Origin: a bacterium
GTDB lineage: Bacteria; Patescibacteriota; Minisyncoccia; Phycocordibacterales; UBA10002
DNA: 42,307 nucleotides
Reading direction: 5' to 3'
Assembly: GCA_030649775.1 (NCBI GenBank)
Contig: JAUSFR010000077.1
Span: forward strand, 1 to 42,307
Below, piece after piece: positions 1-42,307 of the stretch. Within the stretch, counting starts at the first letter, position 1, and the number at the start of each line of letters is the position of its first letter. The position numbers were made by a program, and so were the translations under genes. A model generated the notes under the pieces. The model worked only from the letters and a program-made list of their open reading frames with translations. It was not told the origin of the DNA and ran no database searches.

Positions 1-1
1 A

Positions 2-574
2 GGCGGGCAAGCCTTCACTCAAACCCTCAAACTCGGTGACCGTACTCCCGAAGTGCAGAAACTCCAGGAGTTCCTCATTACCGAAGGTCTCCTCCCCGAC
101 ACCGCTCGCACCGGCTTCTTCGGCCCCCTTACGCAAACCGCTCTCATCACCTTCCAGAGGAACTCGGGAAGCATCTCCTCCTCGGAGAGAGGTATCCTAG
201 GCTCTGGCACCCGCTCCCTTATCAACGCCATGCTCACTGCGAAGGCAACCACCACTCCTACAAACTCGGGACAAGCAATAGCAAAACAAGAAAATAGCAA
301 AATAGCCTTCACCAAACCGCTCAAACTCGGTTCACGCGGAGATGATGTGAAAAACCTCCAACTCTTCCTCAACGCAAACGGCGTTACCGTATCAGTCGCA
401 GGCCCAGGCTCACAAGGACAGGAAACCACCTACTACGGCCCCGCTACCGCCCGTGCCATTACCCGTTTCCAAGAAGCCTACCGCTCCGACATCCTTACCC
501 CGAACAACCTCTCTCGAGGCACTGGCTACTTCGGCCCCGCGACTCTCAAAAAGCTTAATACGCTCCTGAAGTAG
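2..574 (+). CDS. peptidoglycan-binding domain protein (C-terminal part; 5' end lies outside the window)
   Basis: The frame is open from nt 2, with no stop upstream of the GTG at 53. Two repeats of a PG_binding_1-like pattern are present (LQEFL...GFFGPLTQTALITFQ and LQLFL...YYGPATARAITRFQ). Stop TAG at 572-574. Confidence 0.6.
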   Translation, partial: GGQAFTQTLKLGDRTPEVQKLQEFLITEGLLPDTARTGFFGPLTQTALITFQRNSGSISSSERGILGSGTRSLINAMLTAKATTTPTNSGQAIAKQENSKIAFTKPLKLGSRGDDVKNLQLFLNANGVTVSVAGPGSQGQETTYYGPATARAITRFQEAYRSDILTPNNLSRGTGYFGPATLKKLNTLLK

Positions 575-669
575 GGAAACTGTTCTCCATTCACTATTCT
601 CCTATTTTCCCATCCCCCTCTTAACCCCAGGGGCTTAACGTATGTACCAAGGGAGGGTATAATAGGCGG

Positions 670-1659
670 ATGAAAAAAATAAACGTAGCGATAAACGGGT
701 TGGGAAGAATTGGACGGGCCTTTTTGCGGGTGGCAAGTAAGCATCCGGAGATTAGTGTTGTCGCGGTGAATGACCTCGGCGACAAAGCGAACATGGAGTA
801 TCTCCTCGCGTATGATTCGGTCTATGGGAGGAGTGAGGTAACGCTTTCGGGGATACAGTATCTTTCGGAAAAAGAACCGAGTAAACTCCCGTGGAAGGAC
901 CTTGACGTGGATGTGGTGATTGAATCAACTGGTTTTTTCACGAGTGCGGAGGGCGCGGGACAGCACCTCACCGCGGGTGCGAAGCGGGTCATTGTAACCG
1001 CTCCGATAAAAGGGGATGACCCCGCATTCAAAACGGTGTTGATGGGACTCAACGAAGAGGCGCTCAAGGACTGTAAAATTAGCTCAAACGCTTCTTGTAC
1101 AACCAACGCTACGTCTCCGCTGATTGCGATTTTGGACGAGGTTATCGGCATTGAGAAAGCGGTGCTGAACACCGTACACGCTTACACCGCGACGCAAGCT
1201 CTTGTGGATTCTCCCGCGGGGAAGAAGGGGTTTCGTGAAGGGCGGGCGGCGGCGCAAAATATCATTCCGTCTTCAACCGGCGCGGCGATTGCCGTTACCA
1301 AGGCGTATCCCGGGCTTCTCGGAAAGTTTGACGGCATCTCGCTTCGCGTGCCGGTCATTTGTGGTTCCATTGCTGATATTACCTTTATCGCGAAACGTGA
1401 TACGAGTGTGGAGGAAGTGAACTCTGCGCTCACCACAGCCTCAAAGGAAAAACGCTGGCAAGGCATCTTCGCCGTGGCTGAAGCGGAGCTTGTCTCAAGC
1501 GATATTCTCGGCCGTCCCGAAGGCGCGATTGCGGAGCTTTCTATGACCCGTGTTGTCGGGGGCAACCTCGTCAAAGTCCTCGCGTGGTATGACAACGAGA
1601 TGGGGTACACCAATACGCTCATACGGCATGTGCTCCAGGCAGGAAAACTTCTGAAATAA
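670..1659 (+). CDS. gap: type I glyceraldehyde-3-phosphate dehydrogenase
   Basis: 329 aa. NAD-binding N-terminus INGLGRIGR, catalytic SNASCTTNA motif, and C-terminal WYDNEMGY. Confidence 0.95.
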   Translation: MKKINVAINGLGRIGRAFLRVASKHPEISVVAVNDLGDKANMEYLLAYDSVYGRSEVTLSGIQYLSEKEPSKLPWKDLDVDVVIESTGFFTSAEGAGQHLTAGAKRVIVTAPIKGDDPAFKTVLMGLNEEALKDCKISSNASCTTNATSPLIAILDEVIGIEKAVLNTVHAYTATQALVDSPAGKKGFREGRAAAQNIIPSSTGAAIAVTKAYPGLLGKFDGISLRVPVICGSIADITFIAKRDTSVEEVNSALTTASKEKRWQGIFAVAEAELVSSDILGRPEGAIAELSMTRVVGGNLVKVLAWYDNEMGYTNTLIRHVLQAGKLLK

Positions 1660-1685
1660 TGAAAATAGGGGAATAATGAAAAAAG
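1655..1685. repeat. left inverted-repeat array (2 x 17 nt: AATAATGAAAATAGGGG AATAATGAAAAAAGCAA)
   Basis: AATAATGAAAATAG is the exact reverse complement of CTATTTTCATTATT at 2121-2134 and 2138-2151. It starts in the gap stop codon and heads a roughly 110-nt polypurine spacer. Confidence 0.85.
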
Positions 1686-1766
1686 CAAAATAGGACATAA
1701 GAAAATAACAGAAAAGGAAGAATAGGAAAAATAGCAGAATAATAAAAATAAGGAAATAAACAATCT

Positions 1767-2120
1767 ATGAAGGATTACAAAGAGTGGATTGTCTGGCAGA
1801 AGAGTATGGATTTAGTTACCACCATTTATACGGTCACTGATGTGTTTCCCAAAAGCGAATTGTATTCTCTGGCTTCACAGATGCAACGAGCCGCGGTCTC
1901 TATTCCTTCAAACATCGCCGAAGGGTATGCAAGAATAAACAGCAAAGATAAACATCATTTCTACGTTATCGCCTTTGCGTCTTCTAAAGAACTTGAAACA
2001 CAATTGGAAATCGCAAGAAGGCTCAAATACATAAACGAAACAGATTTTGCAAACTGTAGTGCACTTCTGCTTGAGGTGGTAAAGTTGCTTTCGAAGATGG
2101 TCTTTAGAAAGGTTGACTAA
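1767..2120 (+). CDS. four-helix-bundle protein (23S rRNA intervening-sequence protein family)
   Basis: 117 aa. The family-typical segment QMQRAAVSIPSNIAEGYAR is present. The gene is visibly AT-richer than its neighbours and is flanked by inverted 17-nt repeat arrays. Confidence 0.85.
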   Translation: MKDYKEWIVWQKSMDLVTTIYTVTDVFPKSELYSLASQMQRAAVSIPSNIAEGYARINSKDKHHFYVIAFASSKELETQLEIARRLKYINETDFANCSALLLEVVKLLSKMVFRKVD

Positions 2121-2151
2121 CTATTTTCATTATTTTACTATTTTCATTATT
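2121..2151. repeat. right inverted-repeat array (2 x 17 nt: CTATTTTCATTATTTTA CTATTTTCATTATT...)
   Basis: Starts 1 nt after the stop of the four-helix-bundle gene. Reverse complement of 1655-1685 (about 27/31). Confidence 0.85.
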
Positions 2152-2158
2152 TTTTATT

Positions 2159-2620
2159 ATGCGCATCCTATTCGCCGGCGACCACGCCGGGTTTGAACTG
2201 AAAAGAGAGTTGATGGCGTTCGTGAAAACGCTCGGGCACGAGGTTGAAGATTGTGGCCCGCTCTCGTTTGATAAGACGGACGACTATCCCGACTTTGTCA
2301 TTCCCATGGCGAAGAAAGTCGCGGGAAAACCCTCAACCGAGGTACGCGGTGTTGTGGCTGCGGGTTCGGGGCAGGGGGAAGTCATCGCGGCCAATCGCGT
2401 GGCGGGCGTTCGCGCGGTGGTGTACTATGGCAACAACCCGAGTATGGTGAAGGTGTCCCGCGACCACAACGATTCAAATGTCATCACCATCGGGACGCGG
2501 TTTGTGACACTTGAGGATGCCAAGGAAGCCGTGCGCCTCTGGCTCGAAACGCCATTTAGCAATGACGAGCGACACGTTCGCCGTCTGCAAAAGATAGAGG
2601 CATTAGGCCTTAGGCTCTAG
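2159..2620 (+). CDS. rpiB: ribose-5-phosphate isomerase B
   Basis: 153 aa. N-terminus MRILFAGDHAGFELK and the overall RpiB/LacAB pattern. The last codons are built from CTAG-type heptamer repeats. Confidence 0.9.
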   Translation: MRILFAGDHAGFELKRELMAFVKTLGHEVEDCGPLSFDKTDDYPDFVIPMAKKVAGKPSTEVRGVVAAGSGQGEVIAANRVAGVRAVVYYGNNPSMVKVSRDHNDSNVITIGTRFVTLEDAKEAVRLWLETPFSNDERHVRRLQKIEALGLRL

Positions 2621-2674
2621 GAAATCAAGACGGCTTTCTTTACCTAGTGCCTAGAGCCTAGTATCCTAGAGCCT
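2604..2674. repeat. CTAG-type heptamer hairpin element
   Basis: TAGGCCT TAGGCTC TAGGAAA ... CCTAGTG CCTAGAG CCTAGTA(T) CCTAGAG CCTATG. It overlaps the rpiB stop and abuts the rpe start. Confidence 0.8.
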
Positions 2675-3454
2675 ATGACCCACATCGTCCCCGCCATCCT
2701 CCCCAAAGATTTTCAAGAGATACTCGCGAAGCTCGAGCTTGTTAAAGGCGCTGTGGACAGCGTTCAAATAGACATTGTTGACGGAAAATTCGCACCGAAC
2801 AAAACATGGCCGTACATCGGCGACCACGGCGAAATCACGAACATAGTTAATGAACAAGAAGGCTTTCCGTTCTGGAAGGATTTTGATTTTGAGTTTGACC
2901 TTATGGTGGTAAAGCCTGAGGAAGCGGTGCCGTTTTGGGTGCGGGCGGGAGCAAGCAGGGTTATTGTGCATATAGAAAGTACGCCACCCGATACACTCTC
3001 GGACATTATCAAAGAATGGAAGCATGCGGTGGATATTGGCCTTGCGCTCAAGCCCTCTACTCCGCTCGAGAAATTGGAAACGTTTTTGCACGAGGTGAGC
3101 TTTGTGCAGTGTATGGGGAATGACAGGATAAGTTTTGGAGGCGTACCGCTTGATGAACGCGTGGTACTCCCGAAAATTGCACACCTACGGAAAAAGTATC
3201 CGGAACTCACCATTAGCGTGGATATTGGGGTGAGTCTTGAAACCGCTCCGAGGCTCATTGAGGCGGGCGCGAGTCGCCTCGTTGCAGGCTCCGCCGTGTT
3301 CGGTAAAGCGAACCCCGCGGGAGCGGTGCGAGAACTTGAACGGCTGTTTACTCTCCACGCAGAATTCCCCGACAGCTTTGCTGCGGGGATGAATGCGGGG
3401 AGAGTGGGAAGGGGGTCGGGGAAACGAGAGTTTCCCCGTGGAGGAAAGCAGTGA
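2675..3454 (+). CDS. rpe: ribulose-phosphate 3-epimerase family protein with an unusual ~35-aa C-terminal tail
   Basis: 259 aa. Epimerase pattern IVPAILP...VQIDIVDGKFAPN. The tail from about nt 3350 is low-complexity and reads through a repeated hairpin, so the real C-terminus is uncertain. Confidence 0.75.
   Translation: MTHIVPAILPKDFQEILAKLELVKGAVDSVQIDIVDGKFAPNKTWPYIGDHGEITNIVNEQEGFPFWKDFDFEFDLMVVKPEEAVPFWVRAGASRVIVHIESTPPDTLSDIIKEWKHAVDIGLALKPSTPLEKLETFLHEVSFVQCMGNDRISFGGVPLDERVVLPKIAHLRKKYPELTISVDIGVSLETAPRLIEAGASRLVAGSAVFGKANPAGAVRELERLFTLHAEFPDSFAAGMNAGRVGRGSGKREFPRGGKQ
3367..3390 (+). repeat. hairpin motif CCCCGACAGCTTTGCTGCGGGGAT (copy inside the rpe tail)
   Basis: Near-identical to 3516-3538 (CCCCGTCAGCTTGCTGCGGGGAT). 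Confidence 0.75.
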
Positions 3455-3515
3455 GCCCGCCAGGGCGAGCGTTGAAAACCGAGAGGTTTGCAAAATAAAT
3501 TCTGCTCGCCTAATA

Positions 3516-3538
3516 CCCCGTCAGCTTGCTGCGGGGAT
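3516..3538 (+). repeat. hairpin motif CCCCGTCAGCTTGCTGCGGGGAT (intergenic copy)
   Basis: Nested in a longer stem, GCTCGCCTAATA (3504-15) / ATAGGACGAGC (3537-47). Confidence 0.75.
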
Positions 3539-3632
3539 AGGACGAGCGGGATTTATTAAGGCGTAGTTGGCGCTATGTGCGGTATCTCGTGTGCTTTTCG
3601 CACTGTCCTTAAAAGTGATATACTTGAGAAGT

Positions 3633-3926
3633 ATGAAGAAAACAAATACAAAAGAAGTAACAATGGAAAATATTGCAACTTTGATTACGGAGTCGCAAGA
3701 AAGTCTTGCTCGTATGGTGGCAAATGGTTTTTCAGAACAGGAAAGGAGAATAACGGACACACTTATTGGAAAGATTGAAGGCGTCGAGACTCGACTGGGA
3801 CAGCAAATCAACGGTTTAAGCAGTCGTATTGATACGCTTGTTGATGATAAAGTTTCGCGGAGTGACCACAAGCTTTTAGCTGACAGAGTATCCAGACTTG
3901 AGATAGCTACTCACGCAAGGAAATAG
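3633..3926 (+). CDS. hypothetical coiled-coil-like protein
   Basis: 97 aa from the first ATG; the track ORF starts at TTG 3567. Heptad-like charged sequence with no recognisable family. AT-richer than its neighbours. Confidence 0.55.
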   Translation: MKKTNTKEVTMENIATLITESQESLARMVANGFSEQERRITDTLIGKIEGVETRLGQQINGLSSRIDTLVDDKVSRSDHKLLADRVSRLEIATHARK

Positions 3927-3932
3927 TTCTCC

Positions 3933-4850
3933 ATGCCATCTTCATCTAAAAATGACGGTACCGTGCATAACCCTACCGATACGCATCTCACGGATGCGGA
4001 GGTAAAAGCGCTTGCCATTAAGGCAAATGAGGTTCGTATCACGCTCATTGAAGCGCTGATTGAAGCGGGGTCCGGACACACCGCGGGACCACTTGGTATG
4101 GCGGATATTTTTACCTACCTCTATTTTCACGAACTCCGGCACGACCCGAAAAATCCCGAGTGGCCGGAGCGCGACAGGCTGGTACTCTCAAACGGACATA
4201 TTTGTCCGGTACTTTATTCGGCGATGGCGCACGCGGGCTATTTCGGTAAGGATGGCGTGGCACAGTTTACGAAAAGCCTTCGCAAATACGGGAGTATCTT
4301 TCAAGGACATCCGCATCGCGAATATATGCCCGCGCTTGAGACGTCCTCCGGACCGCTCGGAAGCGGTCTTTCGCAGGCGGTTGGAATGGCACTCGCGGAG
4401 CGCATTGACGCGGGACGTTCCTACAAAAAATGGTTTTACGCGCTCCTTTCGGATGGTGAGCTTGAAGAAGGGAACAGCTGGGAAGGCGCGATGCTCGCGG
4501 GTAAAGAGAAGCTCGGCAATCTCATCGCGATTGTTGACCGCAATAATATTCAGATAGACGGCTTTACCGAGGATATTATGCCCCTTGAGCCACTCTCCGA
4601 TAAATGGCAGGCGTTCAACTGGCATGTGATTGAAGTAAATGGACACGATTTCGCGGATATCCACCGAGCGATAGGCGAGGCCAAGGCCGAGTTTGATATG
4701 CCGACCGTACTTATCGCAAACACCATCCCCGGCAAGGGCGTCCCCGATTTTGAACGAAAGTTTGAGTGGCACGGCAAGCCCCCCACACCAAAAGAGGGAG
4801 AGATGGCTCTAGCGGTGCTTAGGGAGCTGGGAGAGAAAATCTCCAAATAG
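3933..4850 (+). CDS. transketolase, N-terminal (ThDP-binding) subunit
   Basis: 305 aa. Motifs GSGHTAGPLGMADI, QGHPH and LSDGELEEGNSWE, typical of the split-transketolase N-terminal half. Confidence 0.92.
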   Translation: MPSSSKNDGTVHNPTDTHLTDAEVKALAIKANEVRITLIEALIEAGSGHTAGPLGMADIFTYLYFHELRHDPKNPEWPERDRLVLSNGHICPVLYSAMAHAGYFGKDGVAQFTKSLRKYGSIFQGHPHREYMPALETSSGPLGSGLSQAVGMALAERIDAGRSYKKWFYALLSDGELEEGNSWEGAMLAGKEKLGNLIAIVDRNNIQIDGFTEDIMPLEPLSDKWQAFNWHVIEVNGHDFADIHRAIGEAKAEFDMPTVLIANTIPGKGVPDFERKFEWHGKPPTPKEGEMALAVLRELGEKISK

Positions 4851-4872
4851 TATGAAAGGTATCTTTAGAGCT

Positions 4873-4947
4873 TTTGGTGAGGGGCAAGCCACGAATAAGG
4901 AGGAAGGCGCGATGGCGCTTAGGGAGATCGGTGAAAAGATGGCGTAG
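4873..4947 (+). pseudogene. decayed duplicate of the transketolase N-subunit 3' end (copy 1)
   Basis: Translates as GQATNKEEGAMALREIGEKMA* against the authentic HGKPPTPKEGEMALAVLRELGEKISK* (nt 4767-4850). Nucleotide similarity is visible by eye. Confidence 0.7.
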
Positions 4948-5022
4948 GTGTGAGAGACAGTTGATTGAACTCCGTGATGGCCGAGCGTATACTTATAGTT
5001 ACTTATTAACTTATAAAGGTCT

Positions 5023-5328
5023 ATGAAAGAAAAAAAATTAAAACCCGTTCTTTCCCTTCTCGTATTTTTGGAAACGGTGTATCTGTGTTTGAGTCTCACG
5101 ATGATTTATTTTACGGTGTTTTTCCCGTCCCCCGCGGATAAACTGGCGATTACGAGTTGGGTTATCTTCTCCTATTTCTTATTGCCCGCGCTCCTCTTTA
5201 AGAATGTGGTGGTGTCCACGCTCAAAAAGGGAGTGCTTTCTAAGGAAGATAAGATGTGGCTTATCCTCCGTTGCAGTATCTATCTTTTGCTCACCGTCTA
5301 CTCATACCCGCTCATTGTGCGGGTGTAA
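5023..5328 (+). CDS. hypothetical membrane protein (about 3 TM segments)
   Basis: 101 aa with hydrophobic segments throughout. Lies between two tkt-N 3' fragments. Confidence 0.55.
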   Translation: MKEKKLKPVLSLLVFLETVYLCLSLTMIYFTVFFPSPADKLAITSWVIFSYFLLPALLFKNVVVSTLKKGVLSKEDKMWLILRCSIYLLLTVYSYPLIVRV

Positions 5329-5361
5329 GGGGTGTAACGGATAGAATATCCTTTCCTCGTG

Positions 5362-5470
5362 CCCTATTTTGAACGTACGTTTGAATGATATGGCACAAGC
5401 CTCCGAACAAGGGGGAAAGGCGTGATGGTGCTAAAAGTCTTGCGGGAGTTAGGCGAGGGAATAGGTGAGA
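5362..5470 (+). pseudogene. decayed, frameshifted duplicate of the transketolase N-subunit 3' end (copy 2)
   Basis: Reads FERTFE*, then WHKPPNKGE, then after a frameshift MVLKVLRELGEGIGE. The authentic sequence is DFERKFEWHGKPPTPKEGEMALAVLRELGEKISK. Confidence 0.7.
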
Positions 5471-5483
5471 GTACTGACAGCGT

Positions 5484-5789
5484 ATGAGAGTAATGTACAT
5501 AGCTAAGGTAAAGAAATTCATTGAATCGTTAGATGACGTTCTGGCGTTTCGAGTCGCTCGGAGCATTGACTCTTTGGAGCGATACGGAAATCTACTTGGA
5601 CTGCCTGTGTCCAAGGCCATGGGCAAAGGGTTGTTTGAATTAAGAATTACTGGGGACAACCACATCAGGATCTTTTACTGTTTCCACAATAATAACGCTG
5701 TCATTTTACACGCAATTTTTAAACAACATCACTCAATTCCTAAGAGGGAGATTGAATATGCGAGAAAAACAATAAAAGAGTTGCGGTAA
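5484..5789 (+). CDS. type II toxin, RelE/ParE superfamily (HigB / phage Gp49-like)
   Basis: 101 aa. The pattern GLFELRITGDNHIRIFYCFHNNNAVILHAIFKQHHSIPKREIEYA is typical of Gp49/HigB-like toxins. It precedes an XRE-HTH gene, which is the toxin-first HigBA order. Confidence 0.75.
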   Translation: MRVMYIAKVKKFIESLDDVLAFRVARSIDSLERYGNLLGLPVSKAMGKGLFELRITGDNHIRIFYCFHNNNAVILHAIFKQHHSIPKREIEYARKTIKELR

Positions 5790-5807
5790 GATAACACACA
5801 TGTTATC
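5790..5807. promoter_or_regulatory. inverted repeat GATAACA-CACA-TGTTATC between the toxin and antitoxin genes
   Basis: Perfect 7-bp arms, with a third half-site ATGTTAT at 5808-5814 abutting the antitoxin ATG. Could be an operator or a translational-coupling hairpin. Confidence 0.35.
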
Positions 5808-5815
5808 ATGTTATT

Positions 5816-6106
5816 ATGAAAAATAAACACACATTGCGATTGGTAACGCACCAAGAACTCAAAAGGGAGCTCTTCAGGAGACCTGGGGTTCGAAAAGCAT
5901 ACGAGGAGCTGGAGTTTGAATTTAAGATTATGGACGCACTCATACGCGCGCGAATTAAGAAGAAACTCACTCAGCGAGGACTTGCTCAGAAAATCGGCGT
6001 GGCGCAGTCCGCGCTTGCGCGTTTTGAATCCGGACGGACGAACCCGACGCTCTCTTTCCTGAAAAAGGTTACGGTGGGGTTGGGGCTGAAGCTTTCGGTG
6101 AAGTAG
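5816..6106 (+). CDS. XRE-family helix-turn-helix antitoxin (HigA-like)
   Basis: 96 aa. HTH segment LTQRGLAQKIGVAQSALARFESGRTNPTLSFLKKV. Confidence 0.8.
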   Translation: MKNKHTLRLVTHQELKRELFRRPGVRKAYEELEFEFKIMDALIRARIKKKLTQRGLAQKIGVAQSALARFESGRTNPTLSFLKKVTVGLGLKLSVK

Positions 6107-6124
6107 AGGAAAAAGCTGTTAGCT

Positions 6125-6466
6125 GTGAAGAAAGAAGAAATCGTTAATCTGTGGTTAATTAAAGATACTGTGAAAATAAATATCTTTGGAATGCTGGGTA
6201 TTGTAGGTGTAATAATAATATGGATAGTTTCTTATTTGTTTTCACGAACATTAGATGGTGTTGAGGCGCTTGGATTTGGTGCGCTTCCTCTATTTGCGTC
6301 TTCTCTTTGGATAGCGTCTCTGGTTTTTATTGCGACGGCAATATCACTTAAAGATTTATCTAGACAACAGAATAAATTAGCATTTTTAATCCCACGGGTC
6401 TTTCTGCTTTTAGTGAGTGGTCTCGTAATCCTTAATTTCTGTTTTATAGCTATACGTTATATTTAA
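6125..6466 (+). CDS. hypothetical membrane protein (3-4 TM segments)
   Basis: 113 aa with a GTG start. Markedly AT-rich. Lies directly downstream of the HigBA-like pair. Confidence 0.55.
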   Translation: MKKEEIVNLWLIKDTVKINIFGMLGIVGVIIIWIVSYLFSRTLDGVEALGFGALPLFASSLWIASLVFIATAISLKDLSRQQNKLAFLIPRVFLLLVSGLVILNFCFIAIRYI

Positions 6467-6469
6467 TCC

Positions 6470-6562
6470 ATGCTCAATTTTTCCCTTAAACTCAACCCCA
6501 AACTTTGGGACAAAGACATAGAGCAAGCGCCAATTCGCAAGGGGTTTGGCGAAGGATTTTGA
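6470..6562 (+). pseudogene. duplicate of the transketolase C-subunit 5' end (30-codon stub)
   Basis: MLNFSLKLNPKLWDKDIEQAPIRKGFGEGF* against the authentic MSTMLTISQKLNPKLWDKDIEQAPIRKGFGEGLL (7064 onward). Near-identical nucleotides over about 85 nt. Confidence 0.85.
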
Positions 6563-6571
6563 TGCTGATCT

Positions 6572-6991
6572 ATGGCTTTTGCAAAGACAATAAAGAGATT
6601 TCTGGAGTGGATTGGGTTGAAAGAGAAACTACACATCTCGGTACATCAACCACCTCTTTTCAAGGAGAGCGAGATTTGGTGGTGTCACCTCGGCGAAAAT
6701 ATCGGAATTGAGGCGAATGGAAAGGGAGACAAGTTCACTCGTCCCGTTTTTGTTCTCAAAAAGTACGATCGATATTCTTTTCTCGGCCTACCGCTTACTA
6801 CCAAACTGAAAGAGGGGTCATGGTATGCGCCGATTGGCTTTGCGGGAGTCAAACAGGTTATCATGTTGTCGCAAGGCAGGGTTCTTGACTATCGGCGTCT
6901 GAAAGAAAAGATGGGCGAGCTGGAAGAGAAGGAAGCGACGACGGTTAAAGACGCATACCTCAAGCTTCATAGTGCCTCTATAAAAAAATAG
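6572..6991 (+). CDS. PemK/MazF-like toxin-fold protein with no adjacent antitoxin
   Basis: 139 aa. The pattern SEIWWCHLGENIGIEANGKGDKFTRPVFVLKK...LPLTTK...MLSQGRVLDYRRL resembles the MazF/PemK SH3-like barrel pattern. Confidence 0.6.
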   Translation: MAFAKTIKRFLEWIGLKEKLHISVHQPPLFKESEIWWCHLGENIGIEANGKGDKFTRPVFVLKKYDRYSFLGLPLTTKLKEGSWYAPIGFAGVKQVIMLSQGRVLDYRRLKEKMGELEEKEATTVKDAYLKLHSASIKK

Positions 6992-6993
6992 AC

Positions 6994-7015
6994 CTCCCGC
7001 CGTTTCCGGCGGGAG
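6994..7015 (+). terminator. hairpin CTCCCGCCG-TTTC-CGGCGGGAG after the MazF-like gene
   Basis: 9-bp GC-rich stem 3 nt after the stop codon, with no clear T-tract. Confidence 0.35.
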
Positions 7016-7063
7016 TCGTGGGATAATCCCAAATAGAGTCACAGTTTATCAAAGTAAGGTATA

Positions 7064-8077
7064 ATGTCAACCATGCTTACTATATCTCAAAAACTCAACC
7101 CAAAACTTTGGGACAAAGACATAGAGCAAGCGCCAATTCGTAAGGGGTTTGGCGAGGGACTGCTTTCCGCGGGCGAAACGGATGAACGAGTGGTGGGACT
7201 CTGTGCCGACCTTACCGAATCTACCCAGATGCACCTTTTCAAAAATAAGTTTCCGAACCGTTTTATAGAAATGGGTGTGGCCGAACAGAATCTCGTGACC
7301 GTCGCCTCCGGTATGGCGGCTATGGGGAAAATCCCGTTTTGCACGTCCTACGCTATGTTTAGCCCGGGGAGGAATTGGGAGCAAATCCGCACCACCATTT
7401 GTTACAACGACCGTCCCGTAAAGATTGTGGGCAGTCACGCAGGAGTTTCCGTGGGTCCCGACGGAGGGACGCATCAGGCCGTTGAAGATTTGGCGATTAT
7501 GCGGGTACTCCCCAATATGTGCGTGCTCTCACCTTGTGATGCGATTGAAGCGAAGAAAGCGACCCTTGCGTGCGCCAAGACGAAAACTCCGACCTATATT
7601 CGGCTTGCGCGGGAGAAAACTCCGATTATTACCACTGTGGAAACGCCGTTTGAAATAGGGAAGGCACAAATATTCTATAAAACACCAATAACCAATAACC
7701 AATCACCAAAAAGAGTGGGGATTATTGCGACGGGGGGATTGCTGTACAAGGCGCTTGTCGCCGCGAAAGAGCTGGAAGAAGAGGGAATTGCGGTCACGGT
7801 ACTTAATCTTGCTACCATTAAACCGCTTGATGTAGAGGCTATCACCGAACTCGCAAGGGAGTGCGGAAAACTGGTTACGGTTGAGGAGCATCAAATCGCT
7901 GGAGGAATGGGCTCCGCGGTTGCCGAGGTTCTCGCTCGCACGACGCCTGTGCCTATGGAGTTTGTCGGTGTGAAGGATGTCTTCGGGCAATCGGGTTCAC
8001 CCGAACAGATTGTTGAACACTACGGTATGGGCGTTTCGCATATCAAACAGGCGGTGCAGAGGCTCATTCTCCGTTAA
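7064..8077 (+). CDS. transketolase, C-terminal (pyrimidine-binding) subunit
   Basis: 337 aa. Motifs FIEMGVAEQNLV and GGTHQAVEDLAIMR. Contains an in-frame heptamer array at 7684-7711. Confidence 0.92.
   Translation: MSTMLTISQKLNPKLWDKDIEQAPIRKGFGEGLLSAGETDERVVGLCADLTESTQMHLFKNKFPNRFIEMGVAEQNLVTVASGMAAMGKIPFCTSYAMFSPGRNWEQIRTTICYNDRPVKIVGSHAGVSVGPDGGTHQAVEDLAIMRVLPNMCVLSPCDAIEAKKATLACAKTKTPTYIRLAREKTPIITTVETPFEIGKAQIFYKTPITNNQSPKRVGIIATGGLLYKALVAAKELEEEGIAVTVLNLATIKPLDVEAITELARECGKLVTVEEHQIAGGMGSAVAEVLARTTPVPMEFVGVKDVFGQSGSPEQIVEHYGMGVSHIKQAVQRLILR
7684..7711 (+). repeat. tandem heptamers ACCAATA ACCAATA ACCAATC ACCAAAA inside the tkt C-subunit
   Basis: Read directly from the sequence. Encodes part of TPITNNQSPK. 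Confidence 0.9.
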
Positions 8078-8136
8078 ACAGGCATTTCGCATATCAAATA
8101 ACCTCCCACTTAACCTAAAAACAAATTATCAAGTAA

Positions 8137-8166
8137 TTACTATCTTACTACGTAGTAAGATAGTAA
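8137..8166. repeat. 30-nt perfect palindrome TTACTATCTTACTAC|GTAGTAAGATAGTAA (candidate operator)
   Basis: All 15 arm positions pair. Ends 9 nt upstream of the ATG at 8176. A 26-nt core copy lies at 8656-8681. Confidence 0.9.
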
Positions 8167-8175
8167 ATCATCACC

Positions 8176-8646
8176 ATGGCGCGATTCAAACCGGAGCGTC
8201 TTTCAACAAAGGAAAAATATGGACTTCTCAAAGAGTTCTGGACAACGCTGGCGCTTTTGGAGGATGTTGAGCAAATACAGAACTTTCTGAAGGATTTATT
8301 GAGCGAAACCGAGGCCGTAATGCTTGCACGCCGCCTGAAGATCGCAAAGCTCATCTATCAAGGTAAGAGTTACGAAGCCATCGAGAAACTTATGCACGCT
8401 TCGCCAACGACGATTGCCTCAGTCCATTCATGGCTTGATGGGGGGTTTGGTGGGTATCTTCAAGGTATCCAAAAGTTAAGAGAGGAGCTGGGACGGCAAG
8501 CGGTGCTTCAGGAGAAAAAGGAACAGTCTCTTGACCCACTTTCTTTGGAGGGCCTAAAAAAGCGATATCCGCTGCATTTTTTACTTTTCAATACCGCAGA
8601 TGAGATGAAATATAGAGCTCCCAAAAGGTTGCGAAAGAAGCACTAA
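8176..8646 (+). CDS. TrpR-related YerC/YecD-like DNA-binding protein with a C-terminal extension
   Basis: 156 aa. The segment FLKDLLSETEAVMLARRLKIAKLIYQGKSYEAIEKLMHASPTTIASVHSWLDGGFGGY matches the YerC/YecD pattern. Confidence 0.7.
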   Translation: MARFKPERLSTKEKYGLLKEFWTTLALLEDVEQIQNFLKDLLSETEAVMLARRLKIAKLIYQGKSYEAIEKLMHASPTTIASVHSWLDGGFGGYLQGIQKLREELGRQAVLQEKKEQSLDPLSLEGLKKRYPLHFLLFNTADEMKYRAPKRLRKKH

Positions 8647-8655
8647 TATTACCCC

Positions 8656-8681
8656 ACTATCTTACTACGTAGTAAGATAGT
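8656..8681. repeat. 26-nt perfect palindrome ACTATCTTACTAC|GTAGTAAGATAGT (second copy)
   Basis: Identical to the core of 8137-8166. Starts 9 nt after the stop codon of the YerC-like gene. Confidence 0.9.
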
Positions 8682-8683
8682 AC

Positions 8684-8814
8684 TGTGCGAACGTGAATTC
8701 TGCGTAGCTAAAACATAGCTACGGCGAGGACGAGACCACTCGGTTTGGGGCATTATGGGATGACGGTGGGAGATATCAAAAAAGCGGTCCTCGCCGTGCT
8801 CAAACGTTCACACA
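8684..8814. other. about 130-nt nested inverted-repeat element (structured RNA or MITE-like)
   Basis: The outer arms TGTGCGAACGT (8684-8694) and ACGTTCACACA (8804-8814) pair 10/11. Inside are GTAGCTA-AAACA-TAGCTAC (8704-8722) and CGGCGAGGAC (8722-8731) / GTCCTCGCCG (8787-8796). Lies between convergent genes. Confidence 0.4.
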
Positions 8815-8826
8815 TCGCGTGAGAGC

Positions 8827-9831
8827 TTACTCGATCTTTTTTGGTGTGTAATCCTCTGGAGCGGAGGCGAGATAGGTCTCAAGTAGAGAGCGAGTGAGGA
8901 GTCCTTTCTGCGCTCCGATTTGTTGCACGACGTACGCGGAGTTCACCGGTGCCCACCTAAGCGCTTCCAGTACCGGTTTCCCAAGAATAATGGCGGAGGT
9001 GAAGGTTGAGGCGAAGGCGTCGCCCGCTCCGGTTCGGCTTATTGGTGGTTTAGGGTCGGGGTAGATGGGCTGGAACCAGCAGTCGCCGATTGCGGTATCG
9101 TAGGCGTAGGCACCCTTGGGGCCATCCGTGATGCAAACGGTTTTTGGGCCGAGGGCGCTTAACCCGTGAAGCAGTTTCTTGATGTCGGTTTCTTCGGTTT
9201 CCAAGATGCGTCGTGATTCCTCAAGGTTGCAGAAGAAGAGGGTGGAACGCGCATAGAGCTTTTTGAGTTTTTCTTTGCCCAATTTCATTTGGAAGGTGCC
9301 CGGCTGGAAGGAGAGTTGTACCTCTGGATGCGCCTCAAGATAGCTCGCGAGTTCCTCGTGATAGGGTTCGGAATTACCGCCAAGAGAAGAAAGATATATC
9401 CATTTTGGCGCTGGTGCGATAGTCGGAAGCTTGTACGGATATTCCTCGTGCTTCACAAGGATGGTGCGTTCGTCTTCAAACCACAAGACATAGTGATAGT
9501 TGGTCTTCGCGCCCTTGTGGGTTGTCACCAAATGGGTATCCACCTGTTCCGTGCGGAGCGTTTCCATACACTCGCGTCCATTTTCGTCATCACCTATGTC
9601 GGCTACGAGTCCCGACGAGAGGCCAAGCCGTGCCGCGGAAACACTGGCGTTCGGGGAATTACCCACAGCCCGCACCACTTCCACGAATTCGTAGGGAATC
9701 TTGTCCGCGAAACGCATAGAAAGCGTGCAGTTCACTTTGTCGATATCACACGAAACACTGGCCTCTTTGAGCCGAATGAACGCGTCGGTGGTAATATCGC
9801 CGATGGCGAGGAAATCAAGTTGGTTTTTCAT
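8827..9831 (-). CDS. PfkB-family carbohydrate/nucleoside kinase
   Basis: 334 aa. C-terminal PfkB signature RTGAGDAFASTF and an N-terminal GDITTD-type motif. Confidence 0.85.
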   Translation of the reverse strand: MKNQLDFLAIGDITTDAFIRLKEASVSCDIDKVNCTLSMRFADKIPYEFVEVVRAVGNSPNASVSAARLGLSSGLVADIGDDENGRECMETLRTEQVDTHLVTTHKGAKTNYHYVLWFEDERTILVKHEEYPYKLPTIAPAPKWIYLSSLGGNSEPYHEELASYLEAHPEVQLSFQPGTFQMKLGKEKLKKLYARSTLFFCNLEESRRILETEETDIKKLLHGLSALGPKTVCITDGPKGAYAYDTAIGDCWFQPIYPDPKPPISRTGAGDAFASTFTSAIILGKPVLEALRWAPVNSAYVVQQIGAQKGLLTRSLLETYLASAPEDYTPKKIE

Positions 9832-9925
9832 GCTGATGATTATAGCACATTCGGTTTTTCTCTTAGCAGTACTTTGTGCTATGCTCTTACAAACTCACCA
9901 TACAAATACGAAAGGAGGTGATGGT

Positions 9926-10090
9926 ATGTTCTTAATTATAATGGAAGACATTCCGCAGCCACCTGCGGAGTTCCCACCCGGGGTCTATGTCCCGGTCCTG
10001 GTCATTGGCCTTTGTTTCGCCGTTATCTACGTTGCTCGAGCCATTTCCGGCAGAAAAGAAGAGCGGGATGCCTGTGAAGAAGAAGAGTAA
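9926..10090 (+). CDS. small single-pass membrane protein
   Basis: 54 aa. Strong SD AAAGGAGGTG 6-8 nt upstream of the ATG, one TM segment (VYVPVLVIGLCFAVIYVA) and an acidic tail. Confidence 0.5.
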   Translation: MFLIIMEDIPQPPAEFPPGVYVPVLVIGLCFAVIYVARAISGRKEERDACEEEE

Positions 10091-10096
10091 CCATTG

Positions 10097-10129
10097 GCGC
10101 ACGTCTATTGGGGATGTGCGCTATTTTTT
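10097..10129 (+). terminator. weak rho-independent terminator candidate
   Basis: GCGCAC (10097-10102) pairs with GTGCGC (10116-10121), followed by TATTTTTT. Confidence 0.45.
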
Positions 10130-10151
10130 ATAGAGGGTGAGGTGTTGTATC

Positions 10152-10185
10152 AAAAAAAGTCGGGTGTCCAAAATGGGACACCCGA
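10152..10185 (-). terminator. rho-independent terminator of the minus-strand gene 10207-10740
   Basis: Perfect 10-bp stem TCGGGTGTCC/GGACACCCGA with a 6-nt loop. An A7 run on the plus strand gives a T-tract after the hairpin on the minus strand. Confidence 0.65.
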
Positions 10186-10206
10186 AATCAAAGAACGGAG
10201 AAGACA

Positions 10207-10740
10207 CTAGCCGTGAATCAACAAGGAAGACATATTCGCGCGGATATGGTCGAATCCCTTGTAGGCGAGGTTGAGGAGCCAAGTGCGCTGTGGAAAGAGG
10301 TGTGGCAGGCTTTCCTCGCTGAATTCTGGCAAAAGGTAAAGCGTATCGCTCACTTCCTGCGCATAGAGTCCCCGTGCGTTTTCCCACGGTACGACCAAGT
10401 TATAACTCCAAATGTCTTCATCCTGCAGTGCAAAACATCGGTCGGGAACAACCGCCCGCGAAAATACGTCCGGTACTTTGGTTTTGAAGATAGTCTGAAG
10501 CCAGTAGCGGATGAGCCGGTGCGCGTCCCATGGGTTGTTTTTGATATCTTGGTGTAAGGGGAGAAGTTCAACCTGGTTTTCCCACTGTCTTTCCGCATAC
10601 CGTTTTACAGCTTCAGGTTTCGCTCGAAAGCAGATATGGAGGTCTTTTGATTGACCCGGAAAGTTTCGGCCGAAGCAGTAAAGAAGGAAAAACGCATTTC
10701 CGCCTTTACCGAATAGGGTAGTTACATTGATAGTGCTCAT
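10207..10740 (-). CDS. hypothetical protein
   Basis: 177 aa from MSTINV; the track ORF starts 8 codons earlier. Ordinary protein-like composition with no family recognised by eye. Confidence 0.55.
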   Translation of the reverse strand: MSTINVTTLFGKGGNAFFLLYCFGRNFPGQSKDLHICFRAKPEAVKRYAERQWENQVELLPLHQDIKNNPWDAHRLIRYWLQTIFKTKVPDVFSRAVVPDRCFALQDEDIWSYNLVVPWENARGLYAQEVSDTLYLLPEFSEESLPHLFPQRTWLLNLAYKGFDHIRANMSSLLIHG

Positions 10741-10817
10741 TTTCAAATTTCCTTTCCTCGCCAAACTAACATGGAGAGTGGCTTTTTACAATGACGTTCC
10801 TGTTATATACTAATGGT

Positions 10818-11783
10818 ATGACAACAATCTACGTTACCCGAAAGATTCCCGATGCGGGACTCGCACCGCTCAAAGAGAAGGGCTTTGAGCTTGATATTAG
10901 CTCCAAAGACCGTCCGCTTACGAAACGCGAACTTCTGAAGGCGCTCAAGAAGAAACCGTATGACGGAGTGCTTTCGCTCCTTACGGACACGATTGACGGA
11001 GAAGTGTTTGACGCGGTGCCGAGTGCGAAGATTTTCGCGAACTATGCCGTCGGCTTTAACAATGTAAATATAGAGGAGGCGAAAAAGAGGGGGATTACCA
11101 TCACGAACACCCCGGGTGCGCTCACCGAGGCGGTCGCGGAGCACACCATTGCGCTTATGTTCGCGGTGGTGAAGCGTGTTGTGGAGGGCGACACCTACCT
11201 TCGCAGAGGGAAATACAAAGGCTGGGGCCCCGAACTTTTTCTTGGTGAAGAACTGCAGGGGAAGGTACTCGGTATCCTCGGCGCGGGACGCATAGGGAGC
11301 CGTGTCGCCGAAATCGCGGGCAAGGGTTTGGGGATGTCTGTCATCTACTACGATATCAAAAAGAGCGAAGAGTTTGAGAAGGCCACAGGAGGAACGTTTA
11401 AGGCGACCCCCGGGGAAGTCCTCAAAGAGGCTGACGTGGTATCCATTCACGTTCCACTTCTTCCGACCACGATGCACCTTATGAATACGGAGCGCCTCGC
11501 GATGATGAAAAAGACCGCCTATTTGCTGAACACTTCCCGCGGTCCCGTGATAGACGAGAATGCGCTTGTGGAGGCTTTGAAGCAGGGCGTCATCCGCGGG
11601 GCGGGACTGGATGTTTTTGAAAATGAACCTAAACTGGCGAAAGGGCTAGCCAAACTCCCGAATATTGTCATCACCCCGCACACCGCTTCCGCGACCCGCT
11701 CCGCTCGCGACGGTATGGCAAAGCTCGTGGCCGAAAACCTCATTGCCTTTTTTGATGGTCGAGTTCCGCCGAACAAAATCTAG
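10818..11783 (+). CDS. D-isomer-specific 2-hydroxyacid dehydrogenase (glyoxylate/hydroxypyruvate reductase-like)
   Basis: 321 aa from MTTIYV. NAD fold GILGAGRIGSRVA, RGPVIDENALVEAL, GLDVFENEP and TPHTASAT. Confidence 0.88.
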   Translation: MTTIYVTRKIPDAGLAPLKEKGFELDISSKDRPLTKRELLKALKKKPYDGVLSLLTDTIDGEVFDAVPSAKIFANYAVGFNNVNIEEAKKRGITITNTPGALTEAVAEHTIALMFAVVKRVVEGDTYLRRGKYKGWGPELFLGEELQGKVLGILGAGRIGSRVAEIAGKGLGMSVIYYDIKKSEEFEKATGGTFKATPGEVLKEADVVSIHVPLLPTTMHLMNTERLAMMKKTAYLLNTSRGPVIDENALVEALKQGVIRGAGLDVFENEPKLAKGLAKLPNIVITPHTASATRSARDGMAKLVAENLIAFFDGRVPPNKI

Positions 11784-11875
11784 GCACTAGGAAGTCAGGC
11801 CCTAGGCTCTAGGGAAGGAATGGCAATTTCGTTCTTTACTTTTTTCCTAGTGCCTAGAGCCTATCGCCTAGAGCC
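11781..11875. repeat. CTAG-type heptamer hairpin element
   Basis: The left arm is TAGGCAC TAGGAAG ... TAGGCTC TAGGGAA. The right arm is CCTAGTG CCTAGAG CCTATCG CCTAGAG. The arms are mutually complementary. Confidence 0.8.
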
Positions 11876-11965
11876 TTTTGTGCTTGGTTGCATTTTTAGG
11901 CCTTTTTTGCTACTGTCTTGTCCTAACCTATCAGCTAAAAGCTATAAGCTATCAGCTGTATTTTT

Positions 11966-12661
11966 ATGGCCATCAGCCTTCAATTTGAAAAGCGGGACCC
12001 GAAAGTGGCCCCCAATACGCTTCGAAACGCGGGGAAAATACCGGCGGTCTTTTATGGTAAGAAACAAGCGTCTACCTCCATCACGCTTTCTGCGCATGAT
12101 TTCGAAAAGGTATGGAAGAAGGCGGGTGAGAACACCATCGTGAGTCTCCAGAACGGCACCGAAGAAGTCCAGGCGCTCATTAATGACGTGGACAAGCATC
12201 CGGTTACCGGAGTGGCACGCCACGCCGACTTTTACGTCTTTGAAAAAGGACAGAAGCTCAAGATTAAAGTGCCGATTGAATTTAAAGGAGTTTCCCCGGC
12301 GGTCAAAGACCTCGGTGGGGTACTGGTCAAAGTGGTACACAACCTTGAAATTGAAGCCGAGCCGAAGAACCTCCCGCAGAAGCTTGAAATTGATATTTCT
12401 CCTCTTGTCGCGTTTGACAGTGTTATTACCGCGAAAGAAATTATTCTCCCCGAGGGAGTTACTCTTGTTATTTCTCCCGACGACGTCATTGCTTCGGTCT
12501 ACGAACCGAAGGAAGAAGTGGTGGAAGAAGTGCCGGTTGACCTCTCGACAATTGAAGTAATGAAGAAAGGCAAAGAAGAGGTTCCGGGTGAAGAAGGCAC
12601 TGCTCCGGCCGAAGGAGGTGCTCCTGCGAAAAAGGAGGAAAAGAAAGAAGCAAAGAAGTAA
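11966..12661 (+). CDS. rplY: 50S ribosomal protein L25 / general stress protein Ctc
   Basis: 231 aa. N-terminal pattern RNAGKIPAVFYGK, a Ctc-type second domain and a Lys/Glu-rich tail. Confidence 0.9.
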   Translation: MAISLQFEKRDPKVAPNTLRNAGKIPAVFYGKKQASTSITLSAHDFEKVWKKAGENTIVSLQNGTEEVQALINDVDKHPVTGVARHADFYVFEKGQKLKIKVPIEFKGVSPAVKDLGGVLVKVVHNLEIEAEPKNLPQKLEIDISPLVAFDSVITAKEIILPEGVTLVISPDDVIASVYEPKEEVVEEVPVDLSTIEVMKKGKEEVPGEEGTAPAEGGAPAKKEEKKEAKK

Positions 12662-12680
12662 TCTTGATTCTTATCAAGAT
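12661..12680 (+). terminator. hairpin ATCTTGAT-TCTT-ATCAAGAT
   Basis: Perfect 8-bp stem that starts in the rplY stop codon. It is the first of three consecutive hairpins. Confidence 0.4.
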
Positions 12681-12681
12681 T

Positions 12682-12702
12682 ATCCCGCACTTGATGCGGG
12701 AT
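12682..12702 (+). repeat. conserved 21-nt hairpin ATCCCGCA-CTTGA-TGCGGGAT (copy 1)
   Basis: Identical 21-mer at 38681-38701. Both copies sit just after a stop codon and behind another hairpin. Confidence 0.85.
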
Positions 12703-12740
12703 CCAGAAGGAACCTTCACACCATACAAAAACAGTCGTTC

Positions 12741-12766
12741 ACAAGACGGGGAGACCCGTCTTTTGT
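12741..12766 (+). terminator. rho-independent terminator
   Basis: AAGACGGG-GAGA-CCCGTCTT followed by TTGTGTT. Confidence 0.6.
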
Positions 12767-12783
12767 GTTACCATTAGGAAACT

Positions 12784-14139
12784 ATGAAAGCGTCAGCTTT
12801 GCTTTTTTGCGTAGGTATACTCGGCATAGCCGTCGTGGTATTCGTCGTACCTCACCTTGCGCGCGCGCAAAGTGAAGGTGCGGTTGCGAAACGACAAGCT
12901 GAACTTCAAGCCGAACTTGAAGCGACACAAAAGGATATCGCCTACTGGGCGACCATTCTCGCGTCCAAGGAAAAAGAGACGGTCTCCATTTCCCGTGATA
13001 TTGCTATTCTCAACGCGAAGATTGCGGAGGCGAAAGCAACGATTAAGGCAAAGAACATCATCATTCAACAATTGGGAAAGGATATCGGAGAAAAAACGGC
13101 GGTTATCACCTCCCTCAATCAGAAGTTGGAGAAACAAAAAGATTCACTTTCCGGACTTATACGCAAAGCAAATACCATTGAGGCGTATTCGGTTGCCGAG
13201 TTCGCGCTGAGCGGACAAAATTTATCCGGCTTTTTGGGCGACCTTGATGCTATAAGGGCCGTGGAGGGGGCGCTAAAAACCTCGTTTGAGGACATTCGAG
13301 CGACGCGCACCGAGACCGAGACGGTGAAAGAAGCGCTCAACAAACGTCAATCCGCCGAGACCGACGCACGGAAAGCGATAGAAGCGGAACAAAGGCAAAT
13401 CCAAAAGAGTGAAGCCAAGAAGAAAGAACTGCTCGCTATCAGTAAGACCGAGGAGAAAACGTATAAAGGAATCTTGAGTGAACGAGAAAAGAGAGCCGCG
13501 CAAATACGCTCCGCGCTTTTCGCGCTCCGTGACAGTGCGGCAATACCATTCGGCACGGCATACGGATACGCGCTGGAGGTGCAAAAAAAGACAGGGGTGC
13601 GTCCCGCGTTTTTGCTCGCGATACTGACGCAGGAAACCAATCTTGGCGAAAATGTGGGGCAGTGCCTCGTCACCAATTTCACGACCGGAGGCGGGGTGGG
13701 TAAAAATACCGGCACGGCATTCACCACGATTATGAAGCCAGGACGAGACCTCGCGCCGTTTCTCCGTCTCGCAGAGCGTCTCGGTTTTGACCCAAAGCAG
13801 AAACCCGTGTCCTGTCCGCAGAAAGGTGGTTACGGCGGTGCGATGGGGCCGTCACAATTTATCCCGTCAACATGGGTTTCGTTTGAGAAAAGAATTGCCT
13901 CGGCATCGGGGGTGTCCACTCCCGACCCGTGGATTCCGCGCGACGCCTTTTTCGCGTCGGGGATTTATCTTTCGGACCTCGGCGCGGACGCGGGTGGGTA
14001 TTCCGCCGAGTCCACCGCGGCAGCCAAATATTACGCAGGGAGCGCGTGGAAAACCAAGGGGAAGACCTACGCGGGGAATGTGATGTCACACGCGACAAAC
14101 ATACAGGAAAATATGATTGACCCGTTGCAGAATTTGTAG
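12784..14139 (+). CDS. secreted coiled-coil protein with a C-terminal lytic transglycosylase-like domain (MltB/SLT_2-like)
   Basis: 451 aa. N-terminal signal/TM segment, about 230 aa of coiled coil, then LAILTQETNLG (catalytic Glu context) and GAMGPSQFIPSTW. Confidence 0.7.
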   Translation: MKASALLFCVGILGIAVVVFVVPHLARAQSEGAVAKRQAELQAELEATQKDIAYWATILASKEKETVSISRDIAILNAKIAEAKATIKAKNIIIQQLGKDIGEKTAVITSLNQKLEKQKDSLSGLIRKANTIEAYSVAEFALSGQNLSGFLGDLDAIRAVEGALKTSFEDIRATRTETETVKEALNKRQSAETDARKAIEAEQRQIQKSEAKKKELLAISKTEEKTYKGILSEREKRAAQIRSALFALRDSAAIPFGTAYGYALEVQKKTGVRPAFLLAILTQETNLGENVGQCLVTNFTTGGGVGKNTGTAFTTIMKPGRDLAPFLRLAERLGFDPKQKPVSCPQKGGYGGAMGPSQFIPSTWVSFEKRIASASGVSTPDPWIPRDAFFASGIYLSDLGADAGGYSAESTAAAKYYAGSAWKTKGKTYAGNVMSHATNIQENMIDPLQNL

Positions 14140-14269
14140 ACCGACGGCACATATGGGCGCCGAGAATACTCGGCATCCTCAATTTTGCAACCACGGAGTA
14201 CCGTGGGCAAAATTGGGAAAAAACGCCACGAAACCAAAAGGTGTCGTGGCGTGAAAGAAAAGGGATGAG

Positions 14270-14692
14270 TTAGTGGATGGTTTGGAAGAACACCGCGTGT
14301 TCTTCCGAGGCTTTGACTCCGAGTGAACGCAAGACCGGAATCAGTATCGCTCGGCACCCCCCGCTTTTTAAAGCGAGGGCGCTGATGGTGAATTTTTCTC
14401 CACATTCAAAGGTGCAAATCTTCATTCCGAATCCATATTTTCCTTCAGGAAAATGGATAAAGGAAAGAGTAATACCCTCATGCTTGATTGGTCTGTGGCC
14501 GTTCCAGTAGGAGATGGCCACTTTTTTTTCAAGATGTTTGAGTTGCCGTTTGAGCTGGTTCGGCTGTAAACCGACCCACAGGGTAATGGCGCGGTGGTGT
14601 GTTTTGACGGGTTGTGGAACTAGTAGCTGCAAATGATGGTGTTGGTGCATAGAGTCTGGGGCTAGAATTACAGGTTGGGCGGGATTTGTCAA
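14270..14692 (-). CDS. hypothetical protein
   Basis: 140-aa ORF. More protein-like than the overlapping plus-strand ORF. Start uncertain (alternative Met at 14650). Confidence 0.4.
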   Translation of the reverse strand: MTNPAQPVILAPDSMHQHHHLQLLVPQPVKTHHRAITLWVGLQPNQLKRQLKHLEKKVAISYWNGHRPIKHEGITLSFIHFPEGKYGFGMKICTFECGEKFTISALALKSGGCRAILIPVLRSLGVKASEEHAVFFQTIH

Positions 14693-14726
14693 TTTTCCGT
14701 TCTTCTGGTAGGCTACTCTAATCTAT

Positions 14727-14827
14727 GGAGCGCGTAATTTACCCCAGTTAAGTATCCGCCTAAGAAGGCGGTAATTCGCCAAGGCGAATTACTTAACAGG
14801 GTGGCGATTTTATAGTCGCTTCGCTCC
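14727..14827 (+). promoter_or_regulatory. candidate structured 5' leader RNA upstream of rpmE
   Basis: The closing helix GGAGCG (14727-32) / CGCTCC (14822-27) encloses GTTAAG (14747-52) / CTTAAC (14792-97). Inside that are two hairpins, CCGCC-TAAGAA-GGCGG and TAATTCGCC-AA-GGCGAATTA, plus a third hairpin GGCGA...TCGCT. It ends 13 nt before the ATG. Confidence 0.4.
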
Positions 14828-14840
14828 TTAAAAATCAGCC

Positions 14841-15071
14841 ATGAAAAAAGACATCCACCCACAATTTTATACCGATGCCAAAGCCAGCTGTGCCTGCGGG
14901 GCTATTTTTGCCGTGGGGTCCACCAAGCAAGAGCTTACGGTTGAAATTTGTAGCAATTGTCACCCGTTCTTCACCGGTGCCGACAAGATAGTGGACACCG
15001 CGGGACGCATTGACCGATTCAAGGCAAAGCAGGCAAAATCCGCCGCCAAAAAGACCTCCAAGAAGGCGTAA
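14841..15071 (+). CDS. rpmE: 50S ribosomal protein L31
   Basis: 76 aa. [10 protein letters not shown]..., with the CxxG...[10 protein letters not shown] zinc-ribbon pattern. Confidence 0.93.
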
Positions 15072-15077
15072 CTTTGC

Positions 15078-15144
15078 AGGCACTAGGCACTAGGCTTTAG
15101 GCTCTAGGTTTTTCCCTAGTGCCTAGTGCCTAACCCCTAGTGCC
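15078..15144. repeat. CTAG-type heptamer hairpin element
   Basis: AGGCACT AGGCACT AGGCTTT AGGCTCT AGG - TTTTT - CCCTAGTG CCTAGTG CCTAACC CCTAGTG CC. The arms are complementary. Confidence 0.85.
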
Positions 15145-15154
15145 TTTTCTATTT

Positions 15155-16117
15155 ATGGATTTAGACAAGTACAAGGCGAACCACAAAACCGCGTATCTCG
15201 CGGAGAGCTTTGAGCGACTACTTAAAGAAGAGGAGGAGATTAAAGGTCTTCTTACGAGCGACCCCTCTATGGGCGAGCTTGCCAAAAAAGAGCTCTCCGA
15301 TTTGGAGGCACAGAAGAATACGCTCCGCGCTCAGATGGATGGACTTCTGAAGGAAGGGGAAGAAGAGGAAGCCTTTCCGAATGAACTCGTGCTTGAAGTG
15401 CGAGCAGGCGTGGGAGGCGAAGAGGCCGCCCTTTTCGCGCATAAACTCGCGGATATGTATAAAGCGTACGCGCAGAAAAAAGGATGGTCCTTTATCACGG
15501 TGGACGAATCAACCACCTCCATCGGCGGGTATAAGGAGGCGTCGTTTGAAATAGGCGGAAAAGGGGTCTATAAAATCCTCCGTTTTGAAACCGGCGTGCA
15601 CCGTATTCAGCGCGTACCCGACACCGAAAAATCGGGGCGTGTGCATACGTCAACCGCATCGGTTGCTATTCTCCCTATCCGCAAGAAGACGAATATGGAA
15701 GTGCCTCCGTCGGACATTGAGATTGAATTCTCCCGTTCGGGTGGCGCGGGAGGACAGAATGTCAATAAGGTTGAGACCGCCGTGCGTCTCACGCATAAAC
15801 CGACGGGTATCGTCGTGCGGTGTACCTCGGAGCGAAGCCAGGGGAGAAACAGGGAAAAGGCCATGGGCATTCTACTCTCCAAGTTACAGCAGATGAAAGA
15901 AGCGGACGACGCCAAACAGTATGCTGGCGCGCGTAAGGAGCAGATTGGCACGGCGGACCGCTCGGAAAAAATTCGCACCTATAACATCCTGCAGGACCGC
16001 ATCACCGACCATCGAATCAAGGAATCATGGCACAATATTCCGGCGATATTTGAAGGAAATCTTGACCCGATATTGGAAGCACTGGAAACTGCCTCGGATG
16101 CCGAGAAGAAAGCCTAA
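15155..16117 (+). CDS. prfA: peptide chain release factor 1
   Basis: 320 aa from MDLDKYK; the track start GTG 15140 lies inside the repeat. RF1-type P-x-T context [15 protein letters not shown] and GGQ motif [11 protein letters not shown]. No SPF motif. Confidence 0.9.
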
Positions 16118-16121
16118 GGTT

Positions 16122-16245
16122 GGAAATCTAAACTCTAAACAAAGCACAAAGATCAAAAAGGCTCAAATTCAATGAACAGGTTTCGTGTTTGTTTCTTTGG
16201 GATTTTGCCTTTGTTTAGATTTTAGAATTTAGTATTTAGGTTTTT
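16122..16245. repeat. A/T-rich heptamer hairpin spacer
   Basis: The left arm is TAAACTC TAAACAA AGCACAA AGATCAA. The right arm is TTAGATT TTAGAAT TTAGTAT TTAGGTT. AAATCTAAACTCTAAACAAAGC is largely complementary to CCTTTGTTTAGATTTTAGAATTT. Confidence 0.7.
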
Positions 16246-16290
16246 CTCAAGAGTTGCGCCCTAACCGCATTTCTGCTAAGCTTTCACTCC

Positions 16291-17019
16291 ATGACTGAAG
16301 CCAAAGTAACAACGAGCGACCCCATCATTGACGCCCTGTTTAGCTCGGGAGCGCATTTCGGCTACCGCCGTTCCAAACGCCACCCGACGACTACCCCCTT
16401 TATTTTCGGTGCCAAGAGCGGAGTGGAGATTTTTGACCTTGAAAAGACCAAAACCTCGCTCCAGAAGGTGGAGGAATTCGTACGAAATCTTTCAAAAGAG
16501 GGTAAAACACTTCTCATCGTGGGGGGCAAAAATGAAGCTCGGGAGGCGGTAAAAGCGGTTGCGACACGACTTTCCATGCCTGCGGTTTTCGGACGTTGGA
16601 TTGGAGGGACGCTCACCAATTTCGCGAATATTCGCGCGCGTATCGATAAAATGCTTGACCTCATTTCAAAGAGGGAGAAAGGGGAGCTCGCGAAATACAC
16701 CAAGAAAGAGCGCTTACTCATTGACCGCGAGGTACTCAAACTTCAGGAAATGTTCGGAGGTCTCGTACCGCTTAAGGGTATGCCGGGAGCGATGCTCGTC
16801 ATTGATTCGGGCAAGGAGAGTATTGCCGTGACCGAAGCGAAGAAAGAAGGCGTTCCGGTTATCGCGCTCGCGAGTTCCGATTGTGACTTCTCAAAGGTTG
16901 ACTATGTCATTCCGGGTAACGATGCGTCTCGCGCAAGCATCGCCTACTTTATAGACCGTATCGCTTCCGCGTACGAGGGAGGAAAATCCAATAACCAAGA
17001 AACAAGCTCCAAACAATAA
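16291..17019 (+). CDS. rpsB: 30S ribosomal protein S2
   Basis: 242 aa. GAHFGYRRSKRHP, IFDLEKT and VIALASSDCD patterns. The C-terminal codons are built from heptamer repeats. Confidence 0.93.
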   Translation: MTEAKVTTSDPIIDALFSSGAHFGYRRSKRHPTTTPFIFGAKSGVEIFDLEKTKTSLQKVEEFVRNLSKEGKTLLIVGGKNEAREAVKAVATRLSMPAVFGRWIGGTLTNFANIRARIDKMLDLISKREKGELAKYTKKERLLIDREVLKLQEMFGGLVPLKGMPGAMLVIDSGKESIAVTEAKKEGVPVIALASSDCDFSKVDYVIPGNDASRASIAYFIDRIASAYEGGKSNNQETSSKQ

Positions 17020-17105
17020 TCAATATCCAATTCCTGAAATCTCTATATTGAGTTTTGAGTGATTGGAATTTGTTTGGTTATTGTATCTTGGTGTTTGGTT
17101 ATTTT
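16985..17105. repeat. heptamer hairpin spacer (CCAATAA / TGGTTAT type)
   Basis: The left arm is CCAATAA CCAAGAA ACAAGCT CCAAACA ATAATCA. The right arm is TGGTTAT TGTATCT TGGTGTT TGGTTAT. CCAATAACCAA (16988-98) pairs with TTGGTTATTG (17074-83). Confidence 0.7.
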
Positions 17106-17133
17106 ATTTGGTACAATTCTCTAAACAAAGAAT

Positions 17134-17760
17134 ATGAGTACAGAAATCACAACGGAGCTCATTAAGCAACTTAGAGACCAAACAGGGGTTTCGGTTATGC
17201 TCTGTCGTAAGGCGCTTGAAGAAGCGAAGGGAGATTTGGAAAAGGCTAAAGTCATCCTTCAGCGAAAAGGGGCGGATGCAGCCGCCAAGAAAGCCGACCG
17301 AACACTTGGTGCGGGTACCATCGCGTCCTATATTCACTTCGGTGGTACGGTGGGCGTGCTCGTGGAGCTCTCTTCGGAGACCGACTTCGTCTCGGGAAAC
17401 GAGGCATTCAAGGCGCTTGCGTACGACATCGCTATGCACATTGCCGCTTCCAAACCGGAGTTTGTGCGTCGGGAGGACATCAGTGCCGAGACACTTGAGC
17501 GAGCTAAAGAAGTACTCTTGAAGGAAGTTGAAGGCCTGCCTGTGCGGGGCACGCAGACAGGCAAACCAAAGGAAATGCAGGAAAAGATTTTGGAAGGGAA
17601 GCTCAATTCCTATTTTGCCGAGAAAATTCTTCTTGAACAGCCGTTTATCAAGAATCCCGACCTCACGGTTCAAGGTCTTATCGCAAGCGCGGTGCAGAAA
17701 TTCGGAGAGAAGATTGAAGTCACCCGGTTTGCGCGGTTTGCCTCGGGTAATCGGTCCTAA
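17134..17760 (+). CDS. tsf: elongation factor Ts (short form)
   Basis: 208 aa. UBA-like N-terminus LIKQLRDQTGVSVMLCRKALEEAKGDLEKA. Confidence 0.9.
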   Translation: MSTEITTELIKQLRDQTGVSVMLCRKALEEAKGDLEKAKVILQRKGADAAAKKADRTLGAGTIASYIHFGGTVGVLVELSSETDFVSGNEAFKALAYDIAMHIAASKPEFVRREDISAETLERAKEVLLKEVEGLPVRGTQTGKPKEMQEKILEGKLNSYFAEKILLEQPFIKNPDLTVQGLIASAVQKFGEKIEVTRFARFASGNRS

Positions 17761-17767
17761 ATAATCT

Positions 17768-18163
17768 ATGTGGTCCATCGCCATATTCGGGGTATCACTC
17801 TTTGGCCTTTCGGCACTGTTTGCCTTTAAGGTGCTTGAGATGACGCGTGACACACAAACACCGCTTCACCACCTTCGGCGCGCCAGCGACCCGCTCATTA
17901 AGAACGGTTGGGAGAAGTGTGTCGGTACCTGCCGGAAATACTCGGTTACCGCTTCGCGCCTGTCCGCTGTGTGGATAAAGACGACGATACATAACGCGCA
18001 CCTCTCGTTTGACCGCTCTTTGCATGCACTCGTGCTTCGGCTCAACCGCTACTTGCGCGGACGACGTACACAGGTGCGTCAAGGCACTACGGATGTGTCA
18101 GTGCATCTCAAGAGTGTGCTTGAGAAGACCGAAGGAGATTCGTCACGCCCCGACTCATTTTAG
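17768..18163 (+). CDS. hypothetical protein with an N-terminal TM segment
   Basis: 131 aa. One N-terminal hydrophobic helix, then a basic region with no recognisable family. Confidence 0.45.
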   Translation: MWSIAIFGVSLFGLSALFAFKVLEMTRDTQTPLHHLRRASDPLIKNGWEKCVGTCRKYSVTASRLSAVWIKTTIHNAHLSFDRSLHALVLRLNRYLRGRRTQVRQGTTDVSVHLKSVLEKTEGDSSRPDSF

Positions 18164-18202
18164 TTTTGACAGGCTTCCTTCCGTCTTATACTCTTGAGCT
18201 GT

Positions 18203-18403
18203 GCCGCCTTAGCTCAGCTAGTACTCGCCCGAACGACTGAAACATATGCCGGTGTAGCTCAGTTGGTAGAGCGCCACTTTTGTAAAGTGGATGTCGTCAG
18301 TTCGAGCCTGACCACCGGCTTTTCATAGGAATCGTTCAGTCGGGCGGGGAGCAACGCATTTGTAATGCGTGGGTCCCCAGTGCAAATCTGGGAGGCGGCT
18401 CCA
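18203..18403 (+). tRNA. tRNA-Thr(UGU)-like gene interrupted in the D-loop by a 125-nt insert (function unknown; possibly a pseudogene or a split tRNA)
   Basis: Acceptor GCCGCCT/AGGCGGC, D-stem GCTC (18212-15) / GAGC (18349-52), anticodon arm ACGCA-TTTGTAA-TGCGT, T-arm CCCAG-TGCAAAT-CTGGG, discriminator T, and CCA encoded. The D-loop (A at position 18) and T-loop (G at position 55) are atypical. Confidence 0.5.
18248..18320 (+). tRNA. tRNA-Thr (anticodon UGU)
   Basis: Canonical 73-nt cloverleaf: GCCGGTG-TA-GCTC-AGTTGGTA-GAGC-G-CCACT-TTTGTAA-AGTGG-ATGTC-GTCAG-TTCGAGC-CTGAC-CACCGGC-T. CCA is not encoded. Confidence 0.88.
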
Positions 18404-18419
18404 TTCAAATTTCTTTGTC

Positions 18420-18439
18420 ATTCCCGCGAAAGCGGGAAT
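18420..18439 (+). terminator. hairpin ATTCCCGC-GAAA-GCGGGAAT after the tRNA locus
   Basis: Perfect 8-bp stem with a GNRA loop and no T-tract. Confidence 0.4.
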
Positions 18440-18492
18440 CCAGTTCTGCAGTGCCGTTCCAAAGAACAATCTTTTGTGCTTAAATAGAGCGC

Positions 18493-19254
18493 ATGGAACG
18501 TAAAGAAACACAGGGACACCTCCACCCCATCTCGCAGGCAATTTTTGATATACGCTCCATTTTTGAGGAGCTCGGCTTCGCGATTGCGGTTGGTCCCGAA
18601 CTTGAAACCGAATGGTACAACTTTGACGCGCTCAATATCCCAAGCGACCATCCTGCACGGGATATGCAGGATACATTCTGGCTGAAACATCCAGAAAGTG
18701 GATTCAAGATTCAAGATTCAAGATTCAGGATGGAGAGAAGTGAGAGACCGGTGCTACGCACGCACACGAGCCCCGTGCAGATACGGTATGTTGAAAACAA
18801 AGTGAAGCTGGGCATTAACCCCCCATACAAAATCGTGGTACCGGGAAAGGTGTTCAGGAACGAAGCCACCGATGCGACACACGAAGCGCAGTTCTTTCAG
18901 CTTGAAGGTTTATATATTGATAAAAACGTAAGTCTTGCGCACCTCAAGGGCACGCTGGAATTCTTTTTGAAGAAGTTTTTCGGTCCAGAAATTGAAATAC
19001 GTTTCCGCCCCAGTTTCTTTGCCTTTACCGAACCCTCCGCCGAAGTGGATATGAAATGGAAAGGCAAATGGCTGGAGGTTCTCGGCTCCGGTCTTATGCA
19101 CCCCAATATCCTTCGCGCTTCAGGCGTTGACCCCAACGAGTATTCTGGCTTCGCGTTCGGATGTGGCATAGACCGCCTCGTCATGCTCAAAACCGGCATC
19201 CCCGACATTCGGATGTTTTACAACGGAGATTTACGTTTAGTGAATCAGTTCTAA
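18493..19254 (+). CDS. pheS: phenylalanine--tRNA ligase alpha subunit (lacks the usual N-terminal domain)
   Basis: 253 aa. HPISQ..., PSDHPARDMQDTFW, LRTHTSPVQIRY and class II motifs. An in-frame stop at 18481-83 excludes a longer N-terminus. Confidence 0.9.
   Translation: MERKETQGHLHPISQAIFDIRSIFEELGFAIAVGPELETEWYNFDALNIPSDHPARDMQDTFWLKHPESGFKIQDSRFRMERSERPVLRTHTSPVQIRYVENKVKLGINPPYKIVVPGKVFRNEATDATHEAQFFQLEGLYIDKNVSLAHLKGTLEFFLKKFFGPEIEIRFRPSFFAFTEPSAEVDMKWKGKWLEVLGSGLMHPNILRASGVDPNEYSGFAFGCGIDRLVMLKTGIPDIRMFYNGDLRLVNQF
18701..18728 (+). repeat. tandem heptamers GATTCAA x3 + GATTCAG inside pheS
   Basis: Read directly from the sequence. Encodes part of SGFKIQDSRFR. Confidence 0.9.
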
Positions 19255-19286
19255 TTATCCACAACCACTTGTTTTGACTAAGAAAT

Positions 19287-19694
19287 ATGATTTCAACAAG
19301 ACTCAAAAATATTTTTATACTTTCGGTCCCTGTATTTATCGCGCATGGCCTGGAAGAGTATTTTGCAGGTTTCTATGCTGTAGATTCTCATGTTGATTTT
19401 ATGTTTAGATATTTTTATACACTACCAACTCCGCAGGCCATATTTCTTCTTTTTCAGATTATGCTCTGGGTTACTCTTATAATCGCTGCACTTCTAATTT
19501 CCGGTGAGAAGTGGCAATTGCGCTTGCTGGTAATTCCAGGATTGGTCTATATCTATGAACTCCATCATTTCCTGAAGGCGTTAGTGGTAGGCGGTTATTA
19601 TCCGGGTTTAGTAACAGCAGTCGCATTTCCAATAATAGGGGTTCTCTTTTGGAAAGAGCTGATAAAAGAGGTTAAGACTTCTAAAACGGCATGA
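19287..19694 (+). CDS. HXXEE-domain membrane protein
   Basis: 135 aa. AHGLEEY motif in the first TM region. AT-rich. Its stop overlaps the pheT start (ATGA). Confidence 0.65.
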   Translation: MISTRLKNIFILSVPVFIAHGLEEYFAGFYAVDSHVDFMFRYFYTLPTPQAIFLLFQIMLWVTLIIAALLISGEKWQLRLLVIPGLVYIYELHHFLKALVVGGYYPGLVTAVAFPIIGVLFWKELIKEVKTSKTA

Positions 19695-21598
19695 AAATTT
19701 CCTACAACTGGCTACAAGCCTATTTTGAAGAAAAACTTCCCGAGCCGGAGAAGCTGGCGGAGCGTATTACCTTTTCCTTTGCTGAAGTTGAAGGCGTTGA
19801 AAAGAAAGGAGATGACACCATCTTGGATATCAAGGTGCTTCCCGACCGTGCGTGCTACGCGCTCTCGCACCGAGGTGTGGCGTATGAGGTGTCGGCCATA
19901 CTTGGTATTCCGCAAAAGAATATTACCTATCCAGCGCCAGAGGTGAAGCCTGCACGAGCGCTTAAGGTATCTGTTGAGGCACCGGAGCTCTGTAGCCGAT
20001 ATATGGTGCGCGTGGTTGAGAATATAACCGCAAAGGATCAAACTTGGGTCAAAATGCATCTTGAGTCTATCGGACAGCGCAGTATCAACCCCGTCGTAGA
20101 CGGAGCGAACCTCGTGATGTTTGACCGAGGACAGCCACTTCACGCGTTTGATGCGGACAAGGTGACGGGAGGCATTACCGTACGGCGTGCTCGTGCAGGC
20201 GAAAAAATCACCACACTTGATAATCGTGAGGTGGTACTTGATGATTCGGTACTTCTCATTGCCGACGACGAAGGACCGCTCGCGATTGCGGGTATCAAGG
20301 GCGGAAAGAAAGCGGAGGTTACCTCGGCTACCAAAAATCTCATTCTTGAATCGGCGAGCTTTGACGCTTCATATATCCGCAAGACCTCCGAGCGTATCTG
20401 TATCCGCACGGACGCTTCCAAGCGATACGAGAACAGGCTCTCACCCTCACTTGCGGAGAAAGGAATGGACGACTTCAGCGCCTATCTTTTTGAGATGGAT
20501 AAGAATATTTGCGCGGGGGAAATTATAGACGTTTATCCGCATCCGATTGTTGATAAAAAACTCACGGTTAGCCCTGAGTACATTATTGGCAGACTCGGTA
20601 CTGCCGTGAGCCTCCAGACGATTGAGGAAGTCCTTGGTAAGCTCCTTATTTCCGTGGAGAAGAAGGGAAGCGAGTGGACACTTACCATTCCCGCATTCCG
20701 CGTTGACCTCACAATTCCTGAAGATATCACCGAAGAAGTCGCCCGCATTATCGGCTACGACAAGATACCCGCTACCATTCCGCCTGACACGGGGAAACCT
20801 GCCGAAATCCCGAAATCATTTTACTACGAGTGGAAAATCCGCGAAATTTTGGTACACGCAGGCTTTTCGGAAATACAAACATCTTCTTTTTCCGATGTGG
20901 GAGACGTCGCTATCCTAAAACCCCTTGCTGAGGACAAGAAATTCGCTCGGGTGAATTTGCGTGGTAATTTTGAGAAAGCACTCAAGATGAATGCGCTCAG
21001 TGCTCCGTTACTCGGCACATCCGAAACGCGTATCTTTGAAATTGGACGCGTCTTTCCCGCCTTCGCCGAGGCTTCGGCGGGCAAGCCTAAGAGTGGGGAA
21101 GTCACTGCACTTGCGATAGGGTACGGCGGACCGAAGAAGAAGGTTGCGAGCGAACTTACCGCGATAGCTCAAACTCTCGGCAAGGAACTTGGGGTAACAT
21201 TTGTGGGAGAAACAAAAGACGGAGTGTTTGAATGTGCCTTGAGCTCGGTATTTGAGAAGTTCGCTGAACCGAAAAAATGGGATATTTCTAATGCCAACTC
21301 ACACAACGAAAAATTCACTTCCTTTTCGCTCTATCCATTTATTGTCCGCGACGTTGCCCTGTTCGTTTCGCCGGATACCACCGCAGAGTCGGTCGCAAAA
21401 ATCATTAAAGAAAATGCGGGCGAGCTTGTCGTTCGTGGTCCGGAGCTCTTCGACGAGTTTTCCAAGGACGGCAGAAAATCTCTCGCGTTCCGCATGGTCT
21501 TTCAATCTTTTGACCGAACCCTCTCCGACGACGAGATAAACGCGGTTATGGAAAAGGTCTACACTGCCCTCACATCAAACGGTTGGGAAGTCCGCTAG
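19691..21598 (+). CDS. pheT: phenylalanine--tRNA ligase beta subunit (short form)
   Basis: 635 aa. B3/B4 region INPVVDGANLVMFDRGQPLHAFD, B5, and a C-terminal FDX-ACB-like SLAFRMVFQSFDRTLSDDEIN. Confidence 0.9.
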   Translation: MKISYNWLQAYFEEKLPEPEKLAERITFSFAEVEGVEKKGDDTILDIKVLPDRACYALSHRGVAYEVSAILGIPQKNITYPAPEVKPARALKVSVEAPELCSRYMVRVVENITAKDQTWVKMHLESIGQRSINPVVDGANLVMFDRGQPLHAFDADKVTGGITVRRARAGEKITTLDNREVVLDDSVLLIADDEGPLAIAGIKGGKKAEVTSATKNLILESASFDASYIRKTSERICIRTDASKRYENRLSPSLAEKGMDDFSAYLFEMDKNICAGEIIDVYPHPIVDKKLTVSPEYIIGRLGTAVSLQTIEEVLGKLLISVEKKGSEWTLTIPAFRVDLTIPEDITEEVARIIGYDKIPATIPPDTGKPAEIPKSFYYEWKIREILVHAGFSEIQTSSFSDVGDVAILKPLAEDKKFARVNLRGNFEKALKMNALSAPLLGTSETRIFEIGRVFPAFAEASAGKPKSGEVTALAIGYGGPKKKVASELTAIAQTLGKELGVTFVGETKDGVFECALSSVFEKFAEPKKWDISNANSHNEKFTSFSLYPFIVRDVALFVSPDTTAESVAKIIKENAGELVVRGPELFDEFSKDGRKSLAFRMVFQSFDRTLSDDEINAVMEKVYTALTSNGWEVR

Positions 21599-21663
21599 TT
21601 ATGGAACTTCCTAATACTCTCTAAGTGTATGCATGTGTATACTCGGGAACAACCTAATGTTGA

Positions 21664-21699
21664 ATTACCACATATCAGCGACCGCTGATATGTGGTAAT
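21664..21699. repeat. 36-nt palindrome ATTACCACATATCAGCG-AC-CGCTGATATGTGGTAAT (upstream copy)
   Basis: Perfect 17-bp arms. Ends 8 nt before the ATG at 21708. Confidence 0.9.
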
Positions 21700-21707
21700 A
21701 TTAAAAG

Positions 21708-22307
21708 ATGCGAGCAAGTCAGGTTAGGGGACTAAAGAAGAAAAAAGAACGGAAGAATCGAATTGCCGTAGTGCAAAAAGCAGTACTCTATGCGCTTGTA
21801 GCGGCAGGAGGACTTTCTATGGCTCTGGTCGCACCTAATGCCTTGCGGGTTCTAGAGCAGTTTGGATGGGTGAAGACGAAACGTCCTTTTCGCTTTACCG
21901 TTAGTCGTTCAGTAGAGCGGTTGGAGAAGGCGAGGCTTGTTACTGTGGATAAGAAAGGCTTTATTACATTAACCAAAATCGGTGAGCAGAGGATTTCAGA
22001 AATAGAACGCGCGGATTACCAGCTTTCTATTCCCGAAAAGTGGGATGGAAAGTGGAGGGTAGTCAGTTTTGATATAAAGGAGAAAAGAAAGAAAGTTCGA
22101 GAGTTACTTAGATGGACGCTTCAGAGTGTTGGGTTTGTACATCTCCATCATAGTGTCTGGGTATATCCTCACGACTGCGAAGATTTTCTTTCGCTTCTCA
22201 AGGCGGACTATCATATTGGTGTAGAGATTCTGTACATCATCGCTGAATACATAGAAAATGACGATTGGCTCCGTAGACATTTCGGCCTGAGTGGCAAGAA
22301 GGTCTAA
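21708..22307 (+). CDS. wHTH + PaaX-middle/Cas2-like domain protein (putative DNA-binding regulator or nuclease)
   Basis: 199 aa. Basic N-terminus and wHTH-like region, then WDGKWRVVSFDIKEKRKKVRELLRWTLQSVGFVHLHHSVWVYP (beta-alpha-beta with an Asp after strand 1). Paralog of 34500-35108. Confidence 0.6.
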   Translation: MRASQVRGLKKKKERKNRIAVVQKAVLYALVAAGGLSMALVAPNALRVLEQFGWVKTKRPFRFTVSRSVERLEKARLVTVDKKGFITLTKIGEQRISEIERADYQLSIPEKWDGKWRVVSFDIKEKRKKVRELLRWTLQSVGFVHLHHSVWVYPHDCEDFLSLLKADYHIGVEILYIIAEYIENDDWLRRHFGLSGKKV

Positions 22308-22323
22308 AGGGATACTAGAACGT

Positions 22324-22363
22324 AAATTACCACTTATCAGCGGTCGCTGATAAGTGGTAATTT
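22324..22363. repeat. 40-nt palindrome AAATTACCACTTATCAGCG-GT-CGCTGATAAGTGGTAATTT (downstream copy)
   Basis: Perfect 19-bp arms. The core differs from 21664-21699 only by a symmetric A/T swap and an inverted central dinucleotide. Confidence 0.9.
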
Positions 22364-22518
22364 GGAAGCGCACAAGTGAATAAATGTGTTTTGAAAGGAT
22401 GCATGTGGGGTAGGTTTGTCCCCATTTAGGGGTTAAAAATAGCTTTCTTTTACAGGGCTATTTTGATAGAATAGAGGCACTCTAAGCAGTGGTGTTTTTT
22501 TAATGTCTATTTCTAACT

Positions 22519-24603
22519 ATGGCTAAAAATAAGGAGGAAAAGAAGGAGAAAACTGGGCAGTATGATGCCTCTTCCATTACCGTTCTTGAGGGGCTGGAAC
22601 CGGTGCGCAAGCGCCCCGGAATGTATATCGGTACGACCGGTCCCGATGGCTTACACCACCTCATTACCGAAATTTTTGACAACTCACGCGACGAAGCGAT
22701 GGGTGGTTTTTGTACGGATATTGAAGTTGTACTACTCCCCAACAATCGTGTACGCGTCACCGACAACGGCCGTGGTATTCCCGTAGACACACACAAATCA
22801 ACAAAGGTTTCCGCCCTTGAGACGATTATGACCACACTTCACGCCGGAGGAAAGTTTGGTGGTGAAGGATACAAGGTTTCCGGAGGTCTGCACGGCGTGG
22901 GTGCGTCCGTGGTGAATGCCCTCTCAATTTACCTTGAAGTGGTGGTCCATCGCGACGGGGGTATTTTTATGCAGGAGTACAAACAGGGAAAGCGCAAAGC
23001 ACAGGTGAAGAAGATAGGCAAGAGCGACCTGCACGGCACGATTGTCACCTTTGAACCCGATAAAGAGATTTTTAAGGAGGGGGTGGAGTTCAATTTTGAG
23101 CGGGTAGTGAGTCACATGCGTCAGCAGGCATATCTTGTGCGTGGACTACGTATCAGTGTACTGGACGCGCGTTCGCTTCCCTCCGTTGATACCGCGGAAG
23201 TCTTTTACCTTCGCGAGCTTGGCCTTGATGTACCTTCGCAAACCTTTTACTTTGAGGGTGGGCTTCTCTCGCTCGTAAAGCACTACAACGCAAGCTACAA
23301 ACCAGTTCACAAGAACATTTTTTACATCGAGAAGAAAGTGGAGGGTGTGGAGTCGGTTGAGGTGGCATTACAATATGTGGATGACATCTCGTCCCGTATG
23401 ATGCCGTTTGCAAACAACATCCATACGCCCGAAGGTGGTACACATGTGACGGGCTTCAAGACGGCGCTTACGAGGACGCTCAACTCCTACGCTCGAAAAA
23501 ACGAATACATCAAAGAGAGTGAAGAGAACTTTACCGGAGAAGATGTGCTGGAAGGTCTTACGGTCGTCATCTCGGTCAAACTTCGCGAAATTCAATTTGA
23601 AGGACAAACAAAAGCCAAGCTCGGGAGCGTGGAGGCGCAGAGTGCCGTCGCGACGGTCTTTGGAGAGTCCTTTACCGCGTTTCTTGAAGAAAATCCCGAC
23701 GATGCGCGCGCAATGGTGAGCAAAGTTATTCTCGCGCTTAAAGCCCGTAAAGCAGCCAAGGCCGCCAAAGATTCGGTACTTCGCAAGGGTGCCCTAGAGG
23801 GAATGACACTCCCCGGTAAGCTTGCCGACTGCGAAACCAAGAGTGCCGAAGAAGCAGAGGTCTTCATTGTGGAGGGAGATTCGGCAGGTGGTAGCGCGAA
23901 GCAAGGTCGCGACCGCAGGACGCAGGCCATCCTTCCGCTCCGCGGAAAAGTGCTGAACGTCGAGCGCGCGCGCCTTGATAAAATACTGGCATTCGCCGAG
24001 ATTAAGGCTCTTGTCATAGCGCTCGGTACCGGTATCTCCGATTCATTTGACGTCAGCAAACTTCGTTACCACAAAGTCATCATCGCGACCGATGCCGACG
24101 TTGACGGCGCGCACATCCGGACGCTCCTCCTCACGCTCTTTTTCCGCTACTTTAGACAATTGATTGACGGAGGTTTTATCTACATCGCTCAACCGCCACT
24201 CTACAAGGTGAAGCGCGGCAAGGAGTTTTACTATTTCTACTCTGACGAAGAGAAAAACGCCTTCTTGAAGAAAGAGGGAATTGAAGTGCAGGAAGTTGAG
24301 GAGGGAGGCGAGACAGAAGAAGAAATTGAGGGTGAAGAGGAGAAGAAAGAAGAAAAAAGCTCGAAGCTCGAAGCTCGAAGAAGCCAAAAAGTGAGCATTC
24401 AACGCTACAAAGGTCTTGGAGAAATGAACCCCGAAGAACTCTGGGAAACCACGATGGACCCCGAGCACCGTGTGTTAAAGCAGGTCACGGTAGAAGACGC
24501 GCAGGATGCCGACAAAGTCTTTGATATCTTGATGGGGGAGGATGTGCCGTCGCGTAAATCATTCATCCAATCAAACGCCACCAAAGCAACGCTGGATATT
24601 TAA
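22519..24603 (+). CDS. gyrB: DNA gyrase subunit B
   Basis: 694 aa. LEGLEPVRKRPGMYIG, EGDSAGGSAKQGRDR, PLRGKVLNVE and QRYKGLGEMNPEELWETTM. Carries an acidic insert with a heptamer array. Confidence 0.95.
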   Translation: MAKNKEEKKEKTGQYDASSITVLEGLEPVRKRPGMYIGTTGPDGLHHLITEIFDNSRDEAMGGFCTDIEVVLLPNNRVRVTDNGRGIPVDTHKSTKVSALETIMTTLHAGGKFGGEGYKVSGGLHGVGASVVNALSIYLEVVVHRDGGIFMQEYKQGKRKAQVKKIGKSDLHGTIVTFEPDKEIFKEGVEFNFERVVSHMRQQAYLVRGLRISVLDARSLPSVDTAEVFYLRELGLDVPSQTFYFEGGLLSLVKHYNASYKPVHKNIFYIEKKVEGVESVEVALQYVDDISSRMMPFANNIHTPEGGTHVTGFKTALTRTLNSYARKNEYIKESEENFTGEDVLEGLTVVISVKLREIQFEGQTKAKLGSVEAQSAVATVFGESFTAFLEENPDDARAMVSKVILALKARKAAKAAKDSVLRKGALEGMTLPGKLADCETKSAEEAEVFIVEGDSAGGSAKQGRDRRTQAILPLRGKVLNVERARLDKILAFAEIKALVIALGTGISDSFDVSKLRYHKVIIATDADVDGAHIRTLLLTLFFRYFRQLIDGGFIYIAQPPLYKVKRGKEFYYFYSDEEKNAFLKKEGIEVQEVEEGGETEEEIEGEEEKKEEKSSKLEARRSQKVSIQRYKGLGEMNPEELWETTMDPEHRVLKQVTVEDAQDADKVFDILMGEDVPSRKSFIQSNATKATLDI
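24359..24379 (+). repeat. tandem heptamers GCTCGAA x3 inside gyrB
   Basis: Read directly from the sequence. Encodes SKLEARR within an acidic insert. Confidence 0.85.
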
Positions 24604-24605
24604 CT

Positions 24606-24992
24606 ATGGCTCCGTTTGAACAAATCTCACAAACAGAGAAAGGAGGTCGAGAAAACGAAAAATTCGACGAGTACCTTTTGAAATTGTGGCATCGGTTTAA
24701 CTTTAAGAGTACTCCACCGCTTAAGGGAAGTGTCGCGGAAAGGCGTCTTCATGATGCGTGTAATCGATATACTCAATATATTACGAATGACGACCTTAAA
24801 AGGCTTCCGCAGTCAGACCAGAACCGTCGGAATCTTCACAACGAAATTGCCATTATGCTTGTGGGGAAACAGCGTTCTGGTATGGGGTTTACCGATGCAG
24901 AAAAAATAGCGGAATTCGCCTGTGAACTTAGTTTGGGTTGTACGTTGCAGGAAGCGGAACATTATAGCGCAAAAGAGGAAAGAAGTTGGTAA
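24606..24992 (+). CDS. hypothetical protein
   Basis: 128 aa. The ATG lies 2 nt after the gyrB stop. No recognisable family. Confidence 0.5.
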   Translation: MAPFEQISQTEKGGRENEKFDEYLLKLWHRFNFKSTPPLKGSVAERRLHDACNRYTQYITNDDLKRLPQSDQNRRNLHNEIAIMLVGKQRSGMGFTDAEKIAEFACELSLGCTLQEAEHYSAKEERSW

Positions 24993-24996
24993 GAAA

Positions 24997-25025
24997 ACAG
25001 GTCGACCGTGAGGCGGTCGACCTGT
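24997..25025. terminator. bidirectional hairpin ACAGGTCGACCG-TGAGG-CGGTCGACCTGT between convergent genes
   Basis: Perfect 12-bp stem. Confidence 0.55.
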
Positions 25026-25038
25026 AAGCTGGTTTCAG

Positions 25039-25263
25039 CTAGGCGAGTTCGGTCAGTGACGAACTCGCGAAGTTTTTCTCCTTCCAAATGACCTCGTTGT
25101 AGTAGGTACCGTCTCCGTTATCCCGATTGGTGACTACGGGAACGCTACCCGCTGTGCGAAGAATACTCATTTCATCAGGGGTGACGTTGTACAAAGCCCG
25201 GTCTTCACCCCAACTGGAGGTCTGTTCTGAAAAGATTTCATCCGCTGTCTTTTGTGTACTCAT
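25039..25263 (-). CDS. hypothetical small protein
   Basis: 74 aa. Last gene of the dnaE-thrS minus-strand run. Confidence 0.45.
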   Translation of the reverse strand: MSTQKTADEIFSEQTSSWGEDRALYNVTPDEMSILRTAGSVPVVTNRDNGDGTYYNEVIWKEKNFASSSLTELA

Positions 25264-25316
25264 GCGACCTGCATAATAACATATAATATTGAAGAATGCA
25301 AGGTTACCCTCCGAGG

Positions 25317-27068
25317 CTATTTCTTTTCCGTAATTTCTTTGAGTAGTCTGGAAGACAGCTCGGTGAGGGGGAGCGTGTCTTTACTGCCAGCTCGGCTCTC
25401 TAGTGTCACGGTTTTGTCGGTCTCTTCTTTGGCTCCGACGACTAGGAAGTACGGGACTTTTTCTATCTTCGCGCTCCGTACTTTTTTGCCGAGTGTTTCG
25501 TTTGACTCATCAAGTTCCGAGCGGACACCGGCATCTACAAGCGATTGGTGGACCGACTTCGCGTAGTCCAAAAACTTCTCTCCTACCGGAAGAATCTTTA
25601 CCTGCACCGGCGAGAGCCAAAGGGGGAACGCGCCGGCGAAGTGTTCAATAATGATAGAGAGATAGCGTTCTATGGAACCCATAATGGCGGCGTGAATCAT
25701 CACCACTCTTTCTTTTGTTCCTGCCTCGTTTGTGAATTCAAGTTCAAATCTCTCCGGCATATTCATATCAAGCTGAATGGTCGCCACCTGCCATTCTCTG
25801 CCGAGTGAATCCTTCGCCATAAAGTCTACCTTTGGTCCGTAGAAAGCTGCCTCACCAAGAGCTTCAATCGCCGTCGCGCCTTTTTCTTTTACCAGTGCGC
25901 GAAGTTCATTCTCCGATTTCTCCCACGTTTCTGTCGTTCCCAAATACTTCTCCATCTGCTTCGGGTCATGGAGGGAAAGTCGGGGGGTGAGGGTAAAGCC
26001 AACGGCTCCGTAAAAAATCTCTATAATGTTCCAAATCTTACCCATTTCTTCCTTTACTTGGTCGGGACGACAAAAGACGTGCGCATCATCCTGGGTAATG
26101 GCGCGTACGCGCGAAAGACCCGAAAGTTCTCCGGTCTGTTCATCGCGGTACACCATCGTCGTGTTTGCATAGCGCTGGGGAAGCTCACGGTAGCTCCACG
26201 CCTTTCGTGCATAGATTTGGGTATGGTGCGGACAGTTCATCGGCTTCATCGCGAACTCGTGTTTCTCGCGCGTGCTCACGCGGAAAAGTTCGTCCTTAAA
26301 CTTCTGCCAGTGGCCACTCTTTTCGTACAGGTCCTTTTTGGTGATATGCGGGATTTCAACCTTCTGATACCCTTCCTTTTTTCGGAGTTCCCACACAAAG
26401 TCGTCCAAAGTGTTTCGGAGCATCGTTCCCTTCGGCGTCCAGAGGGGAAGACCCGCTCCTACCAATTCGGAAAAGGTAAAGAGGTCAAGTTCCTTCCCGA
26501 GCTTTTTATGGTCGCGTTTCTCGGCTTCTGTGCGTTGCGTCACATACGCCTCAAGCTTTTCCTTAGTTTCAAACGCGAGGCCGTAAATGCGGGTGAGCAT
26601 CTTATTTTTTTCATCGCCACGCCAGTACGCTCCCGCGATGCGGTCCAGTTTCCAACCTGCGTTTCGCATTTCTTTCGCGTCGTTCGTGTGCCCGCCACGA
26701 CAAAGGTCGGTAAACGTACCCGAGGTATAGAGCGTGATTTTTTCACCCTTCTCCTCAATGCCATCAATGAGTTCCAGTTTATAGGGATTACCGTCAAACC
26801 GCTTTCGCGCCTCGGCAGGAGTTACTTCTTGCCCCTCAAAGCCTTTCCAGCTTTTTACAATCTCTCGCATCTTGTTCTCAATCGTTCCAAGGTCGGCCTC
26901 ACTCGGGGGGGTGGTGAACTCGCAGTCATAGTAAAAACCGTTATCAATTGAGGGACCCAAGGTGAGCTTGGTATCGGGGTAAAGTTCCAGCACCGCCGCG
27001 GCGAGCAGGTGGGCGAGCGAGTGGCGGATATGAGATAGGTGTTCATTCTCTGACATGGAGGAAATCAT
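25317..27068 (-). CDS. thrS: threonine--tRNA ligase (no TGS domain)
   Basis: 583 aa. Starts at the editing/SAD region HSLAHLLAAAV, and has the class II core and a C-terminal anticodon-binding domain. Confidence 0.93.
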   Translation of the reverse strand: MISSMSENEHLSHIRHSLAHLLAAAVLELYPDTKLTLGPSIDNGFYYDCEFTTPPSEADLGTIENKMREIVKSWKGFEGQEVTPAEARKRFDGNPYKLELIDGIEEKGEKITLYTSGTFTDLCRGGHTNDAKEMRNAGWKLDRIAGAYWRGDEKNKMLTRIYGLAFETKEKLEAYVTQRTEAEKRDHKKLGKELDLFTFSELVGAGLPLWTPKGTMLRNTLDDFVWELRKKEGYQKVEIPHITKKDLYEKSGHWQKFKDELFRVSTREKHEFAMKPMNCPHHTQIYARKAWSYRELPQRYANTTMVYRDEQTGELSGLSRVRAITQDDAHVFCRPDQVKEEMGKIWNIIEIFYGAVGFTLTPRLSLHDPKQMEKYLGTTETWEKSENELRALVKEKGATAIEALGEAAFYGPKVDFMAKDSLGREWQVATIQLDMNMPERFELEFTNEAGTKERVVMIHAAIMGSIERYLSIIIEHFAGAFPLWLSPVQVKILPVGEKFLDYAKSVHQSLVDAGVRSELDESNETLGKKVRSAKIEKVPYFLVVGAKEETDKTVTLESRAGSKDTLPLTELSSRLLKEITEKK

Positions 27069-27108
27069 ACTACACTTTATAAACTTTATGAACTTTTGAC
27101 TTTATAAA

Positions 27109-30100
27109 CTATTTGAGTTCTTTTACTTTCTCCGCTATCAGCGAAGGGGTCCCGTTTCGGGTGGAGTAACGGCCTTTGATGGCGATACAACTTTCGGAAG
27201 CGAGCAGTTTTTTGAATTCCTCGTACACTTTTGGGAACACTACCACTTCAAGTGTGGAGGTGAAGTCGGCGACACGCAGAAATGCCATCGTATCGTTCTT
27301 TTTCGTAATGATGGGTTTTACTTCTTCAATAATTCCGCCGATAACAACGGTCATGCCTTCACGCATTTCTTCTTTTACGCGCGCGATGGTGAACTCGCGC
27401 TTTTCCAGAATGTCGCGAAACTTATCAAGCGGATGTCCGGAAATATAGAGACCAAGGAGCTCTTTTTCCCACGCGAGTTTTTCCTCCATTGTGGCGGGTA
27501 CGGCTTCAAGGAGCTTAAGCGATGGCATCGCAATCGCACTTCCAAGACCGCCAAAAAGCGAGTCCTGACCCGCGGGTCCCTTCCCGCTTTGTTTGCTTTG
27601 TTCAAGGAGAAGTTCAATGTTTGCGAGCATCTGCCCACGTTCACCAAACTCATCAAGCGCTCCGGCTTTGATAAGCGCCTCAAGGGATTTTTTGTTCAGG
27701 CCTGCCTGCCGCGACGTGCCTTGCGGCGCAGGCAGGTTGCGGTCGTTTACGCGTTCCAAGAAATCCGCGAGAGATTTAAACGGTCCGCGCTCCTTTCGTT
27801 CTTTGATAATGGTATGCGAAATGCCTTCACCGAAGTTTTTGATGGTCATCAGGCCAAATCTAATCTTGTCAGTTGTAAGTTGAGGCTTCACCACGGTGAA
27901 TTGGCTGTAACTTTCATTTATAGACGGTGGCAAAACTGGTATTCCCATTCGTTTACACTCGTGAATGATTTCTCCCACTTTTTCCACATCACCCGATTCG
28001 GCGGTAAGCACCGCGGACATATAGATAGCGGGGAAGTTTGCCTTCATATACGCCGTTTGGTACGCGACACGGCCGTAGCTCGCGGCGTGCGCCTTTCCGA
28101 AACCGTACGCGGCGAAGGGCTCAATAAGGCTCCAGAGTTTGTCCGCTTTTTCTTTGGTGAGCCCATTCTTCACGAAACCGGCGAGCAGTTTTTCTTTTTG
28201 TGCTTCCATTTCCGCGGGGATTTTCTTTCCCATCGCTTTGCGGAGTTTATCGGCTTCAAGCCAGCTGTATCCGGCGAGCTTAATGGAGATAAGGAGCACG
28301 TCGTCTTGGTAGGTGATGACGCCGTAAGAGTCTGCAAGAATTTCCTTGAGGCGCGGGTCCAGATATTGCACCAGTCCTGGTTTGTGTTTACGTTCAATGT
28401 ACTGCGGAATAGACTCCATCGGACCGGGGCGGTAGAGCGCGACCATTGCGTTGATATCGTGAATGGAAGACGGCTTCAGCTCTTTGAGATAACGCGTCAT
28501 ACCTGCGCCGTTTAGCTGAAAGAGACCTCCGGTTTCGCCGAGCGCGAGCATATCAAAGGTCTTTTTGTCGGCGAGTGGAACGTTTTCAATATCAATCGTG
28601 ATGCCGTCAATTTTCTGTACACGGTCTACCGCGTCCGCGAGAATGGATAGGTTCCTGATGCCGAGAAAGTCAAACTTGAGGAGGCCCGCGTCTTCGACCG
28701 CGTGCATATCGTACTGGGTAATGAGCTTTCCGCCTTTGGGGTCGAGCTGGAGCGGGACGAAATCGGTGAGCGCGGTTGGGGCGATAACGACACCCGCCGC
28801 GTGCACGCTGATGTGGCGGGCGCACCCTTCAATTTTCTTCGCCATATCAATCACGGTCTTCGTATCCGCGTCGTCTTTATAGAGTTTTGAAAGTTCGGGG
28901 ACAAGTTCAAGCGCGCGGTCTATGGACATCGGGAAACCCTGCGAGCCAAAGGGGATGAGCTTCGCGATGCGGTCGCCGAGGGAATATTCAAACCCCATCG
29001 CGCGCGCGATGTCGCGCACGCTTCCACGCGCCATCATCGTTCCGAAGGTTCCAATCTGGGCTACTTTATCCGCCCCGTATTTCTTTTTCGCGTACTCTAT
29101 CATTTCGTCGCGCCGATTATCGGCGTAGTCCATATCAATATCGGGCGCGGACGGACGTTCGGGGTTGAGGAAGCGTTCAAAGGGAAGTTTGTATTCAAAC
29201 GGGTCTACGTTCGTGATGCCGGCAAGGTAGGTCACCATTGAACCTGCGACCGAGCCACGAATGGTTGTGAGAATGCCCTGTTCGTGCGCGAAACGGAGGA
29301 GGTCGGCGACCACGAGAAAGTAAGGGGCGTAGCCCTTGGTTTTGATAATCCCGAGTTCGTAGGCAACGCGTTTTAGAAGCTCCGGCGTCTGCTCCATGTT
29401 CCGACGCTCTATACCTGACGTCACCATTTTCTGAAGCTCGTCGTCGTAACTCTCGCCGTTTTTGGTTTTGTAGTCGGGGAAGACCCATTTGCCGAGCGTG
29501 AGTTCAAGAGTGCACGCGTCAGCGATTTTGCCGGTATTTGCAATGGCTTCAGGAATGTCGGCAAACAGCCCCACAACCTTTTCGGGCGGTAAAAATGAAA
29601 AATCAGAATCGTCCGTGCGCATATCCTTCGGCTCACCTTGTGAATTAACGAGAAGAAGTGTTTCGCGCGCCTTTTTTTCTTCGGGGAAGAGATAGTAGAC
29701 CTCTTGCGACGCAACAAGTGGTACGTTGTGCTTCTGTCCGAACGCAATTACTTTTTTCATCAGCTCGTCGTGTCCTTCAATCTGGGGGTGCCGACTCACT
29801 TCAAGATAAAAACCGTCCTTGCCGAAGAGGTCTTGATAGTAGTTGAGGCGTGCGAGCGCCGATTCGTCGTCGGCCGTTGAGATAAAAGGGTGAATATCGG
29901 CATCAAACGCAGGCGCAATCGCAAAGAGCCCCTCGGCGTGCTCGGCGAGAATTTCGCGGTCAATGCGCGGTTTGTAGTAAAAGCCTTCAAGGCTGGCGCG
30001 ACTTGCGAGCTTCAAAAGATTGCGATATCCGATTTCATTCTTGGCAAGAAGAAGCAGACGGTGCCTGCGATTATCTACACCGGTTTGCTTGTCCAGCCTT

Positions 30101-30321
30101 GTACGAACTGCCATATACGCGTGCATGCCGATAATGGGTTTCAGTCCCGCACTCTTGCATTCCTTATAAAACTCTATCGCTCCGTACAGGTTGCCGTTGT
30201 CGGTGAGGGCAAGGGCCGTCAATCCTTGTTTTTTTGCATACGCGACAAGGTCGGGAATCTTCGGCAAGGCCGACAGTAAGCTATAGTGGCTATGCACGTT
30301 TAGAGGTACAAATTTTGACAT
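27109..30321 (-). CDS. dnaE: DNA polymerase III alpha subunit
   Basis: 1070 aa. PHP N-terminus VHSHYSLL, polymerase core, and a C-terminal OB fold. Confidence 0.95.
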   Translation of the reverse strand: MSKFVPLNVHSHYSLLSALPKIPDLVAYAKKQGLTALALTDNGNLYGAIEFYKECKSAGLKPIIGMHAYMAVRTRLDKQTGVDNRRHRLLLLAKNEIGYRNLLKLASRASLEGFYYKPRIDREILAEHAEGLFAIAPAFDADIHPFISTADDESALARLNYYQDLFGKDGFYLEVSRHPQIEGHDELMKKVIAFGQKHNVPLVASQEVYYLFPEEKKARETLLLVNSQGEPKDMRTDDSDFSFLPPEKVVGLFADIPEAIANTGKIADACTLELTLGKWVFPDYKTKNGESYDDELQKMVTSGIERRNMEQTPELLKRVAYELGIIKTKGYAPYFLVVADLLRFAHEQGILTTIRGSVAGSMVTYLAGITNVDPFEYKLPFERFLNPERPSAPDIDMDYADNRRDEMIEYAKKKYGADKVAQIGTFGTMMARGSVRDIARAMGFEYSLGDRIAKLIPFGSQGFPMSIDRALELVPELSKLYKDDADTKTVIDMAKKIEGCARHISVHAAGVVIAPTALTDFVPLQLDPKGGKLITQYDMHAVEDAGLLKFDFLGIRNLSILADAVDRVQKIDGITIDIENVPLADKKTFDMLALGETGGLFQLNGAGMTRYLKELKPSSIHDINAMVALYRPGPMESIPQYIERKHKPGLVQYLDPRLKEILADSYGVITYQDDVLLISIKLAGYSWLEADKLRKAMGKKIPAEMEAQKEKLLAGFVKNGLTKEKADKLWSLIEPFAAYGFGKAHAASYGRVAYQTAYMKANFPAIYMSAVLTAESGDVEKVGEIIHECKRMGIPVLPPSINESYSQFTVVKPQLTTDKIRFGLMTIKNFGEGISHTIIKERKERGPFKSLADFLERVNDRNLPAPQGTSRQAGLNKKSLEALIKAGALDEFGERGQMLANIELLLEQSKQSGKGPAGQDSLFGGLGSAIAMPSLKLLEAVPATMEEKLAWEKELLGLYISGHPLDKFRDILEKREFTIARVKEEMREGMTVVIGGIIEEVKPIITKKNDTMAFLRVADFTSTLEVVVFPKVYEEFKKLLASESCIAIKGRYSTRNGTPSLIAEKVKELK
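27701..27736. repeat. 36-nt GC-rich palindromic element inserted in frame in dnaE
   Basis: CCTGCCTGC...GCAGGCAGG arms. Encodes LPAPQGTSRQAG. The same arms form the palindrome at 36359-36378. Confidence 0.75.
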
Positions 30322-30468
30322 ATAGATAGCTAGTGGCTACTTGCCCCGTGGGAGCGGAGCGACTTTACGGGGTGCACACTCCGGGGGGTATACGACATCC
30401 CGCTAGTATACGTTTTCCACAGTTGCTAAACAATCCGCCTGCAAGGTGATATACTTACTCCACCATTA

Positions 30469-30534
30469 GTTTAGAACTCTTATGAACCCCACATCATTCA
30501 AAAAGGGTTTTACCCTCATAGAACTCCTCGTTGT
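30469..30534 (+). repeat. 66-nt block identical to 31007-31072 (pilin 5' region including 13 nt upstream)
   Basis: GTTTAGAACTCTT-ATGAACCCCACATCATTCAAAAAGGGTTTTACCCTCATAGAACTCCTCGTTGT is identical in both copies. Confidence 0.9.
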
Positions 30535-31006
30535 TATCGCGATTATCGGCCTGCTTTCATCCATCGTGTTCGCCAGCCTCACAAGTGCCCGTAAAAAAGC
30601 GAGGGATGCACGGCGACTTAGTGACGTGGCTACGATTAGAACCGCACTTAATCTCTATGCCTCGGACACTGGGGTATTTCCAGACGGAAACTTTTTCACT
30701 GCCGGAAATTTAGCGAATACCCCGGGTAACCGGTGGTCAATTTTGGAAGGATTAGTGAATGGGAAATTACCAACTGACCCGTTGTTGAATTGTTGGAGTG
30801 GACTAGACTCATCAGGGCAGGCGTGTACGGGCACTGGGTACTATGAGTACTGGAAAAGCTATCCTATTGGCACAGCGGGGGCCACTACCTGTTTTGGGAA
30901 AACAATACTGCGAATGTACGGAGGTATGGAAGCCGGACCCCAAATACATCAATGTGACGAACAATACGCCGGAAACGCGGTATCGGATTTTCTCTTCAAG
31001 CCGTAG
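30482..31006 (+). CDS. type IV pilin-like protein (prepilin N-terminal methylation motif)
   Basis: 174 aa. KGFTLIELLVVIAIIGLL. Confidence 0.85.
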   Translation: MNPTSFKKGFTLIELLVVIAIIGLLSSIVFASLTSARKKARDARRLSDVATIRTALNLYASDTGVFPDGNFFTAGNLANTPGNRWSILEGLVNGKLPTDPLLNCWSGLDSSGQACTGTGYYEYWKSYPIGTAGATTCFGKTILRMYGGMEAGPQIHQCDEQYAGNAVSDFLFKP

Positions 31007-31019
31007 GTTTAGAACTCTT

Positions 31020-31565
31020 ATGAACCCCACATCATTCAAAAAGGGTTTTACCCTCATAGAACTCCTCGTTGTCATTGCGATTATCGGACTGCTCTCCAGC
31101 ATTATCTTCGCCTCGCTCACCACCGCGAGAATGAAGGGGAGGGACGCGGTCAGACTCTCGGGGATGAATGAGATTCAAAAGGCACTTGAACTCTATTATG
31201 CGAACCACGGAAAGTACCCCGATACAATATATGGTACCGAAGGAGCATTGGGTTGTAGTGGCTGGGATATCGGCTATTTCAACTCAAGCGACACCTTCAT
31301 ACCCCAGCTCGTAACCGACGGAATCTTTACCAAAACGCCAGGTGACCCGACCACGACGGGGTGCAACGGCTATTATTATTTCAGGTACGTCGCGGCCAGT
31401 TGGTATCCGGCGAACGGTTGTCAGAACAAATCGTTTTACGTGCTCGGTATCAGAAATCTTGAAGCGACCACCGGTATTTACCCGAACAATCCCGGATGGG
31501 ACTGCACCATTCAGCATTGGAACACTGGTTCCTTTGAATGGTTTACGGGCAAATACGAAGATTAG
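31020..31565 (+). CDS. type IV pilin-like protein, tandem paralog
   Basis: 181 aa from MNPTSFKKGFTLIELLVVIAIIGLL. The track ORF start at 30843 overlaps the previous gene. Confidence 0.85.
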   Translation: MNPTSFKKGFTLIELLVVIAIIGLLSSIIFASLTTARMKGRDAVRLSGMNEIQKALELYYANHGKYPDTIYGTEGALGCSGWDIGYFNSSDTFIPQLVTDGIFTKTPGDPTTTGCNGYYYFRYVAASWYPANGCQNKSFYVLGIRNLEATTGIYPNNPGWDCTIQHWNTGSFEWFTGKYED

Positions 31566-31570
31566 TGCGA

Positions 31571-32170
31571 ATGAAGTATCTTGTAGGCATTGATGAAGTG
31601 GGGCGGGGCCCGCTCGCGGGCCCGCTGTGCGTAGGGGCATTTCTGGTGGAGCGTACAAAACTCCCGAAGTATCTTCGGGAGTTTCGCGGTATCAAAGACT
31701 CCAAACAGCTCTCTCCCGAGGAGAGAGCTCTGTGGTTTGGGCGAATCCGCACCGCGACACGCAGAGGGGAATGTCGTTTCAGTACGGCTTTTGTCCGAGC
31801 GGAAAAAATTGACCGAGAGGGAATGGCGAAAGCGCTCCGTCTTGCGGTCGGGCGCGTACTCCACAAACTCGCGGTTTCTCCGGAGAACTGTTTCGTGCTT
31901 CTTGACGGCACCTTGCGAGCGCCAGCCTTTTTCCCGTTGCAGGAAAGCATTATAGATGGAGACGAGAACGAACCGCTTATAGCGACTGCGTCTATCGTTG
32001 CCAAGGTACGTAGGGACAAGCATATGGCCTTGCTCGCGAAACGTTTTCCCGAATACGGATTTGAAGCACACAAGGGATATGGGACGAAGAAGCACTATGA
32101 AGCGCTACGAAGGCACGGGATTTCGGAAGTACACCGAAAGAGTTTCCTCCGAAAATTTTTGAATGTTTAA
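31571..32170 (+). CDS. rnhB: ribonuclease HII
   Basis: 199 aa from MKYLVGIDEVGRGPLAGPL. Confidence 0.9.
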   Translation: MKYLVGIDEVGRGPLAGPLCVGAFLVERTKLPKYLREFRGIKDSKQLSPEERALWFGRIRTATRRGECRFSTAFVRAEKIDREGMAKALRLAVGRVLHKLAVSPENCFVLLDGTLRAPAFFPLQESIIDGDENEPLIATASIVAKVRRDKHMALLAKRFPEYGFEAHKGYGTKKHYEALRRHGISEVHRKSFLRKFLNV

Positions 32171-32198
32171 TTTTGTAATTTTTAAATAATTCTTCAAT

Positions 32199-32238
32199 GT
32201 CCAAATTTTTAAATTCGGTCATTATTTAAAAATTGGAC
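32199..32238 (+). terminator. AT-rich hairpin GTCCAAATTTTTAAAT...ATTTAAAAATTGGAC
   Basis: 15-16-bp stem with a one-nt bulge and a 9-nt loop, downstream of rnhB. Confidence 0.4.
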
Positions 32239-32300
32239 AGTAAAAATTAAAAATTCATACCGTATTGCTTTTTTTGCCCCAGTGCGGTATGGTACTTCCC

Positions 32301-32531
32301 ATGGTAGTCCGAATGCGGTCAACGAAATCCCATCGAAATAACCGACGCTCACACTTTAAGCTTGTGGCGCCGAGTTCTTCCGTGTGTGATTCCTGCAAGA
32401 AACCGCGACCCTCACATAGCGTTTGTCCCCATTGCGGAAAGTACCGTGGTCGGGTTATTGTTGATGTACAGGCGAAGATAGACAAGAAGCTGAAGAAGCA
32501 GAAAGAGAAAGAAAAGGCGGGAGCAAAGTAA
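32301..32531 (+). CDS. rpmF: 50S ribosomal protein L32
   Basis: 76 aa from MVVRMRSTKSHRNNRRSHFKL, with a CxxC...CPHCGKYRGR zinc ribbon. Confidence 0.85.
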   Translation: MVVRMRSTKSHRNNRRSHFKLVAPSSSVCDSCKKPRPSHSVCPHCGKYRGRVIVDVQAKIDKKLKKQKEKEKAGAK

Positions 32532-32666
32532 AGCACAAACCACAGTACACAAAAACCCAGACAGGACACAGAACCTCAAAACACAAACAAGGAAAGAAGC
32601 ATTGTTTGAAAAGTTTGTATTTTGTGATTTGTTTGGAATTTGGAAATTGTGATTTGTACATTTCCA
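32532..32666. repeat. heptamer-periodic spacer (A/C-rich arm, then T/G-rich arm)
   Basis: The left arm is AGCACAA ACCACAG TACACAA ... ACACAAA. The right arm is TTTGTAT TTTGTGA TTTGTTT GGAATTT GGAAATT GTGATTT GTACATT. Partly complementary. Confidence 0.6.
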
Positions 32667-32670
32667 TCTT

Positions 32671-33564
32671 ATGGCTAACCGGCACCTTGCAAGGTCAATC
32701 GTTCTCCAAACCCTCTACGAGTGGGATTTTAGAAAGTTGCCTGTTGCACAAGCAAAGGTTCTCCTCAAGCGTAATATCGGCGAATTCGCGCCGGGTCTCA
32801 CCGACTCCGATTTTTTGGATGAGCTTCTTTCGCATATTCTCTCCAAACGAGAAGACCTTGACCGTATTATCGGAAAGGCTGCTCCCGATTGGCCGATAGA
32901 TAAAATATCGCCGATAGACCGCAATGTCCTTCGTCTCGGGCTCTTTGAGCTCCTGTTCTCCGACAAAGAAGAGGTTCCGGCGAAGGTTGCCATCAATGAG
33001 GCGATTGAACTTGCGAAGACCTTTGGTGGAGACAACAGTGGCAAATTTGTGAATGGTGTACTTGGCTCCATCTACAAGGAGCTCGGTGAGCCCGGCAAGG
33101 AAGCCGCTCCACGCAAGAAAAAAATGGACGTGCCGTTTGAGAAGATGCCGATACAAAATCTTGTCGGCGCGGTCGTCTACGCAAAGGACAAGAAGGATAT
33201 TTATCTCGCGCTTGTGCACGACATCTTCGGACACTGGACGCTTTCCAAGGGGAAGCTCCTGCCGAATGAAGACGTGATGATTGGAGCGGTGCGGAAGATA
33301 AAGGAGGAGATTAACGCCGACATTACCCTCAAGGACGAGCTGGGCAAAAACGAATATGTCGCGTCCGACCCCGAACTCGGCAAAATACGAAAACAGGTGC
33401 ATTACTTTCTCGCCGAGTCGCCGTTTAATCCGCTGAAGCTCGAGAAGACGGGGGGACTGGACGATGTACGTTGGTTCAGACTGAGCGATATTTTGGAACT
33501 CAACTTTTATGAAGACATTTTGCCGATAGTGACGAAAGCAATCAATTTATTACTTAAGAAGTAA
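32671..33564 (+). CDS. nusB: NusB antitermination factor fused to a Nudix-like C-terminal domain
   Basis: 297 aa. NusB pattern RSIVLQTLYEWDF...VAINEAIELAKTFG. The C-terminal half carries the near-Nudix box GKLLPNEDVMIGAVRKIKEEINA. Confidence 0.75.
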   Translation: MANRHLARSIVLQTLYEWDFRKLPVAQAKVLLKRNIGEFAPGLTDSDFLDELLSHILSKREDLDRIIGKAAPDWPIDKISPIDRNVLRLGLFELLFSDKEEVPAKVAINEAIELAKTFGGDNSGKFVNGVLGSIYKELGEPGKEAAPRKKKMDVPFEKMPIQNLVGAVVYAKDKKDIYLALVHDIFGHWTLSKGKLLPNEDVMIGAVRKIKEEINADITLKDELGKNEYVASDPELGKIRKQVHYFLAESPFNPLKLEKTGGLDDVRWFRLSDILELNFYEDILPIVTKAINLLLKK

Positions 33565-33569
33565 TCACT

Positions 33570-33669
33570 AAAGCTCGAAGGAAAGAAAGCTCTAAGCTCG
33601 AAGAAAAAACTTTTTAAGTTTTAAGACTTAAGAATTCTTCGAACTTCGAACTTCGTGCTTCGAACTTCT
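33570..33669. repeat. heptamer hairpin spacer (GCTCGAA / CTTCGAA type)
   Basis: AAGCTCGAAG occurs at 33571-80 and 33594-603. The opposite arm is TTCTTCG AACTTCG AACTTCG TGCTTCG AACTTCT (33635-69). Confidence 0.7.
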
Positions 33670-33675
33670 GGTTCA

Positions 33676-34371
33676 ATGAGTCCGGACTTTGGCAGTTTCG
33701 AAAAACACCTCGGTATCACCTTTAAGGATAAGAATTTACTCCGCACTGCTTTCACGCACCGCTCGTACCTCAACGAAAACCGAAAAAGTGGGATGGAACA
33801 CAACGAACGTCTTGAGTTCTTGGGAGACGCGGTACTGGAGCTTATCGTGACCGAATATCTGTTCGGAAAATACCCCGACCGAAACGAGGGCGACCTTACC
33901 TCGTACCGCTCCGCGCTCGTCAATGCCGTCACGCTCGCCGGTGTTGCCGAGAAGCTGGGGATGAATGATTTTCTCCTACTCTCTCGCGGAGAAACCAAAG
34001 ACACCGGACGCGCTCGGCAGGTCATTCTCGCGAATACGATTGAAGCGTTCATCGGCGCGCTTTATCTTGATGGTGGGTACGAAGCGACAAAAGGCTTTGT
34101 CAGCAAACATATTTTCAAACTTATTGATGACATTGTGCACAAAAAAACGTGGCTTGACGCGAAGAGTCATTTTCAGGAAAAAGCACAGGAGATTGCGGGC
34201 GTAACGCCCTCTTACGAAACCGTCAAAGCGGACGGACCCGACCACGACAAAAAGTTTACGGTCGCCGTCTTTCTCGGCAAGGAAAAAATCGCCGAAGGAG
34301 AAGGGAAGTCCAAGCAGGAAGCCGAACAGCAAGCGGCAAAGATGGGACTCGAAGCCAAGAATTGGGAGTAG
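33676..34371 (+). CDS. rnc: ribonuclease III
   Basis: 231 aa from MSPDFG. Signature ERLEFLGDAVLEL and a C-terminal dsRBD. Confidence 0.92.
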   Translation: MSPDFGSFEKHLGITFKDKNLLRTAFTHRSYLNENRKSGMEHNERLEFLGDAVLELIVTEYLFGKYPDRNEGDLTSYRSALVNAVTLAGVAEKLGMNDFLLLSRGETKDTGRARQVILANTIEAFIGALYLDGGYEATKGFVSKHIFKLIDDIVHKKTWLDAKSHFQEKAQEIAGVTPSYETVKADGPDHDKKFTVAVFLGKEKIAEGEGKSKQEAEQQAAKMGLEAKNWE

Positions 34372-34451
34372 TTCTTACTTCATAGTACCCCGTATTTTTT
34401 CGTTTTCAATCTATTTCTCCGCACCTGCTCACCCTAACTAAAGAAGTAACT

Positions 34452-34493
34452 AATTATACCAAGTAGCACCTATCGGTATTACTTGGTATAATT
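34452..34493. repeat. 42-nt imperfect palindrome AATTATACCAAGTAGCACC-TATC-GGTATTACTTGGTATAATT (upstream copy)
   Basis: 19-position arms with 17 Watson-Crick pairs, 1 G-T pair and 1 mismatch. Ends 6 nt before the ATG at 34500. Confidence 0.85.
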
Positions 34494-34499
34494 GGGACT

Positions 34500-35108
34500 A
34501 TGGAGATGTTCCCCAATAAGGAGGCGAAAAAGAAGAAGAGAGGAGTAAAACGAATCTATAGTCCGACAAAGATGAAGATTCTTTTGTTGCTTCAGGCCGG
34601 AGTCGCACTTTCATTTGCGGGCACGCTTTCGAAGCAGTTTCGGATTTTGGGAGAACTTGCGGATGAGTGGAAAGGCGTTGAGCGTGCATACCTCTCGCGG
34701 ATTATCCGGGAGTTTTATACCGACCGGTTGGTTTCCATGACCGAAAATGGGAATGGTACTGTAACTGCCGTACTAACCGAAAAAGGGAAGAAGCGCGCTA
34801 TTACGTTCAATTTAAGCTGTATGGAAGTCAGGGTCCCCGAAGTATGGGATGGACTCTGGCACATGGTAATCTTTGATATTCCCGAAAAATATAAGGTCGC
34901 TCGATATTCTCTCCGTGATAAACTCCTTGCCCTCGGCTTCTTTCAATGTCAGAAGTCGGTCTATATTCACCCATTCTCGTGTGAGGATGAAGTCGATTTC
35001 ATCTCAAACTTTTTTAAAGTAGGACGTTATGTGCGCTACGGCGTCATAAAGCGCATCACCAATGAAGAGGAGCTTCTCCTTAGGTTTAACCTCAAGAAAC
35101 CCATTTAG
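34500..35108 (+). CDS. wHTH + PaaX-middle/Cas2-like domain protein (paralog of 21708-22307)
   Basis: 202 aa. WDGLWHMVIFDIPEKYKVARYSLRDKLLALGFFQCQKSVYIHP, and the shared downstream motif P-x-x-CED. Confidence 0.6.
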   Translation: MEMFPNKEAKKKKRGVKRIYSPTKMKILLLLQAGVALSFAGTLSKQFRILGELADEWKGVERAYLSRIIREFYTDRLVSMTENGNGTVTAVLTEKGKKRAITFNLSCMEVRVPEVWDGLWHMVIFDIPEKYKVARYSLRDKLLALGFFQCQKSVYIHPFSCEDEVDFISNFFKVGRYVRYGVIKRITNEEELLLRFNLKKPI

Positions 35109-35120
35109 CGCATCAATTAT

Positions 35121-35158
35121 TTATTCCAAGTAGCACCTATCGGTGCTACTTGGAATAA
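35121..35158. repeat. 38-nt perfect hairpin/palindrome TTATTCCAAGTAGCACC-TATC-GGTGCTACTTGGAATAA (downstream copy)
   Basis: Perfect 17-bp arms with the same TATC centre. Starts 12 nt after the stop codon. Confidence 0.9.
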
Positions 35159-35273
35159 TGTGAAAAAGCTTGCGGGCTTGCTGTTCTTCGTTTTTTGTTG
35201 TAGTGTGCGACGAGAAAAATCGAAGCGGTGTGTGCCGTTATCGCCTTCACGAAAGTTGAACCTTACACAATCT

Positions 35274-36257
35274 ATGACCGACCATTCTGAAAAAACTGAA
35301 GTGGATGTCTCCGATATCCTAAACGCTGCAGGCATCGCCTGCAAAGGCATCATCATTGAGCAAGAGCCGGGGATGTACCCTCACAAGAAGCGGATTTCCG
35401 ATAACTGGTCTTACTTTACGGCTGCCACTTTTCGGCATCTGTATGCAGAACATAATGCGAGCCCTTCATCTGTCGCTATCGTTGGCATTGGAAATGGCAT
35501 TGAAGGCAGTGCCGCCGTGAGGGCATTTCCGAGTTCGCTTAAGACTCTCTACATCAGCGATGTGGATGAAGGTGTTGTTGCTGGCGCGTCCAGGAACATA
35601 CGACGGAATCTTCCCAAGCGGAGTCGCGTGAAGATTGAACCGTTCATCGGCTCATTTTGCGAGCCACTTGTGGAGAGGGGAGTGCGCGCCGATATCGTGT
35701 TCGCCAACATTCCGAATCTTCCGGCAGCACAAGGAGCGGACCTTTCCGGTGGCGCAGAAAAGGGGACGTTCCTACGTCCCGAATTGTACGAGGGGTACCA
35801 TCCGCCTCAAAAGTACATCAAGTGGGCGCTCGGTGCCCAGTATGCGTATCTTATGAGCGCGAAGGACGCGCTTACTGAAAGAGGCTCTGTCTTCACCGAA
35901 GTCGGAGGTCGTGTTCCGCTCGCGCTCCTCAGCGAGCTGTTTGAAGAAACAGGATACCGTGCCGAAGAGGTTCTGGTCGGTTTCAAAGAGCAGACGGAAC
36001 CGCTCATAGACTTCCTTGGCTATCGTGCATTTGAGGAGGAGTACGGTGTCGCATTTGATTTCTATAAATACGAACCGGCCCTTGCGACACTCGAGGAGTT
36101 TGGGAAGGGAAACATCATTCAGGAATCAGGCGAAGTTTGTAAGACCGCGCTTGAACGGCACAGGGTTACTGCGGGGGAAGCGGTACAACTCTTTCACAGG
36201 CAGGTCGCCGTTGGTCACACGGTCCACATCATCAAAGGGACGAAACGAAAATTGTAA
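35274..36257 (+). CDS. putative class I SAM-dependent methyltransferase-like protein
   Basis: 327 aa from MTDHSEK; the track start GTG 35160 abuts the palindrome. Motif-I-like IVGIGNG, acidic ISDVD, and motif-IV-like FANIPNLP. The assignment is tentative. Confidence 0.4.
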   Translation: MTDHSEKTEVDVSDILNAAGIACKGIIIEQEPGMYPHKKRISDNWSYFTAATFRHLYAEHNASPSSVAIVGIGNGIEGSAAVRAFPSSLKTLYISDVDEGVVAGASRNIRRNLPKRSRVKIEPFIGSFCEPLVERGVRADIVFANIPNLPAAQGADLSGGAEKGTFLRPELYEGYHPPQKYIKWALGAQYAYLMSAKDALTERGSVFTEVGGRVPLALLSELFEETGYRAEEVLVGFKEQTEPLIDFLGYRAFEEEYGVAFDFYKYEPALATLEEFGKGNIIQESGEVCKTALERHRVTAGEAVQLFHRQVAVGHTVHIIKGTKRKL

Positions 36258-36265
36258 TTGCTACG

Positions 36266-36299
36266 GGCGGGAGAAACCAATTCTCCCGCCTGCTTTTTT
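36266..36299 (+). terminator. rho-independent terminator
   Basis: GGCGGGAGAA-ACCAA-TTCTCCCGCC followed by TGCTTTTTT. Confidence 0.75.
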
Positions 36300-36358
36300 A
36301 TTTACCCCTTAATTGCTATGATTAGGGCGTATTTTTATGAATCTGGATTCCAGCTTTC

Positions 36359-36378
36359 GCCTGCCTGCGCAGGCAGGC
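36359..36378. repeat. 20-nt perfect palindrome GCCTGCCTGC|GCAGGCAGGC upstream of smc
   Basis: All 10 positions pair. Flanked by ATTCCAGC...GCTGGAAT. Lies 17 nt upstream of the smc ATG. The arms are shared with the dnaE insert. Confidence 0.85.
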
Positions 36379-36395
36379 TGGAATGACACACGGCT

Positions 36396-38660
36396 ATGTA
36401 TTTAAAGAGTCTTGAATTAACGGGGTTTAAATCGTTCGCCAAGAAGACCGAACTCTCTTTCAACACGCCGATAACTTCCATCGTGGGGCCGAACGGGAGC
36501 GGAAAGAGCAACACCGCCGAGGCATTCCGTTTTGTGCTGGGGGAACAGTCCATCAAGAGTATGCGCGGGAAACGCACCGAGGACCTCATTTGGAACGGCT
36601 CTCCCGAAGTAGGACGCTCAAACCGCGCGTCGGTGAAACTCATGTTTGATAACCGAAAACGTCTCTTAAATCTTGATGTTGATGAGGTGACGATTGAGCG
36701 CGTCATCTACCGTGATTCGGGAAGCGAGTATATGGTAAACGGCTCGCCGGTTCGGCTTCGCGATATTGTAGAGCTCCTTGCAGGCGCGCATATCGGCGCG
36801 TCGGGACATCACATCATTTCGCAGGGCGAAGCGGACAGGATTCTGAACGCCAATATGCGTGAACGGCGGGAGATGATTGAGGACGCGCTCGGACTCAAGA
36901 TTTTTGAGTGGAAACGCGAAGAGTCGGAGAGGAAACTCCTGAAGACCGAAGAAAATATGAAGCAAGTGGCCAGTCTTCGACGGGAAATCGCTCCGCATAT
37001 CTCCTTTCTCAAAAAACAGGTTGAAAAAATAGAGAAGACGAAACAGCTTAAGGAAGAACTCCGAGGACTGTACCTGGATTATCTGAAGCGGGAGCATACC
37101 TATATCACCGAGTCCAAACGAAAGATTTCGGAGGAGGAGAGCGCGCCGAAAGCGGAACTTGCCGATTTGGAACAGAAACTTTCCGCGTCAAAAAAAATTC
37201 TTGAAGAAACGCACGGCGCGGACGCGAAGACACAAGCGATTATCGCGGTTGAGGAGCGTCTAGGTAGCCTCCGTAGGGAGCGAGAAAGCCTCTCCCGCGA
37301 CATTGGACGACTTGAGGGTGAGATAGCCTCCGCCGAGCGTATGAAGAGCGCCACAGAGTTGACCAAAGTAAGTGAAGCGCTTATTCCCATTTCCGAGGTA
37401 GAGTCCATTGCAAAGGAGGTGGAGGAGGCGTTTCAAACCGAGGATATCGGTCTTTTGAAGCGAGCGCTTGAAACGGTGAAGCACGCTCTTTCGGGACTTT
37501 TGGATAAATATCGCCAGAAGAAAAATCCAAGCCTTGAAGGGTTTGAGCGGGAGATTTTGTCCTTGCGCGAAAAGAAACAAGAGGCGGAGAAAAAGCTCTC
37601 GGACATTCAATCGTCCGAGCGGGAAGTATCGGAAGACGAAAAGAAACTTCGTTTGGATATTGAGCGTGAAAAAGACTCAAGCCGTGACGCGGAGAAGGAC
37701 GTGTTCCGTATTATGGCTCGCCAAAATGAGCTTCATGGGACGCTGAATGCGCTTCGGGTGAGGCTGTCCGAGCTTCTACATCTGGAAGGGGACTTTAAGC
37801 GTGAACTTACCGAAGGGATACTTCTCGTAGGGAGAGAGCTTATAGAATTTGAAAATGTAAAAATCAAAAATCAAAATGAGGAAGAGATACAGCCCTCGGA
37901 GTTTTTGAGGGAAGAAAGAAGTGTCCAGGAAGAGAGACGGCGCAAGGTGGAGAAGCTCAAAATTCGCATTGAAGACGCGGGCGGGGGAAGCGGAGCGGAG
38001 GTTCTCAAAGAGTTTGCGGAGGCGACCGAGCGAGACCAGTTTCTGGCGAGAGAGCTCGCCGACCTGGAAAAAGGAGCCGAGACTCTCAAACAGCTTATCG
38101 CTGAGCTTTCTCTGAAGCTTGATGAGGAGTTTCGTGAGGGTATTCTAAAGATAAACAAAGAGTTCCAAAACTATTTCTCCCTTATGTTCGGGGGCGGTTC
38201 GGCAAAACTTTCGGTCGCAAAGCCCGAGAAGAAAGTACGGCGAGAAATGGACGACCTCCTCGCGAGCGAAGAAGGCGTTTCCATACCAGAAGAGGAAGAA
38301 AAGGAGACGGGTATTGATATTGAGGTGAATTTGCCTCGCAAGAAAATCAAGGGACTGATGATGCTCTCCGGAGGGGAGCGAGCGCTTACCTCCATCGCGC
38401 TTCTTTTCGCGATGTCGCAGGTGAAGCCCCCGCCGTTCATCATTCTTGATGAAACGGATGCGGCGCTTGATGAGGCGAATTCCAAGAAATACGGTGATAT
38501 GGTGGAAAACCTCTCCAAACACTCCCAGCTTATTCTCATCACCCACAATCGCGAGACGATGTCGCGTGCCGGAGTTATCTATGGTGTCACGATGGACAAG
38601 AGTGGCGTTTCCAAACTGCTCTCAATCGCGTTTGATGAAGCGGTGGCGGTAGCGAAATGA
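36396..38660 (+). CDS. smc: SMC-family chromosome segregation ATPase, unusually short with no recognisable hinge
   Basis: 754 aa. Head N-terminus GFKSFA...IVGPNGSGKSN, C-terminal LSGGERALTSIALLFAM and ILDETDAALD. The middle is continuous coiled coil. Confidence 0.8.
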   Translation: MYLKSLELTGFKSFAKKTELSFNTPITSIVGPNGSGKSNTAEAFRFVLGEQSIKSMRGKRTEDLIWNGSPEVGRSNRASVKLMFDNRKRLLNLDVDEVTIERVIYRDSGSEYMVNGSPVRLRDIVELLAGAHIGASGHHIISQGEADRILNANMRERREMIEDALGLKIFEWKREESERKLLKTEENMKQVASLRREIAPHISFLKKQVEKIEKTKQLKEELRGLYLDYLKREHTYITESKRKISEEESAPKAELADLEQKLSASKKILEETHGADAKTQAIIAVEERLGSLRRERESLSRDIGRLEGEIASAERMKSATELTKVSEALIPISEVESIAKEVEEAFQTEDIGLLKRALETVKHALSGLLDKYRQKKNPSLEGFEREILSLREKKQEAEKKLSDIQSSEREVSEDEKKLRLDIEREKDSSRDAEKDVFRIMARQNELHGTLNALRVRLSELLHLEGDFKRELTEGILLVGRELIEFENVKIKNQNEEEIQPSEFLREERSVQEERRRKVEKLKIRIEDAGGGSGAEVLKEFAEATERDQFLARELADLEKGAETLKQLIAELSLKLDEEFREGILKINKEFQNYFSLMFGGGSAKLSVAKPEKKVRREMDDLLASEEGVSIPEEEEKETGIDIEVNLPRKKIKGLMMLSGGERALTSIALLFAMSQVKPPPFIILDETDAALDEANSKKYGDMVENLSKHSQLILITHNRETMSRAGVIYGVTMDKSGVSKLLSIAFDEAVAVAK
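37860..37873 (+). repeat. tandem heptamers AAAATCA x2 (plus a partial third copy) inside smc
   Basis: Read directly from the sequence. Encodes KIKNQN. Confidence 0.6.
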
Positions 38661-38678
38661 CCCCGACTCGAGTCGGGG
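38661..38678 (+). terminator. perfect palindrome CCCCGACTC|GAGTCGGGG immediately after the smc stop
   Basis: 9-bp arms, followed by the conserved 21-nt hairpin. Confidence 0.45.
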
Positions 38679-38680
38679 TC

Positions 38681-38701
38681 ATCCCGCACTTGATGCGGGA
38701 T
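38681..38701 (+). repeat. conserved 21-nt hairpin ATCCCGCA-CTTGA-TGCGGGAT (copy 2)
   Basis: Identical to 12682-12702. Confidence 0.85.
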
Positions 38702-38727
38702 CTAGATTTGAAAGTAAGCTAAAAAGA

Positions 38728-39450
38728 ATGAGCTATCACTACGCCTATCTTCTCGGGATTGACCTGCTGATGTTCTTGCCGGCATTTCTCGTATTCTTTT
38801 TGTGGAGAAAAGATTTACGAAAAGAAATGCTTATCGCGGGGTCTGTATTTGGCGTCGTCGCGTTCTTGAGTGAGCCGATATTTATTCTCCACTACTGGAC
38901 TCCGGAGTATCTTTTTCCACTTTCCTATAAAGGACTCGCGCTCGGCTCTCTGGAAGATTTTCTTTATGGATTTCTCAAGGGTGGTGTGTCCGCAGTTATT
39001 TTTGAGGTGCTGTTCCGAGAAAAGTTTTCGCGAAAAAAGGTGAGGACGCATCACTGGAAGCAGATGATAGTCCCGATATACGCTCTGGGAACCGCGCTTT
39101 TTATTATTCCCACGGTACTTTTTTCGTGGAATCCGATTTATACCAGCGCGCTCGCCGTCGTAGTATTCCTCGTACCGCTCGCGCTTTATCGGCGCGACCT
39201 GCTTCCCGAGGCATTTACAAGCGGAGTACTGATGATGCTTCTTACCTTTATCGGGTACAAGCTGGTATTTATATTTTTCCCCGACATTATTCCTCTGTGG
39301 TGGAAACTTTCAAATCTCTCGGGAGTAATGCTTTCCGGTATTCCGGCTGAAGAAATGCTTGAGTCGTTTGTCGTCGGCTTTTTTGGCGGACCGTTTTATG
39401 AATTCTTTAATGGTCTTCGGCTCAAAAGATACACAGATATGAAGAGATAA
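38728..39450 (+). CDS. polytopic membrane protein (possibly lycopene-cyclase-domain family)
   Basis: 240 aa with about 7 hydrophobic segments. GSLEDFLYG and GIPAEEMLE resemble the duplicated P-x-E-E/D motif of that family. The family call is weak. Confidence 0.45.
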   Translation: MSYHYAYLLGIDLLMFLPAFLVFFLWRKDLRKEMLIAGSVFGVVAFLSEPIFILHYWTPEYLFPLSYKGLALGSLEDFLYGFLKGGVSAVIFEVLFREKFSRKKVRTHHWKQMIVPIYALGTALFIIPTVLFSWNPIYTSALAVVVFLVPLALYRRDLLPEAFTSGVLMMLLTFIGYKLVFIFFPDIIPLWWKLSNLSGVMLSGIPAEEMLESFVVGFFGGPFYEFFNGLRLKRYTDMKR

Positions 39451-39455
39451 AAAAC

Positions 39456-39477
39456 CGCGTTCCGGTAAAGGAACGCG
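39456..39477. terminator. hairpin CGCGTTCC-GGTAAA-GGAACGCG between convergent genes
   Basis: Perfect 8-bp stem preceded by AAAAA. Confidence 0.45.
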
Positions 39478-39499
39478 TGGTTACGAGGTATGATGGTCC

Positions 39500-39715
39500 T
39501 TAGGTGTCCAGTTCTTCAAAGGCGTTGGCAGGGAAAGCGCTGATTTTGCCCACGAGGTTTAGAAGTGGCTCTCTGGTATTGTCATCTTCAAACTGCAACT
39601 GCACGGTGCAGAGAATTCCTCTCTCAATGATTATGCTCTTGTTGACACTGATAACCCTTCTCTTGGCGATGATTTGTGTTCCTGGCTGGAATATCTGTAT
39701 CGGTAGTGTACTCAT
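39500..39715 (-). CDS. hypothetical small protein
   Basis: 71 aa, downstream of rnr on the same strand. More protein-like than the overlapping plus-strand ORF 39504-39767. Confidence 0.4.
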   Translation of the reverse strand: MSTLPIQIFQPGTQIIAKRRVISVNKSIIIERGILCTVQLQFEDDNTREPLLNLVGKISAFPANAFEELDT

Positions 39716-39787
39716 AGGAAATAAAGTTGGGGGCAGTGAGTGTGAGAACTTTCTCTATCTTAGGTAACTCATTTTCTTTGTCAAAAA

Positions 39788-41812
39788 TTACACGAGCCGG
39801 TAGTCCAGTGTTTTTCGCTCCACATCAGCGCCGACAACTTTGAAACGTACTTTATCGCCAAGAGAGTAGCGCTTTTTGGTACGTTCTCCAACCACCGAGT
39901 ACGTTTTTTCATCCAATACATAGTAATCGCCCGTGAGGTCTCGCAGTTTTACCATTCCCTCCGAGCGAGTATCTTTTTCTTCCACATAAATACCCCATTC
40001 GGTTACGCCCGAAATAATACCTTCAAACTCTTTCCCGATACGCTCCTCCATATATTCCACCTGCTTGAGTTTGATGGATTCGCGCTCGGCTTCCGCGGCT
40101 GAAATTTCCCGCTTGGTGGCGTCCGCCGCCATTTTTTCAAGCTGTGCCATTTTCTGTGGGTCTACCTTATGTTTCTCCTGTATTGCAAAAAGCGAACGGT
40201 GTACCAGAAGGTCGGGGTACCGCCTGATAGGTGAGGTGAAATGCGTGTAGTGTTCAAAGGCGAGTCCGAAGTGCCCGATATTCATCGTGGAGTACACGGC
40301 CTTCGCCATACTGCGAATAGCCGCGGTCTTAATGAGCGATTCGGAGGCGTGACCCTGAATTGTATTGAAAAGCGCCTGCAAATCTTTCCCGCTCACACTA
40401 CCGTCTTTCTGCACCGAAAGGTCGTGTCCAAGTGCCCGCACAAAAATGCCGAGCTGTTCCAGCTTTTCGCGGTTCGGCTCGTCGTGGGTGCGGTAAATAA
40501 ACTGAAGTTTACCCCCCGCCTTCATGGCGGTCTTTGAAAAGTGATGGGCGACTTCGCGGTTCGCGAGAAGCATAAACTCTTCAATGAGCTTGTGCGTATC
40601 AAGGCGTTTCTTTTTGTAGACGCGGATAGGGTGTCCCGTCTCATCAAGTTCAAACGCGACTTCGTCCTGTTCAAAATCAATCGCACCCTGCTTTGTTTTC
40701 TCCGCGCGCAGTTTCTTCGCGATGGAGTTCAGCGTGAGCAGAGCCTCGCGAAGTTTTTCCGTAAGAGTCAGACTCTCTCTGCCGAGAGTCTGACTCTTGC
40801 GAAGCGCTTCATCAATGACCTCTTGCGCCGTTTCGTAGGTGAAGCGCATCTGCGAGTGTATGACTCCCTTACCGAACCAGCGGTCGTGGATATGACCCTT
40901 TTCGTCCATTTCAAAGACCGCCGAGAAGGCGAGGCGGTCCACGTTGGGGTTCAGCGAACAGAGGTCGTTTGAAAGCGCGTGGGGAAGCATCGGAATAGTC
41001 CGGTCTACAAGATAGACGGACGTACCACGCGCCCGCGCCTCGCGGTCAAGCGCCGTTCCTTCACGAACATAGTGCGACACATCCGCTATATGAATTCCGA
41101 TTTCATAGTTTCCATTTGTGATTTCGCGAAGCGATAGTGCATCATCAAAATCTTTCGCGTTCGCGGGGTCAATGGTAAAGAGGGTAGTGGTGCGGAAATC
41201 TCGCCGTTTTGCAATCTCATCCGTCGAAATTGGCGAGCCGGTTTCTTTGAGGAGTCTCTGCGCCTCTTCGGCAATTTTTTCTGCCTCGGCTTCAACTTCT
41301 CGGGGGAAAGCATTCTCAAATCCGCGTTCAAGAATGATGGACTCCATTTCCACCTCGTGCTCACCCTTTTTGCCAATGACTTTGAGTATCTCACCCGTGG
41401 GCTCGCTACCGTCTTTCCACTCCCGTATTTCAACCAAAGCTTTGTATCCCTTCTGCGCTTCTCGCGGAGGGCGAGGTATGACTATCTTTGCGTACATCCG
41501 AAAGTCATCTGGCACGAGGAGAAGCCTAGTTCCACTCTCCTCAATCGTCCCGACAAAGCGCATTTTGGCGCGAGTGATAATCCGCACTACCTTTCCCGTC
41601 CGTCTTCCTCGCACTTTCTCTTTGAGTACCTCCACCTCTACTTCGTCACGGTTAAGCGCCGTGTGGAGATTCGGCGTTTCAATCATAATATCCTCTTTGT
41701 GCTTTTCGTCCTCAATAAAGCCCACGGCTCGCGAGTTCACGCTCAAAACACCCGCAATCGTGGAGCTAGGATGCTTTTCCTTGGTTTGTATAGACGAATA
41801 CTTGTTTTTCAC
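39788..41812 (-). CDS. rnr: ribonuclease R (RNB-family 3'-5' exoribonuclease)
   Basis: 674 aa. RNB motif TIDPANAKDFDDALSL and a C-terminal S1 domain GIISGVTEWGIYVE. Confidence 0.92.
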   Translation of the reverse strand: MKNKYSSIQTKEKHPSSTIAGVLSVNSRAVGFIEDEKHKEDIMIETPNLHTALNRDEVEVEVLKEKVRGRRTGKVVRIITRAKMRFVGTIEESGTRLLLVPDDFRMYAKIVIPRPPREAQKGYKALVEIREWKDGSEPTGEILKVIGKKGEHEVEMESIILERGFENAFPREVEAEAEKIAEEAQRLLKETGSPISTDEIAKRRDFRTTTLFTIDPANAKDFDDALSLREITNGNYEIGIHIADVSHYVREGTALDREARARGTSVYLVDRTIPMLPHALSNDLCSLNPNVDRLAFSAVFEMDEKGHIHDRWFGKGVIHSQMRFTYETAQEVIDEALRKSQTLGRESLTLTEKLREALLTLNSIAKKLRAEKTKQGAIDFEQDEVAFELDETGHPIRVYKKKRLDTHKLIEEFMLLANREVAHHFSKTAMKAGGKLQFIYRTHDEPNREKLEQLGIFVRALGHDLSVQKDGSVSGKDLQALFNTIQGHASESLIKTAAIRSMAKAVYSTMNIGHFGLAFEHYTHFTSPIRRYPDLLVHRSLFAIQEKHKVDPQKMAQLEKMAADATKREISAAEAERESIKLKQVEYMEERIGKEFEGIISGVTEWGIYVEEKDTRSEGMVKLRDLTGDYYVLDEKTYSVVGERTKKRYSLGDKVRFKVVGADVERKTLDYRLV

Positions 41813-41863
41813 GCTGTCACTATAACACAGAAGGACGAATTATGAAGTATGCAGTATGAAAAA

Positions 41864-41892
41864 TTGACGGGGAGATGTTATTCTGCTACCAT
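41864..41892 (+). promoter_or_regulatory. candidate sigma70-type promoter giving a leaderless or near-leaderless rpsP mRNA
   Basis: TTGACG (41864-69), a 17-nt spacer, then TACCAT (41887-92). The rpsP ATG at 41900 lies 7 nt after the -10 box. Confidence 0.3.
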
Positions 41893-41899
41893 CTCGCCT

Positions 41900-42280
41900 A
41901 TGTTGAAGATAAGACTACAGCGAGTGGCCAGGAAGCATATCCCGATTTTTCGGGTGGTTTTAACCGACTCCAAAAACTCCACAAAAAGCGGTAAGTTCCA
42001 CGAAGTGCTCGGCACCTACAACCTCATGACCGACGAGAAGAAGGTGGACGCCGAACGCATTAAATATTGGATTTCCAAAGGAGCCCAGCCGTCGGGCACG
42101 GTCCACAATTACCTCGTTCACGAACGTATTATTCCGGGAAAGAAAATAAACGTACTCCCGAGACGAACCCCTATCAAGAAGGAAGAAACGGCCCCTGCTT
42201 CGCCAAAGGCTACGCAGGGCGAGCCCACAGTAGTAGCGACTCCGGTGGCCGAGGCTTCAGCCGAAGCACCAAAGGCTTAA
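41900..42280 (+). CDS. rpsP: 30S ribosomal protein S16 with a C-terminal extension
   Basis: 126 aa from MLKIRLQRVARKHIPIFRVVL. The track start at 41849 adds 17 non-conserved-looking residues. Confidence 0.88.
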   Translation: MLKIRLQRVARKHIPIFRVVLTDSKNSTKSGKFHEVLGTYNLMTDEKKVDAERIKYWISKGAQPSGTVHNYLVHERIIPGKKINVLPRRTPIKKEETAPASPKATQGEPTVVATPVAEASAEAPKA

Positions 42281-42307
42281 TTAAATCTCCTACGAACAAC
42301 CCGCTTT

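Follow-up and report, generated by a model that had tools for sequence, protein, structure and literature searches.

Background

Several mobile elements have the end of a gene as their target: phage 21 and e14 lie in the 3' end of icd, SXT lies in the 5' end of prfC, and CIME/ICE elements accrete in tandem at fda. Elements of the icd/e14 type encode or depend on a site-specific recombinase and have one fixed core. The replacement end that they supply keeps the protein intact, the old end persists beyond the insert as a pseudogene stub, and repeated integration, as also in CIME, leads to arrays of stubs. Integrons, with IntI, attI and attC-type imperfect palindromes between the cassettes, add small ORFs sequentially at one site; these have the same orientation and are mostly promoterless, and many of them encode toxin-antitoxin modules or unknown membrane proteins.

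The minimal mobile elements, or replacement flexible genomic islets, of Neisseria are small cassettes that vary among strains between the same conserved flanks; they carry no mobility genes, and their movement is attributed to natural transformation and homologous recombination in the flanks (PMC1797815, PMC3787668, PMC4033161). Homology-facilitated illegitimate recombination (HFIR) proceeds without a dedicated recombinase through one homologous anchor and one illegitimate joint with microhomology of 3-10 bp, and the end of the target gene is partly duplicated when a partly degraded fragment recircularises and enters by a single crossover (PMC3240628).

At the junction between the two transketolase genes (tktN and tktC) of Paceibacteria, as in the Neisseria islets, alternative cassettes are found between the same conserved genes and without mobility genes. 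The tkt locus differs in that the slot is flanked, within an operon, by both parts of one split essential enzyme, the host is a CPR bacterium, events are often additive, with up to five cargo genes stacked, and truncated ends of the flanking genes are left behind, which is not a described feature of minimal mobile elements. The geometry of these truncated ends (stubs) is that of the single-crossover product (PMC3240628), a partial duplication of the gene end flanking the insert being found at stubA to stubD and in the order of the related locus L164. Unlike HFIR and single-crossover entry, which are known from laboratory crosses (pneumococcus/Acinetobacter), the tkt candidates would be natural, recurrent, nested products fixed in the genomes of a whole class. 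Intact proteins with displaced old ends, and stub arrays, recall the icd/e14 type and CIME, but no recombinase is seen in the window (the whole stretch of 42,307 nucleotides analysed here) or in the tested cargo, and the crossover positions vary. The orientation, promoters and content of the cargo and its sequential addition are integron-like; however, the tkt locus is without IntI, attI or attC-type palindromes between cassettes, and the sequence repeated in it is a copy of the end of a neighbouring housekeeping gene.

Results

Layout of the tkt locus

The host of the window is an ultrasmall bacterium of the Paceibacteria (CPR), and the locus is a pentose-phosphate operon. The two tkt halves are separated by 2,213 bp, as the sequence-only reading had stated (2.2 kb). 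Both are full length by Pfam, and their reading frames are preserved despite the insertions. The features of the locus are listed below.

3933-4850, plus strand: tktN, transketolase N-terminal half, intact (Pfam Transketolase_N, 1.5e-64)
4852-4947, plus strand: stubA, an intact 31-codon ORF (tblastn against resident and relatives' tktN ends)
5023-5328, plus strand: small membrane protein 1, 101 aa, three to four TM-like segments, GC 0.435
5358-5487, plus strand: stubB, decayed copy of the last ~36 tktN codons, with an in-frame stop and an indel (blastn, tblastn)
5484-5789, plus strand: HigB-like toxin, Gp49/DUF891 (Pfam PF05973, 1.9e-16)
5816-6106, plus strand: HigA-like HTH antitoxin (Pfam HTH_3, 5.5e-13)
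6125-6466, plus strand: small membrane protein 2, 113 aa, three TM-like segments, GC 0.339
6468-6562, plus strand: stubC, the first 29 tktC codons plus F and a stop (blastn against the tktC start)
6572-6991, plus strand: solitary MazF/PemK-like gene, 139 aa (Pfam PemK_toxin, 1e-8)
6994-7072, plus strand: right end of the MazF unit, with a G+C hairpin (6994-7015), a spacer and a promoter-like GTCACA-16-TATAAT (7038-7065)
7064 (or 7073)-8077, plus strand: tktC, transketolase C-terminal half, intact (Pfam Transket_pyr, 1.7e-41; Transketolase_C, 1.5e-28)
8081-8101, plus strand: short stub of the tktC 3' end (GISHIK and a stop), 17/18 nt identical to 8030-8047
8138-8682, plus strand: TrpR-family cassette, ORF 8176-8646 (Pfam Trp_repressor, 1e-12)
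8745-8822, plus strand: stubD, displaced tktC 3' end (LGHYGMTVGDIKKAVLAVLKRSHIA and a stop; tblastn)

Besides three decayed copies of tkt ends, the gap holds the five small ORFs that had been proposed: Pfam supports the HigB/HigA-like pair and the lone MazF/PemK-like gene, and the two membrane ORFs have TM-like segments. For membrane protein 1 there is no Pfam match, and for membrane protein 2 no significant Pfam family. The GC content of this islet (0.434) is below that of both tktN (0.533) and tktC (0.514). The Gp49 HigB-like and HTH_3 antitoxin genes lie 26 nt apart and form a type II toxin-antitoxin module by both domains and adjacency. No antitoxin ORF adjoins the MazF/PemK-like gene, which has just stubC upstream and the hairpin downstream. 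Its unit begins at most 15 nt ahead of the MazF ATG, and at the other end the promoter-like sequence directly abuts the tktC start.

Stubs in the gap

The E-values of the stubs refer to different search spaces, namely the whole window, the islet, or the 750-bp slot downstream of tktC. The homology of stubC to the tktC start spans 6468-6556 (blastn, 89% over 89 nt, E=4.5e-29); 6461-6556 and 7064-7159 are 86-89% identical at the nucleotide level (tblastn E=3.5e-15), with a perfect run of 38 nt. The differences are patchy, eight in 30 nt and then two in 57. The first 30 nt are of the clade-consensus type (25/30 identical to the real start of the related locus L082 versus 22/30 to the window's own), and the next 57 nt are near-identical to resident tktC, with window-specific variants (ATAGAGCAAGCGCCAATT) common to both. 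The stop of membrane protein 2 lies 3 nt upstream of the stubC ATG, and the joint between stubC and MazF is confined to 6557-6571.

StubB (5359-5469) is 54% identical to the tktN C-terminus over 37 aa (tblastn E=4.9e-6 in the window, 3e-7 in the islet) and, at the nucleotide level, 79% over 38 nt (blastn E=5.7e-4). Within stubB, a mini-ORF (5425-5487) ends in a TGA that overlaps with the ATG of HigB (ATGA). In stubA, 4882-4947 is a copy of the clade-consensus tktN 3' end (..NKEEGAMAL-REIGEKMA and a stop). Its match (4882-4944) to the resident tktN end is weak (tblastn E=0.037 in the window, 0.003 in the islet), but that to the tktN ends of L089, L092, L093 and L091 is clear (E 4e-6 to 3e-5), with 69.6% over 23 aa for the L089 allele (E=4e-6). 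Resemblance of all three stubs to the tkt termini, as claimed earlier, is therefore upheld, for stubA against the relatives' alleles. Neither stubA nor stubB has an identical run of more than 10 nt with the real tktN end. The first part of stubA (IFRAFGEG, 4861-4881) may tentatively be taken as a remnant of the GFGEG segment of the tktC start; L164 has a clear C-start'/N-end' fusion, analogous to stubA.

Compared with the relatives, the working ends of both genes are divergent alleles, namely the last ~36 codons of tktN (..TPKEGEMALAVLRELGEKISK and a stop) and the first ~10 codons of tktC (M(ST)MLTISQ..), the latter linked to the MazF unit. For the joints between stubs and cargo, neither a donor nor a recipient from before the insertion was found. 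A search for copies of gene ends within the window (90 queries from 45 ORFs), of the kind the sequence-only reading had suggested, gave nearby same-strand copies for the tkt ends only.

Downstream of tktC

The tandem duplicate reported earlier at the tktC 3' end exists, although it measures 18 nt rather than 20 (8030-8047 and 8081-8098, 17/18 identical, E=0.014). The short stub begins 3 nt past the real tktC stop and reads GISHIK versus the authentic GVSHIKQ. Beyond it, two identical 27-nt perfect palindromes (8138-8165, 8655-8682) bracket the TrpR cassette; they are unique in the window, with none expected by chance. StubD (HYGMTVGDIKKAVLAVLKR) is an addition to the earlier list (tblastn E=0.010 in the window, 9e-5 to 4e-4 in the 750-bp slot). 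It most resembles the allele of the L082 type, and its tail-to-tail arrangement with pfkB (8827-9831, minus strand) is still the native one.

The junction in relatives

The comparison set comprised 139 related loci of Paceibacteria (77 from GTDB and 62 from metagenomes). The tkt halves are adjacent in 78 of them (52/77 GTDB, 26/62 metagenome), and in 56 (22 GTDB, 34 metagenome) the junction is occupied by differing small cassettes, among which the HigBA and MazF families are again found. In agreement with the recurrent insertion slot first proposed, the tktN-tktC junction is a cassette slot in Paceibacteria, as, though less so, are the neighbouring operon junctions. Among members of the window's own clade (tktN 83-90% identical), the junction is empty, with an ATGA overlap, or holds 160 bp, one membrane ORF, HigBA, HigBA with MazF, HigBA with a stub and a membrane ORF, six ORFs including two stub ORFs, or a 2.9-kb set.

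The same cargo families recur here in distant lineages and diverge far more than the flanks, HigB being 31-77% identical where tktN is 85-89% identical. Homologues of the window's HigB occupy the junction in L089, L092, L093, L002, L036 and L037 at merely 31-50% identity; those of HigA are 62-73% identical, and those of MazF 55% (L092) and 48% (L045). In L092 the whole unit of MazF, hairpin, spacer and tktC start is homologous.

Stubs of tkt ends are present in at least nine other lineages. Occupied junctions are mostly without a stub, for example in L092 and L093, and L092 carries the HigBA and MazF cargo of the window yet has no stub or repeat. The tktC-start stubs end after ~12 codons (L147), 13-16 (L124, L032, L055, L031), 20 or more (L129), 29 (window), and 32 and ~40 (both in L083), and the tktN-end stubs begin at codons -36, -27 and -21. 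The first stub of L083 is 27/30 identical to the real starts of L089 and L093 versus 21/30 to that of L083 itself, and the real tktC starts of L083 and L092 have a distinct allele in common. Both L164 and L040 display the order end, start', end', start. Three non-sister lineages (L031, L032, L055) have a unit of 125-127 nt, consisting of tktC codons 1-16 and a covarying hairpin, with the same boundary.

No integrase was found by Pfam among all sizeable ORFs of the 42-kb window, as the sequence-only reading had noted of recombinases, nor among the larger cargo ORFs tested from ~60 occupied junctions; the sole mobility-gene match in the junction cargo scan is one IS200-like Y1_Tnp, in L068. The tkt-start motif was not found in IMG/VR viral contigs. 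An inverted-repeat search of 3500-9000 returned nothing but the TrpR palindromes and the hairpin at 6994-7015; the cassettes do not each have a site of this kind.

Discussion

Proposed recombination in the tkt genes

The reading to which we give about even credence is that homologous recombination, with the conserved tkt genes as its anchor, exchanges the cassettes, and that the stubs are scars of additive events. Small cargo (toxin-antitoxin modules, tiny membrane proteins and others) would be swapped between related genomes with the tkt genes as homology arms, and therefore each cassette would move with an adjoining piece of tktN or tktC. The usual result would be a double crossover, giving a clean, scar-free replacement or insertion. 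Occasionally an additive event might occur, either by HFIR, one side pairing homologously and the other being joined illegitimately, or by single-crossover entry of a degraded fragment that had recircularised. The incoming gene end would become the working end, and the resident end a truncated, displaced stub keeping its old neighbour. Because the stubs are of the clade-consensus allele and the working ends adjacent to cargo are divergent, the incoming DNA appears to have brought its own gene end and displaced the old one. In the window, at least three such events would be nested in the junction, and one or two would lie behind tktC. Surviving stubs tend to be short ORFs with a stop overlapping the ATG of the next cargo gene (ATGA), and they probably pass translation down the operon.

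The variable boundaries of the stubs (12 to ~40 codons; -21 to -36) would be as expected for illegitimate joints, and the order in L164 and L040 is what a single crossover of a circularised junction fragment would predict. Gene-end alleles co-vary with the adjacent cargo, which would give indirect support to recombination in the flanks. We infer DNA uptake, RecA dependence and the illegitimate joint. Natural competence with integration by homologous recombination is known in Patescibacteria, where it was shown for Saccharibacteria (PMC10633639).

Several observations stand against reading the stubs as scars. Saccharibacteria, and not Paceibacteria, are the group in which competence has been demonstrated, and homologous exchange would be inefficient between lineages whose tkt proteins are ~70% identical. 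The cassette borders are very tight round the ORFs, and thus more cassette-like than random fragment ends, unless selection filters them. ATGA overlaps occur at five stub-to-cargo joints and call for a selective explanation, and the fixed-boundary unit of L031, L032 and L055 looks more site-specific or element-like.

Alternative explanations

That the insertions were repeated and additive, each bringing or displacing a copy of a tkt terminus with the frames left intact, was part of the sequence-only reading and stands; its attribution to site-specific islands targeting gene ends is not supported in that form. Such elements, or cis-mobilisable cassettes, would accrete at the 3' ends of tktN and tktC and the 5' end of tktC, with a replacement gene end carried in attP and a tyrosine or serine recombinase acting in trans or since lost. 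This is a serious alternative but a rather doubtful one. The architecture is exactly that of gene-end-targeting elements, in which the insert supplies the working end, displaces the old one and leaves the frames intact again; the 38-nt identical run of stubC and tktC could be a core, the borders are tight around same-orientation, promoterless ORFs, and the unit with one fixed boundary and a conserved hairpin recurs in three non-sister lineages. A recombinase in trans would lie outside the 42 kb visible. Yet intact elements should sometimes be met, and no integrase is present in the window or the tested cargo of ~60 junctions; furthermore, the crossover positions of independent stubs differ, the identical runs of stubA and stubB with the real end are at most 10 nt long, most occupied junctions, including L092 with the same cargo, have no repeat, and no tkt-start motif was found in the viral contigs.

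Another version of recombination in the flanks, which we hold to be unlikely, is that Paceibacteria run an integron-like, recombinase-free cassette system, in which truncated copies of housekeeping-gene ends are portable homology arms (att-like sites) and stubs are exapted as short leader ORFs. By means of the arms, host recombination would be able to capture small cassettes, stack and excise them, and reshuffle them within essential operons, and the leader ORFs would hand ribosomes to the cargo via ATGA overlaps. In such a system, the 125-127-nt unit might act as a mobile mini-element complete in itself.

It is improbable that a single-strand transposase (HUH/Y1, RAYT-like) or an unrecognised enzyme moves hairpin mini-cassettes into the junction with the stubs as part of the unit. 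An IS200-like Y1_Tnp is found near the operon in many relatives, directly upstream of the gene gap in L083, L088, L092 and L093 and within the tkt junction itself in L068; the conserved hairpin unit precedes tktC in L031, L032 and L055, and a hairpin followed by a CGTGG-like motif does so in the window and L092. However, the window has no Y1_Tnp gene, the presence of the gene is uncorrelated with stubs (L092 and L093 have the gene and no stubs), IS200/IS605-type insertion does not duplicate tens of target bases, and the loose hairpin motif is not specific.

A purely local origin, by tandem duplication or slippage of the junction followed by decay, with independent cargo and no imported ends, is quite improbable. 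The order in L164 and L040 equals a tandem duplication of the junction, and stubC has window-specific variants of the resident gene; but stubA, the first 30 nt of stubC, stubD and both L083 stubs match the alleles of other lineages better, the patchy divergence of stubC indicates a recombination breakpoint or gene conversion and not uniform decay, and distant lineages have the same cargo families at the same slot.

Concatenation of strain variants of the junction by the assembler is hardly credible. In its favour, the window is a MAG contig (the stubC-to-MazF link coming from this contig alone, with the unit from MazF to tktC homologous in L092), the Logan contig L081 stops within the 38-nt repeat, and a run of N lies within the duplicated junction of L040. 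Against it, L081 is an independent contig with 100% identity to the window throughout 3370-6529, a span that takes in stubA, stubB and the beginning of stubC, and its only break is in the repeat core; furthermore, stubA and stubB are truncated and ~78% identical to the real end, with a stop and an indel in stubB, and so are not co-existing functional alleles, and the two-stub arrangement of L083 recurs in four independent samples and assemblers and that of L088 in three. The left part of the gap is not an assembly artefact.

Significance

CPR bacteria (Patescibacteria) have tiny genomes and few recognisable mobile elements, so that their gain of accessory genes is poorly understood. The tkt locus is a readable record, in which the same operon junction was struck repeatedly across a class, each cassette came welded to a piece of a core gene, and untidy events left dated scars. 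On the reading as scars it is also a warning for annotation, as short ORFs such as MLNFSLKLNPKLWDKD... are relics and not genes. If the stubs are indeed scars of recombination in the tkt genes, insertions in an essential, translationally coupled operon would be tolerated when the coupling is kept, and gene-end stubs would be a cheap genomic marker of transformation-driven gene gain in uncultured bacteria.

Displaced ends of the transketolase half-genes

The window, a MAG contig, derives from a member of the Paceibacteria (Parcubacteria, CPR). Its N- and C-terminal transketolase half-genes (tktN and tktC) are both intact and lie 2,213 bp apart. The junction between them holds five ORFs, all on the same strand, and its GC content is 0.434 versus 0.51-0.53 in the tkt genes.

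Genes of the tkt junction in the window
3933-4850, tktN
5023-5328, membrane ORF, 101 aa, three to four hydrophobic segments, family-less
5484-5789, Gp49/HigB-like gene (1.9e-16)
5816-6106, HTH_3 HigA-like antitoxin gene
6125-6466, membrane ORF, 113 aa
6572-6991, PemK/MazF-like gene (1e-8), without partner gene
7064 or 7073 to 8077, tktC

Truncated copies of the tkt gene ends (stubs) accompany these ORFs. The copy of the tktC start, stubC (6461-6556), matches 7064-7159 at 86-89% identity (blastn E = 4.5e-29; tblastn E = 3.5e-15), including 38 consecutive identical nt, and stubB (5359-5469), which carries an in-frame stop and an indel, resembles the final 36 codons of tktN (E = 4.9e-6). A second tktN end, stubA (4882-4944), matches the resident tktN end only weakly (E = 0.037), but those of close relatives far better (in L089, 69.6% over 23 aa, E = 4e-6). 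An 18-nt repeat (8030-8047/8081-8098; 17/18 identical) translates as GISHIK*. A search of the window with the 40-45-aa termini of its 45 sizeable ORFs gave nearby copies for the tkt ends only. The search also found a displaced tktC C-terminus (stubD, 8745-8822, LGHYGMTVGDIKKAVLAVLKRSHIA*) beyond a TrpR-family gene and adjoining pfkB, which the sequence-only reading had overlooked. The junction with decayed copies of tkt ends described in that reading is confirmed, and is extended by stubD and by stubs in relatives. A shared 16-nt motif, GGnGTTwGGCGArGGA (5445, 6541, 7144), was rejected as a crossover site, because it merely represents GFGEG / RELGEG codons and the flanks are otherwise dissimilar.

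The order behind tktC is the real end, a 21-nt mini-stub (GISHIK*), the TrpR-family gene (8176-8646), the displaced C-terminus and pfkB. On either side of the TrpR-family gene stands a perfect 27-nt palindrome (ACTATCTTACTACGTAGTAAGATAGTA), identical in both copies, unique in the window and present in none of 95 loci; the palindromes may be operators for the TrpR-like protein, or else cassette ends. The region 8081-8822 records a second additive event, behind tktC.

The stubs are genuine and, for the left part of the junction, not an assembly artefact. An independent Logan contig (L081) is identical base for base to 3370-6529 and terminates only within the 38-nt repeat, as expected from a k=31 assembler. 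Stub arrangements in relatives also recur: four samples contain the two-stub arrangement of L083, and three contain the arrangement of L088. StubA and stubB are cut short and share only about 78% identity with the real end; given the stop in stubB as well, they are unlike strain alleles assembled together. Exact-protein look-ups with tktC (two alternative starts) and MazF returned zero records, and the link from stubC to MazF is known from the MAG contig alone.

Occupancy of the junction in related genomes

Of 77 GTDB species representatives, 52 have adjacent or overlapping halves (≤ 60 bp), and 22 have halves that are separated (> 90 bp), by at most 1,368 bp. Among 62 metagenome contigs they are adjacent in 26 and separated in 34, by up to 2,878 bp. 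The occupants (cargo) vary and include tiny single membrane ORFs, HigBA pairs, MazF-like, NUDIX, HD-domain, Bro-N, pilin-like, PDDEXK_3 and DUF4349 proteins, and unknowns. Such variation is seen even within the window's own clade (tktN identities of 83-90%).

Junction contents in the window's clade
P0008, empty, ATGA stop/start overlap
L082, 160 bp
L091, single 94-aa membrane ORF
L093, HigBA
L092, HigBA and MazF, stub-free
L088-90, HigBA, tktN-end stub, membrane ORF
L083-86, PDDEXK_3, tktC-start stub, two ORFs, tktC-start stub, one ORF
L100, 2.9-kb set

The neighbouring junctions gap/rpiB, rpe/tktN and tktC/pfkB also vary in content among these genomes; therefore, the tkt junction is the busiest among several slots and not the sole one. 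Between gap and rpiB the window carries a 23S-rRNA-IVP / bAvd-like four-helix-bundle gene (1767-2120); in relatives its place is taken by a pilin-like gene or by small ORFs of unknown kind, which makes this another variable slot. Elsewhere in the window, two paralogues of about 200 aa, each matching the PaaX central Cas2-like domain at about 5e-19, lie amid housekeeping genes (21708-22307 and 34500-35108).

Stubs of tkt ends occur in L083 (two), L088 (one), L032, L055 (two), L031, L124, L129, L147, L164 (two) and L062, in the last case behind tktC. The majority of occupied junctions are stub-free. In a blind scan for non-paralogous gene-end copies (1,071 genes in 84 loci), such copies were found almost only at the tkt junction, behind the GAPDH gene of the same operon, and in L040. 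The GAPDH 3'-end stubs (two in L018:2540-3921, each immediately before a small cargo ORF, and one in L022:3821-3865) indicate that the phenomenon extends beyond tkt. The L040 case (6316-6492) is a tandem junction duplication (A-end / B-start' / A-end' / B-start) holding an N run (XXX in translation), and may be a scaffolding artefact rather than biology.

The tktC-start stubs are 12, 13-16, 20+, 29, 32 or about 40 codons long, and the tktN-end stubs begin at codon -36, -27 or -21. On their opposite side all of the stubs share the native tktN/tktC boundary. In L164:5941-6060 a tktC-start stub is joined directly to a tktN-end stub, in the order cargo / C-start' / N-end' / real tktC start, which is the geometry expected of a circularised junction fragment entering by a single crossover. 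Tentatively, the stubA ORF (IFRAFGEG + NKEEGAMAL...) may be a decayed case of this fusion.

Alleles, joints and units

The stubs carry the clade-consensus allele, and it is the working gene ends beside the cargo that are odd. Over its first 30 nt, stubC is identical to the real start of L082 at 25 positions versus 22 for the window's own start, and the first L083 stub agrees with the real starts of L089/L093 at 27 of 30 positions versus 21 for that of L083 itself. The divergent real tktC starts of L083 and L092 are similar to each other, and stubA and stubD also match alleles of other genomes. The differences in stubC are patchy (8 in the first 30 nt, 2 in the following 57), which points to a crossover or gene-conversion tract within the repeat. 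Old neighbours are retained: stubB still borders HigB, like tktN in L092/L093, and pfkB still borders stubD.

The MazF unit has a tight border, ≤ 15 nt upstream of the MazF ATG. The spacer between MazF and tktC (6992-7072; L092:8049-8122) is conserved as, in this order, a G+C hairpin, a CGTGG-like motif and an AT-rich stretch that contains a promoter-like TATAAT, and MazF, hairpin, spacer and the new tktC start are kept as a single unit in the window and L092. The cassette seems to supply a terminator, and possibly also a promoter for tktC. The consensus alleles of the stubs and this unit together indicate that each incoming DNA brought its own adjoining tkt end. The imported end took over as the working one and displaced the resident end along with its former neighbour.

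At five stub-to-cargo joints the TGA of the stub ORF overlaps the cargo ATG as ATGA (stubB to HigB at 5484-5487; L083:7907-7910 and 9363-9366; L124:~1132-1135; L147:~3922-3925), and at empty sites tktN is joined to tktC by the same coupling. We take these joints as a sign of selection for uninterrupted translation through an operon ending in an essential gene, although a precise mechanism could alternatively account for them. Since they mirror the native overlap, the stubs may have been retained as translational-coupling leaders.

In L031, L032 and L055, non-sister lineages whose closest relatives have empty junctions, a 125-127-nt unit with one boundary throughout (tktC codons 1-16, a hairpin and an AT-rich spacer) occurs once or twice directly before tktC (L032:939-1066; L055:1147-1400, in tandem; L031:7880-8009). 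Its hairpin, of roughly 65 nt and flanked by GACCCC...ACGGGGCRRGAC, shows compensatory changes (covariation). Its conserved 12-mer has no further occurrence in 90 loci. The unit appears element-like and could represent either a mini mobile element or an empty cassette.

Origin of the stubs

Exchange of cassettes by homologous recombination, with the conserved tkt genes as anchors and stubs left by additive events, best fits the differing boundaries, the scar-free state of most junctions and the linkage of allele to cargo; we give this reading about even chances. We infer its steps of DNA uptake, RecA action and illegitimate joining. The residue of an additive event could arise by homology-facilitated illegitimate recombination (HFIR), or from a recircularised, partly degraded fragment entering by a single crossover. 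HFIR combines one homologous with one illegitimate joint at 3-10-bp microhomology, and in most clones that arose by single-crossover entry of such fragments a portion of the target gene end was "unexpectedly" duplicated (PMC3240628). Within Patescibacteria, both natural competence and integration through homology are established (PMC10633639).

The tight cassette borders, the ATGA joints, which could reflect a precise mechanism, and the fixed-boundary unit of L031, L032 and L055 are the reasons for retaining two enzymatic alternatives. An integrase acting in trans is the less improbable of them, though still unlikely. The site-specific island proposed in the sequence-only reading is unsupported by the tests run, since boundaries vary, most junctions are scar-free, and the 42-kb window encodes no integrase, transposase or recombinase; the tested cargo of about 60 occupied junctions lacks them too, except for one IS200-like gene (L068). 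The other alternative, an enzyme that escaped recognition, for example one of the RAYT-like Y1 transposases often present near the tkt operon, is quite improbable. Genes of this IS200-like type are frequent beside the operon (among others in L068:2519-3145(-), L036 and L075), and in the window's clade lie directly upstream of gap (L083:2999-3730; L088:3599-4324; L092:2471-3181; L093:1482-2201), but the window itself has none, and their presence is uncorrelated with stubs.

Other candidates were rejected. Toxin-antitoxin (TA) addiction, in which replacement of a TA cassette is lethal and additive events are forced, was dropped as a main claim, because junctions with TA genes show no excess of stubs (TA cargo is stub-free in L002, L036, L037, L045, L092 and L093). 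For a phage or plasmid attP with a tkt start, the degenerate tktC-start pattern was absent from IMG/VR and the lineage-specific pattern from JGI metagenomes. For a structured RNA or riboswitch, Rfam was empty over 3000-10000, and L032 and L055 gave only sub-threshold leader-like matches away from the junction. The repeated ATTTCGCATAT (8084-8094) matches only what we take to be a XerC-like half-site, and the second arm of a Xer/dif-like site is absent. DGR template/variable repeats, prompted by the bAvd-like gene, were dismissed, as there is no reverse transcriptase nearby, the end of a housekeeping enzyme is the target, and the changes in stubC, as they appear in the alignments, do not look adenine-directed. 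The loose regex for a genome-wide REP-like hairpin motif was non-specific.

The slot logic of the tkt junction matches that of the minimal mobile elements of Neisseria and of replacement flexible islets (PMC1797815, PMC3787668, PMC4033161). On the homologous-exchange reading, the junction would be a slot like a minimal mobile element, combined with scars of HFIR or single-crossover entry, in a group whose mechanisms of gene gain are obscure.

Follow-up and report, generated by a model that had tools for sequence, protein, structure and literature searches.

A complete tRNA-Thr(UGU) gene was found inside the D-loop of a second, outer tRNA-Thr(UGU) gene in a Paceibacteria (Patescibacteria/CPR) bacterium. 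The locus probably records the swap of a tRNA gene for a foreign copy, in which the outer gene became an insertion-split pseudogene and the inner gene its functional replacement; the outer gene is now most likely a dead relic. The surrounding genes encode EF-Ts, ORF131, PheS, an HXXEE protein and PheT, a ThrRS gene is present at 25317-27068, and all coordinates refer to the window, which is the whole 42,307-nt stretch of DNA analysed. An earlier reading of the sequence alone had held that no such arrangement was described, and the open-access literature agrees, since it yielded no report of a tRNA nested in the D-loop of another tRNA or of the hairpin sequence found here.

Small-genome CPR bacteria usually possess one gene per tRNA species, and the replacement of such a gene is therefore risky. 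The locus appears to preserve an intermediate of this process, in which the old gene is recognisable on both sides of the newcomer and the newcomer would use the old promoter. Considered alongside the decayed versions that relatives possess, it suggests a concrete route to the xenologous replacement of an essential tRNA gene.

Organisation of the nested locus

The sequence-only reading had proposed that the locus folds as one tRNA when 125 nt are skipped, and the coordinates of all its parts were confirmed (Table 1). In the intact window, ARAGORN called only the inner tRNA-Thr(tgt) at 18248-18320, and its intron modes detected no tRNA besides the inner one in the unspliced region. After deletion of 18224-18348, a 76-nt tRNA-Thr(tgt) was called, with an encoded CCA and all stem pairs (21/21) Watson-Crick. 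The 5' part of the outer gene contributes the D-loop portion AGCTAGTA, including C16 and A18, and the 3' part contains an intact anticodon arm, the variable loop, a T-arm with the T-loop TGCAAAT and the acceptor 3' strand. With the Rfam model RF00005, the inner tRNA, already described as canonical, scored 70.1 bits, and the outer 3' part alone fell short of the gathering score (29) with 26.4 bits.

A promoter-like site ends approximately 10 nt 5' of G1 of the outer gene; it was unlisted in the promoter scan because the scan took only spacers of 16-18 nt. Comparable boxes lie 5' of the single tRNA in two related loci (L102, TTGACA-16-TATATT; L090, TTGACC-17-TACCCT). On the 3' side, relatives have a differently sequenced hairpin at the position of the trailer hairpin, and the box TTTTGTGCTTAAATAGAGCG, kept in all close relatives in the alignment, forms the native 3' boundary of the locus.

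Table 1. Features of the nested tRNA-Thr locus, with positions in the window
Feature	Position	Strand	Content or basis
Composite locus	18203-18403	+	tRNA-Thr(UGU) inside the D-loop of an outer tRNA-Thr(UGU)
Promoter-like TTGACA - 15 nt - TATACT	18166..18192	+	Our reading of the sequence; putative function
Outer (resident) tRNA-Thr(UGU), positions 1-21	18203..18223	+	Acceptor 5' strand, U8 A9, D-stem 5' strand
Palindromic hairpin, 5' arm	18224..18241	+	CTCGCC-CGAA-CGACTGAA
Spacer ACATAT, 5' leader of inner tRNA	18242..18247	+	Counterpart in L083, CAAGTAAATAT
Inner tRNA-Thr(UGU), canonical, without encoded CCA	18248..18320	+	ARAGORN, Rfam; putative functional xenolog
Spacer TTTCATAGGAATCG, 3' trailer of inner tRNA	18321..18334	+	Sequence
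Palindromic hairpin, 3' arm	18335..18348	+	TTCAGTCG-GGCGGG
Outer tRNA-Thr(UGU), positions 22-76	18349..18403	+	D-stem 3' strand to U73 and CCA
Trailer hairpin ATTCCCGC-GAAA-GCGGGAAT	18420..18439	+	3' of the outer CCA, within the native trailer
Conserved box TTTTGTGCTTAAATAGAGCG	18472..18491	+	Directly 5' of the pheS ATG (18493); alignment with relatives

Scores and conserved positions of the two tRNAs

A clade profile was constructed from 43 distinct tRNA-Thr(UGU) genes of relatives. The outer tRNA did not fail model scoring after removal of the insert, an outcome that the earlier reading had named as counting against it; the spliced form scored 65.5 bits on the clade profile, compared with 68.1 bits for the inner tRNA and 76.3 bits for the outer tRNA with its three loop changes reverted. 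The inner tRNA had no violation at the columns conserved in at least 90% of the 43 relatives, G18, G19, T54, T55 and C56 included, and its sole departure is the missing encoded CCA, which is likewise absent from L090, L099 and L087. In the outer gene, the departures previously noticed at two positions were confirmed, with A at 18220 and G at 18382 replacing G18 and T55, both invariant in 43/43 relatives. Additionally, outer position 16 (18218) is C, whereas T occupies this position in at least 90% of relatives.

These three private substitutions (G18A, U55G and U16C) are all located in the D and T loops, and the stems and anticodon loop are intact. The chance that random decay would place all three in loops is (15/73)^3, or approximately 1%, which is a post hoc figure. 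A very recent insertion or some residual constraint might account for this pattern.

The intact stems and anticodon loop, the encoded CCA and the fact that the private changes strike the interacting pair G18/U55 and no stem position are also what a functional split tRNA could display, which was one of three options offered by the earlier reading. Under this explanation, RNase P and RNase Z would excise the inner tRNA, and the outer halves would act as a second tRNA-Thr(UGU), held together by the acceptor stem, the D-stem and a 14-bp helix, and perhaps also cleaved by RNase III in the manner of rRNA intervening sequences. The whole 201 nt have a folding z of -4.4, with the outer acceptor stem and the inner cloverleaf both formed, and the window encodes RNase III (33655-34371). 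However, the outer and inner anticodons are identical, and the outer tRNA therefore adds no decoding capacity. The two invariant bases are lost, the related locus L083 has lost the 3' half of the outer gene and retains the inner tRNA, and similar relics are decaying in L082, L087 and L072. The BHB motif is absent, as the junctions face one another at the foot of the helix, and Rfam detected no core of a group I intron. We know of no two-piece bacterial tRNA that works without ligation, and we consider a functional split tRNA very improbable. The case also indicates that cloverleaf-compatible halves on both sides of an insert do not amount to a split tRNA until the invariant positions and the relatives have been checked.

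The resident gene in relatives

In close and distant relatives, a single uninterrupted tRNA-Thr(UGU) with the acceptor strand GCCGCCT and the T stem CCCAG is located 5' of pheS. Examples of this outer type are L006 (89% identity with the spliced outer tRNA), L019 and L043, together with the close relatives L082, L087, L090 and L099, whose acceptor type is that of the outer gene. The outer leader and trailer align with those around the single tRNA of relatives, and a tRNA-Thr lies directly 5' of pheS across Paceibacteria. Judged from these alignments, the outer gene is the original tRNA-Thr(UGU), still at the ancestral site, which is bordered by the small ORF131 gene and pheS. An intact, uninterrupted outer-type gene in relatives combined with decay in the window had been named as the sign of a pseudogene, and both were found. 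The first option of the earlier reading, an insertion-inactivated pseudogene superseded by the incoming copy, is thus favoured by the uninterrupted gene of relatives, the loss of two invariant nucleotides and the lack of the outer 3' half in a sister lineage that retains the inner tRNA at 73/73 identity.

Foreign type of the inner tRNA

The inner tRNA is identical at 73/73 positions in L083-85 and L095/96 and at 72/73 in L097. In L097, the inner-type tRNA is native 5' of pheS, and PheS is only 65% identical to that of the window, whereas genomes at 80-93% PheS identity have outer-type stems. We infer from these sequence matches that the inner gene is foreign, a xenolog whose type is native to more distantly related members of the Paceibacteria.

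Old tandem paralogues nested by duplication, inversion or template switching between palindromes, with neither transfer nor a mobile element, offer a local alternative. Inner positions 8-48 equal those of the intact tRNA of L082 and L099, a decayed upstream copy is accompanied by an intact downstream copy in L082 and L087, and L038 possesses near-identical tandem copies. Moreover, L099, L100 and L101 have identical PheS and three different upstream architectures, and the locus therefore rearranges often. Nevertheless, the outer halves abut exactly at 21|22, as after a simple insertion, which two independent deletions would rarely produce. The inner acceptor and T stems match the distant L097 and L095 and not the sister genomes, and unrelated phage contigs contain these hairpin arms as well. 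A purely local rearrangement is accordingly regarded as unlikely.

Sister lineages and recurrent relics

Four sister loci (L083/84/85/98; PheS identity 87-88%), which represent at least three separate assemblies, share with the window the junction GTA|CCCGCCCGAACGACTGAA and the inner tRNA. Their 3' arm and outer 3' half are absent within the 3.7-6 kb examined, and their 5' relic is split by an additional 38-nt hairpin. The same relic is present in a more decayed form in L082, and L090 and L099 are free of any relic. The resident outer-type gene of L072 is reduced to a 3' relic with a 4-nt deletion in the anticodon loop, and approximately 100 nt 5' of this relic lies a complete tRNA-Thr(UGU) belonging to another type; the related L043 has the outer-type gene intact. 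Hairpin-disrupted tRNA-Thr copies or fragments were found in L026, L038, L053 and L071, with an intact copy alongside in L026 and L038. Nested relics of this kind will be missed or miscounted by tRNA finders.

An order of events could not be reconstructed from L082, L083, L087 and the window because the architectures of the locus conflict with the PheS identities and the PheS tree. The complete nested arrangement was found once, in the window.

This single instance bears on the possibility that a metagenome assembler misjoined the tRNA-Thr alleles of co-existing strains. The locus is structurally polymorphic in related populations, and look-ups by PheS or ORF131 gave no second assembly across the 3' junction 18348|18349. 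The sole other assembly with the exact PheS, the Logan contig L081, starts approximately 15 nt after the outer CCA; the exact PheS is present in SRR13727527. However, at neither junction do the outer gene and the cassette have in common a stretch of more than approximately 10 nt by which a k-mer assembler might be misled. The 5' junction recurs independently in the assemblies of the sister organism, and the arms are complementary to each other and match hairpins found elsewhere. A chimera is extremely unlikely on these grounds.

Palindromic hairpin arms

The flanks of the inner tRNA had been described as a helix of 12 bp with a 4-nt bulge. The helix is real (-21.8 kcal/mol), but is better drawn as 6 bp (18224-18229 / 18343-18348, one G-U) and 8 bp (18234-18241 / 18335-18342; strands CGACTGAA and TTCAGTCG) separated by the 4-nt bulge CGAA (18230-18233); drawn in this way, it extends to both junctions. 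Its stability was equalled in 16 of 5000 shuffled flank pairs, and the flanks of real tRNAs in relatives have a median of -4.7 kcal/mol. The Rfam alignment gives an alternative reading of the 3' arm, as a pseudo-D-arm GTTC-AGTCGGGCGGG-GAGC.

The 5' arm matches at 17/18 positions between the window and L083, compared with approximately 50% identity at four-fold sites of the flanking genes. Such conservation, along with the intact stems, the changed elbow loops and the constant placement of tRNA-Thr before pheS, might be expected if the outer halves were kept as an RNA structure, either as a clamp for processing of the inner pre-tRNA or as a processing or stability signal of the pheS message. 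This role is not general, since L083 is without the 3' arm and outer 3' half and L099 and L090 are without a relic, and recent transfer of the locus explains the arm conservation equally well; we consider it quite improbable.

The arms and bulge occur with a 4-5-nt loop in two phage contigs, namely, twice in the Mu-like L112 (6 kb apart, with the hairpin within a reading frame) and once in L122, where the apical stem is shorter. The 3' arm is identical in L112, L122 and the window, although the search pattern for viral matches itself imposed the invariant base and the apical identity alone is independent evidence. A related 38-nt hairpin with a compensated apical stem is located at relic positions 9|10 in L082 and L083. 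These occurrences support the view that the arms are a recognisable, discrete palindromic element, which is short-looped at other sites. The third option of the earlier reading, a recurring theme of genes inserted in hairpin loops, is consequently sustained in the limited sense that the arms recur elsewhere with short loops.

No further hairpin copy was detected in the 42-kb window or in approximately 0.6 Mb of related loci outside this locus. Target-site duplication was not seen at the flanks in the window (GTA| and |GAG). Each of the relic's three insertions stands between a TA and a G, a context that the viral copies do not share. The scanned neighbouring genes included no recognisable transposase, integrase or nuclease. 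Among relatives, L097 has an HNH remnant adjacent to its inner-type tRNA, and L094 has a weakly nuclease-like ORF 5' of pheS. Mobility of the hairpin element is not demonstrated, because dispersed copies, target duplication, recombinase genes and cargo-bearing copies were not found.

Several candidate matches were rejected. The search for cargo-bearing hairpins in viral contigs gave 120 pattern matches, all without arm pairing or a tRNA and thus attributable to chance, as were viral matches to the L082-type arm, which had no 3' arm. With no more than 3-5 apical pairs, the matches in L123 and L125 may likewise reflect chance. BLAST of the hairpin against PLSDB plasmids and INPHARED phages gave no real match, the inner tRNA was absent from the viral contigs, and Rfam found no family around the viral hairpins or in the L082 intergenic region. 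On inspection, neither the K-turn nor the integron attC consensus fits the hairpin. The 5' arm was also considered as a copy of the 3' end of ORF131, with which it shares a 10-nt match only; CCCGCCCGAA also ends ORF131 in L099 and L082, and the match is probably coincidental because the same hairpin occurs in phage contigs. Separately, an inverted repeat (40514/40909) lies inside the RNase R gene, with no sign of insertion seen.

Proposed course of the replacement

In the favoured explanation, a 125-bp cassette would have entered the resident gene at the boundary of D-loop position 21 and D-stem position 22. The cassette is a palindromic hairpin (6 bp, the CGAA bulge and 8 bp) with the whole tRNA-Thr(UGU) in its apical loop. 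The promoter of the outer gene would transcribe the composite, and the inner tRNA would be freed by RNase P, 3' trimming and CCA addition and take over decoding. The outer halves would remain as by-products without tRNA function, in which decay had begun with G18A, U55G and U16C. Such an insertion would be tolerated and hard to lose because it destroyed the resident gene and supplied a working copy. Possible sources of the cassette are a mobile palindromic element bearing cargo and a hairpin break repaired with foreign DNA. Small palindromic hairpins, of a kind also present in phage-like contigs, may be agents or hotspots of such replacements.

A more selfish version, in which a hairpin-borne tRNA-Thr(UGU) targets the D-arm of the host's single tRNA-Thr(UGU), kills it and replaces it, thereby addicting the host, is rather unlikely. 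If it were true, the relics in L026, L038, L071, L072, L082, L083 and L087 would be its older traces.

Comparison with known systems

The locus resembles archaeal non-canonical introns and split or permuted tRNAs in that the interruption lies outside the anticodon loop and has complementary flanks. Archaeal BHB motifs consist of 3-nt bulges separated by 4 bp at the splice sites; here, in contrast, the host is a bacterium, the insert is itself a complete tRNA with the same anticodon, and CGAA, on one strand, is the sole bulge. Neither a splicing endonuclease nor an RNA ligase was found among the scanned ORFs of the 42-kb contig, which have only ordinary bacterial domains. Group I introns also interrupt bacterial tRNA genes, where they occupy the anticodon loop, possess the catalytic core P3-P7 and measure roughly 200 nt or more. 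A group I intron was rejected here, as the insert lies in the D-loop, is too short at 125 nt and has no core; an Rfam search of 17500-19000 with E up to 10 returned tRNA matches only, and no intron, riboswitch or other family.

The geometry of a gene in a stem-loop, with a helix projecting from a structured RNA gene, is shared with bacterial rRNA intervening sequences and processing stems. RNase III removal of rRNA intervening sequences leaves a fragmented but functional rRNA. Here the insert disturbs the D-loop/T-loop elbow of a tRNA, and this host gene has lost invariant bases; a bulged helix of 14 bp is short as a substrate of RNase III, and there is no sign that the fragments function.

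Similar to REP/REPIN sequences, MITEs and Rickettsia palindromic elements, the hairpin is short, with inverted-repeat arms, a variable apex and compensated arm changes, occurs in unrelated genomes and can land inside genes; Rickettsia palindromic elements occur in RNA genes too. Unlike these elements, it was not seen dispersed in multiple copies across this genome sample, and neither a target duplication nor an accompanying transposase was found. We know of no described palindromic element with a complete tRNA gene in its loop.

Islands and plasmids that target tRNA genes differ in several respects. The insert here is only 125 bp, without a recombinase, and carries a whole tRNA instead of regenerating a hybrid. 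It lies in the D-loop and not in the 3' half or anticodon region, and both old halves remain around it. Flanking direct tRNA repeats are absent, the repeats being inverted, and no integrase was recognised among the scanned neighbours. The likeness to tRNA-targeting integrative elements is that the resident tRNA is broken, the incoming DNA restores the same identity and the old fragment adjoins it. The Caldiarchaeum subterraneum tRNA-Thr(GGU) locus (PMC3293823) likewise involves a tRNA-Thr and heterogeneity within the population.

Structure and scoring of the nested tRNA pair

The sequence-only reading had described positions 18203-18403 as a complete tRNA-Thr(UGU) gene nested in the D-loop of a second, similar gene, and this description was borne out on re-reading. 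When the insert was left out, the outer parts did join into one tRNA, which ARAGORN called as a 76-nt tRNA-Thr(tgt) with four stems, all Watson-Crick, and an encoded CCA. In the intact window, the inner tRNA-Thr(tgt) was the single tRNA called by ARAGORN. The Rfam model gave the inner tRNA 70.1 bits and the outer 3′ part alone 26.4 bits, under the gathering score of 29. Scoring of the outer gene after removal of the insert, which had been proposed as a check, was performed with a clade profile of 43 distinct tRNA-Thr(UGU) genes from relatives; the spliced outer gene reached 65.5 bits and the inner gene 68.1 bits. Pairing between the flanks of the inner tRNA was also upheld (−21.8 kcal/mol, equalled by 16 of 5000 shuffles; median of −4.7 for real tRNA flanks of relatives), but the helix was redrawn as 6 bp, a CGAA bulge and 8 bp, extending to both insert junctions. 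The full 201 nt gave a folding z of −4.4.

Resident status and decay of the outer gene

A tRNA-Thr(UGU) gene was located upstream of pheS in 35 of the 80 related genome loci. The outer acceptor GCCGCCT and T stem CCCAG were also detected in L006, L019 and L043, with 89% identity between the L006 tRNA and the spliced outer gene, and in the close relatives L082, L087, L090 and L099 (PheS 80-93% identical); L numbers denote related genome loci, metagenome contigs or viral contigs. The leader and trailer of the outer gene could be aligned with those of the single tRNA of relatives, which, together with the acceptor and T stems of the clade, identifies the outer gene as the native gene at its native place.

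G18 and T55 were invariant in all 43 distinct genes of relatives, and the reported A and G at these positions of the outer gene were confirmed; C16 was identified in addition. The inner gene violated none of the conserved columns. Reversion of the three loop changes raised the outer gene from 65.5 to 76.3 bits on the 43-gene profile. Among the three options offered earlier, a pseudogene with a replacement gained support from the loss of G18 and T55 and from the absence of the 3′ half in four relatives (L083, L084, L085 and L098). A functional split tRNA built from the outer halves is highly improbable: the intact outer stems are curious, as is the joint loss of G18 and U55, but the anticodon is redundant with that of the inner gene, the invariant bases are missing and relatives have dropped the 3′ half. 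That the outer halves keep a residual structural role in this lineage is quite improbable. Group I intron and BHB intron or split tRNA were rejected for the insert, and an RNase III-type intervening sequence is at most a candidate reading.

Origin of the inner gene

Metagenomes were scanned with the inner T-arm and acceptor as the query, and four contigs were matched. On one of them (L097), the one native tRNA ahead of pheS was 72/73 identical and carried CCA, and the PheS of this contig was only 65% identical to that of the window; L095 and L096 carried a 73/73 copy in a different context. The gene is near-identical in distant L097, and outer-type stems are carried by genomes far nearer to the window, which marks the inner gene as a xenolog or, failing that, as an allele of a distant lineage. 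A retro-copy of a mature tRNA was rejected, since the inner gene encodes no CCA.

Related arrangements at the tRNA-Thr locus

The four relatives lacking the 3′ half (PheS 87-88% identical, at least three separate assemblies) shared the order 5′ relic GTCGCCTTA, 38-nt hairpin, GCTCAGTGGTA, arm CCCGCCCGAACGACTGAA, spacer, inner tRNA and native trailer, in which the arm is the 5′ arm of the window, the tRNA is identical to the inner tRNA and the native trailer lies directly 3′ of it. Neither the 3′ arm nor the outer 3′ half was found within 3.7-6 kb of locus sequence. An assembly chimera is extremely improbable, since the junctions have no k-mers in common and the 5′ junction was seen again in independent assemblies, even though the 3′ junction is known from the window alone and the Logan contig of SRR13727527 (L081) breaks just past the locus. 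This contig is the only other assembly with the exact window PheS, and its first base lies about 15 nt past the outer CCA (window ~18418 onward); the break made by an independent assembler thus falls at the nested locus, as would fit strain variation or repeats at that place.

L082 (PheS 93%) retained the same relic, including ACGCA...GGGTC of the outer gene, broken by the 38-nt hairpin and deletions, with an intact tRNA downstream; L087 was similar, and L090 and L099 had one intact tRNA only. L099, L100 and L101 had identical PheS in three samples and three different upstream structures within the first 100-200 nt; the structure of the locus is polymorphic within a population. The window was only 45-57% identical to L082 or L083 at four-fold sites, and 17 of 18 arm positions were conserved between the window and L083, which implies either recent exchange of the locus or some constraint. 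Recombination between lineages is likely, since locus architectures were discordant with PheS identities.

A profile search of all related loci revealed tRNA-Thr fragments beside intact genes in further loci. In L072, the resident outer-type gene remains only from the anticodon stem onward, and its anticodon loop lacks CTTG; a complete tRNA-Thr(UGU) of another type (GCCGGAA) stands about 100 nt upstream of this relic. The same resident gene is intact, with the same trailer, in the related L043. L072 is a possible second case of nesting or replacement. In L026, L038 and L071, an 11-bp hairpin, TT(N9)-YGGGR-(N9)AA, broke the tRNA-Thr copies immediately past the D-stem (GAG) and was followed by AG(T/A)TTTGTAA; 6 of 11 pairs were changed on both sides between genomes with zero mismatches. 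The hairpin would be either a second palindromic family targeting tRNA-Thr or a conserved structured RNA. Together, these cases indicate that a palindrome-disrupted tRNA-Thr copy adjoining an intact one is a recurring state in this group.

Hairpin arms as a discrete element

The hairpin of L082 and L083, placed between relic positions 9 and 10, has the same base as the window arms (CCCGCC / CGAA bulge / CG...CG / GGCGGG), and its apical stem is paired though different (ACCGA/TCGGT versus CTGAA/TTCAG in the window). Viral contigs were scanned with a 17-nt pattern from the window 5′ arm, yielding three matches. In one of these, on a Mu-like phage contig (L112), the exact window 3′ arm with the same unpaired bulge follows after a 4-nt loop, and a second, slightly decayed copy lies 6 kb apart. 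A 41% GC phage contig with a capsid gene (L122) carried the same arms. The invariant base of these viral hairpins was imposed by the search pattern, so that independent evidence comes from the identity of the apical sequence. A second palindrome (CCCCTCCCCTCTAGGGGAGGG) precedes each L112 copy, one of which lies within a transposase reading frame. The option of a hairpin-borne gene insertion is thus supported by recognisable arms with short loops in phage, but no copy with cargo was found in viral contigs. No Rfam family matched the viral hairpins, cultured phages and plasmids gave no real match, and no further copy was present in the window and related loci.

Local rearrangement of old paralogues would suit the frequent tandem relics, but is unlikely given that the outer halves abut exactly at the insertion point, the inner stems have affinity with distant genomes and hairpin copies are present in phage.

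Proposed course of events and known parallels

The data show that the native gene was split between D-loop position 21 and D-stem position 22 by a hairpin-flanked foreign tRNA gene, that invariant bases were lost from it, and that its 3′ half was lost in the lineage with the common junction. The native promoter would transcribe the whole composite; RNase P, 3′ processing and CCA addition would free the inner tRNA, and the outer halves would be discarded. Insertion may have involved a cargo-bearing mobile palindromic element, or else repair, with foreign DNA, of a break at a hairpin or D-arm. In L097, a 56-aa HNH endonuclease remnant (Pfam HNH, 21.5 bits) immediately precedes the inner-type tRNA. 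In L094 (PheS 88%), a nuclease-like ORF with a weak Phage_endo_I match (E = 0.067) stands upstream of pheS, with no tRNA between this ORF and pheS; the contig ends inside the ORF. Both are hints of possible endonuclease activity at the locus.

The logic of the locus is that of tRNA genes in which mobile DNA breaks the gene and brings its replacement, and its hairpin carrier resembles REP, MITE and RPE-type palindromic elements. The earlier claim that no bacterial tRNA with a tRNA-carrying D-loop insertion had been described agrees with open-access text, in which no account was found of a tRNA D-loop that holds a complete isoacceptor tRNA; the nearest printed parallel found is an archaeal tRNA-Thr case (PMC3293823). 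A 'replace and addict' tRNA cassette is a possibility, and would be a high-value reading of the locus if true.

Gene neighbourhood

The gene order is RF1, S2, EF-Ts, a 131-aa ORF, the tRNA locus, pheS, an HXXEE protein, pheT, a PaaX-like gene and gyrB. All relatives of the window PheS were Patescibacteria/Paceibacteria, e.g. Taylorbacteria and Kaiserbacteria. A promoter-like sequence close to the consensus, TTGACA-15-TATACT, stops about 10 nt ahead of outer G1; it was read by eye, since the promoter scan admits 16-18-nt spacers only.

Coordinates of features in the window and in related or viral sequences
Sequence	Feature	Position	Strand	Remark
Window	Outer tRNA-Thr(UGU)	18203-18223 and 18349-18403
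Window	Insert	18224-18348		125 nt
Window	Inner tRNA-Thr(UGU)	18248-18320
Window	Box TTTTGTGCTTAAATAGAGCG and pheS ATG	18472-18495
Window	PaaX_M gene	21708-22307		Palindromes 21664-21699 and 22324-22363, specific to gene
Window	PaaX_M gene	34500-35108		Palindromes 34452-34493 and 35121-35158, specific to gene
Window	AGGCNCTAGGCTCTAGG palindromes	2606-2680, 11797-11869, 15078-15145
Window	ThrRS	25317-27068	-
Window	RNase III	33655-34371	+
Window	RNase R	39788-41812	-
L082; L083; L086	~110-nt hairpin before pheS	2880-3000; 2885-3000; 135-253
L072; L043	Compared regions	1-230; 3400-3720
L026; L038; L071	Interrupted tRNA-Thr-like copies	779-898; 926-1030; 60-215		Divergent Paceibacteria
L099; L100; L101	Upstream variants			One contig with 131-aa ORF + tRNA, one with duplicated pheS-start-like box + tRNA, one with no tRNA within 94 nt upstream of pheS
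L097	HNH remnant	6946-7116
L094	Nuclease-like ORF	2-283
L112	Hairpin copies	about 12240-12300 and about 6140-6200	-	Short loops
L122	Hairpin	12837-12872		5-nt loop

In close relatives, a long hairpin (CTCCCGTTAGAAGTCGCGGACGC ... GTCCGCGTCCTACTTCTAACGGGA) separates the conserved box TTTTGTGCTTAAATAGAGCG from the pheS ATG. The window has no hairpin there, and its ATG directly follows the box, suggesting that the pheS message has a very short leader or none. The two PaaX_M-domain genes are each bracketed by their own two perfect or almost perfect palindromes of 36-42 bp, near-identical within each pair, which look like operator sites or cassette boundaries and may represent the 'gene between hairpins' theme of the sequence-only reading. 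Related palindromes built on AGGCNCTAGGCTCTAGG recur three times, each at a gene boundary or close to one, and resemble a repeat family of this genome, of REP-like or terminator-like kind.
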